Assembly (NCBI GenBank): GCA_910584305.1
Contig: CAJTZW010000004.1
Span: 45,967-109,966 of the forward strand
Direction of reading: 5' to 3'
Length of the DNA: 64,000 bases
From: an uncultured Bacilli bacterium
Lineage (GTDB): Bacteria; Bacillota_I; Bacilli_A; RF39; UBA660
Numbering within the stretch: the first letter of the stretch is position 1; each line of letters begins with the position of its first letter. The position numbers and the translations under genes were made by a program. Below, one piece after another: positions 1 through 64,000 of this stretch. Below the pieces are notes generated by a model. It was not told the DNA's origin and did not search any database. It was given only the letters and a program-made list of their open reading frames with translations.

Positions 1-1
1 A

Positions 2-1675
2 AAAGCAAAAAATCAAATGATTACTAACCCAGAGGTTGTATATTCGATTAAAAGAAAAATGGGTACTAGTGAGAAAGTCCATGTAAATGGCAAAGATTAT
101 ACTCCTGAAGAAATTAGTGCTATGATTTTAAGTGATTTAAAGGCAAGTGCAGAAGCATACCTTGGAGAAACAGTTACAAAAGCAGTTATTACAGTTCCAG
201 CATACTTTAATGATGCACAACGTCAAGCAACAAAGAATGCTGGTAAAATTGCAGGACTTGAGGTGGAACGTATTATTAACGAGCCAACTGCTGCTGCTTT
301 AGCTTATGGTCTTGATAAACAAGATAAAAATGAAAGAGTTCTGGTATATGACCTTGGAGGAGGTACATTCGACGTATCTATCTTGGAGCTTGGAGATGGT
401 GTATTTGAAGTACTTGCAACAAGTGGTAATAACCACTTAGGTGGAGATGACTTTGATAATAAAGTAATGGATTACTTAGTAAGTGAGTTCAAGAAAGAAA
501 ATGGAGTAGACTTATCGAGTGATAAGATGGCTATGCAACGTGTTAAGGATGCTGCAGAAAAGGCTAAGAAAGATTTATCTGGAATGTCACAGACAGAAGT
601 ATCACTTCCATTTATTTCACAAGGAGAAGCTGGGCCTATCCACTTGAATGTAACACTAACTAAAGCCAAATTTGATGAGCTTACTCGTGATTTAGTAGAA
701 TCTACATTAGAACCAGTTCGTAAAGCACTTAAAGATGCGGGACTTACAAAAAATGATATTGATAAAGTATTATTGGTTGGTGGATCTACTCGTATTCCAC
801 GTGTTCAAGAAATTATTAAAGAAGAGCTTGGCAAAGAGCCATCTAAGGGAGTTAATCCAGATGAAGTTGTTGCTATGGGTGCAGCAATTCAAGGTGGAGT
901 ATTGACAGGAGAAGTTAATGATGTTGTGCTTCTTGACGTAACACCATTATCACTTGGTATTGAAACCATGGGTAGTGTTATGACTGTATTAATCCCAAGA
1001 AATACTACTATACCAACAAGTAAATCACAAGTATTCTCAACTGCTGCTGACAATCAACCCGCTGTAGATATTCATGTTCTTCAAGGAGAACGTCCAATGG
1101 CTAGCGATAACAAAACACTTGGTAGATTCCAATTGACTGGAATTCCAGCAGCACCTCGTGGTGTGCCACAAATCGAAGTTACTTTTGATATTGATGCCAA
1201 TGGTATTGTAAATGTTAAAGCAAAAGACCTTGGAACAAATAAGGAACAAGCTATTACCATTACATCTTCAACCACTTTAACAGATGAAGAAATTGATAAG
1301 ATGGTAAAGGAAGCTGAAGCAAATAAAGAAGCAGATGCTCGTCGTAAAGAAGAAGCAGATGTTAAAAATGAAGCAGAACAACTTGTCTTCCAAACAGAAA
1401 AATCAATGAAAGATTTAGGTGACAAGATTGATGCAAAAGATAAAGAAAAAGCAGAATCAGAAATTAAGGGCTTAAAAGAAGCTTTAGAGAAAGGTAATGT
1501 AGAAGATATTAAATCAAAGAAAGATAAACTACAAGAAACTGCTATGGCCTTTGCCACTAAAGTATATGAAGAAGCTGCCAAAGCAAGTGAAGCAGGACAA
1601 GAAAGTGCTGAATCTGATACAACAACAGACAAAAAAGATGATGATGTGATTGATGCAGAATTCGAAGAAAAATAA
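2..1675 (+). CDS. dnaK: Molecular chaperone DnaK (Hsp70), N-terminally truncated by window edge
   Basis: Frame open from position 2. [20 protein letters not shown] and [13 protein letters not shown] Hsp70 signatures. Acidic C-terminal tail ending EEK. About 100 N-terminal residues lie upstream of the window. Confidence 0.95.
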
Positions 1676-1692
1676 CAAGGTAGTAACATATA

Positions 1693-1718
1693 AGAAGTTC
1701 TAGGTGACTAGAACTTCT
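1693..1718 (+). other. Intergenic stem-loop between dnaK and pepF (aagaagttctag/ctagaacttct), no T-tract
   Basis: Perfect 10-11 bp inverted repeat read directly. It is followed by gctatatat rather than a U-run, so it is more likely a processing or attenuating hairpin than a strong terminator. Confidence 0.35.
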
Positions 1719-1744
1719 GCTATATATAAATATAAGGAGAACAT

Positions 1745-3541
1745 ATGAAAGAACAAATAACGCGTGCTGAAGTAAATGAAAAAGATAAATGGGATTTAAC
1801 CCCTATTTATGAAAATGACGAATTGTGGTATAAAGATTTAGAACTTGCCAAAGAAGAAATAAAAAAGGTAAGTAACTATACCTCGTTATTAGACAGTGCT
1901 TCTAATTTATTAGACTACATCACATATGATGAAAAAGTGGAGCGTTTATTATATAGACTTTATTACTATGCACATTTAAATAGCGATGCAGATACAACAG
2001 ATACTGGGTATCAGAAAATGGTTAAATTAATAACAGATACTATGAATGAATATAGTGAACTAGGATCATATATTACGCCTCTATTTATGAAAACAGATTA
2101 TAGTGTTATTGAAGAATTCTATGAGAAAGAGCCAAAATTAAAAGAATATGAATTTAATATTCAAGACATGTATCGTTATCAAAAGCATACACTATCGGAA
2201 GAAAATGAAAAAATGTTGTCAATTTTATCCAGTAATTTGTCAAATCCTTCAGAGACATACGAGGCACTTACAGACGCTGATATGAGGTATGGACATATTA
2301 AAGATGAGGAAGGAAAAGAAGTGGAATTAACTGATAGCAATTATATGAAATATATCAGTTCCAAAAATAGAAATGTTCGAAAATCTACTTTTGATTTAAT
2401 GTATGAGACATACGCATCGTATAAAAATACAATTACATCAATTTATAATGGTGATATTGATAGCAATATAGCAATTGCTAAAATCAGAAATTATAATACT
2501 GCACGAGAGGCATCTTTATTTGGGGATAATGTTACAACAGATATCTATGACAATTTAATTGATACAGTAAATAAAAACTTACATGTATTATATAAATATT
2601 ATGATTTGAAAAAAGAAGTATTAGGAATTGATGAATTGCACATGTACGATATATATGCAGATCTAATAGAGGTAGAAACAGATTCATATGAGTTTGAAGA
2701 TGCTAAAGACTTAGTAATAGATGCTCTTAGTGTACTTGGAGAAGATTATATTACCAATTTAAGGAAGGCATTTTCAGAAAGATGGATAGATATATATAAT
2801 AATAAGGGAAAACGCAGTGGAGCATATTCAAGTGGCTTTTATGACACAAATCCGTATATTCTTTTGAACTACGAGAAACAATTAAAGGATGTTTCTACAC
2901 TTGCCCATGAGCTAGGACATTCTATGCATACATATTACTCTTGTAAAAATAATATGTATCAGTATTCAAGCTATAATATATTTGTTGCAGAAGTAGCATC
3001 TACTGTAAATGAATTGTTACTTGCTAAGTATATGCTAAAACATTCAGTGAAAAAAGAAGAAAAGTTATCGATTCTAAATCGTTTGATGGAATTATTTAAA
3101 GGAACAATCTTTAGACAAACAATGTTTGCTGAGTTTGAACGTGATATGTATGCAAAACGTGAGAATAAAGAGGCATTAACCAATGATGTTTTATGTGATG
3201 CATATTATGAACTAAATAAGAAGTATTTTGGTCCAAATGTTATTGCAGACGATGCAATCAAGTATGAATGGGAAAGAATTCCTCATTTCTACTATGGTTT
3301 CTATGTATATAAATATGCGATAGGGTTATCCGTAGCATGTTATATTGTAGATGGAATATTAAATAATAGAGAAAATGCGTTAGAAGATTATTTAAGCTTT
3401 TTAAAAACAGGCGGAAGCATGTATCCTGTAGACGAATTAAAAGTAGCAGGTGTAGATATATGTGATCCAAAAGTTGTAGAAAGCGCAATTCATATGTTTG
3501 ACGAAACAATTGAAGAATTTAAAAACTTGATAAATGAGTAA
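1745..3541 (+). CDS. pepF: Oligoendopeptidase F (M3 family metallopeptidase)
   Basis: 598 aa. HELGHSMH zinc-binding HExxH motif. M3B-like N-terminal region. RBS aaggagaacat upstream of ATG 1745. Confidence 0.9.
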   Translation: MKEQITRAEVNEKDKWDLTPIYENDELWYKDLELAKEEIKKVSNYTSLLDSASNLLDYITYDEKVERLLYRLYYYAHLNSDADTTDTGYQKMVKLITDTMNEYSELGSYITPLFMKTDYSVIEEFYEKEPKLKEYEFNIQDMYRYQKHTLSEENEKMLSILSSNLSNPSETYEALTDADMRYGHIKDEEGKEVELTDSNYMKYISSKNRNVRKSTFDLMYETYASYKNTITSIYNGDIDSNIAIAKIRNYNTAREASLFGDNVTTDIYDNLIDTVNKNLHVLYKYYDLKKEVLGIDELHMYDIYADLIEVETDSYEFEDAKDLVIDALSVLGEDYITNLRKAFSERWIDIYNNKGKRSGAYSSGFYDTNPYILLNYEKQLKDVSTLAHELGHSMHTYYSCKNNMYQYSSYNIFVAEVASTVNELLLAKYMLKHSVKKEEKLSILNRLMELFKGTIFRQTMFAEFERDMYAKRENKEALTNDVLCDAYYELNKKYFGPNVIADDAIKYEWERIPHFYYGFYVYKYAIGLSVACYIVDGILNNRENALEDYLSFLKTGGSMYPVDELKVAGVDICDPKVVESAIHMFDETIEEFKNLINE

Positions 3542-3553
3542 AGAAGGTGGAGT

Positions 3554-4657
3554 ATGAATAAACGTGATTATTATGAAGTTTTAGGTGTTGATAAAAATGC
3601 AAGTGAAGCAGATATAAAATCTGCCTTCCGTCGCCTTGCAAAAAAGTATCATCCAGATGTTTCTAAAGAACCAGATGCTGCTGAAAAATTTAAAGAAGCA
3701 CAAGAGGCCTATGCTGTGCTATCTGATGCAGATAAGCGTAGACAATATGACCAATATGGTCACGCTGCATTTGATCAAATGGGTGGAGGAGCTGGAGGAT
3801 TTGATTTCTCTGGATTCGATTTTTCTGATATCTTTGGGGATTTGTTTGGTTCTAGTTTTGGATTTGGCGGTGGAAGAGGCTCATCTTCCAGTCGTCCAAG
3901 AAAAGGTGCAGACAGCTTACTTCGAATGAATTTAACATTTGAAGAAGCCGTATTTGGTTGCAAGAAAACAATCAATGTAAATGTATCAGAAGAATGTAGC
4001 GAATGCCATGGAAAAGGAGGGCATAATGAAAAAATATGTCCAGATTGCCATGGAACAGGGCAACAAACAATTGAGCAAAGAACTATGTTTGGAACATTTG
4101 CAAGTCGTACCACTTGTAGTACTTGTGGTGGAAAAGGAAAAACATATGAAACAAAATGCTCTGTTTGTCGCGGAACTGGAAAAGTTAATAAAAATAAAGA
4201 TATTGAACTTAAAGTACCAGCAGGTGTAGATACAGGAAATCGTCTTCGTCTTGCAGGAAAAGGGGAAGCTGGAATGAATGGAGGCTCAAATGGAGATATT
4301 TATGTAGAGTTTTCTGTAAAAGAACATCCTCTATTTGAGCGAGATGAAAATGATATTTACGTAACACTTCCAATTACAATTACAGAAGCAGTTCTTGGGA
4401 CTAAAAAAGAGGTTCCAACCCTTTATGGAAATATCAAACTAACCATTCCTGCAGGTTCTAGCACCAATGATAAACATCGTATCAAAGGAAAAGGGGTAGA
4501 AGATGTTCAAACTGGAAGAAAAGGAGATATGTATGTAATTATAGATGTACATATTCCAAAAAAATTATCCAAAGAACAAAAGAAACTATTTGAACAATTA
4601 CATAAAACAGAATTGGATGACAGTGATAAATTTAGAAAGATAGAAAAATATTTATAA
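3554..4657 (+). CDS. dnaJ: Chaperone DnaJ
   Basis: J domain with YHPD ([10 protein letters not shown]). Gly/Phe-rich linker. Four CxxCxGxG zinc-finger repeats. C-terminal substrate-binding domain. RBS aaggtggag. Confidence 0.95.
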
Positions 4658-4678
4658 AATATTATAATCATATTTAAA

Positions 4679-4701
4679 AGCGATAAAAATTTTATCGCTT
4701 T
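4679..4701. terminator. Bidirectional intrinsic terminator between convergent dnaJ and PHP-family gene
   Basis: Palindrome aagcgataaaa/ttttatcgctt flanked by A-run on the left and T-run (tatatttt) on the right. Overlaps last codons of the minus-strand gene. Confidence 0.6.
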
Positions 4702-5498
4702 ATATTTTGCATACTGATTTCACGTTTATGGAATACAGCATACTCATCAAATCCTAAATATTGTAATAATTGAAATACTTTATCAAAATCAGATCCCAAG
4801 TCATCTATCTTGTGAGCATCCGAACCAATTGTTATAATAGAACCGCCTAACTCTTTATATCGTTTTAAGATTTCAATATTAGGGTGTGGTGCATAACATT
4901 TGTAACGAATCCCAGATGTATTGACTTCGATACCTTTATCTTTCCTGATTAATTCACATAAAATTGCATCTAATATTTCATTAAACTCCTTATATTCAAT
5001 ACTTTTATTAGCATACCCGCCATATCGTGCGATATAATCTAAATGTCCATATACATCAAAATTTTCATATAATTGAACATTTTTTAAAACTTCCTTAAAA
5101 TACTTTAAATATGATTGGCGTCTTGTAAGTCCTTCAAAAAAAGTTGCATCTTTAGATAAGTCTTTTTTACAAGTGATATGTGAAGAACCAATAATAAAAT
5201 CAAAAGGATACATAGAGAGCATAGCATTAATAGTTTGTGTCTCATCAGGTTGTAATCCCACTTCAATGCCCAAATTAATTTGAATATCTTTCGTACTTTC
5301 CTGCACTTTTTGAAGTTCTTCGACATACGTAGAGACATCCAAAGTTTTTAAATTTGTCTTAATTCCTGTATAAATGTCATAATGTTCTGTAAATGTAATT
5401 TCTTTTATATTCTTGTCTTTTGCCCCTTTTACATACTCATCATAAGATGAAATTCCATCGTGACTGATATTACTATGAATGTGTTGATCTATATACAT
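4692..5498 (-). CDS. PHP-domain phosphoesterase (histidinol-phosphatase HisJ/HisK family)
   Basis: 268 aa. N-terminal DQHIHSNISHDG metal-binding motif typical of PHP/HisJ histidinol phosphatases. Further His/Asp ligands (TEHYD, GSSH, GSDAH). Confidence 0.8.
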   Translation of the reverse strand: MYIDQHIHSNISHDGISSYDEYVKGAKDKNIKEITFTEHYDIYTGIKTNLKTLDVSTYVEELQKVQESTKDIQINLGIEVGLQPDETQTINAMLSMYPFDFIIGSSHITCKKDLSKDATFFEGLTRRQSYLKYFKEVLKNVQLYENFDVYGHLDYIARYGGYANKSIEYKEFNEILDAILCELIRKDKGIEVNTSGIRYKCYAPHPNIEILKRYKELGGSIITIGSDAHKIDDLGSDFDKVFQLLQYLGFDEYAVFHKREISMQNIKR

Positions 5499-5501
5499 GT
5501 T

Positions 5502-5849
5502 CTATCCCTCCTTGTTTTTAATAGTTATTATATTTTCTTGTTTTAATGTATTTATGATATTTTCATTGTGAGAAAATTCATAAGTATAGTATACATCTTT
5601 TCGTGGTAAAATGATATGGTTTGGTTTTACATTTTCATATGTATATAAAATATGGTTATTTATATCTGTCATAACCACATCAATGGATTGAAACATAAAG
5701 AAAGTGTGAATACTATTACACTTTGGAAAACAATAAACCCAATTTTGTTTTTCTCTTTTGAAAGACATTCCGATGAGTCGCTTTATAAATGTATTGCAGT
5801 ATAAAATAGGAATCTTTTTCTTCTCAAACTCTATATACATATCTACCAC
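5502..5849 (-). CDS. DUF192 (COG1430)-like small protein
   Basis: 115 aa. RLIGMSFKREK resembles the GLMgR motif of DUF192 proteins. Translationally adjacent (4 bp) to the PHP gene downstream on the same strand. Confidence 0.55.
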   Translation of the reverse strand: MVDMYIEFEKKKIPILYCNTFIKRLIGMSFKREKQNWVYCFPKCNSIHTFFMFQSIDVVMTDINNHILYTYENVKPNHIILPRKDVYYTYEFSHNENIINTLKQENIITIKNKEG

Positions 5850-5879
5850 CTAAAGTTACTATATCACAATAAAAATAAA

Positions 5880-5908
5880 TTGACAAACAACAAAAAAAAG
5901 TATAACAT
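5880..5908 (+). promoter_or_regulatory. Sigma-A-like promoter upstream of Flp pilin/tad locus
   Basis: TTGACA at 5880-5885. TATAAC (15-nt spacer) or TAACAT (17-nt spacer) downstream. Lies in the divergent intergenic region. Confidence 0.4.
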
Positions 5909-5946
5909 GGTAATAGAAGATGATAAGTAGCAGGGAGGTACTTGAT

Positions 5947-6144
5947 ATGAGAATGAACCAGAAAGGACAAGCTTTAGTAGAATATCTACTTATTATAGCT
6001 GTAATTAGTGTAGTCGTTGTAAGTATTGTAAAATTACTTGGAGGGTATTTACACGATTCAATGGTAAAATCTTCATGTAATTTGGTTGATAAAGTATATG
6101 TAGAAGGATCAAAACCAGGGGAGGCCACCTGTGTAGATCAATAA
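5947..6144 (+). CDS. flp: Flp-family type IVc prepilin
   Basis: Strong RBS agggagg 8 nt upstream of ATG 5947. N-terminus MRMNQKGQALVEY + hydrophobic helix matches Flp G/xxxxEY prepilin-peptidase site. 65 aa. Two Cys in C-terminal part. Confidence 0.7.
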   Translation: MRMNQKGQALVEYLLIIAVISVVVVSIVKLLGGYLHDSMVKSSCNLVDKVYVEGSKPGEATCVDQ

Positions 6145-6150
6145 CATGTT

Positions 6151-6179
6151 TAACACGTTTATAATACGTGTTTTCTTTT
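6151..6179 (+). terminator. Intrinsic terminator/attenuator immediately after flp pilin gene
   Basis: aacacgt-ttataat-acgtgtt hairpin followed by ttcttttg. Classic partial terminator position after a major pilin gene. Confidence 0.5.
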
Positions 6180-6285
6180 GCACGATAAATAATCTATAAT
6201 ATAAAACAAAAAATATATGACAAAATTCATTGTACTACAACATATTTTTTGATATAATTTTTATATGATAGAGGATGGTGATAGG

Positions 6286-6627
6286 GTGAGAAATGAGAAA
6301 GGACAAGCACTTGTCGAATTCATTTTAATTGTTCCTGTACTAGCTTTATTCATATTAGGAATGTTTGATGTTGGAAATATTATCTATAAAAAGTATCAGC
6401 TAGAAAATCAGTTAGATTATGTAGTAGACTTATATGTAGGTGGAAAAAACACAGACATACAATCTTATTTATATAAAGAAAAAATAACAATGAATACTAC
6501 TATGGATAATTCATATACTACCATTACTCTTTCAAAAGAGATATCTTTTGTAACACCGGGTGCTAGTAAATTATTTGGTTCGGCGTATTCTATTGAAGCA
6601 GAAAGGACGATTGCTAGTGAATCGTAA
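6286..6627 (+). CDS. TadE/TadF-like pseudopilin (Flp-like N-terminus)
   Basis: N-terminus NEKGQALVEFILIVPVLALFILGMFDVG matches the TadE-like domain and repeats the KGQALVE(F/Y) prepilin motif. Start uncertain: GTG 6286 or ATG 6265. Confidence 0.6.
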   Translation: MRNEKGQALVEFILIVPVLALFILGMFDVGNIIYKKYQLENQLDYVVDLYVGGKNTDIQSYLYKEKITMNTTMDNSYTTITLSKEISFVTPGASKLFGSAYSIEAERTIASES

Positions 6628-6994
6628 AGGTCAAGTACTAGCATTATTCGCACTATTATTACCACTAATCCTTATGTGTGTGGCACTTATTATTGATACT
6701 GGATTTTTATATATAGAAAAACGACATGTAGATGCAGTGGTAAAAGACGTAGTAGCATATGGAACCGAAAAAATGGATAGTATTACAGAAGAAGAATTAT
6801 ATGAGTTGTTAGAGAAAAATATAGAAAATATTGAAGAGAAAAAGATTGTTAAAAAAGATGGAATACTTAGAATTGATGTTTCATTGCAGAAAAAGAGCAT
6901 ATTTTCATTTATTTTTGGAAAAAAGCGATATGAAATAGAATCAGTTTATAAAGGAATGGTAGAACAAGATTCTATTAGGATAGTGAGGGGATAG
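6611..6994 (+). CDS. TadE-like pilus assembly protein 2
   Basis: NRKGQVLALFALLLPLILMCVALIIDTG TadE-like N-terminus. RBS aaagga before TTG 6611/GTG 6617. Overlaps the previous gene's stop by a few codons. Confidence 0.6.
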   Translation: MLVNRKGQVLALFALLLPLILMCVALIIDTGFLYIEKRHVDAVVKDVVAYGTEKMDSITEEELYELLEKNIENIEEKKIVKKDGILRIDVSLQKKSIFSFIFGKKRYEIESVYKGMVEQDSIRIVRG

Positions 6995-6995
6995 A

Positions 6996-7781
6996 ATGGC
7001 ACTAAAACAAGCAAAAGTCTTTTTAATTACATCAGTAAAAGGTGGCGTTGGTAAAACTACAACTGCCCTAAATTTAGCAGGGATGTACCAAAAGAAAAAT
7101 CTACAAACACTTCTTTTAGATTTAGATGTATATGGTGGTAGTGTTGCAGCCTCCTTGAATCTAAAATATGAAAATGATTTATTTGATGCAATGGATGATT
7201 TAAATAATAATCGTTTTAATTCTTTAGAAAATTATATAGTGAATTATACAAATAAGTTGGATGTTTTACCTGCACCAAAGGACCCTCGGTTGGCAGGGAA
7301 AATGAGTAGTAAATTTTTACATGTTATTCTATCAAAAGCCAAACTAAAATATGATGTAATCATTATTGATACAAATTATTTTTTAGGAGACCTAAATCTA
7401 ATTGCCATGGATGCAAGTGATGAAATTTTATATATTGTATCCAATGATCCAATGGATTTAAAAAATATGAGATCGATGGTTTCTATTTATAGTGATATGG
7501 ATAAAGATAATTATAAAGTGATCTTAAACGAATCTATTAATAAATTACGAAATTATTTTACAGTGTATGATATGAAACATATTATGAATCATTCCATCAA
7601 TTATACCATCCCATCCTCATTTTATATACGTAACATCGAGAAATATGTATTAGAGGGCAAAATCTTAACATTAGATAAAAAAGTATGTTCTTCTCATAAA
7701 AAGGCAATCGCGAATTTTGAAAAACTAGCTGAATCTTTATTAAATGATAAAAAGAAAAATAAGGTAAAAGAAGAACAGTAA
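6996..7781 (+). CDS. tadZ: TadZ/CpaE-like ParA/MinD-family ATPase of the tad locus
   Basis: Deviant Walker A KGGVGKTTTALNLA at N-terminus. 261 aa. Position between pseudopilins and tadA. Confidence 0.75.
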   Translation: MALKQAKVFLITSVKGGVGKTTTALNLAGMYQKKNLQTLLLDLDVYGGSVAASLNLKYENDLFDAMDDLNNNRFNSLENYIVNYTNKLDVLPAPKDPRLAGKMSSKFLHVILSKAKLKYDVIIIDTNYFLGDLNLIAMDASDEILYIVSNDPMDLKNMRSMVSIYSDMDKDNYKVILNESINKLRNYFTVYDMKHIMNHSINYTIPSSFYIRNIEKYVLEGKILTLDKKVCSSHKKAIANFEKLAESLLNDKKKNKVKEEQ

Positions 7782-7793
7782 GGAGAGATACCT

Positions 7794-9125
7794 GTGGCAA
7801 ATAAAAAGTTTGTAGAAGAATTTAATGTAAAAATGGATATTTCTGACATTGAACAAGTAAGTGATTATGAGACGTTTCAAAATAAGGCCTTGTTAGATGA
7901 ATTACGAAATAAGATTATTCAAAACTTAATTGATAATAATATTACTAAAACAGGAAATATGGATGATTTTATTAAGGAACAGATTTCAAAAACATTAGAA
8001 GGCTATGATTTAACCAATATTGAAAGAAGTTATATTTACAACTTAATTGATAATGAAATCAATGGATATGGCCCAATTACTGAACTTTTAGATGATAAGG
8101 ATATTACTGAAATTATGGTAAATGGGAAAAATGAGGTGTATATTGAATTAGATGGTCGTGTTGTAAAAGACGATAGTATCTCATTTATCAATGATGATCA
8201 TATTATTCGTACGATTCAAAGATTGATACAACCTCTTGGAAGAACTATTGATACTGCCAATCCTATGGTTGATGCAAGACTTATAGATGGCTCTAGATTA
8301 AACGCAGTAATTCCCCCTTTATCGTTAAAGGGCCCCGTTATGACAATTCGTAAGTTTAAAGAAGAACTGGCAAATATCGATGATTTTCTTCGCACAGGGA
8401 CATTAACGCCTTATATGGCGAGATTTTTAGAGGCTTGTGTGCAAGCAAAGTTAAATATTATTATCTGTGGGGGAACAGGTAGTGGTAAAACAACACTTTT
8501 AAATGTATTATCTTCTTTTATTGGACCAGAAGAAAGAATTATTACTATCGAAGATGCTGCCGAACTTAAGTTAGAACAAGAACATGTAATTTCCTTAGAG
8601 ACCCGTCTTACTAACTACGAGGGGGAAGGGGAGATTACGATACGAGATTTGGTTATCAATTCGCTTCGTATGAGACCTGACCGTATTATTGTTGGAGAAG
8701 TTCGTGGAAAAGAAGCTTTCGATATGTTACAAGCCATGAATACAGGACACAGTGGTTCGTTGACAACTATGCATGCCAACTCCCCAATGGATGCTTTAAA
8801 TCGTTTGGAAACAATGGTTCTAATGGCAGGAATGGAAATACCCATTCCAGCGATTCGCGAATACATAGAAAATGCAATTGATATTGTTGTCAATGTACAA
8901 CGACTAAGTGATGGGAAACGTAAAATTACCAGTATTGCAGAAGTAGCTGGATTTAATGGAGATACGATTGAATTAAAAGAAATATTCGCATTTAAGCAAA
9001 CAGGACTTCTTGACAATAAAGAAGTGAATGGTGAATTTTTATTAAATGATTATGTACCTGCTGTGTACGATAAAATCGTATCGCAAGGAATAGATACGTT
9101 AAAAGATATATTTGAATCGAGGTGA
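7794..9125 (+). CDS. tadA: TadA/CpaF secretion ATPase (type II/IV secretion NTPase family)
   Basis: Walker [13 protein letters not shown]. Asp box [18 protein letters not shown] and His box TMHANS motifs typical of CpaF/VirB11-family ATPases. Confidence 0.9.
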
Positions 9126-10645
9126 GAGTTATGGAAACAGGATTTGATATATATGAAATGCCTTTAACAAATGAAGAAATAAGTATAATATATACCCCAT
9201 CTATACAGGCAAGGGCTTATACTTATCAAATCATAAAAGATGGAGAAGTATATGAAACATACACTATACCATCTGCAACAGCTAGCCAAATTCATTTATA
9301 TGAATCAGGAATTTATCAAATCACTGTTACTGTAACAGACAGGTATAATCGGAAAACAGAAGAAGCAAGTGGTAGGTATATACTTGATTTAGGTGAACCT
9401 ACAATTACATGCTCAAGTCCTGTGATTACAATGTACCAAACAAAAAATAAAAAAGACATTGAGAATGAAGTTTTAAATACTTGTAAAGCAATCGATGCAG
9501 TAGAAGGGGATATTACCTCTGCATTACAAATAAATGTGGAATCACTTGATTCGGAAAAGATAGGTTTACAAAAATTAACGCTTTCTGTAAGTGATACAGC
9601 TGGAAATATTGCTACACAAAACATTAATTTAAATATTAGAAAAGACAATACAACATTGCTTTTCGGCTTTCAAATTGGCCTTGTTTGTATTGCTTTAATT
9701 TGTTTATATCGATTTATCAAGTACAGAAAAAGTGTTGCGTTAGAAAAACGCCTTTCTAAATATTCCGTAGAGGCGGTCTATGATAGAAGAGTATCTATAT
9801 TGGATGCAATAACAAAACAATATATAGATATGATTAACCGTATTTCACATGGTTTATCAAAATCGAAAATGCTAGTACACCGTAGTAAGCGATATGAAAA
9901 ATACATTGCTTTATATAAAGGATTATATAAAGACAAAATGGATTTTATCAGTGTAAAAATTGTAGTAGCATGTTTGATTGTAGCTATTGCCATTTTTGCC
10001 AAAACAATCCAATTTGAGGTACTACATTTATATGAGATATTTTTACCATTAATATTTGGATATATTCTACCAGACCTTATCTTTATCACAAAGTATAAGT
10101 TACACCGCAATCAAATTGAGAATGATTTATTACAAGCTATTATTATTATGAACAATGCTTTTAAATCAGGAAGAAGCATTACACAAGCGATTGAACTCGT
10201 TACAAAGGAACTGGAAGGTCCAATTGCAGAAGAATTTAAAAAGATGCATTTAGAGATTTCATTTGGTCTTTCGATCGAAGTAGTTTTTAAAAGATTCTCT
10301 GAACGTATTGGGTTAGAAGAGGTTACCTATTTAACAGCTTCTCTATCCATTTTAAATAAAACAGGAGGAAATATTATTAAGGTGTTTACTTCTATTGAAA
10401 AAACTTTATTTAATAAAAAGAAACTTAAACTAGAGTTACTTTCTTTAACTGGAAGTTCTAAAATCATCGTATATATGTTAATAGCGATTCCAATTTTATT
10501 TGTTGTACTGATTAGTGTTATTAGTCCAACATATTTTACACCAATGGTAACAACTCCAATTGGATGGATATTAACTGGAATTATTTTAGTCATCTATATT
10601 TTATATATTATATGTGTCCAAAAAATTATGAAGGTAAGGATGTGA
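9122..10645 (+). CDS. tadB: TadB-like inner-membrane platform protein (T2SS-F domain) with unusual 175-aa N-terminal beta-rich extension
   Basis: C-terminal 330 aa: T2SSF-type helices and loop (ITQAIELVTKELEGPIAEEF...). N-terminal soluble Ig-like-looking region precedes the first TM. ATGA-type overlap with tadA stop. Confidence 0.7.
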   Translation: MRVMETGFDIYEMPLTNEEISIIYTPSIQARAYTYQIIKDGEVYETYTIPSATASQIHLYESGIYQITVTVTDRYNRKTEEASGRYILDLGEPTITCSSPVITMYQTKNKKDIENEVLNTCKAIDAVEGDITSALQINVESLDSEKIGLQKLTLSVSDTAGNIATQNINLNIRKDNTTLLFGFQIGLVCIALICLYRFIKYRKSVALEKRLSKYSVEAVYDRRVSILDAITKQYIDMINRISHGLSKSKMLVHRSKRYEKYIALYKGLYKDKMDFISVKIVVACLIVAIAIFAKTIQFEVLHLYEIFLPLIFGYILPDLIFITKYKLHRNQIENDLLQAIIIMNNAFKSGRSITQAIELVTKELEGPIAEEFKKMHLEISFGLSIEVVFKRFSERIGLEEVTYLTASLSILNKTGGNIIKVFTSIEKTLFNKKKLKLELLSLTGSSKIIVYMLIAIPILFVVLISVISPTYFTPMVTTPIGWILTGIILVIYILYIICVQKIMKVRM

Positions 10646-10649
10646 GAGC

Positions 10650-11348
10650 ATGAATCATAGCCTCATACGAAAAATTTATAGACAGAAAGACATTGAGAGA
10701 ATACAAAATAAGTTATTATTGCTTGGAAGCGAAAAGAAACAAACACCAGAGCATTATTTGAATATTCGTATTTGCACTACTGTACTCGTATTTCTTTGTA
10801 TATTATATACTGAGAATTTAGGTTATATAGTAGCGCCTCTCATAGCTATATTATATTATTATGGTTTTTACTATGTAACACTTTTACATCCTATCAAGGA
10901 AAGGGGTAAAAAACTTGATAGGGAAGCATTACATTTTTTTGAGATTTTAACACTTACATTAGAATCAGGAAGAAATTTAGAAAACTCCCTTGAGATTACT
11001 GTCTGTAATGTAGATTCCGAACTATCCAGTGAATTTAAAAAAGCCTTATTTGAAACAAAATTTGGGAAGACACTAATAGAAGCATTAGAAGATATGAAAA
11101 ATAGAATTCCATCAGAAACAATTAATAACATTATTTTGAATATTACACAAACAGATGTATTTGGAAATAGTATACTAGAAACAATGTATAATCAAATTGA
11201 ATTTTTACGCGATAAACAGATATTAGAAATTAAGGGGCAAATCAATAAGATACCAAACAAAATCAGTATTATATCCGTTTTATTTATTGTACCACTGATT
11301 TTGTTATTGGTACTAGGGCCAGTATTGTTACAATTTTTAGGGGAATAA
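10650..11348 (+). CDS. tadC: TadC-like inner-membrane platform protein (T2SS-F domain)
   Basis: 232 aa. T2SSF-like soluble loop (LESGRNLENSLEITV...). Flanking TM segments. Follows tadB. Confidence 0.7.
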   Translation: MNHSLIRKIYRQKDIERIQNKLLLLGSEKKQTPEHYLNIRICTTVLVFLCILYTENLGYIVAPLIAILYYYGFYYVTLLHPIKERGKKLDREALHFFEILTLTLESGRNLENSLEITVCNVDSELSSEFKKALFETKFGKTLIEALEDMKNRIPSETINNIILNITQTDVFGNSILETMYNQIEFLRDKQILEIKGQINKIPNKISIISVLFIVPLILLLVLGPVLLQFLGE

Positions 11349-11361
11349 AGGAGAGATATGT

Positions 11362-12678
11362 ATGTATCATTTTATAGGAATTAAAGGGTCAGGTATGAGT
11401 GCGCTAGCACAAATTATGAAAGAATTAGGATACAATGTTCAAGGAAGCGATGTAGAAAAGTACTTTTTTACGGAAGATGGTCTTCATAATTTAAATATTC
11501 CCATTCTACCATTCGATGAAAATAATATTCAAGAAGGCATGAAAATCGTAAGAGGTGCAAGTTTTCATGAAGAACATCCAGAAGTAAAAAGAGCTATGGA
11601 ACTTGACCTTAATATATATAGTTATGCTGAAATGGTTGGAAGTTTAACTCGCAAATTTAAAACAATCTGTGTTGCAGGATGTCATGGAAAAACAACAACA
11701 ACAGCAATGCTTTCTCATACATTAAATGAAATTAAAGGAGCCAACTACTTAATTGGAGATGGAACAGGATATGCAAGTAAAGAGAATGAATATTTTGTTT
11801 TAGAAGCGTGTGAATATAGAAGACATTTTCTGGCTTATACACCAGATTATGCGATTATTACCAATATCGATTTAGATCATGTAGATTACTTTAAAGACAT
11901 TGATGATGTAATCAGTGCATATGAGGAATACGCTAACAAAGCAGAAAAGATGATAATTGCTTGTGGAGATGATCCATATACACATAGTTTGGATGTTGTA
12001 AAACCTATTTTCTATTATGGATTAGATGATGATAATGATATCCAAGCAACCAATGTCCAATATAAAAAAGATGGTATTAGTTTTGAAGTTACGATTGAAG
12101 GAAATTATTATGGTTTTTTTGACCTTCCAATTTATGGAAAACATATGCTTTTAGATGCACTTGCAGTGATTGCAACATGTTACTATGAGCGAATTGAAGC
12201 GAGAGACCTTGCTAAATCATTGAAAACATTTGAAGGTGCCAAACGTCGTTTTCAAGAAACAATTATTGGAAATAATATTATCATAGATGATTATGCACAT
12301 CACCCAAATGAAGTAAAAGCAACTTTAAAGGCGGTCAAACAAAAGTATCCAGAGAAAAGGATTGTGACTGTATTTCAACCCCACACGTTTACAAGAACGC
12401 AGGAATTTGCCCAAGATTTAATAAATGTGATGAGTGATGTAGAAAAAGCCTACATCATGGATATTCATCCATCAAGAGAAAAGCAAGAGGATTATCCAGA
12501 AATTACTTCAGACATAATTATAAATAATCTTCCAAATGGAGAACATATAACAATGAAAGACGCCTCCAAATTTGAAAATATTGAAGATACAGTAATAGTA
12601 TTTATGAGTCCAAATGATTTATCTGTCCTAGAGAATGAAGTAATAGAATTGTTAGAAAATAAATTAAATGAAATATAG
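11362..12678 (+). CDS. murC: UDP-N-acetylmuramate--L-alanine ligase
   Basis: N-terminus MYHFIGIKGSGMSALAQI is the MurC signature. Mur ligase central domain GCHGKTTTT. 438 aa. Confidence 0.9.
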   Translation: MYHFIGIKGSGMSALAQIMKELGYNVQGSDVEKYFFTEDGLHNLNIPILPFDENNIQEGMKIVRGASFHEEHPEVKRAMELDLNIYSYAEMVGSLTRKFKTICVAGCHGKTTTTAMLSHTLNEIKGANYLIGDGTGYASKENEYFVLEACEYRRHFLAYTPDYAIITNIDLDHVDYFKDIDDVISAYEEYANKAEKMIIACGDDPYTHSLDVVKPIFYYGLDDDNDIQATNVQYKKDGISFEVTIEGNYYGFFDLPIYGKHMLLDALAVIATCYYERIEARDLAKSLKTFEGAKRRFQETIIGNNIIIDDYAHHPNEVKATLKAVKQKYPEKRIVTVFQPHTFTRTQEFAQDLINVMSDVEKAYIMDIHPSREKQEDYPEITSDIIINNLPNGEHITMKDASKFENIEDTVIVFMSPNDLSVLENEVIELLENKLNEI

Positions 12679-12715
12679 AATCCTCTATATTTCATTTTAT
12701 ATAGGAGGGTTGGAA

Positions 12716-13927
12716 ATGAAAAAAATAATTTTCAGTGTCTTTTGTTCACTTCTTATGATAGTTAATGTAAGTGCGTTAGACATCTATAGTAAGTATGCTG
12801 TCTTATATAATCTAAATGATGATGAAGTAATTTATGAACTGAATAAAGATGAAAGAACAAGCATTGCAAGTTTGACTAAAATTATGACAACACTAGTGGC
12901 AATCGAAAATATTTCTGATTATAACGGGAAAGTTACAATAAAAAGTAGTATGTTTACTGGACTTGCAGAAGAGAATGCTGCAGTGATTGGGCTTAGGAAT
13001 AACCAAGAAGTAACCTATAATGATTTATTGTATGGACTATTTTTAGGTAGTGGAGCAGATGCTGCTAGAGCACTTGCCATTTCTATTGCAGGAAGTGAAG
13101 ATAAATTTGTAGAATTGATGAATGTCAAAGCAAGTGAATTAAACCTGCAAAATACAAACTATACAAATACAGTAGGATTAGATGATGATGAACATTATTC
13201 TACAGTGGATGATGTTGCTACTTTATTAAAGATAGCTTACCAGAATGAAAAATTCAGAGAAATATTTACAACTGAATCCTATGTGTTTTCAGATCAATCT
13301 CTTATAGTAACTAGTACTTTTAGAAAAACAGCTAAGACATATGGACCAGATCCTTCATATATATTAGGTGCGAAAACAGGGTATACATATGATGCAGGTA
13401 GGTGCTTGGCTTCCATTGCTCTTGATGAAGAAAATCAAATCACATACTTATTAGTAACTACCAATGCAGAGTCTATTTATTACCCAGTTAAAGATGCTAT
13501 AACAATTTATAACCATTATTTTGAAAATTATAAATATTATAAACTGATAGAAAAAGGAGATTTACTAATCACTATTCCAACAAGATATTCAGATGCGAAA
13601 GAAATAAATTTCTATGCCGAAAAAGATATTCAAAAATACCTACATAATGATTTATCAGATTATAATGTTACTTTGCAATATGAGGGCGAAAAAGTTATTA
13701 CTCCAAGCATGGAAGCAAACTCTACTATAGGAAGTATTCAAGTAATTTATCAAAATGAAGTAATAGACACCATTGATATCATTTTGACCTCTAAAATTTC
13801 ATTTTCTCTAGTTGCTTTCATTATAGCTAATAAATTTATCTTTATAGTTATTGGCATATTGATAATTTTAGCTATAGAAATTATTAGAAGAATAAAGAAG
13901 AAAAAGTATAACAAAAAGAAAAAATAG
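12716..13927 (+). CDS. dacA: D-alanyl-D-alanine carboxypeptidase (S11 family, PBP5-like) with C-terminal membrane anchor
   Basis: RBS aggaggg before ATG 12716. Signal peptide. SIASLTKIM (SxxK) and KTGYT (KTG) motifs. C-terminal TM + basic tail. Confidence 0.8.
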   Translation: MKKIIFSVFCSLLMIVNVSALDIYSKYAVLYNLNDDEVIYELNKDERTSIASLTKIMTTLVAIENISDYNGKVTIKSSMFTGLAEENAAVIGLRNNQEVTYNDLLYGLFLGSGADAARALAISIAGSEDKFVELMNVKASELNLQNTNYTNTVGLDDDEHYSTVDDVATLLKIAYQNEKFREIFTTESYVFSDQSLIVTSTFRKTAKTYGPDPSYILGAKTGYTYDAGRCLASIALDEENQITYLLVTTNAESIYYPVKDAITIYNHYFENYKYYKLIEKGDLLITIPTRYSDAKEINFYAEKDIQKYLHNDLSDYNVTLQYEGEKVITPSMEANSTIGSIQVIYQNEVIDTIDIILTSKISFSLVAFIIANKFIFIVIGILIILAIEIIRRIKKKKYNKKKK

Positions 13928-14105
13928 TTATGACTCTTTAACTTTTTGTATCATATATAATATGAGTAGGGAATAACAGTTGTTGAGGTCTATCAAATCT
14001 CTGATAGAGAGGTTTGATAAAAATGAAGAAAAGAATCTTTGTGATAAAGGTTCTTCGCTACATAACTATCATTTTATCTCTTTTTACTATAATGGTAATA
14101 GAAAT

Positions 14106-14142
14106 AAAAAAATGACACTTAAGTCGATGACTTAAATGTCCA
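14106..14142 (-). terminator. Putative intrinsic terminator downstream of rnhC (minus strand)
   Basis: Plus strand has A7 then acttaagtc-gat-gacttaa(a)t. On the minus strand this is an imperfect hairpin followed by T7. Confidence 0.4.
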
Positions 14143-14241
14143 CCTAATTTCAACATAGCAAAGCTGAATGTTCCCATTTTATTATATGAAGTTTCCTTCA
14201 TTAGATACATAGCAACACAAAAATAATGATTTGACAAGATT

Positions 14242-15177
14242 TTACGCATTATGATTTAGTATTTTATCTGTATTTTTAAAATTTAATTTAGCAACTTCTT
14301 TTAGTTTATCAAATCCGTATTTTTCTACAATTTTAATACCTGTCTCATCAACATTAGGTCCAGCTCCCTTTGGCAGTAACATATTTAAACTCTTAGATAG
14401 CTTAGAAAATTCTTTAATAAAAATATATCTACTAATGATAGAAGCACATGCAACAGAAAGTGATTTATCCTCTCCCTTTGTGACAAAGGTAATATCACGA
14501 ACGACATTACTCGATTCTTTTAAATAACTAAAATAAACATACTTTTCTGCGAATTGATCCACTACAATATAATCATAGGAAAGATCTTCTTGTTTTAAGG
14601 TTGACAACACTTTATTATGTAAGATGGCTTTTAATTTATTCATATTATATCCTTGATTATATTTCTCATTATAATCTTGATTATTTAAAATAACAGTAGT
14701 GTATTTTATTCTTTCTATAATTTTAGGGACAATCTCTAAAATTTTTTCATCAGTCAATTTTTTAGAATCCTTAACACCCAATTTTTCTAAATAGGGAATA
14801 TCCTCTTTTGTTACATAGGAAGCAGTTACAACAATTGGACCAAAGTAGTCACCAGTTCCAACTTCATCAGACCCAATGGAAGTAGAGTGATATAATTTAG
14901 GATCTACTTTCACCTTGTCCTCTTTCTTCTTTTCTTCACTGTTTGTAGTTATTGCTTTTCCAGAATTGATTTTTTCAGTAGCTACCCAAAATTCAGAAGA
15001 TAAATCAGCATCACGGCCTTGAAAAACACATTTACCAGATTCATACAAAGTAACCACTGTATCTCCATCCTGCGCTTGAAAAACAGCATATGCAGGAGTT
15101 TTTTCCCTTTTTAAATCATCAAAAAATTCTAACATTTGTTCTTTTGTTTTATCAGATACCTTTAATGTTATTGTCAT
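14242..15177 (-). CDS. rnhC: Ribonuclease HIII
   Basis: 311 aa. N-terminal DUF3378-like region plus RNase HII-fold catalytic domain with GSDEVGTGDYFGP motif. Confidence 0.85.
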   Translation of the reverse strand: MTITLKVSDKTKEQMLEFFDDLKREKTPAYAVFQAQDGDTVVTLYESGKCVFQGRDADLSSEFWVATEKINSGKAITTNSEEKKKEDKVKVDPKLYHSTSIGSDEVGTGDYFGPIVVTASYVTKEDIPYLEKLGVKDSKKLTDEKILEIVPKIIERIKYTTVILNNQDYNEKYNQGYNMNKLKAILHNKVLSTLKQEDLSYDYIVVDQFAEKYVYFSYLKESSNVVRDITFVTKGEDKSLSVACASIISRYIFIKEFSKLSKSLNMLLPKGAGPNVDETGIKIVEKYGFDKLKEVAKLNFKNTDKILNHNA

Positions 15178-15299
15178 GTTATCACATCCTACACTTATTC
15201 TAACACGTTTCTTCTATTTCGTCCATATTGCTATGAATTTAAAATTCTTTCTTTTTTGAAAATTTTGTAATATAATAAACATAGAAGGGAATGATAATT

Positions 15300-16025
15300 A
15301 TGAATATAATTGATGTGCTAATTATATTAATGATTGTTGCAGGGGGATTCTTTGGCTTTAAAAAAGGATTTACAAGAGAATTGGTTTCATTTGTCGGTAT
15401 TTTTTTGGTAGTTATATTTTCATTTCTATTAAAAAATCCTATTTCCGCCTTTTTGTATCAACACTTGCCATTTTTTAAATTTGGAGGATTATTTAAAGGC
15501 ATTACTTCTTTAAATATTGTACTTTATGAATTCATTGCTTTATTAATTGTAATGAGTGTACTGACGATTATATTAAAAGTTGTAACTATGGCTACGAAAA
15601 TATTTGAGAAGCTATTAAAATTTACAATTATTCTTGGTATTCCATCAAAATTACTTGGAATGGTGGTAGGATTTATTGAAGGATTTGTATGGGTATTTAT
15701 AGGTCTTTATCTTTTAAATTTACCTGTGATTAATATCAAGGAAGTAAAAGAATCTAAATATAAAGATGCGATTTTAGAACATACACCAGTTTTATCAGCA
15801 TTCGCAGATAATACAATGAAGGTAGTAGAAGAATTTACTGCGCTAAAAGAAGAATATAATGACACAAATATTGATAGCAATGAGTTTAATTTAGAAACAT
15901 TAGATGTATTCTTAAAATATAATGTAATTACAGTAGAATCTGTAGAAAAATTAGAAAACCAAGGAAAACTGCAAATCGATGGACTTGATGAACTTATAGA
16001 AAAATATAGAGTGGAGGAATCATAA
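15300..16025 (+). CDS. cvpA: CvpA-family membrane protein (colicin V production protein homolog)
   Basis: N-terminus IIDVLIILMIVAGGFFGFKKGFTRE typical of CvpA. Four TM segments. ATG 15300 preferred over 15291 because of RBS spacing. Confidence 0.7.
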   Translation: MNIIDVLIILMIVAGGFFGFKKGFTRELVSFVGIFLVVIFSFLLKNPISAFLYQHLPFFKFGGLFKGITSLNIVLYEFIALLIVMSVLTIILKVVTMATKIFEKLLKFTIILGIPSKLLGMVVGFIEGFVWVFIGLYLLNLPVINIKEVKESKYKDAILEHTPVLSAFADNTMKVVEEFTALKEEYNDTNIDSNEFNLETLDVFLKYNVITVESVEKLENQGKLQIDGLDELIEKYRVEES

Positions 16026-16026
16026 A

Positions 16027-16335
16027 ATGGTTATACATGGAACAGAGCAGAATTTTAAGGATTTAATTGGGAAAGACATAGTACTTGTAGATTTTTTTGC
16101 AACTTGGTGTGGTCCCTGTAAAATGCTTTCACCAGTATTAGAAGAATTGGCTAGCGATAGAGGTAATATAGAAATTGTTAAAATGGATATAGATGAATGT
16201 GAAAATCTGGCAAGAGATTATGGAATCATGAGTGTTCCTACATTACTTCTTTTTAAGAATGGACAATTAGTATCTAAGAAAAGTGGCTATATGCCCAAAG
16301 AACAATTGATGTCGTGGATAGAAGATAACAAATAA
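16027..16335 (+). CDS. trxA: Thioredoxin
   Basis: 102 aa. WCGPC active site. RBS gtggagg. Confidence 0.9.
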   Translation: MVIHGTEQNFKDLIGKDIVLVDFFATWCGPCKMLSPVLEELASDRGNIEIVKMDIDECENLARDYGIMSVPTLLLFKNGQLVSKKSGYMPKEQLMSWIEDNK

Positions 16336-16344
16336 ACGTTTATA

Positions 16345-16376
16345 AGAGAACGAATACTTTTGTTCTTTTTCTTTGC
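16345..16376 (+). terminator. Putative terminator after trxA
   Basis: aagagaac-gaatactttt-gttcttttt, an 8-bp stem with one G-U followed by a T-run. Confidence 0.4.
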
Positions 16377-16415
16377 TTTCTTTTAAATTTTGGTTATAAT
16401 GAAATGGGTGGTAAT

Positions 16416-17129
16416 ATGCAAAGATATTTTGCCAAAGATAAAATAGGAAATCAATTTATTCTAGGAAATGATGATTTATATCATATAAAAACTGTAATGC
16501 GCATGAGAGATAAAGATCAAATCTATGTAGTATTTAATCAAACTACGTATATTTGTTGTCTAGAAAATGTAAAGCAAAATATACAAATTATGATGGTTGA
16601 AAAGCAAGAAAAACTGACTCAATGCTTACCAGAAGTAATTTTATTTATACCTCTTTTAAAAGAACAAAAGATGGATTTGGTATTACAAAAAGCAACAGAA
16701 TTGGGGGTTTCTAAAATTGTTCCAATGACAACTTCACGAAGTATTATAAAGGTAAATGAAGAAAAAATTGATAAAAAAATAGAGAGATGGAGACGTATCT
16801 GTAAAGAGGCAAGTGAGCAGTCACATCGGGATATCATTCCGGAAATCACTCCTGTTATGGATATCATGCAGGTGAAAGATAGGGATGGATTATCCCTTGT
16901 TTGCAGTACTACTGAAAAAGAAAAAAATATTAAATACATATTACAAAAATATAGAGACTGTGATAAAATAAATGTAGTGATAGGCCCAGAAGGCGGACTA
17001 TCAAAGGAAGAAGAGGAATATTTGAAGAAAGTAGGATATATTCCAGTTACTTTGGGACATAATATTATGCGAGTGGAAACAGTTCCTATTTTCATTTTAA
17101 GTACAATCAATTATGAATTTATGGAGTGA
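16416..17129 (+). CDS. rsmE: 16S rRNA (uracil1498-N3)-methyltransferase RsmE
   Basis: Start MQRYFA after RBS ggtgg. C-terminal SPOUT fold with GPEGGLS motif. Confidence 0.85.
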   Translation: MQRYFAKDKIGNQFILGNDDLYHIKTVMRMRDKDQIYVVFNQTTYICCLENVKQNIQIMMVEKQEKLTQCLPEVILFIPLLKEQKMDLVLQKATELGVSKIVPMTTSRSIIKVNEEKIDKKIERWRRICKEASEQSHRDIIPEITPVMDIMQVKDRDGLSLVCSTTEKEKNIKYILQKYRDCDKINVVIGPEGGLSKEEEEYLKKVGYIPVTLGHNIMRVETVPIFILSTINYEFME

Positions 17130-17134
17130 TTAAT

Positions 17135-17977
17135 ATGCAAAGCTTAAATGAATTAATACAAAATAAAGCATTATTCTTTAGTGTGATTAGTGTACTCGTT
17201 GCAACTATAGCTTTGATTGGATACCTAATTTACAAAGAGAGAAAGGCAGACCAAGATGAGATTGATGAAATTATAAGCAATTTAGTAGAACCTAAAAGGA
17301 AGCCAATAATGGAAGAAGTAGAGAAGGATAAAGAGGAAATGAATGTAGTAGAGAAAGAAGAAATAACAAATACGATAGAGCAACCTAGTGCACCAAAACA
17401 AGAATCTGATTTAGATATAGAAGCAATGCTTGAACAAATGCAAAAAGATTTAAATGCTAAAGCAGAGGATGTTGTTGCAACCTTTGAGCAAGAACAAGAA
17501 GAAAATTCAATTATTAGTTATCAGGAATTGGTTCGTTCACTAAAGGGAGAGAAAGTAGCGCCTCAAATAGTAGAAGCGAAAGTAGAAGAACCAAAGTTAG
17601 AACAGCTCTCTATGGATGAGATTATAGAAGAACCAAAGAGAGCAGTAAAGCAAGAACCATCTAAAAAATTTAAGAATACAGATTTTATTTCACCAATATA
17701 TGGTAAAATGGAGGAACATTTAGAGTACCCAAGAGTACCATCTTTCCATAAAAATGACATGGAGATAGAAAAAGAATTAGAGACATATGAAAATGACACG
17801 GAAAGTAGTCTCATGAGCAAAAATATTGACGATTTCTTAGGGGATTTTGATTTTGATAACAATATAGAAGTAAATAGTTTAGAGCAAACATTAAATATGA
17901 AACCACTCAGTGAAGAGATTAAGAAAAATGATGAATTTTTACAGGCTCTAAAAGAATTTAGAAAAAATCTAGACTAG
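17135..17977 (+). CDS. Hypothetical N-terminally membrane-anchored acidic protein
   Basis: Single N-terminal TM (LFFSVISVLVATIALIGYLIY). The rest is Glu/Lys-rich and low complexity. RBS ggagtga. No recognisable domain. Confidence 0.45.
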   Translation: MQSLNELIQNKALFFSVISVLVATIALIGYLIYKERKADQDEIDEIISNLVEPKRKPIMEEVEKDKEEMNVVEKEEITNTIEQPSAPKQESDLDIEAMLEQMQKDLNAKAEDVVATFEQEQEENSIISYQELVRSLKGEKVAPQIVEAKVEEPKLEQLSMDEIIEEPKRAVKQEPSKKFKNTDFISPIYGKMEEHLEYPRVPSFHKNDMEIEKELETYENDTESSLMSKNIDDFLGDFDFDNNIEVNSLEQTLNMKPLSEEIKKNDEFLQALKEFRKNLD

Positions 17978-17995
17978 GTAATCCTAGTTTTTTTT
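17973..17995 (+). terminator. Intrinsic terminator before mtaB
   Basis: actagg-taat-cctagt hairpin followed by T8. Immediately upstream of the mtaB RBS. Confidence 0.45.
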
Positions 17996-18005
17996 GGAGG
18001 AAGTT

Positions 18006-19283
18006 ATGAAATTTAATATATATACATTGGGATGTAAGGTAAACACATATGAAAGTAATGTCATGATAGATAAATTAAAAGATGCTGGATATATAGAAGT
18101 AGATATAAATACGAAAGCAGATATATCAATCATCAATACATGCACAGTAACCAATACAGCAGACTCTAAATCTATGAAAATGATTCGTCATGCAATGAAA
18201 ATAAATCCAGATGCTATAATCGTTGTATGTGGGTGTATGATTCAAAACAAAAAAGAAGAGATAGAAGCAATTGATGGAATTGATATTGTGTTAGGAAATG
18301 TTGGTAAATCGAATATTGTAGAATATATAAAAGACTATCAAGAAAAAAAAGAACATATTTTTGATGTAAAAAAAATAGAAGATGTTCCTTTTGAATCCAT
18401 GACATTAAATAATTTTAATAAAACAAGAGCCTTTGTAAAAATACAGGATGGATGTAACAATTTCTGTTCCTACTGTATTATTCCATATACAAGAGGAAAT
18501 GTCCGAAGCAAAGAACGTGTTGATGTTTTACATGAAGTATGTACATTGGTACAAAATGGGCATAAGGAGATTGTTCTTACAGGAATTCATACAGGAAATT
18601 ATGGCGCAGAGTTTGAAAATTATGACTTTGCATCCCTATTAGAAGAACTCGTTCAAATTAAAGGGTTAGAACGTCTACGTATATCCTCAATTGAAATTAC
18701 TGAAATTAATGATAGAGTTTTAAAGATTATAGAAGAAAATAATATTTTAGTAAGCCATATGCATATTCCATTACAAAGTGGCGCAGATGCTATTTTAAAG
18801 AATATGAAACGTAAGTATGATATTAAGTACTTTAAAGATAAAACAAAACATCTTCGTACAATTCGCCCAGATATTTCTATAACAACAGATGTTATCGTAG
18901 GCTTTCCAGGGGAAACCGAAGAAGATTTTGAAGAGATGGTTCAAAATATTAAAGAAATTAATTTTTCTAAATTACATGTATTTCCATATTCAAAAAGAGA
19001 TGGCACAGTCGCAGCAACTATGAAAAATCAGATTGATGAGTCGTTGAAAAAGAAAAGAGCACACATTCTTTTAGAACTTTCTAAAGAATTAGAATTAGAG
19101 TATATGAATAAATTTATAGATAGAGAAGTAGAATATATACCTGAGGTATATAAAGATGGATATCTAATTGGACATACTGGTAACTATTTATCAATTAAGC
19201 AAAAAGGAGTAGAAAGTGAACTTCATAAACCTAAGAAAGCAGTAATAAAAGAAGTATCTTATCCATACTGTATAAGTGAATAA
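18006..19283 (+). CDS. mtaB: tRNA (t6A37) methylthiotransferase MtaB (MiaB-like radical SAM)
   Basis: MTTase N-terminal domain (YTLGCKVNTYES). Radical SAM CNNFCSYC. TRAM-like C-terminus. RBS ggagg. Confidence 0.85.
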   Translation: MKFNIYTLGCKVNTYESNVMIDKLKDAGYIEVDINTKADISIINTCTVTNTADSKSMKMIRHAMKINPDAIIVVCGCMIQNKKEEIEAIDGIDIVLGNVGKSNIVEYIKDYQEKKEHIFDVKKIEDVPFESMTLNNFNKTRAFVKIQDGCNNFCSYCIIPYTRGNVRSKERVDVLHEVCTLVQNGHKEIVLTGIHTGNYGAEFENYDFASLLEELVQIKGLERLRISSIEITEINDRVLKIIEENNILVSHMHIPLQSGADAILKNMKRKYDIKYFKDKTKHLRTIRPDISITTDVIVGFPGETEEDFEEMVQNIKEINFSKLHVFPYSKRDGTVAATMKNQIDESLKKKRAHILLELSKELELEYMNKFIDREVEYIPEVYKDGYLIGHTGNYLSIKQKGVESELHKPKKAVIKEVSYPYCISE

Positions 19284-19337
19284 TTTGACTTAAAAACAAT
19301 ATAAATGATATAATTGAAATAGGAATGGGGAAGAAAA

Positions 19338-19817
19338 ATGGAAAAAACATATTATGATGAATTGATTGAAAATATAGAAGATGAAAATAAAGCTTATGCT
19401 GAAGAAAGAAAAGAATTGAAAGAAAGAAAAACAACTCGCATTCAAAATTTAAAAATAAGAAAATCTAATATTAGAAAGCATTTCCTTTTGGCAGGGGTTT
19501 CTGGAATTGGGCTTGCTTTGGCAACTATAGGTGCACCTAAAATGTTTGAAGAAAAACCTCTTAAAGTTGTTACTGATGAACTTTTAGCAGACGCTAATTT
19601 ATATGAAACTGAAAATGGAAAATCAGTAGCTGGAAAAATGACGGATCAAGAATTGGTTGATTATATTAAAGAACATGGATTATCCCTAGATGATATTAAA
19701 GAAGAAACTATATCTAGTTTAAAATCAAATATGATTAATACAGAGTTTGGTATGGATAAAGTGGAAAAAGCCAATCCGGCAGTATTTGATGAAGAGAGTA
19801 AAGGTATGGGAAGATAA
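19338..19817 (+). CDS. Hypothetical membrane protein
   Basis: 159 aa. Charged N-terminus and one TM (LLAGVSGIGLALATIGA). No recognised domain. Confidence 0.45.
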   Translation: MEKTYYDELIENIEDENKAYAEERKELKERKTTRIQNLKIRKSNIRKHFLLAGVSGIGLALATIGAPKMFEEKPLKVVTDELLADANLYETENGKSVAGKMTDQELVDYIKEHGLSLDDIKEETISSLKSNMINTEFGMDKVEKANPAVFDEESKGMGR

Positions 19818-19839
19818 CAGGAATTTCCTGTTTTTTTAT
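19817..19839 (+). terminator. Intrinsic terminator
   Basis: acaggaatttcctgt palindrome followed by T7. Confidence 0.6.
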
Positions 19840-19916
19840 GTAAACTTTTACATAATATACTTTACTTATGAAACAATATAAGATATATTGTTTGTATGTG
19901 ATTTAAGAGGCGTGTT

Positions 19917-20540
19917 ATGAAAAAAATGTTAGATTTATTGTTTAAAATAATGATTGTTGTAGTAAGTGGAATAGGTCTTTTTCTAAATTTTAAATTACTA
20001 ACTATTAGAGATAGTATTATTTATTTCACTATTCAAAGTAATTTATTATGCTTTATTTTCTATTTAATAACAGTAATACTAATACTCACTAAGAAATTAA
20101 AGAAGAATAATATATATTATATTTCTAAAGGTATGACAACAATGGCTATTACTATTACATTCTTTGTATATTGGATTATATTATCTTCAGGAGAAGGTAT
20201 GGAAGCATATATAGGACATAATTTAGAAAATTACTTTGTTCATTTATTTACACCATTACTAGTAATATTTGATTATATTATATTTGGTGAAAAAGGAAAT
20301 TTAAAGAAGAATTATCCATTTATTTGGAGTTTTGTTTTAATAGCATATACATTGTTTGATATTATTTATGTAATGTTTGGGGGAACTTTTGCAGGTGGTG
20401 TTAAATATCCTTATCCTTATATGGATGTAGAGGAACTAGGATTATTTAAAGTATGTATCAATTGTATGGTTATATATGTATTCTTTGTAGGATATGGCTC
20501 TATTGTGCAGTGGCTAGACTATAAGCTTTCAAGAAAATAG
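19917..20540 (+). CDS. Hypothetical polytopic membrane protein
   Basis: 207 aa. 5-6 predicted TM helices. No confidently recognised family. Confidence 0.5.
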   Translation: MKKMLDLLFKIMIVVVSGIGLFLNFKLLTIRDSIIYFTIQSNLLCFIFYLITVILILTKKLKKNNIYYISKGMTTMAITITFFVYWIILSSGEGMEAYIGHNLENYFVHLFTPLLVIFDYIIFGEKGNLKKNYPFIWSFVLIAYTLFDIIYVMFGGTFAGGVKYPYPYMDVEELGLFKVCINCMVIYVFFVGYGSIVQWLDYKLSRK

Positions 20541-20688
20541 AAAATTGAAAATGCTCGAAAAGATATAATTAGGAATAATATTAAATAAAGGTATGCTAAA
20601 ATCTATAGTTCTTTCTAAAGAAAAAATGAATAGAATGATGTAGTCATAAAAACATTAAGTAAAAATAATACAAATTTGTCAAAAAATG

Positions 20689-20717
20689 TTGCATTTTACC
20701 AAATTTTGGTATAAAAT
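20689..20717 (+). promoter_or_regulatory. Sigma-A-like promoter upstream of rel leader
   Basis: TTGCAT - 17 nt - TAAAAT. Confidence 0.4.
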
Positions 20718-20749
20718 CTATTTAAATTTTACTTGAGGGAGTGTAGCAT

Positions 20750-20860
20750 ATGATTAGAAATCCATTATTTGAATTTAATATGGTAGACAGTGTTAAAATC
20801 AATATTTTTAGTACTATTTGTTCACGCCTTTCTTGTAAAAGACAATTTATGAAGCAGTAA
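20750..20860 (+). CDS. Unannotated 36-aa leader ORF upstream of rel
   Basis: Strong RBS gagggag 8 nt before ATG 20750. ORF MIRNPLFEFNMVDSVKINIFSTICSRLSCKRQFMKQ. Stop codon lies in the left arm of the following hairpin. Confidence 0.35.
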   Translation: MIRNPLFEFNMVDSVKINIFSTICSRLSCKRQFMKQ

Positions 20861-20899
20861 CATTAACGCTTAATTGTGCGATGTTGCTGCTTTTTTTGT
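20852..20899 (+). terminator. Terminator/attenuator hairpin in rel leader
   Basis: aagcagtaac ... gttgctgctt 10-bp stem (one G-U) with an internal mini-hairpin attaa-cgc-ttaat. Followed by T7. Lies 17 nt before the rel RBS ggaggtg. Confidence 0.5.
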
Positions 20900-20915
20900 A
20901 GTTGGAGGTGTTTAT

Positions 20916-22358
20916 ATGAATAATATCACCATTGAAAAATTACTTGATGTTGTTAGATGTTATAATGAAGAGTCAGCAGAAGAAGTAAAAAAAGCTTATG
21001 AATATGCAAGCAGTCTTCATGAAGGTCAGATGAGACAGAGTGGAGAGCCATATATTTCACATCCTTTAAATGTAGCTTATATTTTAGCAGAAATGCATGC
21101 AGATAAAGATACATTATGTGCAGGTCTTTTACATGATACATTAGAGGATACTGATACTACTAAGGAAGAAATTGCTAGATTGTTTAGTGATGATGTTGCT
21201 AATATGGTAGATGGAGTTACTAAAATTAGTAAATTAAATTTTTCTACTAAACAAGAACAAAATATGGCCAATACAAGAAAGATAATTACTAGTATGCAGT
21301 CAGATATTCGAATTGTACTCGTTAAACTTGCAGATAGATTACACAATATGAGAACTCTACAGTTTAAATCAGAATATAAACAAAAAGAAAATTCGATTGA
21401 AACGATGGAATTATTTGTACCCATGGCTTACCAATTAGGAGCATATCGAATAAAAAGTGAATTAGAAGATCTATCTTTTAAGTACATCGATCCAGATGGC
21501 TATAAAAAAATACAAGCGATTATGAATCGTATAGAAGAAGATAGTAAATCTTGTATTGAAGAAATGCTTGGTAAAATTAATGAAATATTGAGTGCTAGAG
21601 AAATACCAAATGAAGTTAAAGTTAGAGTAAAAAATATATATGGAATTTATAAAAGGCTTCAATCTGGGCGTCGTTTAAGTGATATTCATGATTTAATTTC
21701 TTTTAAGATAATGGTAGAAGAAATTGATCAATGTTACTTGATGTTAAGACCAATTCATGAAGTATATAAACCAGTAAATGGGAAAATGAAAGATTTTATA
21801 TGTAATCCTAAAACTAATAAGTATCAATCATTACACACAACAGTCTTTGGACCTGATGATAGGCTTGTACAGATGCAGATACGTACATTTGATATGGATA
21901 AAGTAGCGTCTTTTGGGCTTGCTACATATTGGGATATTCATAAGGGAAAGGCTAGAACAGTAATGCAAGAAGAATTGAAAAATAAATATCAATTTTATCA
22001 ATCATTGTTAGAAATAAATAAAGTATTTGGAGATAATCAAGAGTTTGTATATCAGGCTAAGAATGAATTATTTTCTGATAAAGTATATGTTTATAATTCT
22101 AAAGGGGAAGTTATTGAACTTCCTAAAGGATCAACACCAGTAGACTTTGCATACAGAATAAGCCCTGATGTAGGGAATACTATGGTTGGGGCAATTGTAA
22201 ATGATGTTTATGTTTCTATTGATACAGAATTAAAAAATAAAGATAGAGTAATTATTGTTACTGATGATTTATCGTTTGGAGTAAGACAAGATCTGTTAGA
22301 TAAAGCAAAGACTACTTATGCTAAGCAGATGATAAAAGAATTTAATGGTAAGGGGTGA
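20916..22358 (+). CDS. rel: Short RelA/SpoT-homolog (HD hydrolase + synthetase + TGS, no ACT/zinc-finger C-terminal region)
   Basis: RBS ggaggtg before ATG 20916. HD motif HDTLED. Synthetase core YQSLHTTV...MQIRT. TGS YVYNSKGEVIELPKGSTPVDFAY. The ORF ends about 60 aa after TGS. Confidence 0.85.
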   Translation: MNNITIEKLLDVVRCYNEESAEEVKKAYEYASSLHEGQMRQSGEPYISHPLNVAYILAEMHADKDTLCAGLLHDTLEDTDTTKEEIARLFSDDVANMVDGVTKISKLNFSTKQEQNMANTRKIITSMQSDIRIVLVKLADRLHNMRTLQFKSEYKQKENSIETMELFVPMAYQLGAYRIKSELEDLSFKYIDPDGYKKIQAIMNRIEEDSKSCIEEMLGKINEILSAREIPNEVKVRVKNIYGIYKRLQSGRRLSDIHDLISFKIMVEEIDQCYLMLRPIHEVYKPVNGKMKDFICNPKTNKYQSLHTTVFGPDDRLVQMQIRTFDMDKVASFGLATYWDIHKGKARTVMQEELKNKYQFYQSLLEINKVFGDNQEFVYQAKNELFSDKVYVYNSKGEVIELPKGSTPVDFAYRISPDVGNTMVGAIVNDVYVSIDTELKNKDRVIIVTDDLSFGVRQDLLDKAKTTYAKQMIKEFNGKG

Positions 22359-22362
22359 AAAA

Positions 22363-23826
22363 ATGGATTTGGATTTTGAACTAGAAAAAATAAAGAAAAA
22401 GGTTGTAAATTTCATAGATACTTTTTCATTAGCGCAAGTTGGCTCAAGTGTTGAAAAAAATAATTTTCATGATATAGATATGCTATGTGTAGTAGATGAT
22501 AAGATGAATGGAATGTTAAGTTTAGTGGAGTGTTTTTCAGATTATCATATTCTACTTTTAGATGATGCTGTTAAAATTTTGGATTTATGTCAATATGAAG
22601 TAAGTATTGCTATTTATTCTTTTAATGAGATAGAACAACTTATTGATAATTATGTTACTGGTAATAGAGTTTTTTGTGAACATAGAACATGGACAATCGG
22701 TTATTGGACATGTGAAGGTTTTGTTCATGATCTAAAAAATTGTAAAATAATCTATGATAGCAATGATAGATTGAAAACTATAAAAATGAATTTAAGCATT
22801 GGAACTTTATATAGTAAAAAGAAAATTTTATCAGATTGCTTAGAAGAAATTGAAATTAAGCAAGAATTGTTAAAACGTCAAGACTTATTTCAAAGGACTT
22901 TTTTAAAGAATGACATTGTTTTAGCTATGATCAGAAGTTGTTATGTTTTATGTGGTTATCATTTGGAAGGTTTTAAAAATATCTTACAAGTTATTGATAA
23001 TTTGCCATTAAAATATAAGAATATTATAATAGCTTATCTTGAAAAAGATGATGACATTAATTTACAAAAAATTAAGAATGAAATTTTAACTAATATTGAT
23101 TTTACAACTAATCTTTATTTAGGAACATGGCAATATAGTGGTGATTTCAAACAGCTTTCTGATGAACAAATTATTAAATTAATTTCTTATGCTAAACAAA
23201 AAGGAATAAAGCAATTTGATACAGCATTGGTGTATGGTGGAGGCAAAGTTGAAAAGTTATTAGCCAAGGTAATTGATGATTCTGATAAAATTGTTACAAA
23301 AATACCTGCTAAGGTCAAACCTGAAATTGTTTTTGTTGGCAATTTAAAAGAATATTATGATTTTGATTATATTAAAAGCTGCTTGAATACGTCATTATCT
23401 AATTTAAAACGTAAAAAGGTAGATATAGTATTATTACATAATTGGGTTAAGGAATGGAATGATTCTACAGATTTAATGGATTGGCTGACATCATTAAAAA
23501 AGTCTGGTTACGTTGATAAAGTAGGAATTTCTTTACCTAATGGCTACGGAGAGTGTTTACCTGAACACATTTTAAAACAAATTGATGTAATTGAAGCTCC
23601 ATATAATCCTGATAATCTATGGATTGTCAAAGATATTAATAAGTATAAAGAGAATAATATTGAAATAATATTACGAAGTTTATTTATACAAGGACGGTTG
23701 TTGTATGATAATGTACAAAACTATTCGACTATTTTAAATAAAGCTCAGTTACTTGGAACTTCATTAGTAATAGGAATGACTACAGAAACTCAAATTGACA
23801 ATAATATAAAAGTATTAAAAAGATAG
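22363..23826 (+). CDS. Fusion protein: Pol-beta-superfamily nucleotidyltransferase (N) + aldo/keto-reductase-like domain (C)
   Basis: RBS aagggg before ATG 22363. AQVGSSVEKNNFHDIDMLCVVDD fits the GS...DxD minimal NTase motif. C-terminal LGTWQY...FDTALVYGGGKVEKLL is the AKR signature. Confidence 0.6.
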   Translation: MDLDFELEKIKKKVVNFIDTFSLAQVGSSVEKNNFHDIDMLCVVDDKMNGMLSLVECFSDYHILLLDDAVKILDLCQYEVSIAIYSFNEIEQLIDNYVTGNRVFCEHRTWTIGYWTCEGFVHDLKNCKIIYDSNDRLKTIKMNLSIGTLYSKKKILSDCLEEIEIKQELLKRQDLFQRTFLKNDIVLAMIRSCYVLCGYHLEGFKNILQVIDNLPLKYKNIIIAYLEKDDDINLQKIKNEILTNIDFTTNLYLGTWQYSGDFKQLSDEQIIKLISYAKQKGIKQFDTALVYGGGKVEKLLAKVIDDSDKIVTKIPAKVKPEIVFVGNLKEYYDFDYIKSCLNTSLSNLKRKKVDIVLLHNWVKEWNDSTDLMDWLTSLKKSGYVDKVGISLPNGYGECLPEHILKQIDVIEAPYNPDNLWIVKDINKYKENNIEIILRSLFIQGRLLYDNVQNYSTILNKAQLLGTSLVIGMTTETQIDNNIKVLKR

Positions 23827-23838
23827 GTTTGTGATAAT

Positions 23839-25044
23839 ATGAATGATGTTAAAAATAATGTTATAAATGTAGAAGTAAATGGTAAAAAACATGCATTATG
23901 TGAGTATATGTTTGGAGCATTAGAAATGAATCATAATAGCCCATTGTGTTGTGTTAGTGAAGCCAATAATTCTTTTAGTATTGATTATTGGAAAGGGTGT
24001 TCTTATCAATGTGCATATTGTCATGTTCAGGGGATCTATGAAGACTTAGATGAAGATTTTAGAATGTATAAACATCCAATTCCAAGAAGTACATTTTCAA
24101 TAGAAGAAATAATAAATGCTTTGATTGAACATAAGTATTTTGAAAAGGATAAAAGTGTAATAAGTATTGCAACTTCAAGTACTGAACCTTTTGCTAATGA
24201 AGGGGTTACTGAAAGTACATTAAGAATAATGGAATATTTTGTAGAACTTGGATATAAAAATCCTTTTTGGATTGTGACAAAAGCTGGAGTTCCAAAGAAT
24301 ATTTCTAATAGATTGAGAAAGATATGTAATAATGGAAATAAAATCATGATTTCAATTTGCTACGCAAATAATCCTAAAGAGATAGAACCAGCGCAAAACA
24401 ATAGATTTAGGAATGTTGAAGAACTTAAAAATACAGGTGTAACTATTAGTTGGTATATGCGCCCTCTTGTACAAGAATGGGGTGCTAACAGGGATTCTCT
24501 TGAAAAATTAATACAAAGTGTTAGTGAAAAATATTATGATTGTATTGATATGATTATACCTGGTGGTTTACGTTGGACTGAAGGAATCGAATTTGGTTTA
24601 AAAGATATAAGAGGTCTTGAAATGCCAAAACTTATAAAAGAATATAATAAGAAAACTTTATCAAATGATATAGAAAATGCTATACTAGAGTTATGTAATA
24701 AATATTTTCCAAATAAACCAGTCTATTTTCATTCTTCATGTGGTATTTCACATATGTTAAATAAATCGAATATAGCTTTGTTAAATATTTTTGATTCTGA
24801 AGTTTGTAATAAATCGAAGTGTTTTAATAGTTGTAAAAATAAGTGTTTAAAGAGACAGTTTAAGCATAATGAATTATTGAAGTTTGAAGATGCCTTGTCA
24901 AAAATTGGTATTAACATAAAAATACATGGTATCGATTTAGAAAAAAAAATAATTTCAAAGCCTGAGTTTGATACTTATACATACACTATAAAACAACAAA
25001 TAAAGAAAACTATAGCTGAAGTTATTAGTGAGGAGGATTTATGA
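23839..25044 (+). CDS. Radical SAM protein, SplB/COG1533-like (spore-photoproduct-lyase family fold)
   Basis: WKGCSYQCAYCHVQ contains CxxxCxxC. C-terminal Cys cluster CNKSKCFNSCKNKC. 401 aa. Confidence 0.55.
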   Translation: MNDVKNNVINVEVNGKKHALCEYMFGALEMNHNSPLCCVSEANNSFSIDYWKGCSYQCAYCHVQGIYEDLDEDFRMYKHPIPRSTFSIEEIINALIEHKYFEKDKSVISIATSSTEPFANEGVTESTLRIMEYFVELGYKNPFWIVTKAGVPKNISNRLRKICNNGNKIMISICYANNPKEIEPAQNNRFRNVEELKNTGVTISWYMRPLVQEWGANRDSLEKLIQSVSEKYYDCIDMIIPGGLRWTEGIEFGLKDIRGLEMPKLIKEYNKKTLSNDIENAILELCNKYFPNKPVYFHSSCGISHMLNKSNIALLNIFDSEVCNKSKCFNSCKNKCLKRQFKHNELLKFEDALSKIGINIKIHGIDLEKKIISKPEFDTYTYTIKQQIKKTIAEVISEEDL

Positions 25045-25952
25045 AACCAAAAAGATTAGAGATAAATGATACTATAGGAGTATGTGCTCCTTCTGGTGTG
25101 GTAAAGAGTAAACATAAGAATGAATTAGATAAGGCGGAAAACTTGTTAAAAGAATTTGGAATTAATGTTGTATATTCTGAAAATCTTTATGCCAATTATT
25201 ACGGATATTCAGCTTCTGTTGAAGAAAAATGTAATGATATAAATAGTTTGATAAATGATAGCACAGTTAAAGCGATAATTTTTGCTAAAGGCGGTGCTAA
25301 TTGTAATTCTATTTTAGATAAAATAGACTATGATAATTTAAAAAAGAACCCTAAATTTTTAATTGGTTTTAGTGATAACACTATTTTATTAAATGCAATA
25401 AATAAGCAAACTGGATTGGTTACATATCATTTTACAAATTATAAAGGATTTTGCGAAGAAAATTTAGTTTTTAATAAAGCCCAATTTCAAAATGTAATGA
25501 TTAATGGTAATTATGGTGTTGTGGAAAAAAGCAGTGAATGGAAACAATTGCGTGGCGGAATAGCAACTGGAAAATTGGTAGGAGGAAATTTATCTTCGCT
25601 CGTGAAGATAGTAAATACTAAGTATTGCCCTAGTTTTAATAATTCTATTTTATTTTTAGAAGAATTAGGACTTGAGTCTGATTCAGAAATGATTTCTAGT
25701 TATTTATACCAATTGAAACAAGCTCAAGTTTTTGAAAAAATTTCAGGATTATTAATTGGAAATTATGATGCAAAAGAAAATATTTCTTTAGAAAAAATTA
25801 TTTTAGATGTGGTTAAGGAATATGATTTTCCTATAGTTAAGTGTAATGATTTTGGTCATACTAGAAATAATATAATATTACCGATAGGACTTCGTTGTAC
25901 ATTAGATGCAGATAAATGTGAATTAATGTATAATGAGAAAACAGCTATTTAA
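25041..25952 (+). CDS. S66-family serine peptidase (LD-carboxypeptidase LdcA / microcin C7 immunity MccF family)
   Basis: LIGFSDNTILLNA nucleophile-Ser motif. 303 aa. ATGA overlap with upstream stop plus RBS gaggagg (translational coupling). Confidence 0.75.
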   Translation: MKPKRLEINDTIGVCAPSGVVKSKHKNELDKAENLLKEFGINVVYSENLYANYYGYSASVEEKCNDINSLINDSTVKAIIFAKGGANCNSILDKIDYDNLKKNPKFLIGFSDNTILLNAINKQTGLVTYHFTNYKGFCEENLVFNKAQFQNVMINGNYGVVEKSSEWKQLRGGIATGKLVGGNLSSLVKIVNTKYCPSFNNSILFLEELGLESDSEMISSYLYQLKQAQVFEKISGLLIGNYDAKENISLEKIILDVVKEYDFPIVKCNDFGHTRNNIILPIGLRCTLDADKCELMYNEKTAI

Positions 25953-25963
25953 AGGAGGAAATT

Positions 25964-27097
25964 ATGCAATCAAGAAATTCAAATGATATAAAATTAAGTT
26001 ATAAACAATATTCTGATAAAATGGGATATATATATCATGACAGTATTCCAATTGTAGCTTCAGAGAAATCAAGATTGTTATTTAATATATCTGGTGGGGT
26101 TCGTTATCAAGAAGAACTATTAGAACAAAAACGTGCTGAGGAAGAACAGGTTTCATCAATTCAAAAATGTGTGAGAACAGATAGTATTGATAGCGTTGGA
26201 ATATCTGGTAGACATCATATATGTTTTGAGATGTTAGGTCATTTTATGTTTTATTCACATAATGAAAAAGAGACAAAAGAAAACTTTATTGAATTTGCAT
26301 ATAATTTTTTAGTACGTGAGTTAGAATTAGGGCGTAATCGAATTTTTGCTACTGTGCATCCCAATGATGAAGTTACATTAAGAGTTTGGAATAAATTAGA
26401 AAATAAAAATATCATTACAAATGATAAGAATATTTTTATTTCTCCTTATGCTGAAAAAAGTGCTTTAAGAACAGAAATATTATGGCAAAGAACTGATGAA
26501 TCATTGGTTGAGTTATGGAATCTTGTATTCACTCAGTTTAATAGCAGTAAATTATTTGAAAATCCTAGTTTAACGGTTGGTGCAGATTCAGGGGCTAGTT
26601 TAGAGAGAATAGTAAGTGCATACGAAAATAAAGATAATAACTATGAAAATTCAATGTGGGTGGATTATGTAAAATATATCAGTGAATTAGGGAATAAAGA
26701 TGATATATATATATTGAGGAAAATTGCTGATTTAATGAATGCTATTGTTAATTTAATTCAAGAGGGACTAATTCCAGGTAATAAAGTTCAACCATATATG
26801 TTAAGAAAAATGATGCGAAATACTTTTGATTTATGTGATGATTTATGTATTGATGTTAATCAGTTATTGAGTTATATAACAACTGATGAAAGTGTTCAAT
26901 TAATTTTTGAAGATGAAAAAAATAAGTATGATAAAAGTATTGTTAACGGATTAAAACAGGCAGAAAAATTAATAAATAAACTTGGTATAGAAAATATTGA
27001 TATTAATTATTTAAAATCAACTTGTGGACTTTCTAATAGATATATTAACATTTTATTATCGTCATCTTATGAAAAAACAAAAGTAAAAAAACAATAA
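25964..27097 (+). CDS. Stand-alone alanyl-tRNA synthetase catalytic-domain paralogue (class II AlaRS N-terminal fragment-like)
   Basis: SSIQKCVRTDSIDSVGISGRHHICFEMLGHFMF aligns with AlaRS motif 2 (SQRCVRAGG...[20 protein letters not shown]). Only 377 aa, so no editing or C-Ala domains. RBS aaaggagg. Confidence 0.7.
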   Translation: MQSRNSNDIKLSYKQYSDKMGYIYHDSIPIVASEKSRLLFNISGGVRYQEELLEQKRAEEEQVSSIQKCVRTDSIDSVGISGRHHICFEMLGHFMFYSHNEKETKENFIEFAYNFLVRELELGRNRIFATVHPNDEVTLRVWNKLENKNIITNDKNIFISPYAEKSALRTEILWQRTDESLVELWNLVFTQFNSSKLFENPSLTVGADSGASLERIVSAYENKDNNYENSMWVDYVKYISELGNKDDIYILRKIADLMNAIVNLIQEGLIPGNKVQPYMLRKMMRNTFDLCDDLCIDVNQLLSYITTDESVQLIFEDEKNKYDKSIVNGLKQAEKLINKLGIENIDINYLKSTCGLSNRYINILLSSSYEKTKVKKQ

Positions 27098-27344
27098 ATA
27101 TTTTAATTAATAATGAATTGTAAAGCAATAAAAAATTGTAAGAAATTTTATAGAGAATGTTTATCATTCTTAGATAATCAATTATATTTTTGCTAAAACT
27201 TATAAATTTTGCTAGCATATTTGGAGAAGCAGATATTAATGATGTTTATAGAAAGTAACTGATTGATGGAAGTCCGAGAATTTCTTCGCGTTATCAGGAG
27301 AACATATATGATGGTATATGAAAGAAACTATTTTTAGATGGCAC

Positions 27345-27385
27345 AAGACTCTTGCCCTATTTTAGGTCAGGAGTCTTTTTATATT
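27345..27385 (+). terminator. Hairpin + T-run in long leader upstream of acyl-AMP ligase gene
   Basis: aagactc ... gagtctt 7-bp stem with a 19-nt loop. Followed by ttttatatttt. Preceded by short uORFs with RBS. Confidence 0.35.
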
Positions 27386-27622
27386 TTAAGAAGTTGATAA
27401 AATGTTTTTACTAGTTAATCAAGGGTGTTTTAGATTATGAGTTATTTTAAATATTCAAAATAAATTTTATAAATATATAAGTGATGAAAATTATTTAAAA
27501 AAATACTTGAAATTGAAATTCAAAAAGCTAGAGTTATTGCAAGTAATAAAATGGAAGAAGTTAAATAAAAATAGGGTTAAAATTATAAGAATGTGGTATA
27601 ATTGACTTGTAAACACCAAAAT

Positions 27623-27650
27623 TTGACAAATATTTAGAAATATGTATAAT
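27623..27650 (+). promoter_or_regulatory. Strong sigma-A-type promoter for adenylate-forming enzyme gene
   Basis: TTGACA (27623-27628) - 16 nt - TGTATAAT extended -10 (27643-27650). RBS aaagagggggg follows at ~27661. Confidence 0.6.
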
Positions 27651-27682
27651 AAGCGCCAACAAAGAGGGGGGAAAAATAATAT

Positions 27683-29485
27683 ATGGAACAAAATCAAAAG
27701 AAAGATTATCAAAAAACTGCTTATCAATATTTAGAGGATCGTACTAAAAATTTAGGAAGTAATATTGCTAAAAATTTTTATGGTAGAAAGATCACTTATG
27801 ATGAATTTAAAGATAAAATATCTGATGTAGCTAAAGGGTTTAAAGGAATGGGGATTTCGGAAGGTAGTAGAGTAGGTGTGATCATGCCTAATGTTCCCGA
27901 AACATCTTATATTCAATATGGGCTTAATAAGATTGGCGCTGTTGCTGATTACATTGATCCTAGAACTAAACCAATTGTTCTAAGAGACTTTATTGAAAAT
28001 GAAAATTTAGATATGCTTGTTTGTGCAAAAGAATGTTATGGTGGTACAATTCAGCCTATTGAAGCTGATGTAAAAAATATGCTTAGAATTGCTCAGATTT
28101 TAACACCTTCTAGTCTGGAATCATTACCATTTGGTTTGAAACAATTGATGAATTTAAGAAGTCAAATTGCGAAATTATCTGAAAAAAGTAAACAGCAAAA
28201 TATTATAAATACATTGGAGTATTCCCAATTTATAAAACAGTCAAAATATATAACAGGGACAACAGCTAATTATGTTGCTGATAGATTAGCTATAATTACC
28301 CATTCATCAGGAACTACAGGTACACCTAAACCTATACCTTTGACTAATGATAATATGAATGTACTGGTTTCTCAACATGACTTATTAGATTTAGGAATAA
28401 AACCAGGTATGAAGTTTTTACATATTCTGCCTTATTTTGCTGCATATGGTTCTGTAAATTCTGAACATTTAGGCTCTTGTATGGGAATGGAAATGCTTGA
28501 AATACCTATTTTTGATATTGAAAAGCTGGCATATTTAGTTCTAAAATCAAAACCTAATATAATTATTGGTATTCCATCTTGGTGGGAAGTGATTGTTGAT
28601 AGTCCATGTATGAAGAATGCTAATCTATCATTCTTAAATGTTGCTGTTGCAGGTGGAGATTCATTAGAACCAATTAAGGAGCAAAGAATCAATGAGTTTT
28701 TAATTAGCCATGGTGCAAAATGTATACTATCTAAAGGTCATGGAATGTCTGAAATTGCTGGTTGTGGCACATATACTACAAAGGATTGCAATAATTATGG
28801 CGACGTTGGTAAACCACTACCATTTACTAAGTATTTAGTTGTAGATCCAAATACTAAAATGCCACTACCATTTGATGGAACTAAAGAAATTACAGGAGAA
28901 GCTTATATAACAAGCCCAGCTTTGTCTCCAGGAAAATTAGATGGCAAGGATGTTATTAAGACAGATTATATAGGTGGACATAGATGTGTTGTTAGTGGCG
29001 ATTTAATTACTGTTAGAAAAGATGGAAGCATTCATTTTGAAGAACGTTTAGATAGAGGATTTACTCGATTTGATGGTTACAAAATTCATCCTTCAAAAAT
29101 AGAAAATTGTATAAAGGGACATCAAGCTATTAAGGATTGTATGATAGTTAATTACTATGAAGAATTATATTATGGTAATATGCCAATAATTCATGTAGTA
29201 TTAAATGAAGAATATGTAGATGTAGATTATGAAGTTATTATAGATGAGATTGTGTTTAAAAATATGCAAAATGATAAAGAGTTAACAACAAGGGATATCC
29301 CTGTTAAATGGAAATTTAGAGATAGTATTCCAATTACTTCAATGTCTAAAAAGGATTATAAAAAGTTGATTTCCGAAGGTGTTGCTGGAGATGAATACAC
29401 TGTTAGAATTGAAGAAGATAATCTTAAAATTAAATCTATGCAAATACAAAAACCTGAACAAAATAAGGAAAAGGTTAAGAAATAA
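27683..29485 (+). CDS. Adenylate-forming (AMP-binding) enzyme, acyl/aryl-CoA-ligase-like with ~80-aa C-terminal extension
   Basis: ITHSSGTTGTPKPIPLT (A3/P-loop). GHGMSEIAGCGTYT (A5). VVSGDLITVRKDGSIHFEERLDRGFTRFDGYKIHPSKIE (A7-A8). 600 aa. Confidence 0.8.
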   Translation: MEQNQKKDYQKTAYQYLEDRTKNLGSNIAKNFYGRKITYDEFKDKISDVAKGFKGMGISEGSRVGVIMPNVPETSYIQYGLNKIGAVADYIDPRTKPIVLRDFIENENLDMLVCAKECYGGTIQPIEADVKNMLRIAQILTPSSLESLPFGLKQLMNLRSQIAKLSEKSKQQNIINTLEYSQFIKQSKYITGTTANYVADRLAIITHSSGTTGTPKPIPLTNDNMNVLVSQHDLLDLGIKPGMKFLHILPYFAAYGSVNSEHLGSCMGMEMLEIPIFDIEKLAYLVLKSKPNIIIGIPSWWEVIVDSPCMKNANLSFLNVAVAGGDSLEPIKEQRINEFLISHGAKCILSKGHGMSEIAGCGTYTTKDCNNYGDVGKPLPFTKYLVVDPNTKMPLPFDGTKEITGEAYITSPALSPGKLDGKDVIKTDYIGGHRCVVSGDLITVRKDGSIHFEERLDRGFTRFDGYKIHPSKIENCIKGHQAIKDCMIVNYYEELYYGNMPIIHVVLNEEYVDVDYEVIIDEIVFKNMQNDKELTTRDIPVKWKFRDSIPITSMSKKDYKKLISEGVAGDEYTVRIEEDNLKIKSMQIQKPEQNKEKVKK

Positions 29486-29539
29486 CCTTTTTTTTTGCTT
29501 CAATATTTGTTAATATATATAATGGAGGGAGTTAGTTAT

Positions 29540-31357
29540 ATGGGAGCTACAATTTTTTTAAATATTATTAGTCTAATATATATTATACTTTTAGTGTTTG
29601 TATTTTTTTCGAAGGAAAGAATTTCTAAACCTGAAAATAAGATATTTTCTTATATATTATTAGTATCTTTAATCGAGTTACTATCTGGCCTTTTATTATA
29701 TATTACAATGGTTAACTTTCAACAATATTTAGAATTGAATGTGCTTGTTAATAAATTTTATTTAATTGCAATGCTGAGTTGGATTTTGTTGTTTACACAG
29801 TATACTGTTGTTATATCAATAAAAAATTTAACTGACCAAAAACTAAAAAATATAAATTATATTTTCTGGATTTTACTTTTTATATTTTCAATCTTGATTT
29901 TGTTATTGCCTTTGCAATTATCTTATATTGATAGTGAATTAATGTATTCTGAGGGATCAGCTGTTGATGCACTATATGGGATTTCTTCAATTTGCATTAT
30001 AGTAATGTTGATTTGTTTAATTTTGAACATAAAGCAGGTCATTAACAAAAAATATATGCCATTGTTATGTTATATTGTTTTGGGAAGTATTGCACTATTT
30101 ATTCAGCAGTCCAATCCAGAATTGTTTTTGATTACTCCGTTAGAAATGTTCTTAACATATTTAATGTATTTCACGATTGAAAACCCAGATGTAAAGATGA
30201 TAGAGCAACTTAACATAGCACGTGATACTGCAGAAAAGGCGAATCAAGCGAAGAGTGAATTTTTGTCGAATATGTCTCATGAGATACGTACTCCTTTGAA
30301 TGCTATTGTAGGATTTAGTCAAGCATTACAAGAGGAGGATTTACCTCCAAATGCTATGGAAGAAGTGAAAGATATAGTATCTGCTTCTAATAGTTTACTT
30401 GAACTTGTAAATGGTATCTTGGATATTTCTAAAATAGAGGCTAATAAATTAGAAATTGTAAATACAGAATATAGTTTTAAAAATGTATTTAATGATTTAG
30501 TAGCACTTACACGTGCTCGTTTAGGAGAGAAACCACTGGATTTACGAATCTCCTATGATGAAAGTATACCAAATGTACTTTATGGTGATCATAGTCGTAT
30601 TAAGCAAATTATTCTAAATTTACTTACCAATGCAGTCAAATATACGAAAGAGGGATATGTTGAATTTAAGGTAAGCTCAGTAATACAGGGAGATGTATGT
30701 CGTCTAATTGTTTCTGTAGAAGATTCTGGAATTGGTATTAAAAATGAAAATATTGATAAGCTATTTACAAAATTTGAGAGGTTTGATTTAGAACAGAATA
30801 TTACGATTGAAGGAACAGGATTAGGCTTAGCAATTACCAAAAAACTAGTAGACCTAATGAATGGTAAAATCGTTGTACAAAGTGTATATGGAAAAGGTTC
30901 TAAATTTACGGTGGCAATCGATCAAAAAATCGTGGCAGGTAAAGAAGTGAGTGTAGAAGATCATCAAACAGAAATTGAAATCTTTGATGCTTCAGATAAA
31001 AAGATTTTAGTTGTGGATGATAATAAGATTAATTTAAAAGTCGCAACTCGTTTGCTTTCAAATTATAATGTACAAATTGAAATGGTTGAAAGTGGATTTG
31101 AATGTATCGAAAAAATTGAAGCAGGGGTCCATTATGATTTAATATTAATGGACGATATGATGCCCAAAATGAGTGGAGTGGAAACATTTCATAAACTACA
31201 AGAGAAGGGAGTTACTATCCCTTGTGTTGCTCTCACTGCGAATGCGATTAGTGGTATGAAAGAAAAATATTTAAATGTTGGATTTAATGATTATTTGTCA
31301 AAACCAATTGATAAGTTAGAACTCAATATAATTATGAAAAAGTATTTAAGAAAGTAG
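29540..31357 (+). CDS. Hybrid sensor histidine kinase (polytopic membrane sensor + HisKA + HATPase + C-terminal receiver)
   Basis: RBS ggaggga before ATG 29540. ~6-7 N-terminal TM helices. H-box [15 protein letters not shown]-boxes [11 protein letters not shown] with [16 protein letters not shown]. Confidence 0.8.
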
Positions 31358-31364
31358 GTATTTT

Positions 31365-31724
31365 ATGAAAGATAAGAATATATTAGTAAATAATGGAGTA
31401 AATGTAGGTGCTAGTTTAGAAATACTAGGAGATATGGGAATGTATGATGAGACATTAACCGATTTTCTAGATGAAGTAGAAGAAAAACTAAGTAGTATTA
31501 AAGAATATAAAGAAAATAGTGATATGCCAAATTATGCGATTCAAGTGCATTCATTAAAAAGTGATTCTAAATACTTGGGATTTACTACATTAGCAGAACT
31601 TGCATACAATCATGAGATGGCTAGTAAAGGTAATGATGTTATTTATGTAAATGAACATTATGATGAATTAATGAGTGAAGTAAATCGAATTGTTAATATT
31701 TGTAAGGAGTATATGGGAAGATAA
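31365..31724 (+). CDS. Stand-alone Hpt (histidine phosphotransfer) protein
   Basis: 119 aa. VHSLKSDSKYLGFTTL matches the Hpt H-x-LKG-S-x-x-G phospho-His motif. 8 bp after the hybrid kinase. Confidence 0.6.
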   Translation: MKDKNILVNNGVNVGASLEILGDMGMYDETLTDFLDEVEEKLSSIKEYKENSDMPNYAIQVHSLKSDSKYLGFTTLAELAYNHEMASKGNDVIYVNEHYDELMSEVNRIVNICKEYMGR

Positions 31725-31763
31725 AGAGCTATTAAGCTCTTTTTGTTAATAGGAGGTAGTTTT

Positions 31764-32609
31764 ATGCAAGAAAAGTTAATTAAATTAATTTGTGCTACTG
31801 CTGATTTAGAACAATATTACATGTGCAATTGTGGATGTGATGATGATATAATGGAAGAATTTATTTATAATTTAAATAAAGTTTTCTCAAGTGTTGACGA
31901 AATAAAAAAAATTGCACCATATATAAAGGGATTAAATTTAAGGATTTTCACTGATGAAAATTATAAAAGTGGAGAGTTTAAGGATAATATTAGGGATGCT
32001 ATTGAAGATGTATTTAGAAGCAATATAGAACCTAAAAAAATTGTTTTCGATTATGATTTAGTTTATCAAAATATAGAATATTGTTGTTTATTAATTAATT
32101 ATCTTGAAAATCTTTCTTTAGAAAAATTAATTGCCCTAGCTAGTAAAAATCCTAAAGTTTTATATTTAATTGAAGGATTTTCTATAGATACTTTAAAGCA
32201 GATTATTAAAAATAATAGTAGTACAGCTCTTATTATTGATGTTGATGTAATGGATGATGATAGTTTATGTGGTACATACTTATATAAAAATAGAAATACG
32301 TTTTTAAAGGATAAAGAATTATATGATTTATATATTAATGGTTTAAAATCTTCTTTAAAAGAAGATAGGATGAAATATATCTATATGTCAAAGATTGCAC
32401 GTAATGATATTTCTTTAGCTAAATTTATACTTGATATTGATCCCAAGTTAATTCCTTATACTGAGGGGAGTATTCGTAATAATAAAGAGGTTATGATGAA
32501 GATGATTTCTTTGGATAAAGAAAATGCATATTATTTATCTGATTTTTTAAAGAATGATTTAGATATAAAAAAATTACTAGAAATAGAATATAACAAGTAT
32601 TATGAATAA
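31764..32609 (+). CDS. Hypothetical protein with C-terminal DUF4116-like repeats
   Basis: RBS aggagg before ATG 31764. Cys-rich N-terminus (CNCGCDDD). C-terminal NKEVMMKMISLDKENAYYLSDFLKND resembles DUF4116 repeats. Confidence 0.45.
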   Translation: MQEKLIKLICATADLEQYYMCNCGCDDDIMEEFIYNLNKVFSSVDEIKKIAPYIKGLNLRIFTDENYKSGEFKDNIRDAIEDVFRSNIEPKKIVFDYDLVYQNIEYCCLLINYLENLSLEKLIALASKNPKVLYLIEGFSIDTLKQIIKNNSSTALIIDVDVMDDDSLCGTYLYKNRNTFLKDKELYDLYINGLKSSLKEDRMKYIYMSKIARNDISLAKFILDIDPKLIPYTEGSIRNNKEVMMKMISLDKENAYYLSDFLKNDLDIKKLLEIEYNKYYE

Positions 32610-32665
32610 AACATACTATAATCAAGATGAGCAACAAGAAAAAGTAAAGAAGAAAGAAAAATAGT

Positions 32666-32896
32666 ATGCCAGACAATCAGGAAAAAATAATATTAACTTT
32701 AAATGACCATAAAAAGTATGTATTAGTGGATCAAATTATTCTTTCCTCTACAGAATATGTTTATTTAGTAGATATTGAAGACAACACAAACCTAATGGTT
32801 TGTGAATTAGATGGTAATAAATTAACAAGAGTTACAGATGAAAAGATTGTTAATGAAGTATTAGCGCAATTTCTAAAACAAAATCAGAATCATTAA
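32666..32896 (+). CDS. DUF1292-like small protein
   Basis: 76 aa. IILTLNDHKKYVLVDQI...EYVYLVDIEDNTNLMVCEL resembles the DUF1292 (YrzB-like) family. Confidence 0.45.
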   Translation: MPDNQEKIILTLNDHKKYVLVDQIILSSTEYVYLVDIEDNTNLMVCELDGNKLTRVTDEKIVNEVLAQFLKQNQNH

Positions 32897-33031
32897 TAAG
32901 AATATTGATATGTTAATTATATTTGAGTTAAGCGAATTTGAAGATTGTGTTATTATGAATGTGTTAAGGAAACTTTCATCAAATAAAAAGGAACATTCAA
33001 TATCGCATGTTGAATGTTGCCAAATGAATTG

Positions 33032-33069
33032 GTATCACCTAAATCATTGTTAGGTGATACTTTTATTTT
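33032..33069 (+). terminator. Intrinsic terminator
   Basis: gtatcacctaa-atcattg-ttaggtgatac 11-bp stem followed by ttttatttt. A second T-less hairpin lies just upstream (aacattcaa-tatcgcatg-ttgaatgtt). Confidence 0.6.
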
Positions 33070-33183
33070 GGAGTTACAAATAGTAAAACTATAAGATATG
33101 TATCCTATACTACATGTTATTTTTATTGTGAAATAGAATTTGTTGTGTTATAATTATTTATAGTGATAATAGGGAGGTTTACT

Positions 33184-35205
33184 ATGGATTTATTTAACAC
33201 AAAAGAGATACGTTCACGCGAGAAATTATTTAATTCTTTAGTGAAAAATTCTGACACGACATATATCATGTGTGATAAGAAAAAACGTTCAGTTTTATAT
33301 ATGACAAAAAATGTATATGAAGTTATGAAGATGGAGGATTTGGAAACGACTTCTAGCAATATACTGCAGGAAAAGAAAGATGATTTACAGATTGTAGAAG
33401 AAATTTTTGAGTTACCAATACTAAAAGAACAACTACGCTCCTGGGATGGTGAAAGTGATTTTGTGAGCAATATGATTGCATATAGAAGTTCTAGTTATAA
33501 GCATACAAGATGGTTAAAGATTAAGATATATCCGATTTATGAAAAGAAAAAGGAATATATGATTATTTTAATCTCCGATGCAACCAAAGAACATGAGCAA
33601 CAACATTTACTTGTATCACAAGCAAGTGATATTAAAGCTCGTGAAAAGCAGCTAAACCAAATTACTGCTACATCCTATGATGTTGAAATGGATGTAAATT
33701 TAGTAACGGGTGAATTACGTCTTCATAATTTAAAAGAAGATTCCCCTTATTTTGGAGCCAATAAAATTAGCAATTATGAAGATACCTTAAAGGAGATTAT
33801 TGATACACGTATTTTAGAAACCGACAGGGAAGAAGTTAAGAATATATTATCCCTAGATCATTTGAAAACATTGGTAGAAGAAAAAAAATTAGAACCCATT
33901 GGAGTTCGCTATCATTTAAATTTAAAAGAATCCAATATGTGTTTAGAAAGCACAGCCTTTTTTACAGAAAATAGAGGAGAAACACATGTGATAATCTTAA
34001 CAAAAGATGTTACTGAAAATGCAGAATATGTAAGAAGACAAAATGCAATACTTCAAAATGCCCTAAATGAGGCAAGACAAGCAAGTGAAGCAAAAACAGC
34101 TTTCCTATCCATTATTTCGCATGAAATCCGTACACCATTAAATGCTATTATTGGTCTGAGTGAATCTATTTTAGATGAAAATATAGCAAGAAATGTTAAA
34201 GAGGATGTAGAGAGTATTCAAAGTGCAAGCAATAGCTTACTTGGAATTATTGATAGACTTTTAGATATATCCAAAATAGAGTCAGGTGTTATGGATTTAG
34301 AAGAGAAAGAATATAATGTTCCAAAACTTTTAAAGAGCTTTGAAAATATTGCAAAAGAGCGCATAGAAGATAAAGATATTGATGTTATTTTAAATGTATC
34401 TAAAGACATTCCAACGAAATTATATGGGGATTCTGGAAGAATTTCACAAGTGATTTTAAATATTATTGACAATGCTGCAAAATTCACGAAAAGTGGTAGC
34501 ATTACCATAGATGCGAAATGCGAGAAAAAACAAAATAATGCTAGATTAATAATATCTGTAACAGATACAGGAATTGGAATTCGTAAAAATATTCTAGAAA
34601 AATTATTTGATAGTTCTAAAAAGATAACGACCAATGAAAAAGAGTATGTAAGTGGGATGGGTCTTAGTATCGCTTCTAAACTGATTGATTTATTAAAAGG
34701 TGAAATTGAGGTAGAGAGTAAAGAAGGAGAAGGTAGTACATTTACAGTTTCTATCAATCAAAAGATTATGGATGAAACAGCAATTGGAGATATTAATGGC
34801 CACACAGTGACAAAGAAAAATTCTGCTTTTAATGCGAAAGGAAAGAGTATTCTAGTTGTTGATGATAATAAATTAAATTTAAAGGTTGCTGTTCGACTGT
34901 TAAAACCTTACGAAGTAGAGGTAGAAGCTTTGTCAGGGGGAGCAGAATGTATTTCTATGATAGAATCAGGACGTACTTTTGACTTGATTTTATTAGATCA
35001 AATGATGCCAGAAATTAGTGGAGTTGAAACACTTCATAAATTAAAGGAAATTGAGGGATTTAATATTCCTGTTGTTGTTTTAACAGCAGACGCAATTGTA
35101 GGGAAAAAGGAAGAATACCTATCACTAGGATTTGATGATTATCTCTCAAAACCAATTGATACAGAAGAGCTTTCTAGAATTTTAAAGAAATACTTAAAGA
35201 ATTAG
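33184..35205 (+). CDS. Cytoplasmic hybrid sensor histidine kinase (PAS-like N-terminus + HisKA + HATPase + receiver)
   Basis: RBS agggagg before ATG 33184. No [17 protein letters not shown]-box. GMGLSIAS G-box. C-terminal REC with DLILLDQMMPEISGVE. Confidence 0.8.
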   Translation: MDLFNTKEIRSREKLFNSLVKNSDTTYIMCDKKKRSVLYMTKNVYEVMKMEDLETTSSNILQEKKDDLQIVEEIFELPILKEQLRSWDGESDFVSNMIAYRSSSYKHTRWLKIKIYPIYEKKKEYMIILISDATKEHEQQHLLVSQASDIKAREKQLNQITATSYDVEMDVNLVTGELRLHNLKEDSPYFGANKISNYEDTLKEIIDTRILETDREEVKNILSLDHLKTLVEEKKLEPIGVRYHLNLKESNMCLESTAFFTENRGETHVIILTKDVTENAEYVRRQNAILQNALNEARQASEAKTAFLSIISHEIRTPLNAIIGLSESILDENIARNVKEDVESIQSASNSLLGIIDRLLDISKIESGVMDLEEKEYNVPKLLKSFENIAKERIEDKDIDVILNVSKDIPTKLYGDSGRISQVILNIIDNAAKFTKSGSITIDAKCEKKQNNARLIISVTDTGIGIRKNILEKLFDSSKKITTNEKEYVSGMGLSIASKLIDLLKGEIEVESKEGEGSTFTVSINQKIMDETAIGDINGHTVTKKNSAFNAKGKSILVVDDNKLNLKVAVRLLKPYEVEVEALSGGAECISMIESGRTFDLILLDQMMPEISGVETLHKLKEIEGFNIPVVVLTADAIVGKKEEYLSLGFDDYLSKPIDTEELSRILKKYLKN

Positions 35206-35241
35206 TATTTCTTTTTATGTACATTTGTTCGTCTTTATGAT

Positions 35242-37500
35242 ATGATGGATAAGGACATGGTGAAGCGTATGAAGGAATTTATTAAAGGGCAATATAGGAA
35301 AAGTATTTTTACAGGAGAAAATGGCTTTACGATAGGGGTTTTTAAGATAAAAGAAACCAATTGTGAAGGATTAAAAGACTTTGTTGACAAGACAATTACT
35401 TTTACAGGGTATTTTGCAGATATCAATACAGATGATATGTATATTTTTTACGGAGAACCAGTAGAACATCCAAAGTATGGTTTTCAATATCAAGTGACCG
35501 AATATGAAAGGTTAAAACCAGAAGACAAAGAAGGGATTATAGCGTTCTTATGTAGTGATTTGTTTCATGGCATTGGAGAGAAAATGGCAACAATGATTGT
35601 GGACCGTCTTGGAACTACAGCATTGGAGCAAATACTGGAAAATCCTTCTTGTTTAGAATTGATTCCAAAATTATCATATAAGAAAGCCAAGCATATTTAT
35701 GATACGTTAACAAAATATGAAGAGAGTCATAAAACAATTGTGTATTTAACAGAATTGGGATTCACTATGAAGGATGCTCTTGTAATATATAACCAATACC
35801 ACGAACGAACAATTATAACACTTGAGAATAATATATATAAATTGTTAGAAGATATTGATAATTTGTCTTTTCAAAAAATTGATAGCATTGCAAGAAATAT
35901 GGGAATAGAATCAGATAATGAAGATCGTATTAAATCCTGTATTCTATATAGCATAGAAAAATTAATATATGCAAGAGGAGATACATATGTCACGTTAGAA
36001 GATATTAAAGAGAGTACAGAATCATATTTAAATTTTGAGATAAGTGATGAAAACTATAAAACATTTATTGATGAACTTAGATGGAATTCGTATATTGTTT
36101 TAGAAGATGACAAATACTATTTAAAGAATCTTTATGATGCAGAAAACAATGTAGTAAGAAAGATTTATGAGTTACAAAGAAGTAAATTAGGAAATCTAAA
36201 AAAACTAGATGAAAAAATCAAAGCTTTAGAAGAAAATAATGGAATACAATATGGGTTAAAACAAAAAGAGGCCATTAAAATGGCCCTTACTAGCAATATT
36301 AGTATTATTACAGGAGGACCTGGAACAGGAAAGACAACAATTATCAAGGCAATTGTCGATTTATATATCGATATCCATTCTATACCTATGGATGATGCGA
36401 CGGATATAGTGGCACTACTCGCACCAACAGGAAGAGCAAGTAAGCGTATGAGTGAATCAACACTCCTTGGAGCTATGACAATTCATAGGTTTCTTCGTTG
36501 GAATAAGGAAACCAACCAATTTGGTATCAATGAATACAACAAATCTACTTGCAAATTAATTATTATTGATGAATTTAGTATGATGGATATTTTGTTATTT
36601 GATAACCTGTGTAAAGGATTAGGTAGTAATGTTCAAATTGTAATTGTCGGTGATCATCATCAACTCCCAAGTGTAGGGCCAGGGCAAGTATTGAAGGATA
36701 TGATAGAAAGCAATAGCATTCCTATGATTACTCTAGATCTTTTATATAGACAATCGGAAAACTCCTATATCACAACACTGGCTTATGATATTCAAAACAA
36801 TCAAGTTGATGAGCAATTTTTAAAAACAAGTAATGATTATACCTTTTTAACTTGTACATCCAATATGATAAAAAATAGTATTGAAAAAATTGCAATTCAA
36901 TTAAAGGAAAAGGAGTGTACATATAAACAGATGCAGTTCCTAGCACCTATGTATGCAGGACAAAATGGAATCGATGAATTGAATAAAATACTACAAAATG
37001 TTTTTAATCCAAAAGATGAATTAAAAAAAGAAGTGCGATATGGAGATGTTGTATTTAGAGAGAATGATAAAGTTTTACAACTCGTAAATATGCCAGATGA
37101 AAATATTTTTAATGGGGATATCGGTTTTATTGATTACATTATTCCAGCAGTAAACAGCAAAAGTAAAAAAAATGAAATCTATGTTAATTTTGATGGAAAC
37201 GTTGTTAAATATGAACCAAAAGACTTAAATAAAATAAAACATGGATTTATTGTATCAATTCATAAATCACAAGGAAGTGAATTTGATATTGTAGTAATGC
37301 CAATTTGTATGTCTTATTATAGGATGCTCTACCGCAAACTAGTTTATACAGGAATTACACGTGCTAAGAAAAAACTAATTTTATTAGGAGAACCAAAAGC
37401 ATTCACATACGCTATTGAAAATGCAACAGAATACATACGAAAAACAAATTTATGCGATAAACTCAAATATATGATGTATAATTTCGATGAAAAGAAATAA
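35242..37500 (+). CDS. recD2: RecD2-type ATP-dependent DNA helicase (SF1B, RecD/TraA family)
   Basis: N-terminal GENGFTIGVFK region. Helix-hairpin-helix region. Walker A ITGGPGTGKTT. Motifs VIVGDHHQLPSVGPG and VSIHKSQGSEF. Start ambiguous among ATGs 35242-35269. Confidence 0.85.
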   Translation: MMDKDMVKRMKEFIKGQYRKSIFTGENGFTIGVFKIKETNCEGLKDFVDKTITFTGYFADINTDDMYIFYGEPVEHPKYGFQYQVTEYERLKPEDKEGIIAFLCSDLFHGIGEKMATMIVDRLGTTALEQILENPSCLELIPKLSYKKAKHIYDTLTKYEESHKTIVYLTELGFTMKDALVIYNQYHERTIITLENNIYKLLEDIDNLSFQKIDSIARNMGIESDNEDRIKSCILYSIEKLIYARGDTYVTLEDIKESTESYLNFEISDENYKTFIDELRWNSYIVLEDDKYYLKNLYDAENNVVRKIYELQRSKLGNLKKLDEKIKALEENNGIQYGLKQKEAIKMALTSNISIITGGPGTGKTTIIKAIVDLYIDIHSIPMDDATDIVALLAPTGRASKRMSESTLLGAMTIHRFLRWNKETNQFGINEYNKSTCKLIIIDEFSMMDILLFDNLCKGLGSNVQIVIVGDHHQLPSVGPGQVLKDMIESNSIPMITLDLLYRQSENSYITTLAYDIQNNQVDEQFLKTSNDYTFLTCTSNMIKNSIEKIAIQLKEKECTYKQMQFLAPMYAGQNGIDELNKILQNVFNPKDELKKEVRYGDVVFRENDKVLQLVNMPDENIFNGDIGFIDYIIPAVNSKSKKNEIYVNFDGNVVKYEPKDLNKIKHGFIVSIHKSQGSEFDIVVMPICMSYYRMLYRKLVYTGITRAKKKLILLGEPKAFTYAIENATEYIRKTNLCDKLKYMMYNFDEKK

Positions 37501-37561
37501 ACTATGAATGTATGTATTAAGTATACATACGGTTTCATATCTTTAGCAAGAGGTGATCAGT

Positions 37562-37714
37562 ATGAAGATAGGTAAGAATGTAGCACTTATGGCAATGGGT
37601 GCAGGGGCTGTTTTGGCGTATCAAAAATATAATAAACCAGTAATGAAAAAAGTAGAAAAGGTTGCGGATGACGCAATTAAAAAAGCAAATAAAACGCTAG
37701 AAGATATGATGTAG
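37562..37714 (+). CDS. Unannotated 50-aa small membrane protein
   Basis: RBS agaggtga 6 nt before ATG 37562. MKIGKNVALMAMGAGAVLAYQKYNKPVMKKVEKVADDAIKKANKTLEDMM. One hydrophobic segment. Followed by a strong terminator. Confidence 0.45.
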   Translation: MKIGKNVALMAMGAGAVLAYQKYNKPVMKKVEKVADDAIKKANKTLEDMM

Positions 37715-37715
37715 T

Positions 37716-37742
37716 AAAAATCCTCCAATCGGAGGATTTTTT
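37716..37742 (+). terminator. Intrinsic terminator
   Basis: aaaatcctcc-aatc-ggaggatttt perfect hairpin followed by a T-run. Confidence 0.7.
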
Positions 37743-37767
37743 GTGATATAATGAGATGGGTGATAAT

Positions 37768-38748
37768 ATGTTAAATATAATGAAATTATATAGGCAAAAA
37801 GGATCTCATCGCATTATACTAGGAATTTTTTTGCTGATATGTATATTTATATTCTTTATGGTAATAAACAAAGAAGAAAAGGGTAGAATGATAGATATTT
37901 TTAAAAAAGAATGTGTGATTGAATCCATAGATGATATAGATATTTGCAAAGCGAAAAATCAATATGTTAAAGTACGATTTGATGATGCTTATAATACAAC
38001 ATATGCATATTTTGAAGGCGATAAAGAACTGGCGGAATATGTGGATCTTGATTTAGAAGGATATAGTTTGATAGCTTTGGTAAATAAAAGTTTGGCAGAT
38101 AAAATTTTGAATCAGGAACAATTTTATATAACAGGATATCTCACTGAATTTGTTGATGTACATAAAGAAGCATTAAACCAAATCAAAAACTATTATAAAG
38201 ACGAACTATTTGAAGGAGAGTACAGCCAAGAGGAAATAGAAATCCTTTTTCTAAATACTCAGATTATGGAATATGATAGTTCTAAAATAATGTATTATAT
38301 TTTATGGATAGTATTGCTTGGCGTGGGTGGAATTGGCATTTACCAGATAATCTGCGGAATTAGAATCCTAACATCACCAAAGATGACTAAATGGTATCAA
38401 AAACAGGAAGATGCGATAGAAGCATTCAATGGCGCCATAGATATTAAATATCAAAATAAAAGAGTTATAATTACAGATTTCTATATTATAGAGAATAGTT
38501 TTATACATATAAAAATGGAAAAACTAGAAGATATTTGTTGGATATATGAAAAGAAGACAAAACAATATGGTGTCACTGTAAATAGAAGTTGGATTATATG
38601 TTTTAAAAATGGGGTATCCATGATTTTACCCATAAAAATTGATATTGACCCTTATATCTCCAAAAACACATTAAAAGGATATACAAAAGAGAATATAGAT
38701 ATGTATAGAAAAATTGTAAAGGAATTTAAAGGTAAAAATGCACAATAA
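37768..38748 (+). CDS. Hypothetical membrane protein
   Basis: RBS gggtga before ATG 37768. TM near the N-terminus and a second in the middle (IMYYILWIVLLGVGGIGIYQIICGI). No recognised domain. Confidence 0.45.
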   Translation: MLNIMKLYRQKGSHRIILGIFLLICIFIFFMVINKEEKGRMIDIFKKECVIESIDDIDICKAKNQYVKVRFDDAYNTTYAYFEGDKELAEYVDLDLEGYSLIALVNKSLADKILNQEQFYITGYLTEFVDVHKEALNQIKNYYKDELFEGEYSQEEIEILFLNTQIMEYDSSKIMYYILWIVLLGVGGIGIYQIICGIRILTSPKMTKWYQKQEDAIEAFNGAIDIKYQNKRVIITDFYIIENSFIHIKMEKLEDICWIYEKKTKQYGVTVNRSWIICFKNGVSMILPIKIDIDPYISKNTLKGYTKENIDMYRKIVKEFKGKNAQ

Positions 38749-39403
38749 AAAAATATTATATATTTTGATTACTGTAATTATAACAGGGATTGTACTATTA
38801 TTCATTTTAGATTATTTCCAACTCATTCCACAAAAGATATACACAGCACAATATTTTGGGATTGAAACAATAAAAAGTAATATAGATTATAATCAAAATG
38901 GGATCGATGATTATACAGATATTTTGATTGGAGCAAAGAAAGAAGCAGAAAATCATCCGACCTATAAAAGTACATATTATGTGGGAGGATATCCTCCAGA
39001 TGATGAAGGTGTTTGTACAGATGTAATTTGGAGAGCGTTAAAAGAAGCGGGGTATTCTTTAAAGGATTTAATGGATGGAGATATTAAAAATAATATAGAA
39101 AATTATCCTAATATAATACAACCGGACCCTAATATTGACTTTAGAAGAGTTAATAATATTTATGTATATCTAGAAAGACATACTCTAAAATTAACCAAGG
39201 ATTTATCAAAAATAGAAGAATGGCAACCTGGAGATATTGTTGTTTTTAAAAATCATATTGCTATAATTTCAGACAAAAGAAATAAAGAAGGGCTCCCATA
39301 CATTATTCATAATGCTGGACAACCAAATTTTGAGGAAGACACATTAATGAGGTGGTATAAAAGAAAAGGTATTTTAGGTCATTATCGCTTTCTACTACAA
39401 TAG
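38738..39403 (+). CDS. DUF1287 (COG3738)-like secreted/anchored protein
   Basis: Overlaps the upstream stop (ATGCACAATAA). N-terminal TM/signal. GVCTDVIWRALKEAGYSLKD and PGDIVVF...IAIIS motifs fit the DUF1287/NlpC-like fold. Call is tentative. Confidence 0.45.
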   Translation: MHNKKILYILITVIITGIVLLFILDYFQLIPQKIYTAQYFGIETIKSNIDYNQNGIDDYTDILIGAKKEAENHPTYKSTYYVGGYPPDDEGVCTDVIWRALKEAGYSLKDLMDGDIKNNIENYPNIIQPDPNIDFRRVNNIYVYLERHTLKLTKDLSKIEEWQPGDIVVFKNHIAIISDKRNKEGLPYIIHNAGQPNFEEDTLMRWYKRKGILGHYRFLLQ

Positions 39404-39435
39404 AGATATAGTTATAAATTTTAATTGAAGAAAAA

Positions 39436-39465
39436 TAGTGTAATGAAATCCATTACACTATTTAT
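39436..39465. terminator. Bidirectional terminator between convergent genes
   Basis: agtgtaatg-aaatc-cattacact 9-bp stem. A-run on the left, T-run (atttat) on the right. Confidence 0.5.
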
Positions 39466-40127
39466 GATATATCATCTGTTTCATTGTTATATTGGTATTC
39501 TTGGGCTATTTTTTGAAGATCTTCTAAAATGATTGTTTGAGCAAGCTCTTCATCGTCTTCTTCTTTCATAATTTGCTGGTGCATAGCATTACTTTCAATA
39601 GAGATATCCTCTTTTGGACAAAAGAAATTAAATCCATATTGAAATATACTGAGAATTTGTAGGTTAACAGTTGCATATACCATTCCAAATAAAATGGAAG
39701 TAAAATGAGAAGAAAAGGTAGTCAAAATTCCAACAATAACAGTTGCAAATAGAAAAGACATTTTAAATTTTCCAATCATGAGGGTCTCTGTTTTTTTACT
39801 TTTGAAATGATAAAATAAATTGGTAGCACCAAGAATTATTTCTAGAATAAAAGGTACCCATAAGATCGTAAACTGTGTAATCAAACAACCAACGATTCCG
39901 ATTGCAAACAATTTATCTGCAACCGTATCAAGTTTGGCTCCAAAGGAAGACACTACGTCCCACTTCCTTGCTAGATACCCATCCAAAAAGTCAGTGATTA
40001 CTGCAATAATAGCAAGTATGATTACGACATAGATTTGTTTAAAAATTCCAAATACTATAATAATAGGTGTTAAAATCATACGAAGAATTGTTAGAATATT
40101 TGGAATGTACGGTTGTATAGTTTTCAT
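39462..40127 (-). CDS. pgsA: CDP-alcohol phosphatidyltransferase (PgsA-like)
   Basis: DFLDGYLARKWDVVSSFGAKLDTVADK matches the D-G-x2-A-R-x8-G-x3-D-x3-D signature. Polytopic membrane protein of 221 aa. Confidence 0.8.
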   Translation of the reverse strand: MKTIQPYIPNILTILRMILTPIIIVFGIFKQIYVVIILAIIAVITDFLDGYLARKWDVVSSFGAKLDTVADKLFAIGIVGCLITQFTILWVPFILEIILGATNLFYHFKSKKTETLMIGKFKMSFLFATVIVGILTTFSSHFTSILFGMVYATVNLQILSIFQYGFNFFCPKEDISIESNAMHQQIMKEEDDEELAQTIILEDLQKIAQEYQYNNETDDIS

Positions 40128-40354
40128 TTAGTTACCTCCTAATGTAACAATATTGTATCATTAAAAAAAATGAAAAGCAATGTCATAATAAGGAATGTAA
40201 AACATACAATATAGTGTATTGGAAACAATACATTGGAAAACTGTAGGTCTATGGTTTTCCTTTTTACATATTTCGATAAAATTCTCATAATATCTATACT
40301 TCTGATCACATTTTTGGTATACTTAATATAAGTAGAGTAGAAGTAGGTGATAGG

Positions 40355-42163
40355 ATGAAAAGCAAATTTTTAGGATTCATAGTACTTTTAATTTTAATAA
40401 TGATTCCAAAAGACATTGATGCTTCGCAGATTAAGGGATATACAACGACTTCAGATGTTTTAATTTCTAGTTCCACAAATGTGATAAAACCAAATAATTC
40501 CTGTACCTATCGTGAAGTAAATGGTAATTATAGTAGTATATATGCTTCTCCTGGAAAACTACATTGTCTTGACGCAGGGGATGAGATAGTAATATTGAAT
40601 TTCGATAGTGTTGAAGCATCCACTATTTCTAGTTGTGTACAAGGTTATTACTATGTAAAATATACGAATCCTAAAGGAATATCCTATAATGGGTATGTAT
40701 GTGCAGATTATGTAAAGACCTCTATTGATACAAGTAAATATGAAAAAGAATTTCATGATGCAGGAATACCAGAAATATATTATGAGAAATTGACCTTATT
40801 GAAGGAAACACATCCCAATTGGATTTTTACAGGCTATAAAACAGGATTAAATTGGGAAGACGTTATAGCAAATGAAAGTATTGTTGGTATGAGTTATATA
40901 CAAAGTTCAAATCCACTGTATTTGTCACTTGACGAAGGGTCCTATAATATTAGTACGAATACATATAACATGATGGAAACTGGTGGATGGTATGCAGCTA
41001 ACAAAAAAACAGTGGCATATTATATGGATCCAAGAAATTTTATGGATGAAAAGCAAATCTTTATGTTTGAAAATTTGGGATATAATGCAACATATCAAAC
41101 AGAAGAAGCTGTCAATAGTGTTTTAGAAAATACAGATTTATTACAATACTCTAAAATCTTTATGGAAGCTTCTATTTATGATGGGAATAATGTAAGTCCA
41201 ATTATGCTTGCAGCTAGGGCAAGACAAGAAGTTGTTAAAGGAGATGGGAAATTATCTGCTTCAGCAAATGGTTCATTATTTAAAGAAAATGTAACATATA
41301 ATTTCTATAATATTGGGGCTACGACTGCATGCAAAATCGATGGCATAACTGTATATGAGCCTATCCAATGTGGGTTGCAATATGCTTTTGCTAAGGGGTG
41401 GTCAACACCTGAAATTGCTATTAAAAGTGGTGCTAAACAAATCGCCTCTGGATATATTAATGTAGGCCAGAATACCTTATATTTTCAAAAATGGAATGTT
41501 ACAAACAATTCTTATGGTAATTATTCTCACCAATACATGACAAATATTATGGCTCCTTCTAGTGAAGGAAAAACAACTGCAAACTCATATAGTAAAATTA
41601 GCGGTCTTTTGGATAGTTCGATTGAATTTATTATTCCAGTATATGAAAATATGCCAACTGATACTGCTGTTCTTCCAAATGTTATAGATCAAGCAGCGAT
41701 TGATAGTAAAAAAGAGGAACAGAAAATTATTGATATTTCAGAAGTAATTGGTAAGAGTGGCTATGCTATTCATGGAGATTTTCTAGTAAATGTTGCATTA
41801 GGGGAAACCGCAGTTAATACAATTTCTAAACTAAAAGCCACAAGTAGTGATATTGAAGTTAAAATTATAAGAAATGGATCAAGCATCTTTGCTAACGAAA
41901 TATTGGGTACAAATGATATAATCCAAATTAAAAGTGGTGAAATGGAGTCTACTTTTAGAGTAATTATTTATGGCGATGTTAATGGAGATGGTAGGATTTC
42001 TGCAGTAGATTATGTAAACATCAAAAATTATATTATGGGATCATCTGGTTTAAGTAGCGCATATAAAGAAGCTGCTGATGCAAACAAAGATGGTAAAATT
42101 ACAGCAGTAGATTATGTAAATGTTAAAAACTATATAATGGGAACAGAAAGTGTTTTACGTTAG
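40355..42163 (+). CDS. Secreted multidomain protein: SH3-like N-domain, glucosaminidase(GH73)-like domain, C-terminal type I dockerin repeat pair
   Basis: Signal peptide. Middle region resembles peptidoglycan glucosaminidases (NVTYNFYNIGATT...GWSTPEIAIKSGAKQIA). C-terminal GDVNGDGRISAVDYVNIKNYIMG and ADANKDGKITAVDYVNVKNYIMG are dockerin Ca-binding repeats. Confidence 0.7.
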   Translation: MKSKFLGFIVLLILIMIPKDIDASQIKGYTTTSDVLISSSTNVIKPNNSCTYREVNGNYSSIYASPGKLHCLDAGDEIVILNFDSVEASTISSCVQGYYYVKYTNPKGISYNGYVCADYVKTSIDTSKYEKEFHDAGIPEIYYEKLTLLKETHPNWIFTGYKTGLNWEDVIANESIVGMSYIQSSNPLYLSLDEGSYNISTNTYNMMETGGWYAANKKTVAYYMDPRNFMDEKQIFMFENLGYNATYQTEEAVNSVLENTDLLQYSKIFMEASIYDGNNVSPIMLAARARQEVVKGDGKLSASANGSLFKENVTYNFYNIGATTACKIDGITVYEPIQCGLQYAFAKGWSTPEIAIKSGAKQIASGYINVGQNTLYFQKWNVTNNSYGNYSHQYMTNIMAPSSEGKTTANSYSKISGLLDSSIEFIIPVYENMPTDTAVLPNVIDQAAIDSKKEEQKIIDISEVIGKSGYAIHGDFLVNVALGETAVNTISKLKATSSDIEVKIIRNGSSIFANEILGTNDIIQIKSGEMESTFRVIIYGDVNGDGRISAVDYVNIKNYIMGSSGLSSAYKEAADANKDGKITAVDYVNVKNYIMGTESVLR

Positions 42164-42178
42164 AATAAAGAGGTTATT

Positions 42179-43651
42179 ATGAAGAAAATATTAAGAAAAA
42201 TATTATTTGTAGCAGCTATTTTCATTTTTTCGGAGAATGTACAGGCTGCCTCATTAAGCATCACTACAAGTAATACATCTGTAACAATTGGGGGTTCAGT
42301 AGTGATTAGGGTAACTGCCTCAGAATTGGCGGGTCGATTTTCAATTACATCTTCCAATGGAGGAGTGTTATCTGGAGGGACTTCTAGCACATGGATAGAG
42401 GACAGTACACAGACCTTTACATTTAAGGCAAATAATGTAGGTACAAGTACTATCACAGTAACGCCAATTGATGTAGCTGACTATGCTGGAAATGTATATA
42501 CTGCTGCAAAATCAGTTACTGTAAATGTAATTGCAAAGCCAGTCGTTGTTTTATCAGGGGATAATTCACTTGCAAGTTTAGGTGTTGAGGGAAAAGACAT
42601 AACACCAACCTTTAATAGAGATGCTTTAGAATACAGTGTTGAACTTGATCCAGAAACAGTAAGCATCAATGTAGTAGCATCTCCATCTCATGGGGGTGCC
42701 ACGATTACAGGAGCAGGGGTTCGTGAAGTTGCTGATGGGGAAAACCGTTTAGAAATTGTTGTTACAGCAGAAAATGGTAGTACTAAAACGTATGTCATTA
42801 ATGCAAGTGTAAAAGAATATAATCCAATTAATCAAACAATTAATGGCAAAGAATATACTGTTGTAAGAAAGAAAAGTCTGCTTATAGCTCCTGAAAATTA
42901 TAAAGAATCTACAGTAACAATTGAAGGGGAAGAAGTACCAGCCTTCACTTCGGATGTTACAAAATATACGTTGGTAGGTCTTAAAAACGAATCGGGGAAT
43001 ATTGATTTATATGTATATCAAGATGGTACATACAATTTATACAAAGAATATACATTTAATAAAATTAAATTTTATCCTTTAGAATTCAATCAAAATGATA
43101 TTCCAGAAGGATATGAAAAAACAGATATTGTTTATAACGATCAAAAACTTGTAGTTTATAAAACAGACGAATTATCAAAATATGCTCTATTATATGGAAT
43201 GAATATTGAAACTGGGGAAATACATATGTATATGTATGATAGTGTGGAAGATACATTACAGATTTATAATGATGAGATAGTAAAACCATTACAAGAACAA
43301 ATAGAGCAGATGAAATTAATAATTGCTGGTTTAGCAGGTGGATGTGTTTTCTTATTCTTACTTTGTATAGTAATTGGTGTTAGAAAAAGTAAGAATAATA
43401 TGCAAAAGGGTAAAATGAAGGGAAATTCCTTCGTAGCAACAGATGACATTCAGGTAACAGAAGTTCAAAGTACAAAACTCTCAAAAAGAGAGGAGAGAAG
43501 ACTTATTAAAGCGGAACAACAACATCAATTAGAAGAAGCTAAAAAAAATAAGAAAGAGGACAAACAAAGAGCGAAAGAAGAGGCAAAACGTTTAAAAGAA
43601 GAAAAGAAACAAAAGAAGAAATCTAAAGATAATGAAGACAACATTTTTTAA
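42179..43651 (+). CDS. Type I membrane surface protein with Ig-like/cadherin-like beta-sandwich domains and Lys/Glu-rich cytoplasmic tail
   Basis: Signal peptide ending VQA. beta-rich repeats. Cadherin-like beta-sandwich-like segment (LASLGVEGKDITPTFNRDALEYSVEL...). TM IIAGLAGGCVFLFLLCIVIGV. KE-rich tail. Confidence 0.6.
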   Translation: MKKILRKILFVAAIFIFSENVQAASLSITTSNTSVTIGGSVVIRVTASELAGRFSITSSNGGVLSGGTSSTWIEDSTQTFTFKANNVGTSTITVTPIDVADYAGNVYTAAKSVTVNVIAKPVVVLSGDNSLASLGVEGKDITPTFNRDALEYSVELDPETVSINVVASPSHGGATITGAGVREVADGENRLEIVVTAENGSTKTYVINASVKEYNPINQTINGKEYTVVRKKSLLIAPENYKESTVTIEGEEVPAFTSDVTKYTLVGLKNESGNIDLYVYQDGTYNLYKEYTFNKIKFYPLEFNQNDIPEGYEKTDIVYNDQKLVVYKTDELSKYALLYGMNIETGEIHMYMYDSVEDTLQIYNDEIVKPLQEQIEQMKLIIAGLAGGCVFLFLLCIVIGVRKSKNNMQKGKMKGNSFVATDDIQVTEVQSTKLSKREERRLIKAEQQHQLEEAKKNKKEDKQRAKEEAKRLKEEKKQKKKSKDNEDNIF

Positions 43652-43670
43652 TTTAAATAGCGAATCAAAA

Positions 43671-43697
43671 AAAGGAAAGTCATATTGGCTTTCCTTT
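43671..43697. terminator. Bidirectional terminator between convergent genes
   Basis: aaaggaaag-tcatattgg-ctttccttt 9-bp stem. A7 on the left, tcgtt on the right. Confidence 0.55.
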
Positions 43698-43707
43698 TCG
43701 TTAGTAT

Positions 43708-44157
43708 TTACAAATGTAAAAACATCCACAGAATGCAAAGTAAAGAAGTTATAACAAAAGAGATCTGTTTTTCCTCCTTCTTTTTTATAGTAGCACTTAA
43801 TATCCATGAAATCATAATGGTTGAAAATAAAATTGCATTAAATATATAAATCTGTTTTCGGATTATAGAGTACAATAGATAACAGATTGTGAAAAAAGAG
43901 GTAGTAACAATTGATATTTTATAGAGTAAAGTTATAGAAAATTTGGCCGAGATATTCTTTTTTTCATAAAGTCTTGCTTCTCTAGACATTTTTTGCTTAC
44001 GAGCGAATTCCCTATCTTCCTGTTTCTCTAATTTTCGTTGTTCCTTTTTTTTCCTTCTCTCTTCTTCCTTTTTAAATTTTTCAATTTTTTTCTGTTCTTG
44101 ATATTCTAATTTTGTAAGTTCATCATTATATACATTAGTCATATCTTTCTCATCCAT
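43708..44157 (-). CDS. Hypothetical membrane protein with charged N-terminal region
   Basis: Good RBS (reverse complement aggtga) upstream of the minus-strand ATG. KE-rich N-terminus followed by 3 TM helices. Confidence 0.5.
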   Translation of the reverse strand: MDEKDMTNVYNDELTKLEYQEQKKIEKFKKEEERRKKKEQRKLEKQEDREFARKQKMSREARLYEKKNISAKFSITLLYKISIVTTSFFTICYLLYSIIRKQIYIFNAILFSTIMISWILSATIKKKEEKQISFVITSLLCILWMFLHL

Positions 44158-44211
44158 AGAATCACCTGTATATATTATATAATAAATTATCGTAAAAATA
44201 AATATAGCATA

Positions 44212-44240
44212 TTGTTATTATAGATAAATTCCTATATAAT
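44212..44240 (+). promoter_or_regulatory. Sigma-A-like promoter for DUF2207 gene
   Basis: TTGTTA (44212-44217) - 17 nt - TATAAT (44235-44240). Confidence 0.5.
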
Positions 44241-44268
44241 GAAATCATAGAGAGTGTAGGAGATTTAT

Positions 44269-45975
44269 ATGAAGAAAATATGTTGGATTATGATTGCTTG
44301 CATTTGTTTTTTTGTTGGAAATGAAGTAAAAGCAAATAGTATTAGTAGCATTACAATGGACATTTATATCGATCAGATGGGAACTGCTCATGTAAAAGAA
44401 ACTTGGGAAAGTTATTTAAATGAGGGAACAGAGGGATATAAGCCTTACTATAATTTAGGAAGCTCTGTAATTAGTAATTTTAAAGTATATGATAATGGAA
44501 ACTTATATACCATGTTATCTTCTTGGAATCCAAGTGCTAGTTTTGGAGAAAAAGCATATAAAAATGGAATCAATTATATCAGTAATGGTGTAGAACTTTG
44601 TTTTGGAATCTCTGAATATGGATCACACACATACGTTTTAGAATATGATATTAGTAATTTTGTAGCAGGGCTTATGGATGCTGATATGGTCTATTGGACA
44701 CTTATGCCATATGATTTTTCAGTAGAGCCAAATAACGTTTACATTAAGATATATGCAGACGAGAAATTTGAAGATACACTAGATGTTTGGGGATATGGTA
44801 ATTATGGAGGATATGCCTATGTCTATGATGGTTATATAGAAATGAACTCAAACGGAATCTTAGATAGTAATGAATATATGACGATTTTAATCAAATTTCC
44901 AAAAGGAACCTTCAATACAGATAATAATAAACTAAACTATGATTTTAACCATTATTTAGATATGGCAGAAGAAGGTGCAGAACATTATACTGATAATGAA
45001 GAAGAATCTCCTTTGGTAGTACTTTTCATTATAGGAATCGTGCTTTTTGCAATGATTAGCGCTATGACCGTTGGAGTATGGATAGGGCTGAAACATATGA
45101 GTGAGGGAGGTGCAGGATCACTTAAATTAAAGTTTGGTGAAACAGGTAAGAAAATCCCAAAAGATGTCCCACTATATAGAGATATTCCATGTAATAAAGA
45201 TATTTTTAGGGCGTATTGGGTAGCTGTAAATTATGGTCTTATGAAAAGAAAGACAGATTTGCTAGGAGCTATTTTACTCAAATGGTTAAGAGAAGGGAAA
45301 ATAAGAACTGAAAAAATAGAAAGTGGTATATTAAAGAAAGAACAAAATATTATTATTTTTGATCAAGATTTTTTCTCCTCTAATACACTCGAAAATGATT
45401 TGTATCAAATGATGTTTGAGGCAAGTAAAGATGGTAAACTAGAACAAAATGAATTTAAAAAATGGTGTAACACACATTATAATCAGATATTAAAATGGTT
45501 TGATAAAGTAGCAGATAAAGAAACAGAAAAACTTGTAGAAGAAGGAAAAATTGATGAAGCAGAGCAAATTACTTTCAAATTTTTTAAATCGAAAGTTTAT
45601 AATGTACATTCTAGTATGTTAGAAGAAGCAAAGAAGATGAAAGGCTTGAAGAACTTTTTAGAAGAATTCTCGCAAATCGATAAAAGAGAAGCCATTGAAG
45701 TTATGATGTGGGAAGAATATTTAATGTATGCCCAAATCTTTGGAATTGCTGATAAAGTTGCAAAACAATTTAAAAAATTATATCCAGATGTTATTACCGA
45801 TTACTCTTATGATAGTGTTATATTCGTGCACACAATTTCCTATACTGGGATGCAAAGTGCAACATCTGCCAAGAGTAGAGCAGAAAGTTATAGTTCTGGT
45901 GGAGGAGGGTTCTCATCTGGCGGAGGTGGAGGTGGATCCTTTGGTGGTGGAGGAGGAGGCGGAGGCTTCCGATAA
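44269..45975 (+). CDS. DUF2207-family membrane protein with glycine-rich C-terminal tail
   Basis: Signal peptide. Large extracytoplasmic domain. Central TM pair. Cytoplasmic domain. Terminal GGGGFSSGGGGGGSFGGGGGGGGF tail characteristic of DUF2207/COG4907. Confidence 0.65.
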   Translation: MKKICWIMIACICFFVGNEVKANSISSITMDIYIDQMGTAHVKETWESYLNEGTEGYKPYYNLGSSVISNFKVYDNGNLYTMLSSWNPSASFGEKAYKNGINYISNGVELCFGISEYGSHTYVLEYDISNFVAGLMDADMVYWTLMPYDFSVEPNNVYIKIYADEKFEDTLDVWGYGNYGGYAYVYDGYIEMNSNGILDSNEYMTILIKFPKGTFNTDNNKLNYDFNHYLDMAEEGAEHYTDNEEESPLVVLFIIGIVLFAMISAMTVGVWIGLKHMSEGGAGSLKLKFGETGKKIPKDVPLYRDIPCNKDIFRAYWVAVNYGLMKRKTDLLGAILLKWLREGKIRTEKIESGILKKEQNIIIFDQDFFSSNTLENDLYQMMFEASKDGKLEQNEFKKWCNTHYNQILKWFDKVADKETEKLVEEGKIDEAEQITFKFFKSKVYNVHSSMLEEAKKMKGLKNFLEEFSQIDKREAIEVMMWEEYLMYAQIFGIADKVAKQFKKLYPDVITDYSYDSVIFVHTISYTGMQSATSAKSRAESYSSGGGGFSSGGGGGGSFGGGGGGGGFR

Positions 45976-46061
45976 GAAGCATTTGCCTTTTCTAGCACCA
46001 TTATAGCTTCTAAAAAATATTAAAAAACATATAAATATGGTATAATGGGTAAGGTGATAAA

Positions 46062-47144
46062 ATGAGAGTAGTTATCAGTGCTGGAGGTACAGGTGGACAT
46101 ATTTATCCTGCCTTGGCAATTATAGATAAGATTAAAGAGCGTGAACCAGATAGTGAATTTCTATATATCGGAACACATAACCGTATGGAAAATACAATTG
46201 TTCCAGCACATGGAATTCCATTTGAAGCAATTGAAATCTATGGATTCCATAGAAAAAAATTATATAAGAATTTTAAAACCATTCAATATTTTATGCGTGC
46301 TATTAAAAGGTGTAAGAAATTGATTAAAGATTTTGAGCCTGATGTAGTAATTGGAGTAGGAGGATATGTGACAGGGCCTGTTATTTATAGTGCAAAAAAA
46401 TTAGGGTATAAAACACTAATTCATGAACAGAATAGTATTCCTGGGAAGGCCAACATGTTTTTATCCAAATATGCAGATCGAATTGGAGTGTCATTTAAAT
46501 CAACCATAAAATCATTTCCCGAATATAAGACAGTTTTTACAGGGAATCCTTGTAGTGAAGGTGCTATCAAAATTTCACCTGCTAATAAAACTGAGTTTGG
46601 TCTAAGTAGTAATAAGCCACTAGTATTATTTGTAATGGGTTCGCTTGGATCTAGTCGAGTGAATGAATTTTTAATGAAGACAATGTCTTCATTTCGCGGA
46701 AAAGACTATGAAATTTTATACGTAACAGGAACTACTGACTACGAGAAATTAAAGGAACATAAACTTCCTTCCAATGTGAAAATGGTACCTTATATTGAAA
46801 ATATGACAAGAATTATGAAAAAGACAGATATCATTGTGTCAAGGGCAGGGGCTTCTACATTAAGTGAAATTATTGCCTTACAAATTCCATCAATTTTAAT
46901 ACCAAGCCCTTATGTTCCAGATAATCATCAATATAAAAATGCAATGGATATGGTAAATAAAAAAGCCGCTACTATAGTAGAAGAAAAAAACTTAAAAGGG
47001 GATGTACTTGTTCAAACTATTGACAAACTGTTAGCAAACAAACAAGAGCTAGAAAGTATGAAGAGAAATTTAAAAGAACTTTTTATACCAGAAAGCGCAA
47101 CGAAAATATATGAAACAATAAGTGAATTAATAGATAGGAAGTAA
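46062..47144 (+). CDS. murG: Undecaprenyl-PP-MurNAc-pentapeptide UDP-GlcNAc transferase
   Basis: MRVVISAGGTGGHIYPALAI N-terminal signature. GT28 C-terminal domain. Upstream TGGTATAAT extended -10 at ~46033-46041. Confidence 0.9.
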   Translation: MRVVISAGGTGGHIYPALAIIDKIKEREPDSEFLYIGTHNRMENTIVPAHGIPFEAIEIYGFHRKKLYKNFKTIQYFMRAIKRCKKLIKDFEPDVVIGVGGYVTGPVIYSAKKLGYKTLIHEQNSIPGKANMFLSKYADRIGVSFKSTIKSFPEYKTVFTGNPCSEGAIKISPANKTEFGLSSNKPLVLFVMGSLGSSRVNEFLMKTMSSFRGKDYEILYVTGTTDYEKLKEHKLPSNVKMVPYIENMTRIMKKTDIIVSRAGASTLSEIIALQIPSILIPSPYVPDNHQYKNAMDMVNKKAATIVEEKNLKGDVLVQTIDKLLANKQELESMKRNLKELFIPESATKIYETISELIDRK

Positions 47145-47147
47145 AAT

Positions 47148-48044
47148 ATGAGTATAGTAAGTGATTTAAAAAAAGCAAAATGTGGAAAAGTTTTACAAAA
47201 TGTCGATTTATCCCTTTATACTACATACAAATTAAAGGCTGTTGCTTTGTATGTAGTGGTACCAGGTGATATTGATGACTTACTCCGCGTCATGAATTAT
47301 ATAAAAGCAAACAATATCAAATATAAAATTTTAGGCGGTGGATCCAATTTAATTTTTGACTGTGATGTCTATGATGGAATTTTGATATATCTTAGTAAAT
47401 TCGATGATGTAGTAATTCATGACACCAAAATACATGTTGGAGCAGGCTATCCACTCATGAAACTTGCACTTAAAGTTTCTAGATTAGGACTTACTGGTAT
47501 GGAATTTGCAACAGGCATCCCAGGGACTATTGGAGGTGCTGTATTTAATAATGCAGGTGCCTACGGAAGTGACATGGGATATATTGTAGAAAGCGTCACT
47601 GTACTTACCCCAGACTTAAAAATCAAAACAATGTATAACAAAGATATGGATTTTCATTATAGAACTTCTTATTTCAAAACACACCCTGGATATATATGCC
47701 TAGATGCAAAAATTATATTGAAACCAGGGGATAAGGAAATGATTCGCATGGTCATTGAAGACCGTAAAAAAAGAAGATTGATGACACAACCACTTGAATA
47801 TCCATCAGCGGGTTCTGTATTTCGAAATCCAAACAATTTATATGCAGGGGAGTTAATTGAGAAGATTGGCTACAAAGGAAAGACCGTTGGTGGAGCAATG
47901 GTGAGTGAAAAACATGCCAATTTTATTATCAATTATGCAAGTGCAACAGGAAGAGATATTATCAAATTAATCGAGGATATTCAAGAGAAAGTAAAAGAAA
48001 AATACGATGTAGATTTATTTTTAGAACAAGAAATTGTAAAATAG
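47148..48044 (+). CDS. murB: UDP-N-acetylenolpyruvoylglucosamine reductase
   Basis: FAD-binding GGGSNL motif. MurB C-terminal domain. 298 aa. Confidence 0.9.
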   Translation: MSIVSDLKKAKCGKVLQNVDLSLYTTYKLKAVALYVVVPGDIDDLLRVMNYIKANNIKYKILGGGSNLIFDCDVYDGILIYLSKFDDVVIHDTKIHVGAGYPLMKLALKVSRLGLTGMEFATGIPGTIGGAVFNNAGAYGSDMGYIVESVTVLTPDLKIKTMYNKDMDFHYRTSYFKTHPGYICLDAKIILKPGDKEMIRMVIEDRKKRRLMTQPLEYPSAGSVFRNPNNLYAGELIEKIGYKGKTVGGAMVSEKHANFIINYASATGRDIIKLIEDIQEKVKEKYDVDLFLEQEIVK

Positions 48045-48053
48045 AGGGATAAT

Positions 48054-48830
48054 ATGAATACAAAGAATAGAAAGCCACAAGTTAAGAAAAAGGTTGTAAC
48101 AAGAGGAAGACAAGCACCGCAGAAAAAAACAACCTTGCAATATAAAAAAACAATTCAAAAAAATCAAAAAAAACAAACGAGAAAAATACGATATGGAAGA
48201 ATTTTATTATATATTATTTTACCAGTTATGGCAATTATACTACTTCTATCATGTATTCATTTTCCGATTCGAAATATTTATATTACAGGAAATACAATCC
48301 TATCTGATCAAGAAATCATTGAGTTAGCAGGTATTGAAGACTATCCCTCTATTTTTGAATATACAGGTTCAGAAATTTCGAAAAAGTTAAAACAAAATAA
48401 ATATATTGAATCAGTAAAAGTAAAAAAACGAAAATTAAAAGAAATCTATATAGAAATAAAAGAAAATATACCAATTATATATAATACATATGAAAATAAA
48501 ACCATTTTTAGTGATGGAAAATCTTATGAGGGGGTTGACTCCTCAATAACCCTACTGAATTATACTCCAGAATCCCATTTGCAAGCTTTAACAAAAGGAC
48601 TTATTGAAATGAATACAGATATAAGGAGTCGCATTTCAGAGATACAATATGTTCCGAATGATGTAGATGAAGAGAGATTCTTACTTAGTATGAATGATGG
48701 TAATTATGTATATATTACATTAGGAAAGATAACTATTTTGAATACATATATTGATATTATTAAAAATTTTGATGAAAAAAAAGGAATCCTATATTTAGAT
48801 TCTGGTGGATATTTTGAAATTAAGGAATAA
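48054..48830 (+). CDS. divIB: Cell division protein DivIB/FtsQ
   Basis: Basic N-terminus. Single TM. POTRA-like region (IRNIYITGNTILSDQEI). Position between murB and ftsA. Confidence 0.7.
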   Translation: MNTKNRKPQVKKKVVTRGRQAPQKKTTLQYKKTIQKNQKKQTRKIRYGRILLYIILPVMAIILLLSCIHFPIRNIYITGNTILSDQEIIELAGIEDYPSIFEYTGSEISKKLKQNKYIESVKVKKRKLKEIYIEIKENIPIIYNTYENKTIFSDGKSYEGVDSSITLLNYTPESHLQALTKGLIEMNTDIRSRISEIQYVPNDVDEERFLLSMNDGNYVYITLGKITILNTYIDIIKNFDEKKGILYLDSGGYFEIKE

Positions 48831-48982
48831 AAGGAATTCTAATAAAGATTGCTGATAGTGAATAAGAGAAAAGGTATTATTTAAGATATAAATTAGTTCT
48901 TTTTAGAACTTTTTTTCATTTTCACTTTAAATTTTATAAAAACTATAGTATAATGATTGATAGATTATAGGGGATGATATGA

Positions 48983-50242
48983 ATGAAGCACATCTATACG
49001 AGTGTTGATATCGGTTCTGATACCATAAAAATCGTAGTTTGCGAGTTGTTCAATAATAAGTTAAATCTATTAGCTGCATCTTCTGTTAAATCGAAAGGAA
49101 TAAAAAAGGGACTAATTACAGATGTATATGAAGCATCTGAATCTGTAAAGGCAGGCCTTGCTGAATTAGAAGAAATGCTAGGTATTAAGATTACCAAAGT
49201 AATTGCTTCTGTTCCTGGATATAATACAGAATATACAATGATTAAAGGACAAATCTCTTTATCAGAAGAAACTGAAGGAGAGGCAGAAGGTATTACTGGA
49301 CACGAAATTGTAAAAGTATTACAGTCAGCCATGGGTGAAAAAACGATACCAAATAAAGAAATGGTTACAACAATTCCAATTGATTTTACCGTAGATGATA
49401 AAACGGGAATTAAGGATCCAAAAGGAATGAGTGGTCAAACCTTATCTACAAGAGCTATTATGATATCAACTGCAAAGAAAAATATTTACTCTGTAGTTAG
49501 TTTGTTAGAGAATCTTGGGTTAGATGTAGTCGATATTTCTTTAAATAGTATTGGAGATATTTATTCTTTAAAAACAAGAGAAATTGATCAAAAGGTAGGG
49601 GCAATTGTCAATGTAGGTCATGAAACGACAACAGTTTCCCTATACAATAAAGGAATTATTGTAAAAAGTTCAATTATCGGAATGGGTGGAAAAAATATCG
49701 AAAATGATATTGCATACATCTATAAATTAAAACCAGCTGATGCGCGTATGATTAAAGAGAAATTTGCTTTAGCGCATAAGAGCTATGCGAGCAAAGGTGA
49801 TACATATGAAATCGAGGATAAAACTGGAGAAATCGTAAGAATCAACCAGTTTGAAGTATCAGAGATTGTTATGTCAAGAATAGAAGAAATATTAGTTTTA
49901 GCGAGAAAAGAGATAAATATTTTGACAAAACGGGAAGTTGATTATATACTAATAAGTGGTGGAACCAGTAGTATGAATAATTTTTCTCTTATTGCAGAAG
50001 AAGTTTTAGGAAAAGTAGCTAAAGTAGGAAATATTCGAATTATAGGAGTACGAAATAATAAATATTCATCTTCTTTAGGAAATATAGTATATTTTATCCA
50101 AAAGTTACGTTTAAAAGGTCAAAACTACAGTATGGTAAGTAAAAGTGATATGGAAGAACTATCATCCACAAAAAAGAGTTTAATAAATATATCAAATGAA
50201 TCAATGCTAGGGAAAGTATTTGGATATTTTTTTAGCGAATAA
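48983..50242 (+). CDS. ftsA: Cell division protein FtsA
   Basis: Actin-like ATPase. N-terminus [14 protein letters not shown]. 419 aa. Precedes ftsZ. Confidence 0.9.
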
Positions 50243-50253
50243 GGAGGACACAT

Positions 50254-51333
50254 ATGAATTTTGGATTAGAAATGGATCAATTAGCAAAAATTAAAGTAAT
50301 TGGATCTGGTGGAGGCGGATGTAACGCTGTAAATCGTATGATAGAATCAGGGGTAAAAGGAGTAGAGTTTATTGTTGCTAATACAGATTTGCAAGTATTA
50401 AATAATTCAAAAGCACCAACAAAGATTCAAATCGGAACAGAGTTAACAAATGGTCTTGGGGCAGGAGCAAATCCTGCAGTTGGAAAAGAAGCTGCTTTAG
50501 AATCAAGAAATGAAATTGAAGCTGCACTTGAAGGAGCAGATATGGTGTTTGTAACTTGTGGAATGGGTGGAGGAACTGGTACTGGAGCCTCTCCTGTTAT
50601 TGCAGACATTGCACAAGAAATGGGGGCACTTACTGTTGGAATTGTAACAAAACCTTTCTCATTTGAAGGTAAGAAGAGAATGGAACAAGCCATTGCAGGT
50701 ATAGAAGAATTAAAAAAACATGTAGATACTTTGATTGTTATTCCAAATGACAAATTAAGAGATATTATTGATAAGTCAACTCCTCTTTTAGAATCATTTA
50801 AAGAAGTTGATAATGTACTTCGTCGCGGTGTACAATCCATTTCTGATTTAATTGCTGTAGCAGGATTAATTAACCTAGATTTTGCTGATGTTAAAACGGT
50901 AATGGAAAAACGTGGAAAAGCATTAATTGGTATTGGTATGGGACTTGGCGAAAATAGAGCATCAGAAGCTGCAAAACAAGCAGTTGCCAGTCCATTATTA
51001 GAGGCAAGTATTGATGGTGCAACCGATGCGATTGTCAATGTCACAGGTGGAGAAAATTTAACTTTATTTGAAGTAGAAGAAGCAGCAGAAGTAATTCGTG
51101 CTTCTGCCAATACAGATATTAATATTATCTTTGGAGCAGTTATCAATGAAAATTTGACAGATGAGTTAATTGTTACAGTAATTGCAACTGGATTCGATGA
51201 TGCCACTCAAGATACCTCTTCCTCATACCATTCTTATTCTAGAAGGGAAGAGATAAAATCCGAAGAATTCATAGAAGAAGATGATTCAGATGACACAGAT
51301 ATCCCTGCCTTCTTAAGAAAAAGAGTTTTTTAA
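50254..51333 (+). CDS. ftsZ: Cell division GTPase FtsZ
   Basis: [13 protein letters not shown] tubulin signature. RBS aaggagg. 359 aa. Confidence 0.95.
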
Positions 51334-51448
51334 AGCTCTTTTTCTATTGTTATAGATTTTAATATATTGCTCTCTTGATAAGTAAATAAATTTATGATAA
51401 ACTCATGATAGAGAATAAGGTAGGGAGAATAGTTAAAAGAGGTTAGGT

Positions 51449-53476
51449 ATGTATAGAAATGATAATGAAATTAATTTATTTGTCCCAGGTAGAATTTGTT
51501 TAGTTGGTGAATTAAGTGATTGGGCAATTGAATATAAGAATCAAAATAAAGATATAATTCCAGGAAGATCAATTGCTACTGGAATTGATAAAGGAATATA
51601 TGCAACTATAAAAAGATATAATTGCTTAAAATTCCACATGGGGGAATATGATTTCGAATGTGGTATGGAAGAAGATATTTTAGAAAAAGAAGCAACCTCC
51701 AAAAGCTTTTATTCATACATTTGCGGAATAACATTACATATGATTCGAAAATATAATGTATCTGGTATTTTTATAAATATAAAATACAATACTTTGCCAA
51801 TAAAAAAAGGGCTTTCATCAAGTGCCGCCATTTGTGTCATTATCGCTAAAGCATTTAATGAAATATATCATTTAAATTTAAGTGATAATGAATTAATGCA
51901 AGATGCTTATTATGGAGAGCATCTTGCTTTATCACAATGCGGAAGATTGGACCAGATTATAGTAAAAGGCAATACGCAATTATCTAAAATGGTGTTCTAT
52001 GAAAATTGTGTTTCTATTACACCAATCTCTGTTAAAAATGAAATTAATTTAGTAATTGCTGATTTAAAAGGAAATAAAGATACAAGAAAAATTCTAAATG
52101 CTTTACGTAGTTGTTATCCGTTTGCTAAAAATAAAGAACAAGAAGCAGTTCATCATATGCTAGGTGATGAAAACAAAGTTCTCGTAGATCGTATGTATAC
52201 AGCAATTGAAAGTGGTGATATTGAAGAGATAGGGAAAATATTTAATGAGAGTCAAGTATTAATTGATAAAGCGGGTATTCCAATTTGTGATGAATATAAA
52301 GCACCACTTCTTCATGAGGTAATTAATAATTCAACAATAAAAAAATTATCCTATGGAGTAAGAGGAATTGGGTCTGGAGGTGATGGTTCAGTTCAAATTA
52401 TAGCACGAGATAGAAAATCACAACTCGAACTTGTTGCCTATTTAAATAATGAACTAAAAATGGATGCATTTAAGTATGACATTAAAGCTACGCATAAAAT
52501 AAGAAAAGCAATTATCCCAGTAGCTGGCTTTGCAACTCGTTTATATCCGGTAAGTAGAGCTATAAAAAAAGCCTTCATGCCGATTAATGATGAAGGTATT
52601 ATGAAGCCAATTATTCTAAAATTGGTAGAAGAACTTGATAAGGCAGGTATAGAAGAGATATGCCTAGTAATAGGCTCTGATGATAAGGAAACATTTGATA
52701 CCTTTTTTAAAAAGTCATTAAATGAGGATCATTTAAAAAAATTTGATAAACAAACTCGAGACTATGAATTTAATATTTTAAGAATTGGCGAGAAAATCAA
52801 ATACGTAATCCAAGATGAACAAAAAGGATTTGGACACGCTATTTATTTGTGTAAAGAATTTGCTGGGTCTGACCCAACACTTATGTTGCTGGGAGACACT
52901 TATTATACCTCTAATACAGAAAAAACTTGTATTGAACAAATGCTAGAATATTATGATGAAGTGGAAAGAAATATAATCGCTGTTGGGGAGATCCCTGATG
53001 ATGAAATACAGAATGTGGGAATTATGACAGGATTATGGGAAGATAATCAAAGAACTAAAATGTCAGTCAAAAAATTGGTTGAAAAACCTAGTGTAGAATA
53101 TGCCCATGAGCATTTGCAAATGGATAATAACAAGTGTTATGGAAATTTTGGAATGTGGATTATCAATCATCATGTATTTAACCAAATAGGAGAAAATATT
53201 AGGAATCGAATTACGTCAAAAGGGGAGTACCAATTTGTAGATGCAATCGCACAAATACTAGGTGATGTAGAAGTAAAAGCACTAAAAATTGATGGAAACT
53301 CTTATGATGTTGGGAATTTACAATCATATCAAAAGACCCTTATTTCAACAATATTAGAAAAAAATACAGAAATTAAAAATATAGAAAAATTACAAGACTT
53401 AGAAGTACTAAGACAAATAAAAGAGCTTTTAACTTCCTCTTCTATAGATGAGGAAGTTAACCAAAAAAAGAACTAA
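51449..53476 (+). CDS. Bifunctional GHMP-family sugar kinase (N) / sugar-1-phosphate nucleotidyltransferase (C) fusion
   Basis: N-terminal PGRICLVGELSDW and PIKKGLSSSAAICV are GHMP motifs. C-terminal IIPVAGFATRLYPVSRAIKKAFMPI matches the GalU/RmlA-type NTP-transferase motif. 675 aa. Confidence 0.7.
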   Translation: MYRNDNEINLFVPGRICLVGELSDWAIEYKNQNKDIIPGRSIATGIDKGIYATIKRYNCLKFHMGEYDFECGMEEDILEKEATSKSFYSYICGITLHMIRKYNVSGIFINIKYNTLPIKKGLSSSAAICVIIAKAFNEIYHLNLSDNELMQDAYYGEHLALSQCGRLDQIIVKGNTQLSKMVFYENCVSITPISVKNEINLVIADLKGNKDTRKILNALRSCYPFAKNKEQEAVHHMLGDENKVLVDRMYTAIESGDIEEIGKIFNESQVLIDKAGIPICDEYKAPLLHEVINNSTIKKLSYGVRGIGSGGDGSVQIIARDRKSQLELVAYLNNELKMDAFKYDIKATHKIRKAIIPVAGFATRLYPVSRAIKKAFMPINDEGIMKPIILKLVEELDKAGIEEICLVIGSDDKETFDTFFKKSLNEDHLKKFDKQTRDYEFNILRIGEKIKYVIQDEQKGFGHAIYLCKEFAGSDPTLMLLGDTYYTSNTEKTCIEQMLEYYDEVERNIIAVGEIPDDEIQNVGIMTGLWEDNQRTKMSVKKLVEKPSVEYAHEHLQMDNNKCYGNFGMWIINHHVFNQIGENIRNRITSKGEYQFVDAIAQILGDVEVKALKIDGNSYDVGNLQSYQKTLISTILEKNTEIKNIEKLQDLEVLRQIKELLTSSSIDEEVNQKKN

Positions 53477-53497
53477 TAAAAGTAGTTCTTTTTTTTG
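53468..53497 (+). terminator. Intrinsic terminator after kinase/NT fusion gene
   Basis: aagaact-aataaaagt-agttctt hairpin followed by T8. Overlaps the stop codon. Confidence 0.6.
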
Positions 53498-53661
53498 ATT
53501 TCATATAGATTGAGTTTCTGTATAATTTTATATGTTTTAAATGAATATATGAAAGATGATTTATTCTCAACTTATACAATTGATACTACACTAGATATGT
53601 TAGAAATGAAAAAGTTTAAAAGTATACAAGGGAAAAAATGATTAGTGAATAGTATAAAATA

Positions 53662-54612
53662 TTGGGTTTTGATGAAAGTATTAGTGATTTAGAATTAATT
53701 AAAGTATATAAAGCATTAATCAAAAAATATCACCCAGATAATAATTTAGATGTTGATACAACAGAAAAATTTATTGCAATACAAAATGCGTATAAAGAGA
53801 TCGTTGAATACAGAATGACATCTGGGAGTTCACATCTAGGATATGAGAGTACGGATAAAGATTTCTTTAAATTTAATTCTAATTCGTATGGAACAATAAT
53901 GGGAGAAGATGCTTATAATGAATTGATGAATTATATTTATGCTAATTATGATTCTATTCCTAAAAGAAATCTGTTTGGCCATTTTGGTAGAGGAAAGATT
54001 TTTAAGAATGAGGTCATTCAGGAATGTGATTTAGAATTTGTAGACGGCTATACTGAGATTGTTACGGGTGTATTTGATTGCGCAGATGATTTTGCATGGG
54101 GGTTTTTTGGCCCTACAGAAGAATTGCAATATAATTTTATCAATAAAGATGGAAAGTTTTTATTTGTTCAGGGGAAGACTTTAATGTTTACTTATCTTGG
54201 TAGAAATATATTTTTTAATATTTACTCAGATTATGTATACTATTTATGTAGCCCTAATAAAGCTAAACAGTTAATTTCTTTAAAAAGTGGAGAATTTTGC
54301 AGAATCTATGATATGGGAAAATTTCTAGACGATGTAGTTGTAGAGTTAAATAGGAAATACTCTATGGAGGCGCGTGGTATGAAATATGTACCAACACCGA
54401 AGCCTAAAAAAGAATGGATACAGAGAAATGAATATGGTTCAAAATCAAATGTGAAAAAGATATTATTAAGATTTGTCGAAGAAATCAGCAATTATGATGA
54501 CATGACTAGGGATATGTATTTGCCTAACATGTTACCAGATAACAATATAGAAAAAGAACTTGAAGATAATGATGGGTGTATAAAGAAATTCATAAAAAAA
54601 ATAACAGCATAA
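53662..54612 (+). CDS. Orphan J-domain protein (DnaJ-like N-terminus, unknown C-terminal domain)
   Basis: LIKVYKALIKKYHPDNNLD carries the HPD motif. The remaining ~250 aa have no recognised domain. ORF begins at TTG 53662 with no obvious SD. Confidence 0.5.
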   Translation: MGFDESISDLELIKVYKALIKKYHPDNNLDVDTTEKFIAIQNAYKEIVEYRMTSGSSHLGYESTDKDFFKFNSNSYGTIMGEDAYNELMNYIYANYDSIPKRNLFGHFGRGKIFKNEVIQECDLEFVDGYTEIVTGVFDCADDFAWGFFGPTEELQYNFINKDGKFLFVQGKTLMFTYLGRNIFFNIYSDYVYYLCSPNKAKQLISLKSGEFCRIYDMGKFLDDVVVELNRKYSMEARGMKYVPTPKPKKEWIQRNEYGSKSNVKKILLRFVEEISNYDDMTRDMYLPNMLPDNNIEKELEDNDGCIKKFIKKITA

Positions 54613-54634
54613 AAGATAACTTTTATGCTTTTTA
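54607..54634 (+). terminator. Intrinsic terminator
   Basis: gcataaaag-ataa-cttttatgc hairpin followed by tttttatt. Confidence 0.55.
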
Positions 54635-54728
54635 TTGATTCAAGAACAAATGTTTGCTATAATAGAAAGGAGTTTAAAGATTTAATTTAATAATTTGTAG
54701 TATAATAACTACTAGTTTGAGGTGTAAT

Positions 54729-57542
54729 ATGGAAAAAATAATTGTTAAGGGTGCAAGAGAAAATAATTTGAAAAACATTGATATAGAACTTCCTAAAAAT
54801 CAGTTAATTGTTATGACTGGTGTTTCAGGAAGTGGAAAGAGTAGTTTAGCATTTGATACAATTTATGCAGAGGGACAAAGACGTTATGTTGAAAGCCTAA
54901 GCGCATATGCTAGACAATTTTTAGGTGGTTCAGAAAAACCTGATGTAGATAGTATAGAAGGATTATCACCATCTATTAGTATAGATCAAAAAACAACGCA
55001 TAAGAATCCAAGAAGTACAGTAGGAACTGTTACGGAAATCTACGATTACTTAAGGCTTTTGTATGCTAGGATTGGAGTACCATATTGTCCAATACATCAT
55101 AGGCCTATTTCTAGCCAAAGTATTGAAGAAATGGTAAATCAGGTTCAAAAACTGGAACTTGGAACAAAACTAAAGATTCTAAGCCCACTTTTACATAGTG
55201 AAAAAGGAACGCATAAAGATACATTAGATTCTCTTAGAAGGGAAGGCTATGTACGTGCCAAAATTGATGGTGAAGAATATGATTTATCGGAGATATCAGA
55301 ATTAGAGAAAAATAAAAAACACACCATTGAAGTAGTTATAGATAGAATTGTCTTAAAAGAAGATAGTAGAAGCCGTTTATATGCCTCAATTGAAGTTGCT
55401 TCTAAAATGGGGAAAGGAAAAGTTTTAATAGAGGTCGTTGGTGGTGAAACATTTATGATGAGTGAAAAATATGCTTGTCCAGACTGTGACTTTTCATTAC
55501 CTGAACTAGAACCCCGTATGTTTAGTTTTAATGCACCATATGGCGCATGTCCAGATTGTAAAGGACTTGGTATCAAATATAAACTCGACGAAGATTTAGT
55601 TATCCCAAATAAAGAGTTAAGTTTAAATGATGGTGCGATTGTAGCCATTAATACCGATGATACGAATAATATTACGTATACAGAATTATTCACGACATGT
55701 CAGTACTATCATATTGATATGAATGCCCCTATTCGTTCTCTTTCGAGAGAAGAACTTGATATTATTTTATATGGTTCTAAAGATATTATTGAATTTAATT
55801 ATGTTTCAAAAACTGGAAATACTAGAAAGACGAAAAATTATTATGAAGGAATTATTACAAATTTAGAAAGGCGTTATGTAGAAACAAAAAGTAGTTGGAT
55901 TCGTGAATGGATAGAACATTATATGAGAGAGCTAGATTGCCCAACTTGTCATGGTGCACGTTTAGATTCTTCAATTTTATCTGTATTAATTGATGGAAAA
56001 AATATATATGAAATGACATGCATGAGTATTCGTGATTTATATAATACTTTAAATCATTTAAAGCTTGGAAAAGAAGAGGCAGAGATTTCAAAATTAATTA
56101 TTAAAGAGATTAATTCTAGACTAAGTTTTCTTATTAATGTAGGGCTTGAGTATCTAACGCTGAGTCGTGCTGCTGGAACGCTTTCAGGAGGAGAGGCGCA
56201 ACGTATCCGTCTTGCAACACAGATAGGATCGAGGCTGACAGGAGTTTTATATGTTTTAGATGAGCCTAGTATAGGTCTTCATCAGCGGGATAACCAGCGT
56301 CTTATAAATTCTATGCTAGAAATGAGAGACTTAGGAAATACTTTAATTGTTGTTGAACATGATACAGATACGATGTTACAAGCAGATTATTTGGTAGATA
56401 TAGGTCCAGGAGCAGGCCTTCATGGAGGTTATGTTGTAGCTGCTGGAACACCTAAAGAAGTGATGAAAAATAAAGATAGTCTAACTGGAAAGTATTTAAC
56501 AGGTGAATATAAAATTGAAGTACCAGCTAAGAGAAGAAAAGGGAATAAAAAGTATTTAGAAGTAAAAGGTGCAAAAGAAAACAATTTAAAAAATATTAAT
56601 GTGAAAATTCCCTTAGGAACATTTACTTGTATTACTGGTGTTTCGGGAAGTGGAAAGAGTACATTAGTAAATGAAATCATTTATAAAGTAGTATCTAATA
56701 ATTTATATAAATCAAAAGAAAAACCAGGAGCGTATAAAGAGATTAAGGGACTAGAGAATATCGATAAAGTAGTTGATATATCACAAGCCCCAATTGGAAG
56801 AACTCCAAGAAGTAATCCAGCAACATATACAGGAGTTTTTGATGATATTCGTGAGATATTCACAACAACAAAGGAAGCAAAGATACGCGGATATGATAAG
56901 AGTAGATTTTCTTTCAATGTAAAAGGAGGAAGATGTGAAGCATGCTGGGGAGATGGTGTCAAAAAAATTGAGATGCATTTCCTACCAGATGTATATGTCC
57001 CATGTGAAGTATGTCATGGAACCCGTTATAACAGTGAAACGTTAGAAATTAAATACAAAGATAAAAGTATTTACGATGTTTTAGAAATGCGAGTAGAAGA
57101 GGCATACGAATTCTTTGAAAATGTTCCAAAAATTAAGAGTAAGTTGCAGATGCTAATGGATGTAGGTTTATCCTATATTAAATTAGGACAACCCGCGCCA
57201 ACACTATCAGGTGGAGAAGCAGCTCGCGTAAAACTTGCAAAAGAACTTCAGAAAAAACCAACAGGAAAGAGTTTATTTATATTAGATGAACCAACAACAG
57301 GGTTACACAGCGATGACATTAAAAAATTACTGATTATTTTAAATCGAATTGTAGAAAATGGTGATACCATTTTAGTTATTGAACATAATCTAGACGTCAT
57401 TAAAGTGGCCGATTATATCATTGATTTAGGACCTGAAGGTGGAGATTTGGGTGGCACAATCGTTGCTAAAGGAACTCCAGAAGAAGTTATTAAAGTAAAA
57501 GAAAGTTATACAGGACAATTTTTAAAAAAATATCTAGATTAA
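54729..57542 (+). CDS. uvrA: Excinuclease ABC subunit A
   Basis: RBS gaggtg before ATG 54729. Two ABC modules (GVSGSGKSSLA and GVSGSGKSTLV). LSGGE signatures. Zn-finger Cys pairs. Confidence 0.95.
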   Translation: MEKIIVKGARENNLKNIDIELPKNQLIVMTGVSGSGKSSLAFDTIYAEGQRRYVESLSAYARQFLGGSEKPDVDSIEGLSPSISIDQKTTHKNPRSTVGTVTEIYDYLRLLYARIGVPYCPIHHRPISSQSIEEMVNQVQKLELGTKLKILSPLLHSEKGTHKDTLDSLRREGYVRAKIDGEEYDLSEISELEKNKKHTIEVVIDRIVLKEDSRSRLYASIEVASKMGKGKVLIEVVGGETFMMSEKYACPDCDFSLPELEPRMFSFNAPYGACPDCKGLGIKYKLDEDLVIPNKELSLNDGAIVAINTDDTNNITYTELFTTCQYYHIDMNAPIRSLSREELDIILYGSKDIIEFNYVSKTGNTRKTKNYYEGIITNLERRYVETKSSWIREWIEHYMRELDCPTCHGARLDSSILSVLIDGKNIYEMTCMSIRDLYNTLNHLKLGKEEAEISKLIIKEINSRLSFLINVGLEYLTLSRAAGTLSGGEAQRIRLATQIGSRLTGVLYVLDEPSIGLHQRDNQRLINSMLEMRDLGNTLIVVEHDTDTMLQADYLVDIGPGAGLHGGYVVAAGTPKEVMKNKDSLTGKYLTGEYKIEVPAKRRKGNKKYLEVKGAKENNLKNINVKIPLGTFTCITGVSGSGKSTLVNEIIYKVVSNNLYKSKEKPGAYKEIKGLENIDKVVDISQAPIGRTPRSNPATYTGVFDDIREIFTTTKEAKIRGYDKSRFSFNVKGGRCEACWGDGVKKIEMHFLPDVYVPCEVCHGTRYNSETLEIKYKDKSIYDVLEMRVEEAYEFFENVPKIKSKLQMLMDVGLSYIKLGQPAPTLSGGEAARVKLAKELQKKPTGKSLFILDEPTTGLHSDDIKKLLIILNRIVENGDTILVIEHNLDVIKVADYIIDLGPEGGDLGGTIVAKGTPEEVIKVKESYTGQFLKKYLD

Positions 57543-57556
57543 TTCTAGATTTTTTT
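57533..57556 (+). terminator. Intrinsic terminator after uvrA
   Basis: atctaga-ttaat-tctagat palindrome followed by T6. Overlaps the uvrA stop. Confidence 0.65.
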
Positions 57557-57620
57557 GAAATTTTACGGATTTTGTAGGAATCGCCTATACTTATAGAGAA
57601 AATATAAGTAGGGTGATTAC

Positions 57621-58058
57621 ATGAAATCAAACAATTTATATATACTTTCTAATCTATTCACGAATGAAGATTTACTAAATATTCTATTGAATTTAGGGAA
57701 AAGTATATCGGATAATTTTTTATCAGTTAATGAAGCGTATAGACTTCTATATAAAATGTATGGTAACACAATCATTTTTTCAATCAGAAGTTTAAAAGCA
57801 TCTAGGATATTATATAACAAGTATAGAGAGTTAGATTTTTCAATGTGGAGTTCTATTAGTTATATAGTTTTATATCAATTAATAAATCAAAAAAATTCGC
57901 TAGAATATGACATTAATGTTTTTAAAATCATAAAAGAATATAAATTAAATTGGAAAGAGAGTATATACTATATACGAAATCATAAAATAAAAGCTTTTAA
58001 GAATGAAGAGGATATATTATTATCAGAATTTAAAAAAATTGTCATAAAACAGGAATAA
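57621..58058 (+). CDS. Hypothetical protein
   Basis: 145-aa ORF with no recognisable motif. AT-rich and lacks a strong SD. Could be non-coding. Confidence 0.35.
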   Translation: MKSNNLYILSNLFTNEDLLNILLNLGKSISDNFLSVNEAYRLLYKMYGNTIIFSIRSLKASRILYNKYRELDFSMWSSISYIVLYQLINQKNSLEYDINVFKIIKEYKLNWKESIYYIRNHKIKAFKNEEDILLSEFKKIVIKQE

Positions 58059-58098
58059 TATGGCAAATAATGGTATAATAAAAAAGGAGGTAGTATAT

Positions 58099-58809
58099 AT
58101 GACAGCACATATAGAAGCAAAGAAAGAAGAAATTGCAAAAACAGTAATTATGCCAGGGGATCCCCTTAGGGCAAAATTTATCGCGGAAACATATTTAGAA
58201 AATTATAGGTTAGTAAACCAAGTTAGAGGAATATATGCCTATACAGGTGATTATAAAGGCAAAAGAGTGACCATAATGGCCTCCGGTATGGGTATGCCTA
58301 GTATGGGAATTTATTCCTATGAATTATACAAATTTTATGATGTGGAGAATATTATAAGAGTTGGATCAGCAGGCGCTTATACAAAAGACCTACATCTTTA
58401 TGATGTTTTGCTTGTAAGCGAATGCTACTCAGATTCTAGTTATGCCTTAGCACAAAATGGGTGTAAAGAAAACACAATGTATTCATCAGAAGAATTGAAT
58501 TTATCTATTAGAACATCTGCAGAAGATTTAGGGGAAACGATAAAGAACGCAAAAGTTTATAGTAGTGATGTATTTTATAAAGAAAATGACAATTATGAAG
58601 AACTATATACAAATTATGGTTGTGTGGCATGTGAAATGGAATCGTTTGCGTTATTTCATAATGCGAATGTTTTGCATAAAAAAGCGGCTTGTGTATTAAC
58701 AATATCAGATAATCTGGTAACAAAGGAAGAGACAACTAGCAAAGAAAGACAAACATCATTTATAAAAATGATAGAGATTGCCTTAGAAGCAGCTCGCAAA
58801 GCATCATAA
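58099..58809 (+). CDS. deoD: Purine nucleoside phosphorylase DeoD-type
   Basis: RBS aaaggagg before ATG 58099. VIMPGDPLRAKFIAE and MASGMGMPS PNP/UDP-family motifs. Confidence 0.85.
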   Translation: MTAHIEAKKEEIAKTVIMPGDPLRAKFIAETYLENYRLVNQVRGIYAYTGDYKGKRVTIMASGMGMPSMGIYSYELYKFYDVENIIRVGSAGAYTKDLHLYDVLLVSECYSDSSYALAQNGCKENTMYSSEELNLSIRTSAEDLGETIKNAKVYSSDVFYKENDNYEELYTNYGCVACEMESFALFHNANVLHKKAACVLTISDNLVTKEETTSKERQTSFIKMIEIALEAARKAS

Positions 58810-58919
58810 TATCTATATATTGATAATGAAGTAGAGTGTCATGCCATCAAATAAGATTGGCCTGATACTTTTTCTAACTATGTAATAAAAAAGAAAATTA
58901 TGAACAAATTAATATAAAG

Positions 58920-60239
58920 TTGAAAATTATAAATACTAAAAGAGGTGAACTTGTGCAATATAAGAAATATGAACAAAAAGGATATAATTTACATGTAATT
59001 GAAACAGATCGATTTAAAAATATTGAGATTCGATTTAATTTTAAAAGACCTATTAAAAAAAAGGAGATTACGATTCGTAATGTCTTAAATGATATATTAA
59101 TTAATACGAATAAGAAATATCCAACAATTCGTGATATTGAAGTAAGAGCAGAGGAATTATATAGTTTTGGTGCATCTTCAAGTTGTTACAAATCAGGAAA
59201 TTATAGTATCATATCGATTTCCTGCAATTTTTTGAATGAAAACTACACAGAAAAAGGAATGCTGGAAGAATCCATTCAATTTTTCTTAGATTTAATATTG
59301 AACCCAAATGTAGAGGATGGTTCATTCGCGCAAAAACCATTTGAATACACAAAAGAATCGTTAAAGAATGATATTGAAAGTATTAAAGATGATCCAAGAG
59401 GATATAGTATAATACGCTTACGTGAGGAAATGGATCCCAATAGTCCTATTTCGTATCGTAGTTTTGGATATGTAGAAGATTTAGAGCAAATTACAAGTGA
59501 AAGTTTGTATATGTACTATAAAGATGTATTACAAAATGATGTAATTGATATTTTTGTATTAGGGGATGTTCGTTCTAATGATATTAAAGATATGTTCGAG
59601 AAATATATTCAACTTGATAGAAAACAACCACAATTTAAAATGAATCATTGTATTTCGGTAGAACAGGTTAGAGATTCTATTAAAGAAGTAGAAGAAATAG
59701 AAGAGATTAACCAAAGCAAATTATCAATTGGAGTTAGGGTGTATGATATGGATGAATATGAAAAAAAATATACATTAAATGCTCTATCATTTGTTTTGGG
59801 AGGAAGTAGTGATTCCAAGTTATTTAAAAAATTAAGAGAAGAAAATTCATTGTGTTATTATGTATCATCGTCTCCTTCTATGCTGTATAGTGATATGATA
59901 ATTGTTTCTGGAATCGATGGGGACAAATATGAAACCGCTGTACAACTAATCAAAGAAGCCATTGAGGATATTCAAAATGGTGGTGTAAAACAAGAGGATG
60001 TAGACCAAGAAATTAGTGTATATACAAATAGTTGTATCGAAATGTATGACTCTCCATCTTCTATTCTCTCAAATTATTTATCGCATGAATATTTAGGAAA
60101 TGATTTCATTGAGGAGAAAATAGAGAGAATTAAAGAAATGACACCAGAAAAAATTATTAATCTTGCTAAAAAAATAAAGATAGACACTATATATTTATTA
60201 AGAGGAGGTAATACAGATGAACAAAGTAGCGCTAACTAA
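58920..60239 (+). CDS. M16-family peptidase-like protein, non-catalytic partner (no HxxEH)
   Basis: M16 fold features but no inverted zinc motif. ORF starts TTG 58920. A better RBS/GTG candidate is at ~58953. Overlaps the next M16 gene by 23 bp. Confidence 0.65.
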   Translation: MKIINTKRGELVQYKKYEQKGYNLHVIETDRFKNIEIRFNFKRPIKKKEITIRNVLNDILINTNKKYPTIRDIEVRAEELYSFGASSSCYKSGNYSIISISCNFLNENYTEKGMLEESIQFFLDLILNPNVEDGSFAQKPFEYTKESLKNDIESIKDDPRGYSIIRLREEMDPNSPISYRSFGYVEDLEQITSESLYMYYKDVLQNDVIDIFVLGDVRSNDIKDMFEKYIQLDRKQPQFKMNHCISVEQVRDSIKEVEEIEEINQSKLSIGVRVYDMDEYEKKYTLNALSFVLGGSSDSKLFKKLREENSLCYYVSSSPSMLYSDMIIVSGIDGDKYETAVQLIKEAIEDIQNGGVKQEDVDQEISVYTNSCIEMYDSPSSILSNYLSHEYLGNDFIEEKIERIKEMTPEKIINLAKKIKIDTIYLLRGGNTDEQSSAN

Positions 60240-61503
60240 CCTAGATTTAGATTTATATAGTGAAACGTTAGAAAATGGATTAACTATCTTTGTAATACCA
60301 AAACAAAATTGTAATAATATTTATGTTACATTTACGACCAAATATGGTTCTATACAAAATGAATTTATTCCATATGGAAAAGAAGAGATGATAAAAGTTC
60401 CAGAAGGCGTAGCGCACTTTTTAGAGCATAAATTGTTTGAACAAAAAGATGGAGTGGATCCGTTTACATTCTTTGGAAAAAATGGAGCCTCTTCAAATGC
60501 ATCTACATCTAGTTATAAAACAACATATTTATTTGAAGGGCCTTCCTATTTTAAAGAGAATATTGAATACTTACTAGACTTTGTACAAGATCCCTATTTT
60601 ACAGATGAAAATGTAGAGAAAGAAAAGGGAATCATCATCCAGGAAATTAAAATGTATCAAGACAATCCATTTCGAATGGGGTATGAAAGAAGTTTATTCA
60701 ATACATTTCAAAAAAATCCAATTCGATATCCTGTAGGTGGAAGTGAAGAAAGCGTAAATTCTATTACAAAAGAAGATTTATATACATGTTATGAAACTTT
60801 TTATCATCCGTCCAATATGTTTATTGTTGTAACAGGAAATGTAAATCCAGAAGAAACAATTGATATTGTTCGTGAAAACCAAAAGAAGAAGAATTTTAAA
60901 GAAGCTTATCCAATTGAAATAAAGGAATATGATGAACCAAATGAAGTAGGGAAACCAAAAGAAACATTGAAGATGAATGTTGCTATACCAAAGTTAATGC
61001 TGAATTTTAAATTTAATATAGAGAAAATGACTATGGTAGAGGACAAATGGCTTCTTACATATTTGTCTGTGTTTGCTGATTTAAAACTAGGACCTACTTC
61101 AACATTCCAAAAAGAATTATTAGATGAAAATTTAATTACAGAACCACTTGATTTCTATGTAGCATATACAAAAACACATGCAGTATTGATGATTACTGCG
61201 GAAAGTAAAAAAACAGATATAGTAGAGAAAAAAATCAAAGAAGAAATAGGTAAAGATGACATTTTAGAGGAGGACTTTGAAAGAAAGAAGAAAACACTTA
61301 TCGCATCGGCAATCTTTGCAAGTGATAATATATACAGAATGAATAATAAAGTAATAAATGATGTACTATTGCTTGGGTATGTTAACCCAGATGATTATAA
61401 TAGATATAGAGGGATGTCCTTTGATACATTGAAACAGATTATGGATTGTTTAGATTACTCTTACACATCAACTGTTGTCATTGAACCCAAAAACCTTGAT
61501 TAA
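60217..61503 (+). CDS. M16-family zinc peptidase (active subunit)
   Basis: HFLEHKLFE HxxEH motif near the N-terminus. RBS aagaggagg. Confidence 0.8.
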   Translation: MNKVALTNLDLDLYSETLENGLTIFVIPKQNCNNIYVTFTTKYGSIQNEFIPYGKEEMIKVPEGVAHFLEHKLFEQKDGVDPFTFFGKNGASSNASTSSYKTTYLFEGPSYFKENIEYLLDFVQDPYFTDENVEKEKGIIIQEIKMYQDNPFRMGYERSLFNTFQKNPIRYPVGGSEESVNSITKEDLYTCYETFYHPSNMFIVVTGNVNPEETIDIVRENQKKKNFKEAYPIEIKEYDEPNEVGKPKETLKMNVAIPKLMLNFKFNIEKMTMVEDKWLLTYLSVFADLKLGPTSTFQKELLDENLITEPLDFYVAYTKTHAVLMITAESKKTDIVEKKIKEEIGKDDILEEDFERKKKTLIASAIFASDNIYRMNNKVINDVLLLGYVNPDDYNRYRGMSFDTLKQIMDCLDYSYTSTVVIEPKNLD

Positions 61504-61550
61504 ATAAAAATTGTTTGTTAAAATGAATATATAGTAAAGGTGTGAGTATT

Positions 61551-62006
61551 ATGAAGAAAAAAGGTTTTACATTAGTAGAGTTAATTGGTGTTCTTGTAGT
61601 GCTTGGATTAATTGGATTGATTGCCATTCCAACTGTAAATAGTAGTTTAAAAAAATACAAACAATCTTTGTATGATGATGCAATTAAAAATATAGAACAA
61701 GCAGCCAAAAACTGGGGTGCTGATAATATTGGAAAACTACCAAATGCAATAGATAGTTCACTTACAATGTCTTACCCAAATATTGATTCAGAGCAAAAAT
61801 TTTCTGTTCTTAAAATCCGTATTAGAGACTTACAAGAAGCAGGTTACATAGGTTCTGAAATTAAAAATCCTAAGAAGAGTTCTAATTTCTGTAATTGTGC
61901 AATCGTAACAATTACAAAGACACCAACTGGGTATACATATCAGATTTTAAATGATGATTATGGGATTACATTATTAGAAGCAGATCAGAATGGATGTGCT
62001 TGCTAA
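61551..62006 (+). CDS. Type IV pilin/pseudopilin-like protein (class III signal peptide), orphan
   Basis: RBS aaaggtg before ATG 61551. MKKKGFTLVELIGVLVVLGLIGLIAIP is a prepilin leader with a G/FTLVE cleavage site. Two C-terminal Cys pairs (CNC...GCAC). Confidence 0.65.
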   Translation: MKKKGFTLVELIGVLVVLGLIGLIAIPTVNSSLKKYKQSLYDDAIKNIEQAAKNWGADNIGKLPNAIDSSLTMSYPNIDSEQKFSVLKIRIRDLQEAGYIGSEIKNPKKSSNFCNCAIVTITKTPTGYTYQILNDDYGITLLEADQNGCAC

Positions 62007-62151
62007 TAGCATAAAATAGATTTAGCTACCTATCAGAAGAAGATAAAATACAGTAGAAATATATATAGTGAAATGCAATTTAGTTATATAACAACTAAAA
62101 ATACATCTTTAATTTGATGTGTTTTTTTGATACAATGAATATGGTGATAAT

Positions 62152-62880
62152 ATGGTATATACTTCTGTAGAGAATGAGAAGATTAAAGATATTAAGAAAT
62201 TACATCAAAAAAAATATAGGGATAAGAATGGATTATTTCTGGTAGAAGGAGAACATCTTGTATTAGAAGCATATAAATCAGGATATTTAAAGGAATTGAT
62301 ATTAGAAGAGAATGCTTTATTTCCTTTAGATGTAGAGACAATTTATGCATCAAATAATGTGCTTACATATATTAGTGAACTAGAAACGGCTCCAACTATG
62401 ATTGGTGTTTGTAGAAAAAAAGAGCAAGTTGCAATCGCGGGAGAAAAAATACTTGCTTTAGATGAAATTCAAGATCCAGGGAATTTAGGTACAATTATAC
62501 GTAGTGCTGTAGCATTTCATATTGATACAATTGTGATAGGAAATGGTACTGTGGATATATATAATTCAAAGGTTATAAGGGCTAGTCAGGGAATGTTGTT
62601 TCATATGAATATCGTTGCATCAGATTTACAAAAGTGTTTACCAGATTTAAAGAAACAAAATTACCAAATTATGGGAACAAAGGTAACACATGGAAAAAGT
62701 CTAAAAGATATTGAAAAATTGCAAAAATTTGTTATAATAATGGGCAATGAAGGAAATGGCATATCAGAAGAAGTAGAAAAGCTGTGTGATTCTTTCATAT
62801 ATATCGATATGAGTGATGTTTGTGAGAGTCTAAATGTAGGTGTAGCTACCAGTATCATTTTATATGAATTAGATAAGTAG
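62152..62880 (+). CDS. TrmH/SpoU-family RNA 2'-O-methyltransferase
   Basis: SPOUT motifs ALDEIQDPGNLGTIIRSA and IIMGNEGNGIS. 242 aa. Confidence 0.8.
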   Translation: MVYTSVENEKIKDIKKLHQKKYRDKNGLFLVEGEHLVLEAYKSGYLKELILEENALFPLDVETIYASNNVLTYISELETAPTMIGVCRKKEQVAIAGEKILALDEIQDPGNLGTIIRSAVAFHIDTIVIGNGTVDIYNSKVIRASQGMLFHMNIVASDLQKCLPDLKKQNYQIMGTKVTHGKSLKDIEKLQKFVIIMGNEGNGISEEVEKLCDSFIYIDMSDVCESLNVGVATSIILYELDK

Positions 62881-62888
62881 GTGTAACA

Positions 62889-63383
62889 ATGAACTATATA
62901 TATATTGGTAAAATTGTAAATACCCATGGAATTAAGGGAGAAGTTAGAATCCTATCTGATTTTCCATATAAGAAAGAAGTATATAGAAAAAATGCAAATT
63001 TATATATTGGTAAGAAAAAAGAGAAAGTAATTGTTACAAATTATAGGCATCATAAAATATTTGATATGCTTACATTTGATGGTATAAATGACATCAACGA
63101 TGTCATACAATATAAGGGAGAATCTATCTATTTTAAACGAGAAGAAATTGAACTTCCTGGATTATTAGATGAGGACTATATTGGATTAAGAGCATACGAT
63201 AATGACAAATACATTGGAAGCGTAACATCTATTTTAAAAAATAAAGCTCATAATATTTTGGTGATAGAAAATGATAAGAATAAAAATTTAATTCCTAATA
63301 TTCCTGAATTTATAAAAAAAATAGATATAGATGGTAAGAAAATAGAAATTGAAAGCATTGAGGGATTGATTCATGAAGATTGA
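62889..63383 (+). CDS. rimM: 16S rRNA processing protein RimM
   Basis: N-terminus [22 protein letters not shown] barrel C-terminus. Confidence 0.85.
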
Positions 63384-64000
63384 TGTACTAACATTATTTC
63401 CTAATATGTTTACAGGAATATTAGGAGAATCTATTATAAAAAGGGCAATTGAATCGAATAAGGTAGAAATTTCTATTCATGATATTCGAGCATTCACAAC
63501 CGATAAACATAATCGGGTAGATGACTATCCATTTGGTGGTGGTGAAGGAATGGTACTTATGCCAGAACCAATTTATCGTGCAATTGAGAGTGTTAGAACG
63601 AAGGAATCTCTTGTGATTATGTTGAGCCCTCAAGGAAAGGTGTATAACCAGAAGTACGCATATAAACTATCACAGAGAAAGCATATCATTTTATTATGTG
63701 GACATTATGAAGGATTTGATGAACGAATCCGTTCCATGGTGGATGTAGAAATTAGTGTTGGGGATTATATAGTCACTGGTGGCGAGATTCCTAGCATGAT
63801 ACTTATTGATAGTGTGGTTCGTTTAATTGATGGTGTGATTGCTAAAAAGTCTCATGAAAATGATTCATTTAATAACAATTTATTAGATTACCCAGACTAT
63901 ACAAAACCAATAGATTTTATGGGGCAAAAAGTGCCAGATGTATTATTATCAGGACACCATAAAAATATTGAAAATTGGCGAAAAGAACAAAGTTTGAGAA
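63373..64000 (+). CDS. trmD: tRNA (guanine37-N1)-methyltransferase TrmD, 3' truncated by window edge
   Basis: [13 protein letters not shown]... and [17 protein letters not shown] TrmD signatures. Overlaps the rimM stop. No stop codon before the window end. Confidence 0.9.

Follow-up and report, generated by a model that had tools for sequence, protein, structure and literature searches.

A rare mobile operon downstream of rel in an uncultured Bacilli bacterium, possibly for coupling activated amino acids to modified sugar- or nucleoside-like compounds

In albomycin biosynthesis, the SerRS paralogue AbmK works with AbmF, and with the radical-SAM enzymes AbmJ and AbmM, in a pathway that joins an aminoacyl-adenylate to a nucleoside-type acceptor; an extra aminoacyl-tRNA synthetase (aaRS) copy in such a cluster can also confer self-resistance (PMC8323819). 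Further precedents are AgnB2 and two proteins that confer immunity to microcin C, MccF (S66) and MccE (RimL-type GNAT) (PMC8323819). The ascamycin pathway contains AcmD, an AlaRS homologue, and AcmF, a truncated AlaRS-like aminoacyl transferase (PMC12945691). AcmF, which consists of an aminoacylation domain and part of the tRNA-recognition domain, alanylates a nucleoside analogue outside translation; it has lost adenylation residues (N219Q, D232E) and uses Ala-tRNA (PMC12945691). For aminoglycosides, deoxygenation is carried out by AprD4/AprD3, a radical-SAM diol dehydratase and a reductase, and GenP provides APH-type activation (PMC7941887).

The locus described here lies within a window of 64,000 nucleotides, the whole stretch of DNA analyzed, from an uncultured Bacilli bacterium. 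Four genes (geneA to geneD) form an accessory cassette behind rel, whose domains were assigned from Pfam and TIGR00691 matches (Table 1). The original prediction that the four are tightly coupled was borne out by the open reading frames and their junctions: 4 nt separate the rel stop codon from the ATG of geneA, which has AAGGGG ahead of it; 12 nt lie between geneA and geneB; geneB and geneC share an ATGA overlap; and 11 nt lie between geneC and geneD. Of the consecutive strong Shine–Dalgarno sequences that had been claimed, those of geneC (GAGGAGG) and geneD (AAGGAGG) are strong, but that of geneB is weak. An intrinsic terminator closes the rel–cassette transcription unit. The cassette is probably co-transcribed with rel, which is its upstream anchor, probably supplies transcription, and stands outside the mobile part.

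Table 1. Features of the rel locus; positions count from the first letter of the window.
Feature	Position	Strand	Remarks
rel, short RelA/SpoT homologue	20913..22358	+	HD, synthetase, TGS; without ZFD or ACT
Four-gene accessory cassette, geneA–geneD	22363-27097	+	directly 3' of rel
geneA N-terminal domain, kanamycin-nucleotidyltransferase (ANT(4'))-like, two-lobed	22363..23082	+	G27-S28, D37-x-D39, D67-D68
geneA C-terminal domain, short aldo/keto reductase (AKR), ~245 aa	23083..23826	+	PF00248 E 1.5e-24
geneB, radical-SAM enzyme	23839..25044	+	C54-x3-C58-x2-C61, CSYQCAYC motif
geneC, S66 serine peptidase, MccF-like	25041..25952	+	GFSD, LFLEE, FGHT catalytic motifs
geneD, 377-aa AlaRS aminoacylation-domain paralogue	25964..27097	+	PF01411 positions 5-376 of 552, E 8e-45
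Intrinsic terminator, hairpin and U-tract	27345-27385	+	dG -22.5 kcal/mol, z -4.5
Sigma-70 promoter, 12/12 consensus	27623-27650	+	ahead of AMP-binding ligase
AMP-binding ligase gene	27683-29485	+	positional neighbour, not cassette member

The AMP-binding ligase has the separate promoter foreseen for it and does not belong to the system, because it has that promoter and because a ligase occupies the same place in a locus that lacks the cassette (L036; the two ligases are only 33% identical). Elsewhere, an AMP ligase stands beside the cassette only in the rel-linked locus L019.

The product of geneD had been described as an AlaRS core without editing or C-Ala domains, and the profile search agrees; a partial helical tRNA-recognition domain is kept. 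Its AF2 model (pLDDT 92.6) has a TM of 0.74–0.81 to AlaRS catalytic fragments, and alignment to 1RIQ finds the Ala/ATP site intact. Residues R71, E183, N186, V188, D208, G210, and R215 are invariant, and all of 42 sequences share the equivalents of E. coli R69, E209, N212, V214, D235, G237, and the motif 3 Arg. Every adenylate-forming residue is kept, which supports the predicted role as an aminoacyl-adenylate former. Like AcmF, the protein is truncated to an aminoacylation domain and part of the tRNA-recognition domain, but neither the equivalent Asn and Asp nor any other adenylation residue has been lost from it. The extra aaRS copy of albomycin-type clusters may be compared with a second, more canonical AlaRS fragment (430–456 aa) found in nine related loci.

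The geneC product carries both S66 domains (Pfam S66, S66C), with the triad motifs aligned. Its predicted placement in the MccF/LdcA family can be narrowed, as it scores far nearer to MccF-like proteins (BA_5613, 9e-37; E. coli MccF, 1e-27) than to LdcA (1e-11 to 1e-17) among PDB matches. The protein shares the Ser-His-Glu motifs of MccF. The interdomain loop, which carries the adenine-stacking Trp186 in E. coli MccF, is ~23 residues shorter in geneC.

The N-terminal domain of geneA has small-molecule nucleotidyltransferases (NTases) as its best fold matches. In CPR orthologues, the NTase motif has lost its Ser and its first Asp, and the conserved role of the domain may therefore be something other than nucleotidyl transfer. 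In the AKR domain, the Asp-Tyr-Lys-His tetrad is intact (alignment to IolS, 1PYF). The adjoining geneB had been called an SplB-like radical-SAM enzyme; the radical-SAM part of this call holds, the CxxxCxxC motif being invariant in the family, but the SPL match is weak, as are those to radical-SAM, PA0069, and Rv2578c models, all of them below cut-offs. Five further Cys (C174, C301, C323, C328, C336) are also invariant, which suggests an auxiliary Fe-S or Zn site. The protein is 43% identical to a CPR orthologue, and only 34 representatives among 1.84 billion are homologous at E <= 1e-30. Profile searches gave no PDB sequence matches for the NT-like and radical-SAM proteins, neither of which has a characterized homologue. 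The folds predicted for the four proteins were confirmed.

Comparison of 26 loci from gut Bacilli, Clostridia, the cultured Thermoactinomyces sp. DSM 45892, and many CPR places the cassette in a rare gene-cluster family common to gut Bacilli and candidate-phyla bacteria; no published description of it was found. All 26 loci combine NTase-like, AKR, and radical-SAM parts, and each of the three possible pairs exists as a fusion: NT-AKR in this cassette, AKR-rSAM and rSAM-NT in other loci; the genes of CPR loci overlap by 4 bp. This triad is the invariant core of the family, and its constant co-occurrence and its fusions mark it as one functional unit. An amino-acid activator is obligatory as well, with an aaRS-superfamily paralogue in every locus: AlaRS-like in 19, a class I LysRS-like paralogue in five (some fused to a metallophosphoesterase), and in two, L021 and L022, an amino-acid:[ACP] ligase (NF005479, E 4e-20). 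Ligases of this last kind are aaRS homologues and load carrier proteins; they replace the AlaRS-like protein in those two loci; the cassette here lacks a carrier protein, and its activator is AlaRS-derived rather than SerRS-derived. The amino-acid:[ACP] ligase loci also contain ATP-grasp ligases, an MFS exporter, and a nearby RNPP or TPR-HTH regulator, and in L022 a PCP adjoins the ligase and a 405-aa protein gives a weak Condensation match (E 4e-4), scoring 19.5 bits where the cut-off is 30.6. An S66 or S51 peptidase is present in 24/26 loci; so constant a peptidase may serve the pathway itself and not immunity. The S66 and AlaRS-like pair stands alone, with the triad absent, in L005, which fits an independent and possibly immunity-only module.

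The cassette is an accessory, horizontally mobile operon inserted in a variable region downstream of rel. In L036, whose Rel is 87% identical, the same flanks enclose no cassette and the AMP ligase directly follows rel; DNA synteny ends at 22337 and returns at 30113. This accessory indel upholds the non-housekeeping status that had been proposed. Most of the clade, the closest relative included, lacks the cassette, the same four genes have unrelated neighbours in L007 and L012, and the radical-SAM gene is present in only 23 of 185,579 species genomes. Base composition says less than had been supposed: the AT bias exists (GC 25.9–27.5%, where genes average 29.6% with sd 3.0; GC3 z = -0.95 to -1.85), but it is mild, at z of about -1, and is weak evidence for recent transfer. 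As claimed, no integrase family is listed, nor is any transposase family, among the genes called from 10 kb upstream to 10 kb downstream of geneD. Five loci have the cassette immediately after rel (Rel 41–100% identity), and in L007, L012, and L016–L018 it lies apart from rel. The linkage is explained by a hypervariable hotspot that this clade has downstream of rel, rather than by any demonstrable fusion of function. Truncation of rel by the insertion was considered and rejected, as the 480-aa product is a naturally short form with relatives in >120 protein clusters (476–484 aa, 68–87% identity).

The best explanation, to which we assign a probability of roughly 0.5, is that this mobile operon activates an amino acid and attaches it to a modified compound resembling a sugar or nucleoside; its substrate, step order, product, and biological role are what we infer here. 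The triad would remodel a hydroxylated small molecule from the sugar or nucleoside class: its NTase-like domain would bind or activate a hydroxyl, the radical-SAM enzyme would perform a radical dehydration or oxidation, and the NAD(P)H-dependent AKR would reduce the carbonyl left by that step. Such a sequence would follow AprD4/AprD3- or viperin-like deoxygenation logic. The pairing of a radical-SAM enzyme with an NAD(P)H reductase recalls AprD4/AprD3 as a mechanistic analogy, not as sequence homology, and the ANT(4') fold of the NT-like domain may be likened to GenP, a hydroxyl-activating protein of resistance-enzyme type. The reductase here is, however, an AKR, and the cassette has no aminocyclitol or glycosyltransferase genes. 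The AlaRS paralogue would then make L-alanyl-AMP and pass alanine to the acceptor, and the MccF-like peptidase would cleave the alanyl conjugate to protect the host, or trim it.

The cassette shares with albomycin an aaRS paralogue and a radical-SAM enzyme, and perhaps the type of acceptor. It differs in that no siderophore genes are seen in the window, its radical-SAM enzyme matches the SPL, PA0069, and Rv2578c models only weakly and below cut-off, its amino acid is probably alanine, and it resides in gut Bacilli and CPR, not in Streptomyces. A microcin-C- or ascamycin-like pathway, as originally suggested, is not supported, since the cassette has no MccB (ThiF-like) enzyme, MccA precursor peptide, or sulfamate genes; MccC exporter and chlorination genes are also missing. 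An aminoacyl-transfer-derived metabolite is nevertheless the best reading, because related loci carry the hallmarks of specialized metabolism. That the product is a nucleotide is hinted at by the MccF-like S66 peptidase and by S51-GNAT and NUDIX-S51 fusions in other hotspot cassettes, and the reading as an aminoacyl-nucleotide plus immunity is plausible. The cassette lacks an exporter, a carrier protein, and a regulator, and nothing in it shows that a product is secreted. This lack speaks against the best explanation, as do the NTase-motif residues lost in CPR, the lone S66 and AlaRS-like pair of L005, and the want of characterized homologues for the radical-SAM and NT-like proteins; moreover, the peptidase is too constant for a typical immunity gene and the condensation-like match in L022 falls below its cut-off.

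The cassette might instead make nothing and only detoxify foreign aminoacyl-nucleotide antibiotics that inhibit aaRSs, with the AlaRS-like protein as a decoy for alanyl-adenylate mimics, which the S66 peptidase would cleave and the three triad enzymes (ANT-like, AKR, and radical-SAM) would modify. The peptidase is nearest to MccF-like proteins, which hydrolyze aminoacyl-adenylate analogues (PMC8323819), the pair in L005 is standalone, the NT-like domain folds like an antibiotic-resistance enzyme, the sister cassettes hold APH-like kinases, RimL/MccE-type GNATs, S51-GNAT fusions, and aaRS genes, and an exporter is absent. We consider this unlikely, as a triad whose members are joined in each possible pair has the look of a pathway, not of a resistance factor, it also clusters with a PCP, an amino acid:carrier protein ligase, ATP-grasp ligases, and an MFS exporter, and a decoy has no need of the full invariant catalytic set, including the motif 3 Arg. 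The missing exporter would also suit chemical defense against phage, in which a modified nucleotide or an aminoacyl-nucleoside made inside the cell would stop phages from replicating or being translated, as with prokaryotic viperins. Patchy spread across phyla, location in a hypervariable island, a sister cassette with PDC-M51A and partial pVip matches, and dCTP-deaminase-like genes in another point the same way. Yet 0/5 proteins here match any PADLOC model, phages hold no close homologues, a plasmid collection yields only five distant radical-SAM matches (22–24% identity), and the MFS exporter and RNPP-type regulator of related loci give these the look of secreted-metabolite clusters; such a defense has a small chance of being correct.

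Modification of a macromolecule (tRNA, rRNA, or a translation factor) tied to rel and the stringent response, modeled on EpmA/EpmB (EF-P) or ArcS/RaSEA (tRNA), is quite improbable. It draws on the position directly 3' of rel in five loci, the placement among aaRS genes in CPR, the retained part of the tRNA-recognition helical domain, and the weak matches of the radical-SAM enzyme to PA0069, Rv2578c, and SPL, a nucleic-acid repair enzyme. The order rel-dtd-hisS-aspS, however, is ordinary Firmicute synteny, so that aaRS genes near rel are partly coincidence. The closest relative and most of the clade do without the cassette, it occurs off rel in several loci, swappable Ala, Lys, and carrier-protein activators with ATP-grasp ligases and an MFS exporter do not suit a fixed target, and the NT-like domain best matches small-molecule NTases. 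A housekeeping role in peptidoglycan recycling or the cell wall, built around an LD-carboxypeptidase, is very improbable: LdcA belongs to the S66 family, and the peptidase hits the NCBIfam model for muramoyltetrapeptide carboxypeptidase (E 6.6e-30), but its score of 104 bits compares with a cut-off of 378, PDB matches favor MccF-like proteins over LdcA by at least 20 orders of magnitude, no murein genes are linked, and the cassette is rare and dispensable.

The rel hotspot also houses sister cassettes of other content. These hold S51-GNAT fusions of the RimL/MccE type and NUDIX-S51 fusions, as well as APH-like kinases and RimL/MccE-type GNATs; the RimL-type GNATs (cf. MccE) and S51-GNAT fusions are a likeness to microcin C found there and not in the cassette itself. 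The aaRS genes of the sister cassettes, some in tandem, may in part be housekeeping. In one sister cassette, a B12 radical-SAM enzyme hits the PADLOC candidate system PDC-M51A at E 2e-45, and a second radical-SAM enzyme, of the SPASM type, matches pVip in part; another carries dCTP-deaminase-like genes.

The four genes that directly follow rel on the plus strand, here called geneA to geneD, encode a fusion of an ANT(4')-like nucleotidyltransferase (NT-like) domain with an aldo/keto reductase (AKR), a radical-SAM enzyme, an S66 serine peptidase, and a 377-aa paralogue of alanyl-tRNA synthetase (AlaRS). A pathway to an aminoacyl-transfer-derived metabolite is the best explanation for this cassette, with a probability of about 0.5. 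The original prediction of biosynthesis plus immunity for an aminoacyl-nucleotide or a related metabolite is retained in that broader sense, but its microcin C-type form is not, as neither an MccA precursor nor a ThiF-like MccB domain was found among the genes of the window or in related loci.

Positions of the cassette and its surroundings in the window
Feature	Position	Strand	Basis or detail
rel	20913-22358	+	gene call
geneA	22363-23826	+	gene call
geneB	23839-25044	+	gene call
geneC	25041-25952	+	gene call
geneD	25964-27097	+	gene call
Spacer			585 bp, between geneD and the AMP-binding ligase gene
Strong hairpin with U-tract	27345-27385		dG -22.5 kcal/mol, z -4.5
Promoter, perfect TTGACA-16-TATAAT	27623-27650		ahead of the AMP-binding ligase gene
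AMP-binding ligase	27683-29485	+	gene call

The window has a G+C content of about 30% and carries nearly all of its genes on the plus strand. The tight coupling first read from the sequence is confirmed: the ATG of geneA lies 4 nt after the rel stop codon, with its Shine-Dalgarno sequence within the final rel codons (AAGGGGTGA), and geneB and geneC share an ATGA overlap. Strong consecutive Shine-Dalgarno sites had also been described, which holds for geneC (GAGGAGG) and geneD (AAGGAGG) but not for geneB, whose site is weak. Some public gene calls start geneA at an alternative in-frame ATG at 22345, within the 3' end of rel, to give a 493-aa product; the Shine-Dalgarno spacing is better for the ATG at 22363. 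Downstream of rel, as far as the 3' end of geneD, no terminator-like site was found. Rfam searches, run on the window as a whole and more sensitively on the spacer, found no riboswitch or T-box; the spacer gave no Rfam match, and the window has no tRNA genes.

A profile search bears out the proposed similarity of geneD to the AlaRS core (PF01411, positions 5-376 of 552, E 8e-45); the editing and C-Ala domains are absent and the tRNA-recognition domain is incomplete. Its score against the alaS equivalog TIGR00344 is 157 bits versus a cut-off of 457, and the protein has the catalytic core of a class IIc AlaRS without being a full-length alaS product. The Ala- and ATP-binding residues are all invariant in a 42-member family alignment, as judged by alignment to Aquifex aeolicus AlaRS (A. 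aeolicus, 1RIQ). R71 corresponds to E. coli R69, the segment E183-W-N186-x-V188 to E209, N212, and V214, and D208-S-G210 to D235 and G237; the RHH..F.M.G.F motif and R215, the motif 3 arginine, are conserved as well. The structural model (pLDDT 92.6) superposes on AlaRS catalytic fragments with TM scores of 0.74-0.81. Because these residues are intact, the paralogue very probably makes Ala-AMP, from which alanine would pass to a small molecule directly or via tRNA. AcmF, the AlaRS-like transferase of ascamycin biosynthesis, uses Ala-tRNA and has lost its adenylate-forming residues (N219Q, D232E; PMC12945691), whereas the geneD equivalents Asn186 and Asp208 are invariant; in this respect geneD differs from an AcmF-type Ala-tRNA-dependent transferase. 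The 92 AlaRS-like relatives are about 375 aa long; roughly one third, from gut and rumen metagenomes, are 50-63% identical, and the other two thirds are about 35-40% identical, with the named ones all from CPR bacteria (Parcubacteria/Paceibacterota).

The geneC product contains both S66 domains (PF02016 and PF17676), and its GFSD, LFLEE, and FGHT motifs align to the catalytic Ser, Glu, and His. Among PDB sequences, it matches the Bacillus anthracis (B. anthracis) MccF-like protein BA_5613 at E 9e-37, E. coli MccF at 1e-27, and LD-carboxypeptidases (LdcA) at 1e-11 to 1e-17. With a two-domain S66 fold and a Ser-His-Glu catalytic triad, it is nearer to MccF than to LdcA. E. coli MccF has a nucleotide-recognition loop with Trp186, whereas the interdomain loop of geneC is about 23 residues shorter than that of BA_5613.

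The N-terminal domain of geneA has the two-lobed fold of ANT(4')/kanamycin nucleotidyltransferase-like Pol-beta NTases, with an NTase lobe and a helical lobe; the domain in the window has no Pfam NTP_transf_2 match, and its family profile has none among PDB sequences. The window protein and every fused Firmicute copy have the G-S...D-x-D/E motif and a third carboxylate, while CPR orthologues carry G-[LR] and K-x-D. A 251-aa CPR protein homologous to this domain (E 8e-16) has neither the Ser nor the first Asp of the NTase motif; D39, D67, and D68 alone are invariant across the family. The C-terminal half is an AKR (PF00248, E 1.5e-24, 87 bits against a gathering threshold of 24) that is short, at about 245 aa, and has the Asp-Tyr-Lys-His tetrad in alignment with B. 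subtilis IolS.

GeneB carries a radical-SAM motif, C54-x3-C58-x2-C61, and this CxxxCxxC arrangement is invariant in its family. The only profiles that it matches, weakly and under their cut-offs, are those of the radical-SAM superfamily (PF04055, 22.6 against 29.5) and of the SPL, PA0069, and Rv2578c families; scores of 19-28 bits against cut-offs of 360-430 reject an equivalog of SplB, PA0069, or Rv2578c (COG1533). Five more cysteines are invariant (C174, C301, C323, C328, and C336) and probably form an auxiliary metal site. The family profile has no match among PDB sequences, and an exhaustive HMMER search of 1.84 billion proteins returned only 34 representatives at E <= 1e-30. The protein has five distant matches (22-24% identity) in a plasmid collection and none in a phage collection.

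A scan with the radical-SAM alignment, one genome per species, found 23 loci among 185,579 species. They come from metagenome-assembled genomes (MAGs) of Bacilli, Erysipelotrichaceae, Clostridia, and Lachnospiraceae, from many CPR bacteria, Saccharibacteria among them, and from one cultured strain, Thermoactinomyces sp. DSM 45892 (L022, cluster at about 6292-15216); one distant match is archaeal. The proposed check of neighbourhood conservation was run on 26 loci mapped by BLASTP and clustering, and all 26 contain NT-like, AKR, and radical-SAM components together with a paralogue of the aminoacyl-tRNA synthetase (aaRS) superfamily. This paralogue is AlaRS-like in 19 loci, class I LysRS-like (PF01921) in five, and an amino-acid:[ACP] ligase (NF005479, E 4e-20) in two; L019 and L020 have two LysRS-like copies each, one fused to a metallophosphoesterase. 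An S66 or S51 serine peptidase is present in 24 of the 26. Both ACP-ligase loci further encode ATP-grasp ligases, an MFS exporter, and, nearby, an RNPP or TPR-HTH regulator; L022 adds an adjacent PCP and a 405-aa protein whose match to the Condensation domain is weak (E 4e-4) and under the Pfam cut-off. GNAT acetyltransferases occur in two loci. The protein F7 of LysRS-type loci matches nothing in NCBIfam or the PDB, and nothing in Pfam under E 0.01.

The same four genes recur within quite different flanks in L007 and L012, and L005 has an S66 and AlaRS-like pair without the other three components. In L007, metK (SAM synthetase, 9475-10584) lies directly 3' of the four genes, which would suit a SAM-consuming pathway. 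A second, more canonical AlaRS fragment (430-456 aa) is adjacent in nine of the 26 loci; these free-standing catalytic fragments have canonical motifs (e.g., L010 4586-5878, from a CPR genome). Some taxonomic labels look wrong: L013 and L014 are short contigs binned as Muribaculaceae and Paludibacteraceae with a Bacilli-type short Rel 57-61% identical to that of the window, and L032, with the label Gammaproteobacteria, is a contig of 1.34 Mb that has a CPR-type cluster whose radical-SAM protein is 82% identical. Literature searches found no description of this gene combination, and the family fits best among aaRS-paralogue-dependent biosynthetic clusters, with an enzyme triad that is uncharacterised.

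Judged from gene content and fusions, the NT-like, AKR, and radical-SAM components are one catalytic unit, because each is accompanied by the other two at every locus and all three pairwise fusions exist: NT-AKR in Bacilli, AKR-radical-SAM in four proteins (P0286, P0290, P0291, and P0294), and radical-SAM-NT in two (P0284 and P0289). In CPR loci, the parts are separate genes with 4-bp overlaps. The amino-acid activator is obligatory yet interchangeable (Ala, Lys, or carrier-protein-linked with ATP-grasp), and therefore the triad product would be the acceptor that becomes aminoacylated. By analogy, the triad may activate or bind a hydroxyl of the acceptor, carry out a radical dehydration or oxidation, and then reduce a carbonyl. 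Aminoglycoside deoxygenation uses the radical-SAM dehydratase AprD4 with the reductase AprD3 and the APH-type GenP (PMC7941887); these enzymes serve as a model for the triad chemistry proposed here by analogy. The closest documented logic to the whole cassette is that of albomycin, in which the SerRS paralogue AbmK gives seryl-adenylate and AbmF couples it to a radical-SAM-tailored thionucleoside (PMC8323819). AcmD and AcmF of ascamycin are a second precedent (PMC8323819, PMC12945691).

Other readings assign the cassette to protection or to macromolecules. AbmK additionally confers resistance (PMC8323819), and the S66 or S51 peptidase may, from its likeness to MccF, act in self-protection or else as a pathway enzyme, the latter being favoured because it is near-universal across loci; that the cassette provides immunity only is unlikely. 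Chemical defence against phage is just as improbable; the five proteins of the window (the cassette and the AMP-binding ligase) have no PADLOC v2 match at E <= 0.01. Modification of a macromolecule is the least probable of these three, since an obligatory but interchangeable activator is the logic of specialised metabolism and not of a fixed macromolecular modification.

The aminoacyl-transfer-derived metabolite pathway can be extended to a more specific and rather speculative scenario. Gut Bacilli and CPR bacteria would exchange compact pathways of a previously unrecognised family. The triad would deoxygenate or otherwise alter a nucleoside-type scaffold at its ribose or sugar, and an interchangeable aaRS paralogue (Ala, Lys, or carrier-protein-linked) would then aminoacylate the scaffold to give antimetabolites against translation, like puromycin or an aminoacyl-adenylate; in Bacilli, the pathways would be encoded in a hypervariable island for production, immunity, or defence at the 3' end of rel. 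A metabolite pathway in the cassette would add an enzymatic route that is new, and probably also a new class of compound, beside albomycin, ascamycin, agrocin 84, and microcin C. Natural products built with aaRS paralogues are a small set, and several of them inhibit aaRSs and are of interest as pharmaceuticals. Such a pathway would also provide a function for an orphan radical-SAM family of tiny size and for an ANT(4')-like fold outside resistance, and reveal a specialised metabolism common to human-gut Bacilli and ultra-small CPR bacteria. The question is directly testable because one member is in the cultured Thermoactinomyces strain.

Comparison with L036, a metagenomic relative whose Rel is 87% identical, identifies the cassette as an accessory indel. 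Its gene order (RsmE, x, MtaB, x, x, rel, AMP ligase, hybrid kinase, Hpt, kinase, RecD2) is that of the window minus the four genes. Window DNA from 16372 to 22336 is 79-84% identical to L036; similarity ends at the rel stop codon and returns at 30113, and the cassette junctions give no alignment to the empty site past that codon. A housekeeping cassette such as LdcA-dependent peptidoglycan recycling would be broadly conserved; the four genes are absent from L036 and the radical-SAM gene is in 23 of 185,579 species genomes, and a housekeeping role, already disfavoured in the original prediction, is excluded for practical purposes. The separate promoter proposed for the AMP-binding ligase is present as a perfect match, but the ligase itself is a neighbour and no longer counted as a member of the system: it follows rel with or without the cassette (L036, L039, L019) and does not accompany the cassette elsewhere. 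The positional counterparts of this ligase (window 27683-29485, L036 11572-13458) are 33% identical, whereas the flanking kinase is 70% identical, and therefore the variable block reaches across the ligase. Between kinase and Rel flanks of 70% and 87%, an identity this low points to very rapid divergence or to replacement of the allele.

The families listed for the called genes within 10 kb of geneD on either side include no integrase, in agreement with the earlier reading, and a search of the flanks for att-like direct or inverted repeats gave AT-rich chance matches only. Horizontal acquisition had been suggested by an AT-rich composition. The deviation exists but is mild (GC z -0.7 to -1.2; GC3 z -0.95 to -1.85), and neither GC nor GC3 gives a strong sign of recent transfer.

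The rel gene itself encodes only HD, RelA_SpoT, and TGS domains (TIGR00691, positions 1-448 of 687). Relatives at 68-87% identity fall into more than 120 distinct clusters of proteins, every one 476-484 aa long, so a short Rel of about 480 aa is, from these sequences, normal for this uncultured gut Bacilli clade and truncation of rel by insertion is ruled out. The short Rel is also ruled out as a general component of the cassette, being far commoner and present beside the empty site. Long RSH enzymes have helical, ZFD, and ACT/RRM domains reported for ribosome binding and autoinhibition; the Rel of this clade lacks these regulatory domains (window 20913-22358; L036-L084).

As in the window, the cassette comes directly after a short rel in L013, L014, L015, and L019, where Rel is 41-68% identical; L019 has S51 genes upstream of rel too. 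The region 3' of rel is hypervariable across 43 further short-Rel metagenome loci and L036 to L041, with at least 12 different cassette types (e.g., L042 11437-21437, L047 11440-21440, L061 11410-21410). It holds S66 peptidases in 11 loci, S51 peptidases, RimL/MccE-type GNATs, APH-like kinases, methyltransferases, SPASM and B12 radical-SAM enzymes, a YcaO plus C39 RiPP set, and dCTP-deaminase-like genes. Many aaRS genes are also found: TrpRS/TyrRS-type directly after rel, MetRS, LeuRS, ArgRS, class II D/K/N type in tandem, and AlaRS fragments. Some of these are surely housekeeping because rel-dtd-hisS-aspS is a classic Firmicute synteny. We conclude that the cassette of the window occupies an integration and diversification hotspot and probably uses the transcription of rel; a functional link to the stringent response is possible. 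The variable island 3' of rel should be useful for mining more cassettes.

Several sister cassettes in this island have features of their own. S51-RimL/MccE-type GNAT (413 aa) and NUDIX-S51 (346 aa) fusions are encoded at L046 10363-11601, L047 19005-20243, and L076 16680-17717. They suggest enzymes acting on aminoacyl- or peptidyl-nucleotide-like substrates and, being outside the cassette of the window, are the best, if indirect, hint of such substrates. AlaRS fragments directly after rel in L013 (844-2205) and L041 (10479-11849) are mutually 62% identical. A B12-binding radical-SAM enzyme just 3' of rel matches the PADLOC candidate defence PDC-M51A at E 2e-45 (L069 14248-15498, L042 12934-14223), and the SPASM radical-SAM enzyme beside it partially matches prokaryotic viperin models in its N-terminal half (E 1e-19). 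In L038 (11449-17026, on a 1.3-Mb contig), a 606-aa aldehyde-dehydrogenase/LuxC-like protein with a C-terminal Pol-beta NTase begins 5 bp after rel; an hhalign probability of 0.1 rules this fusion out as a homologue of the NT-like domain, and ArgRS, SDR, and phosphodiesterase genes follow it.
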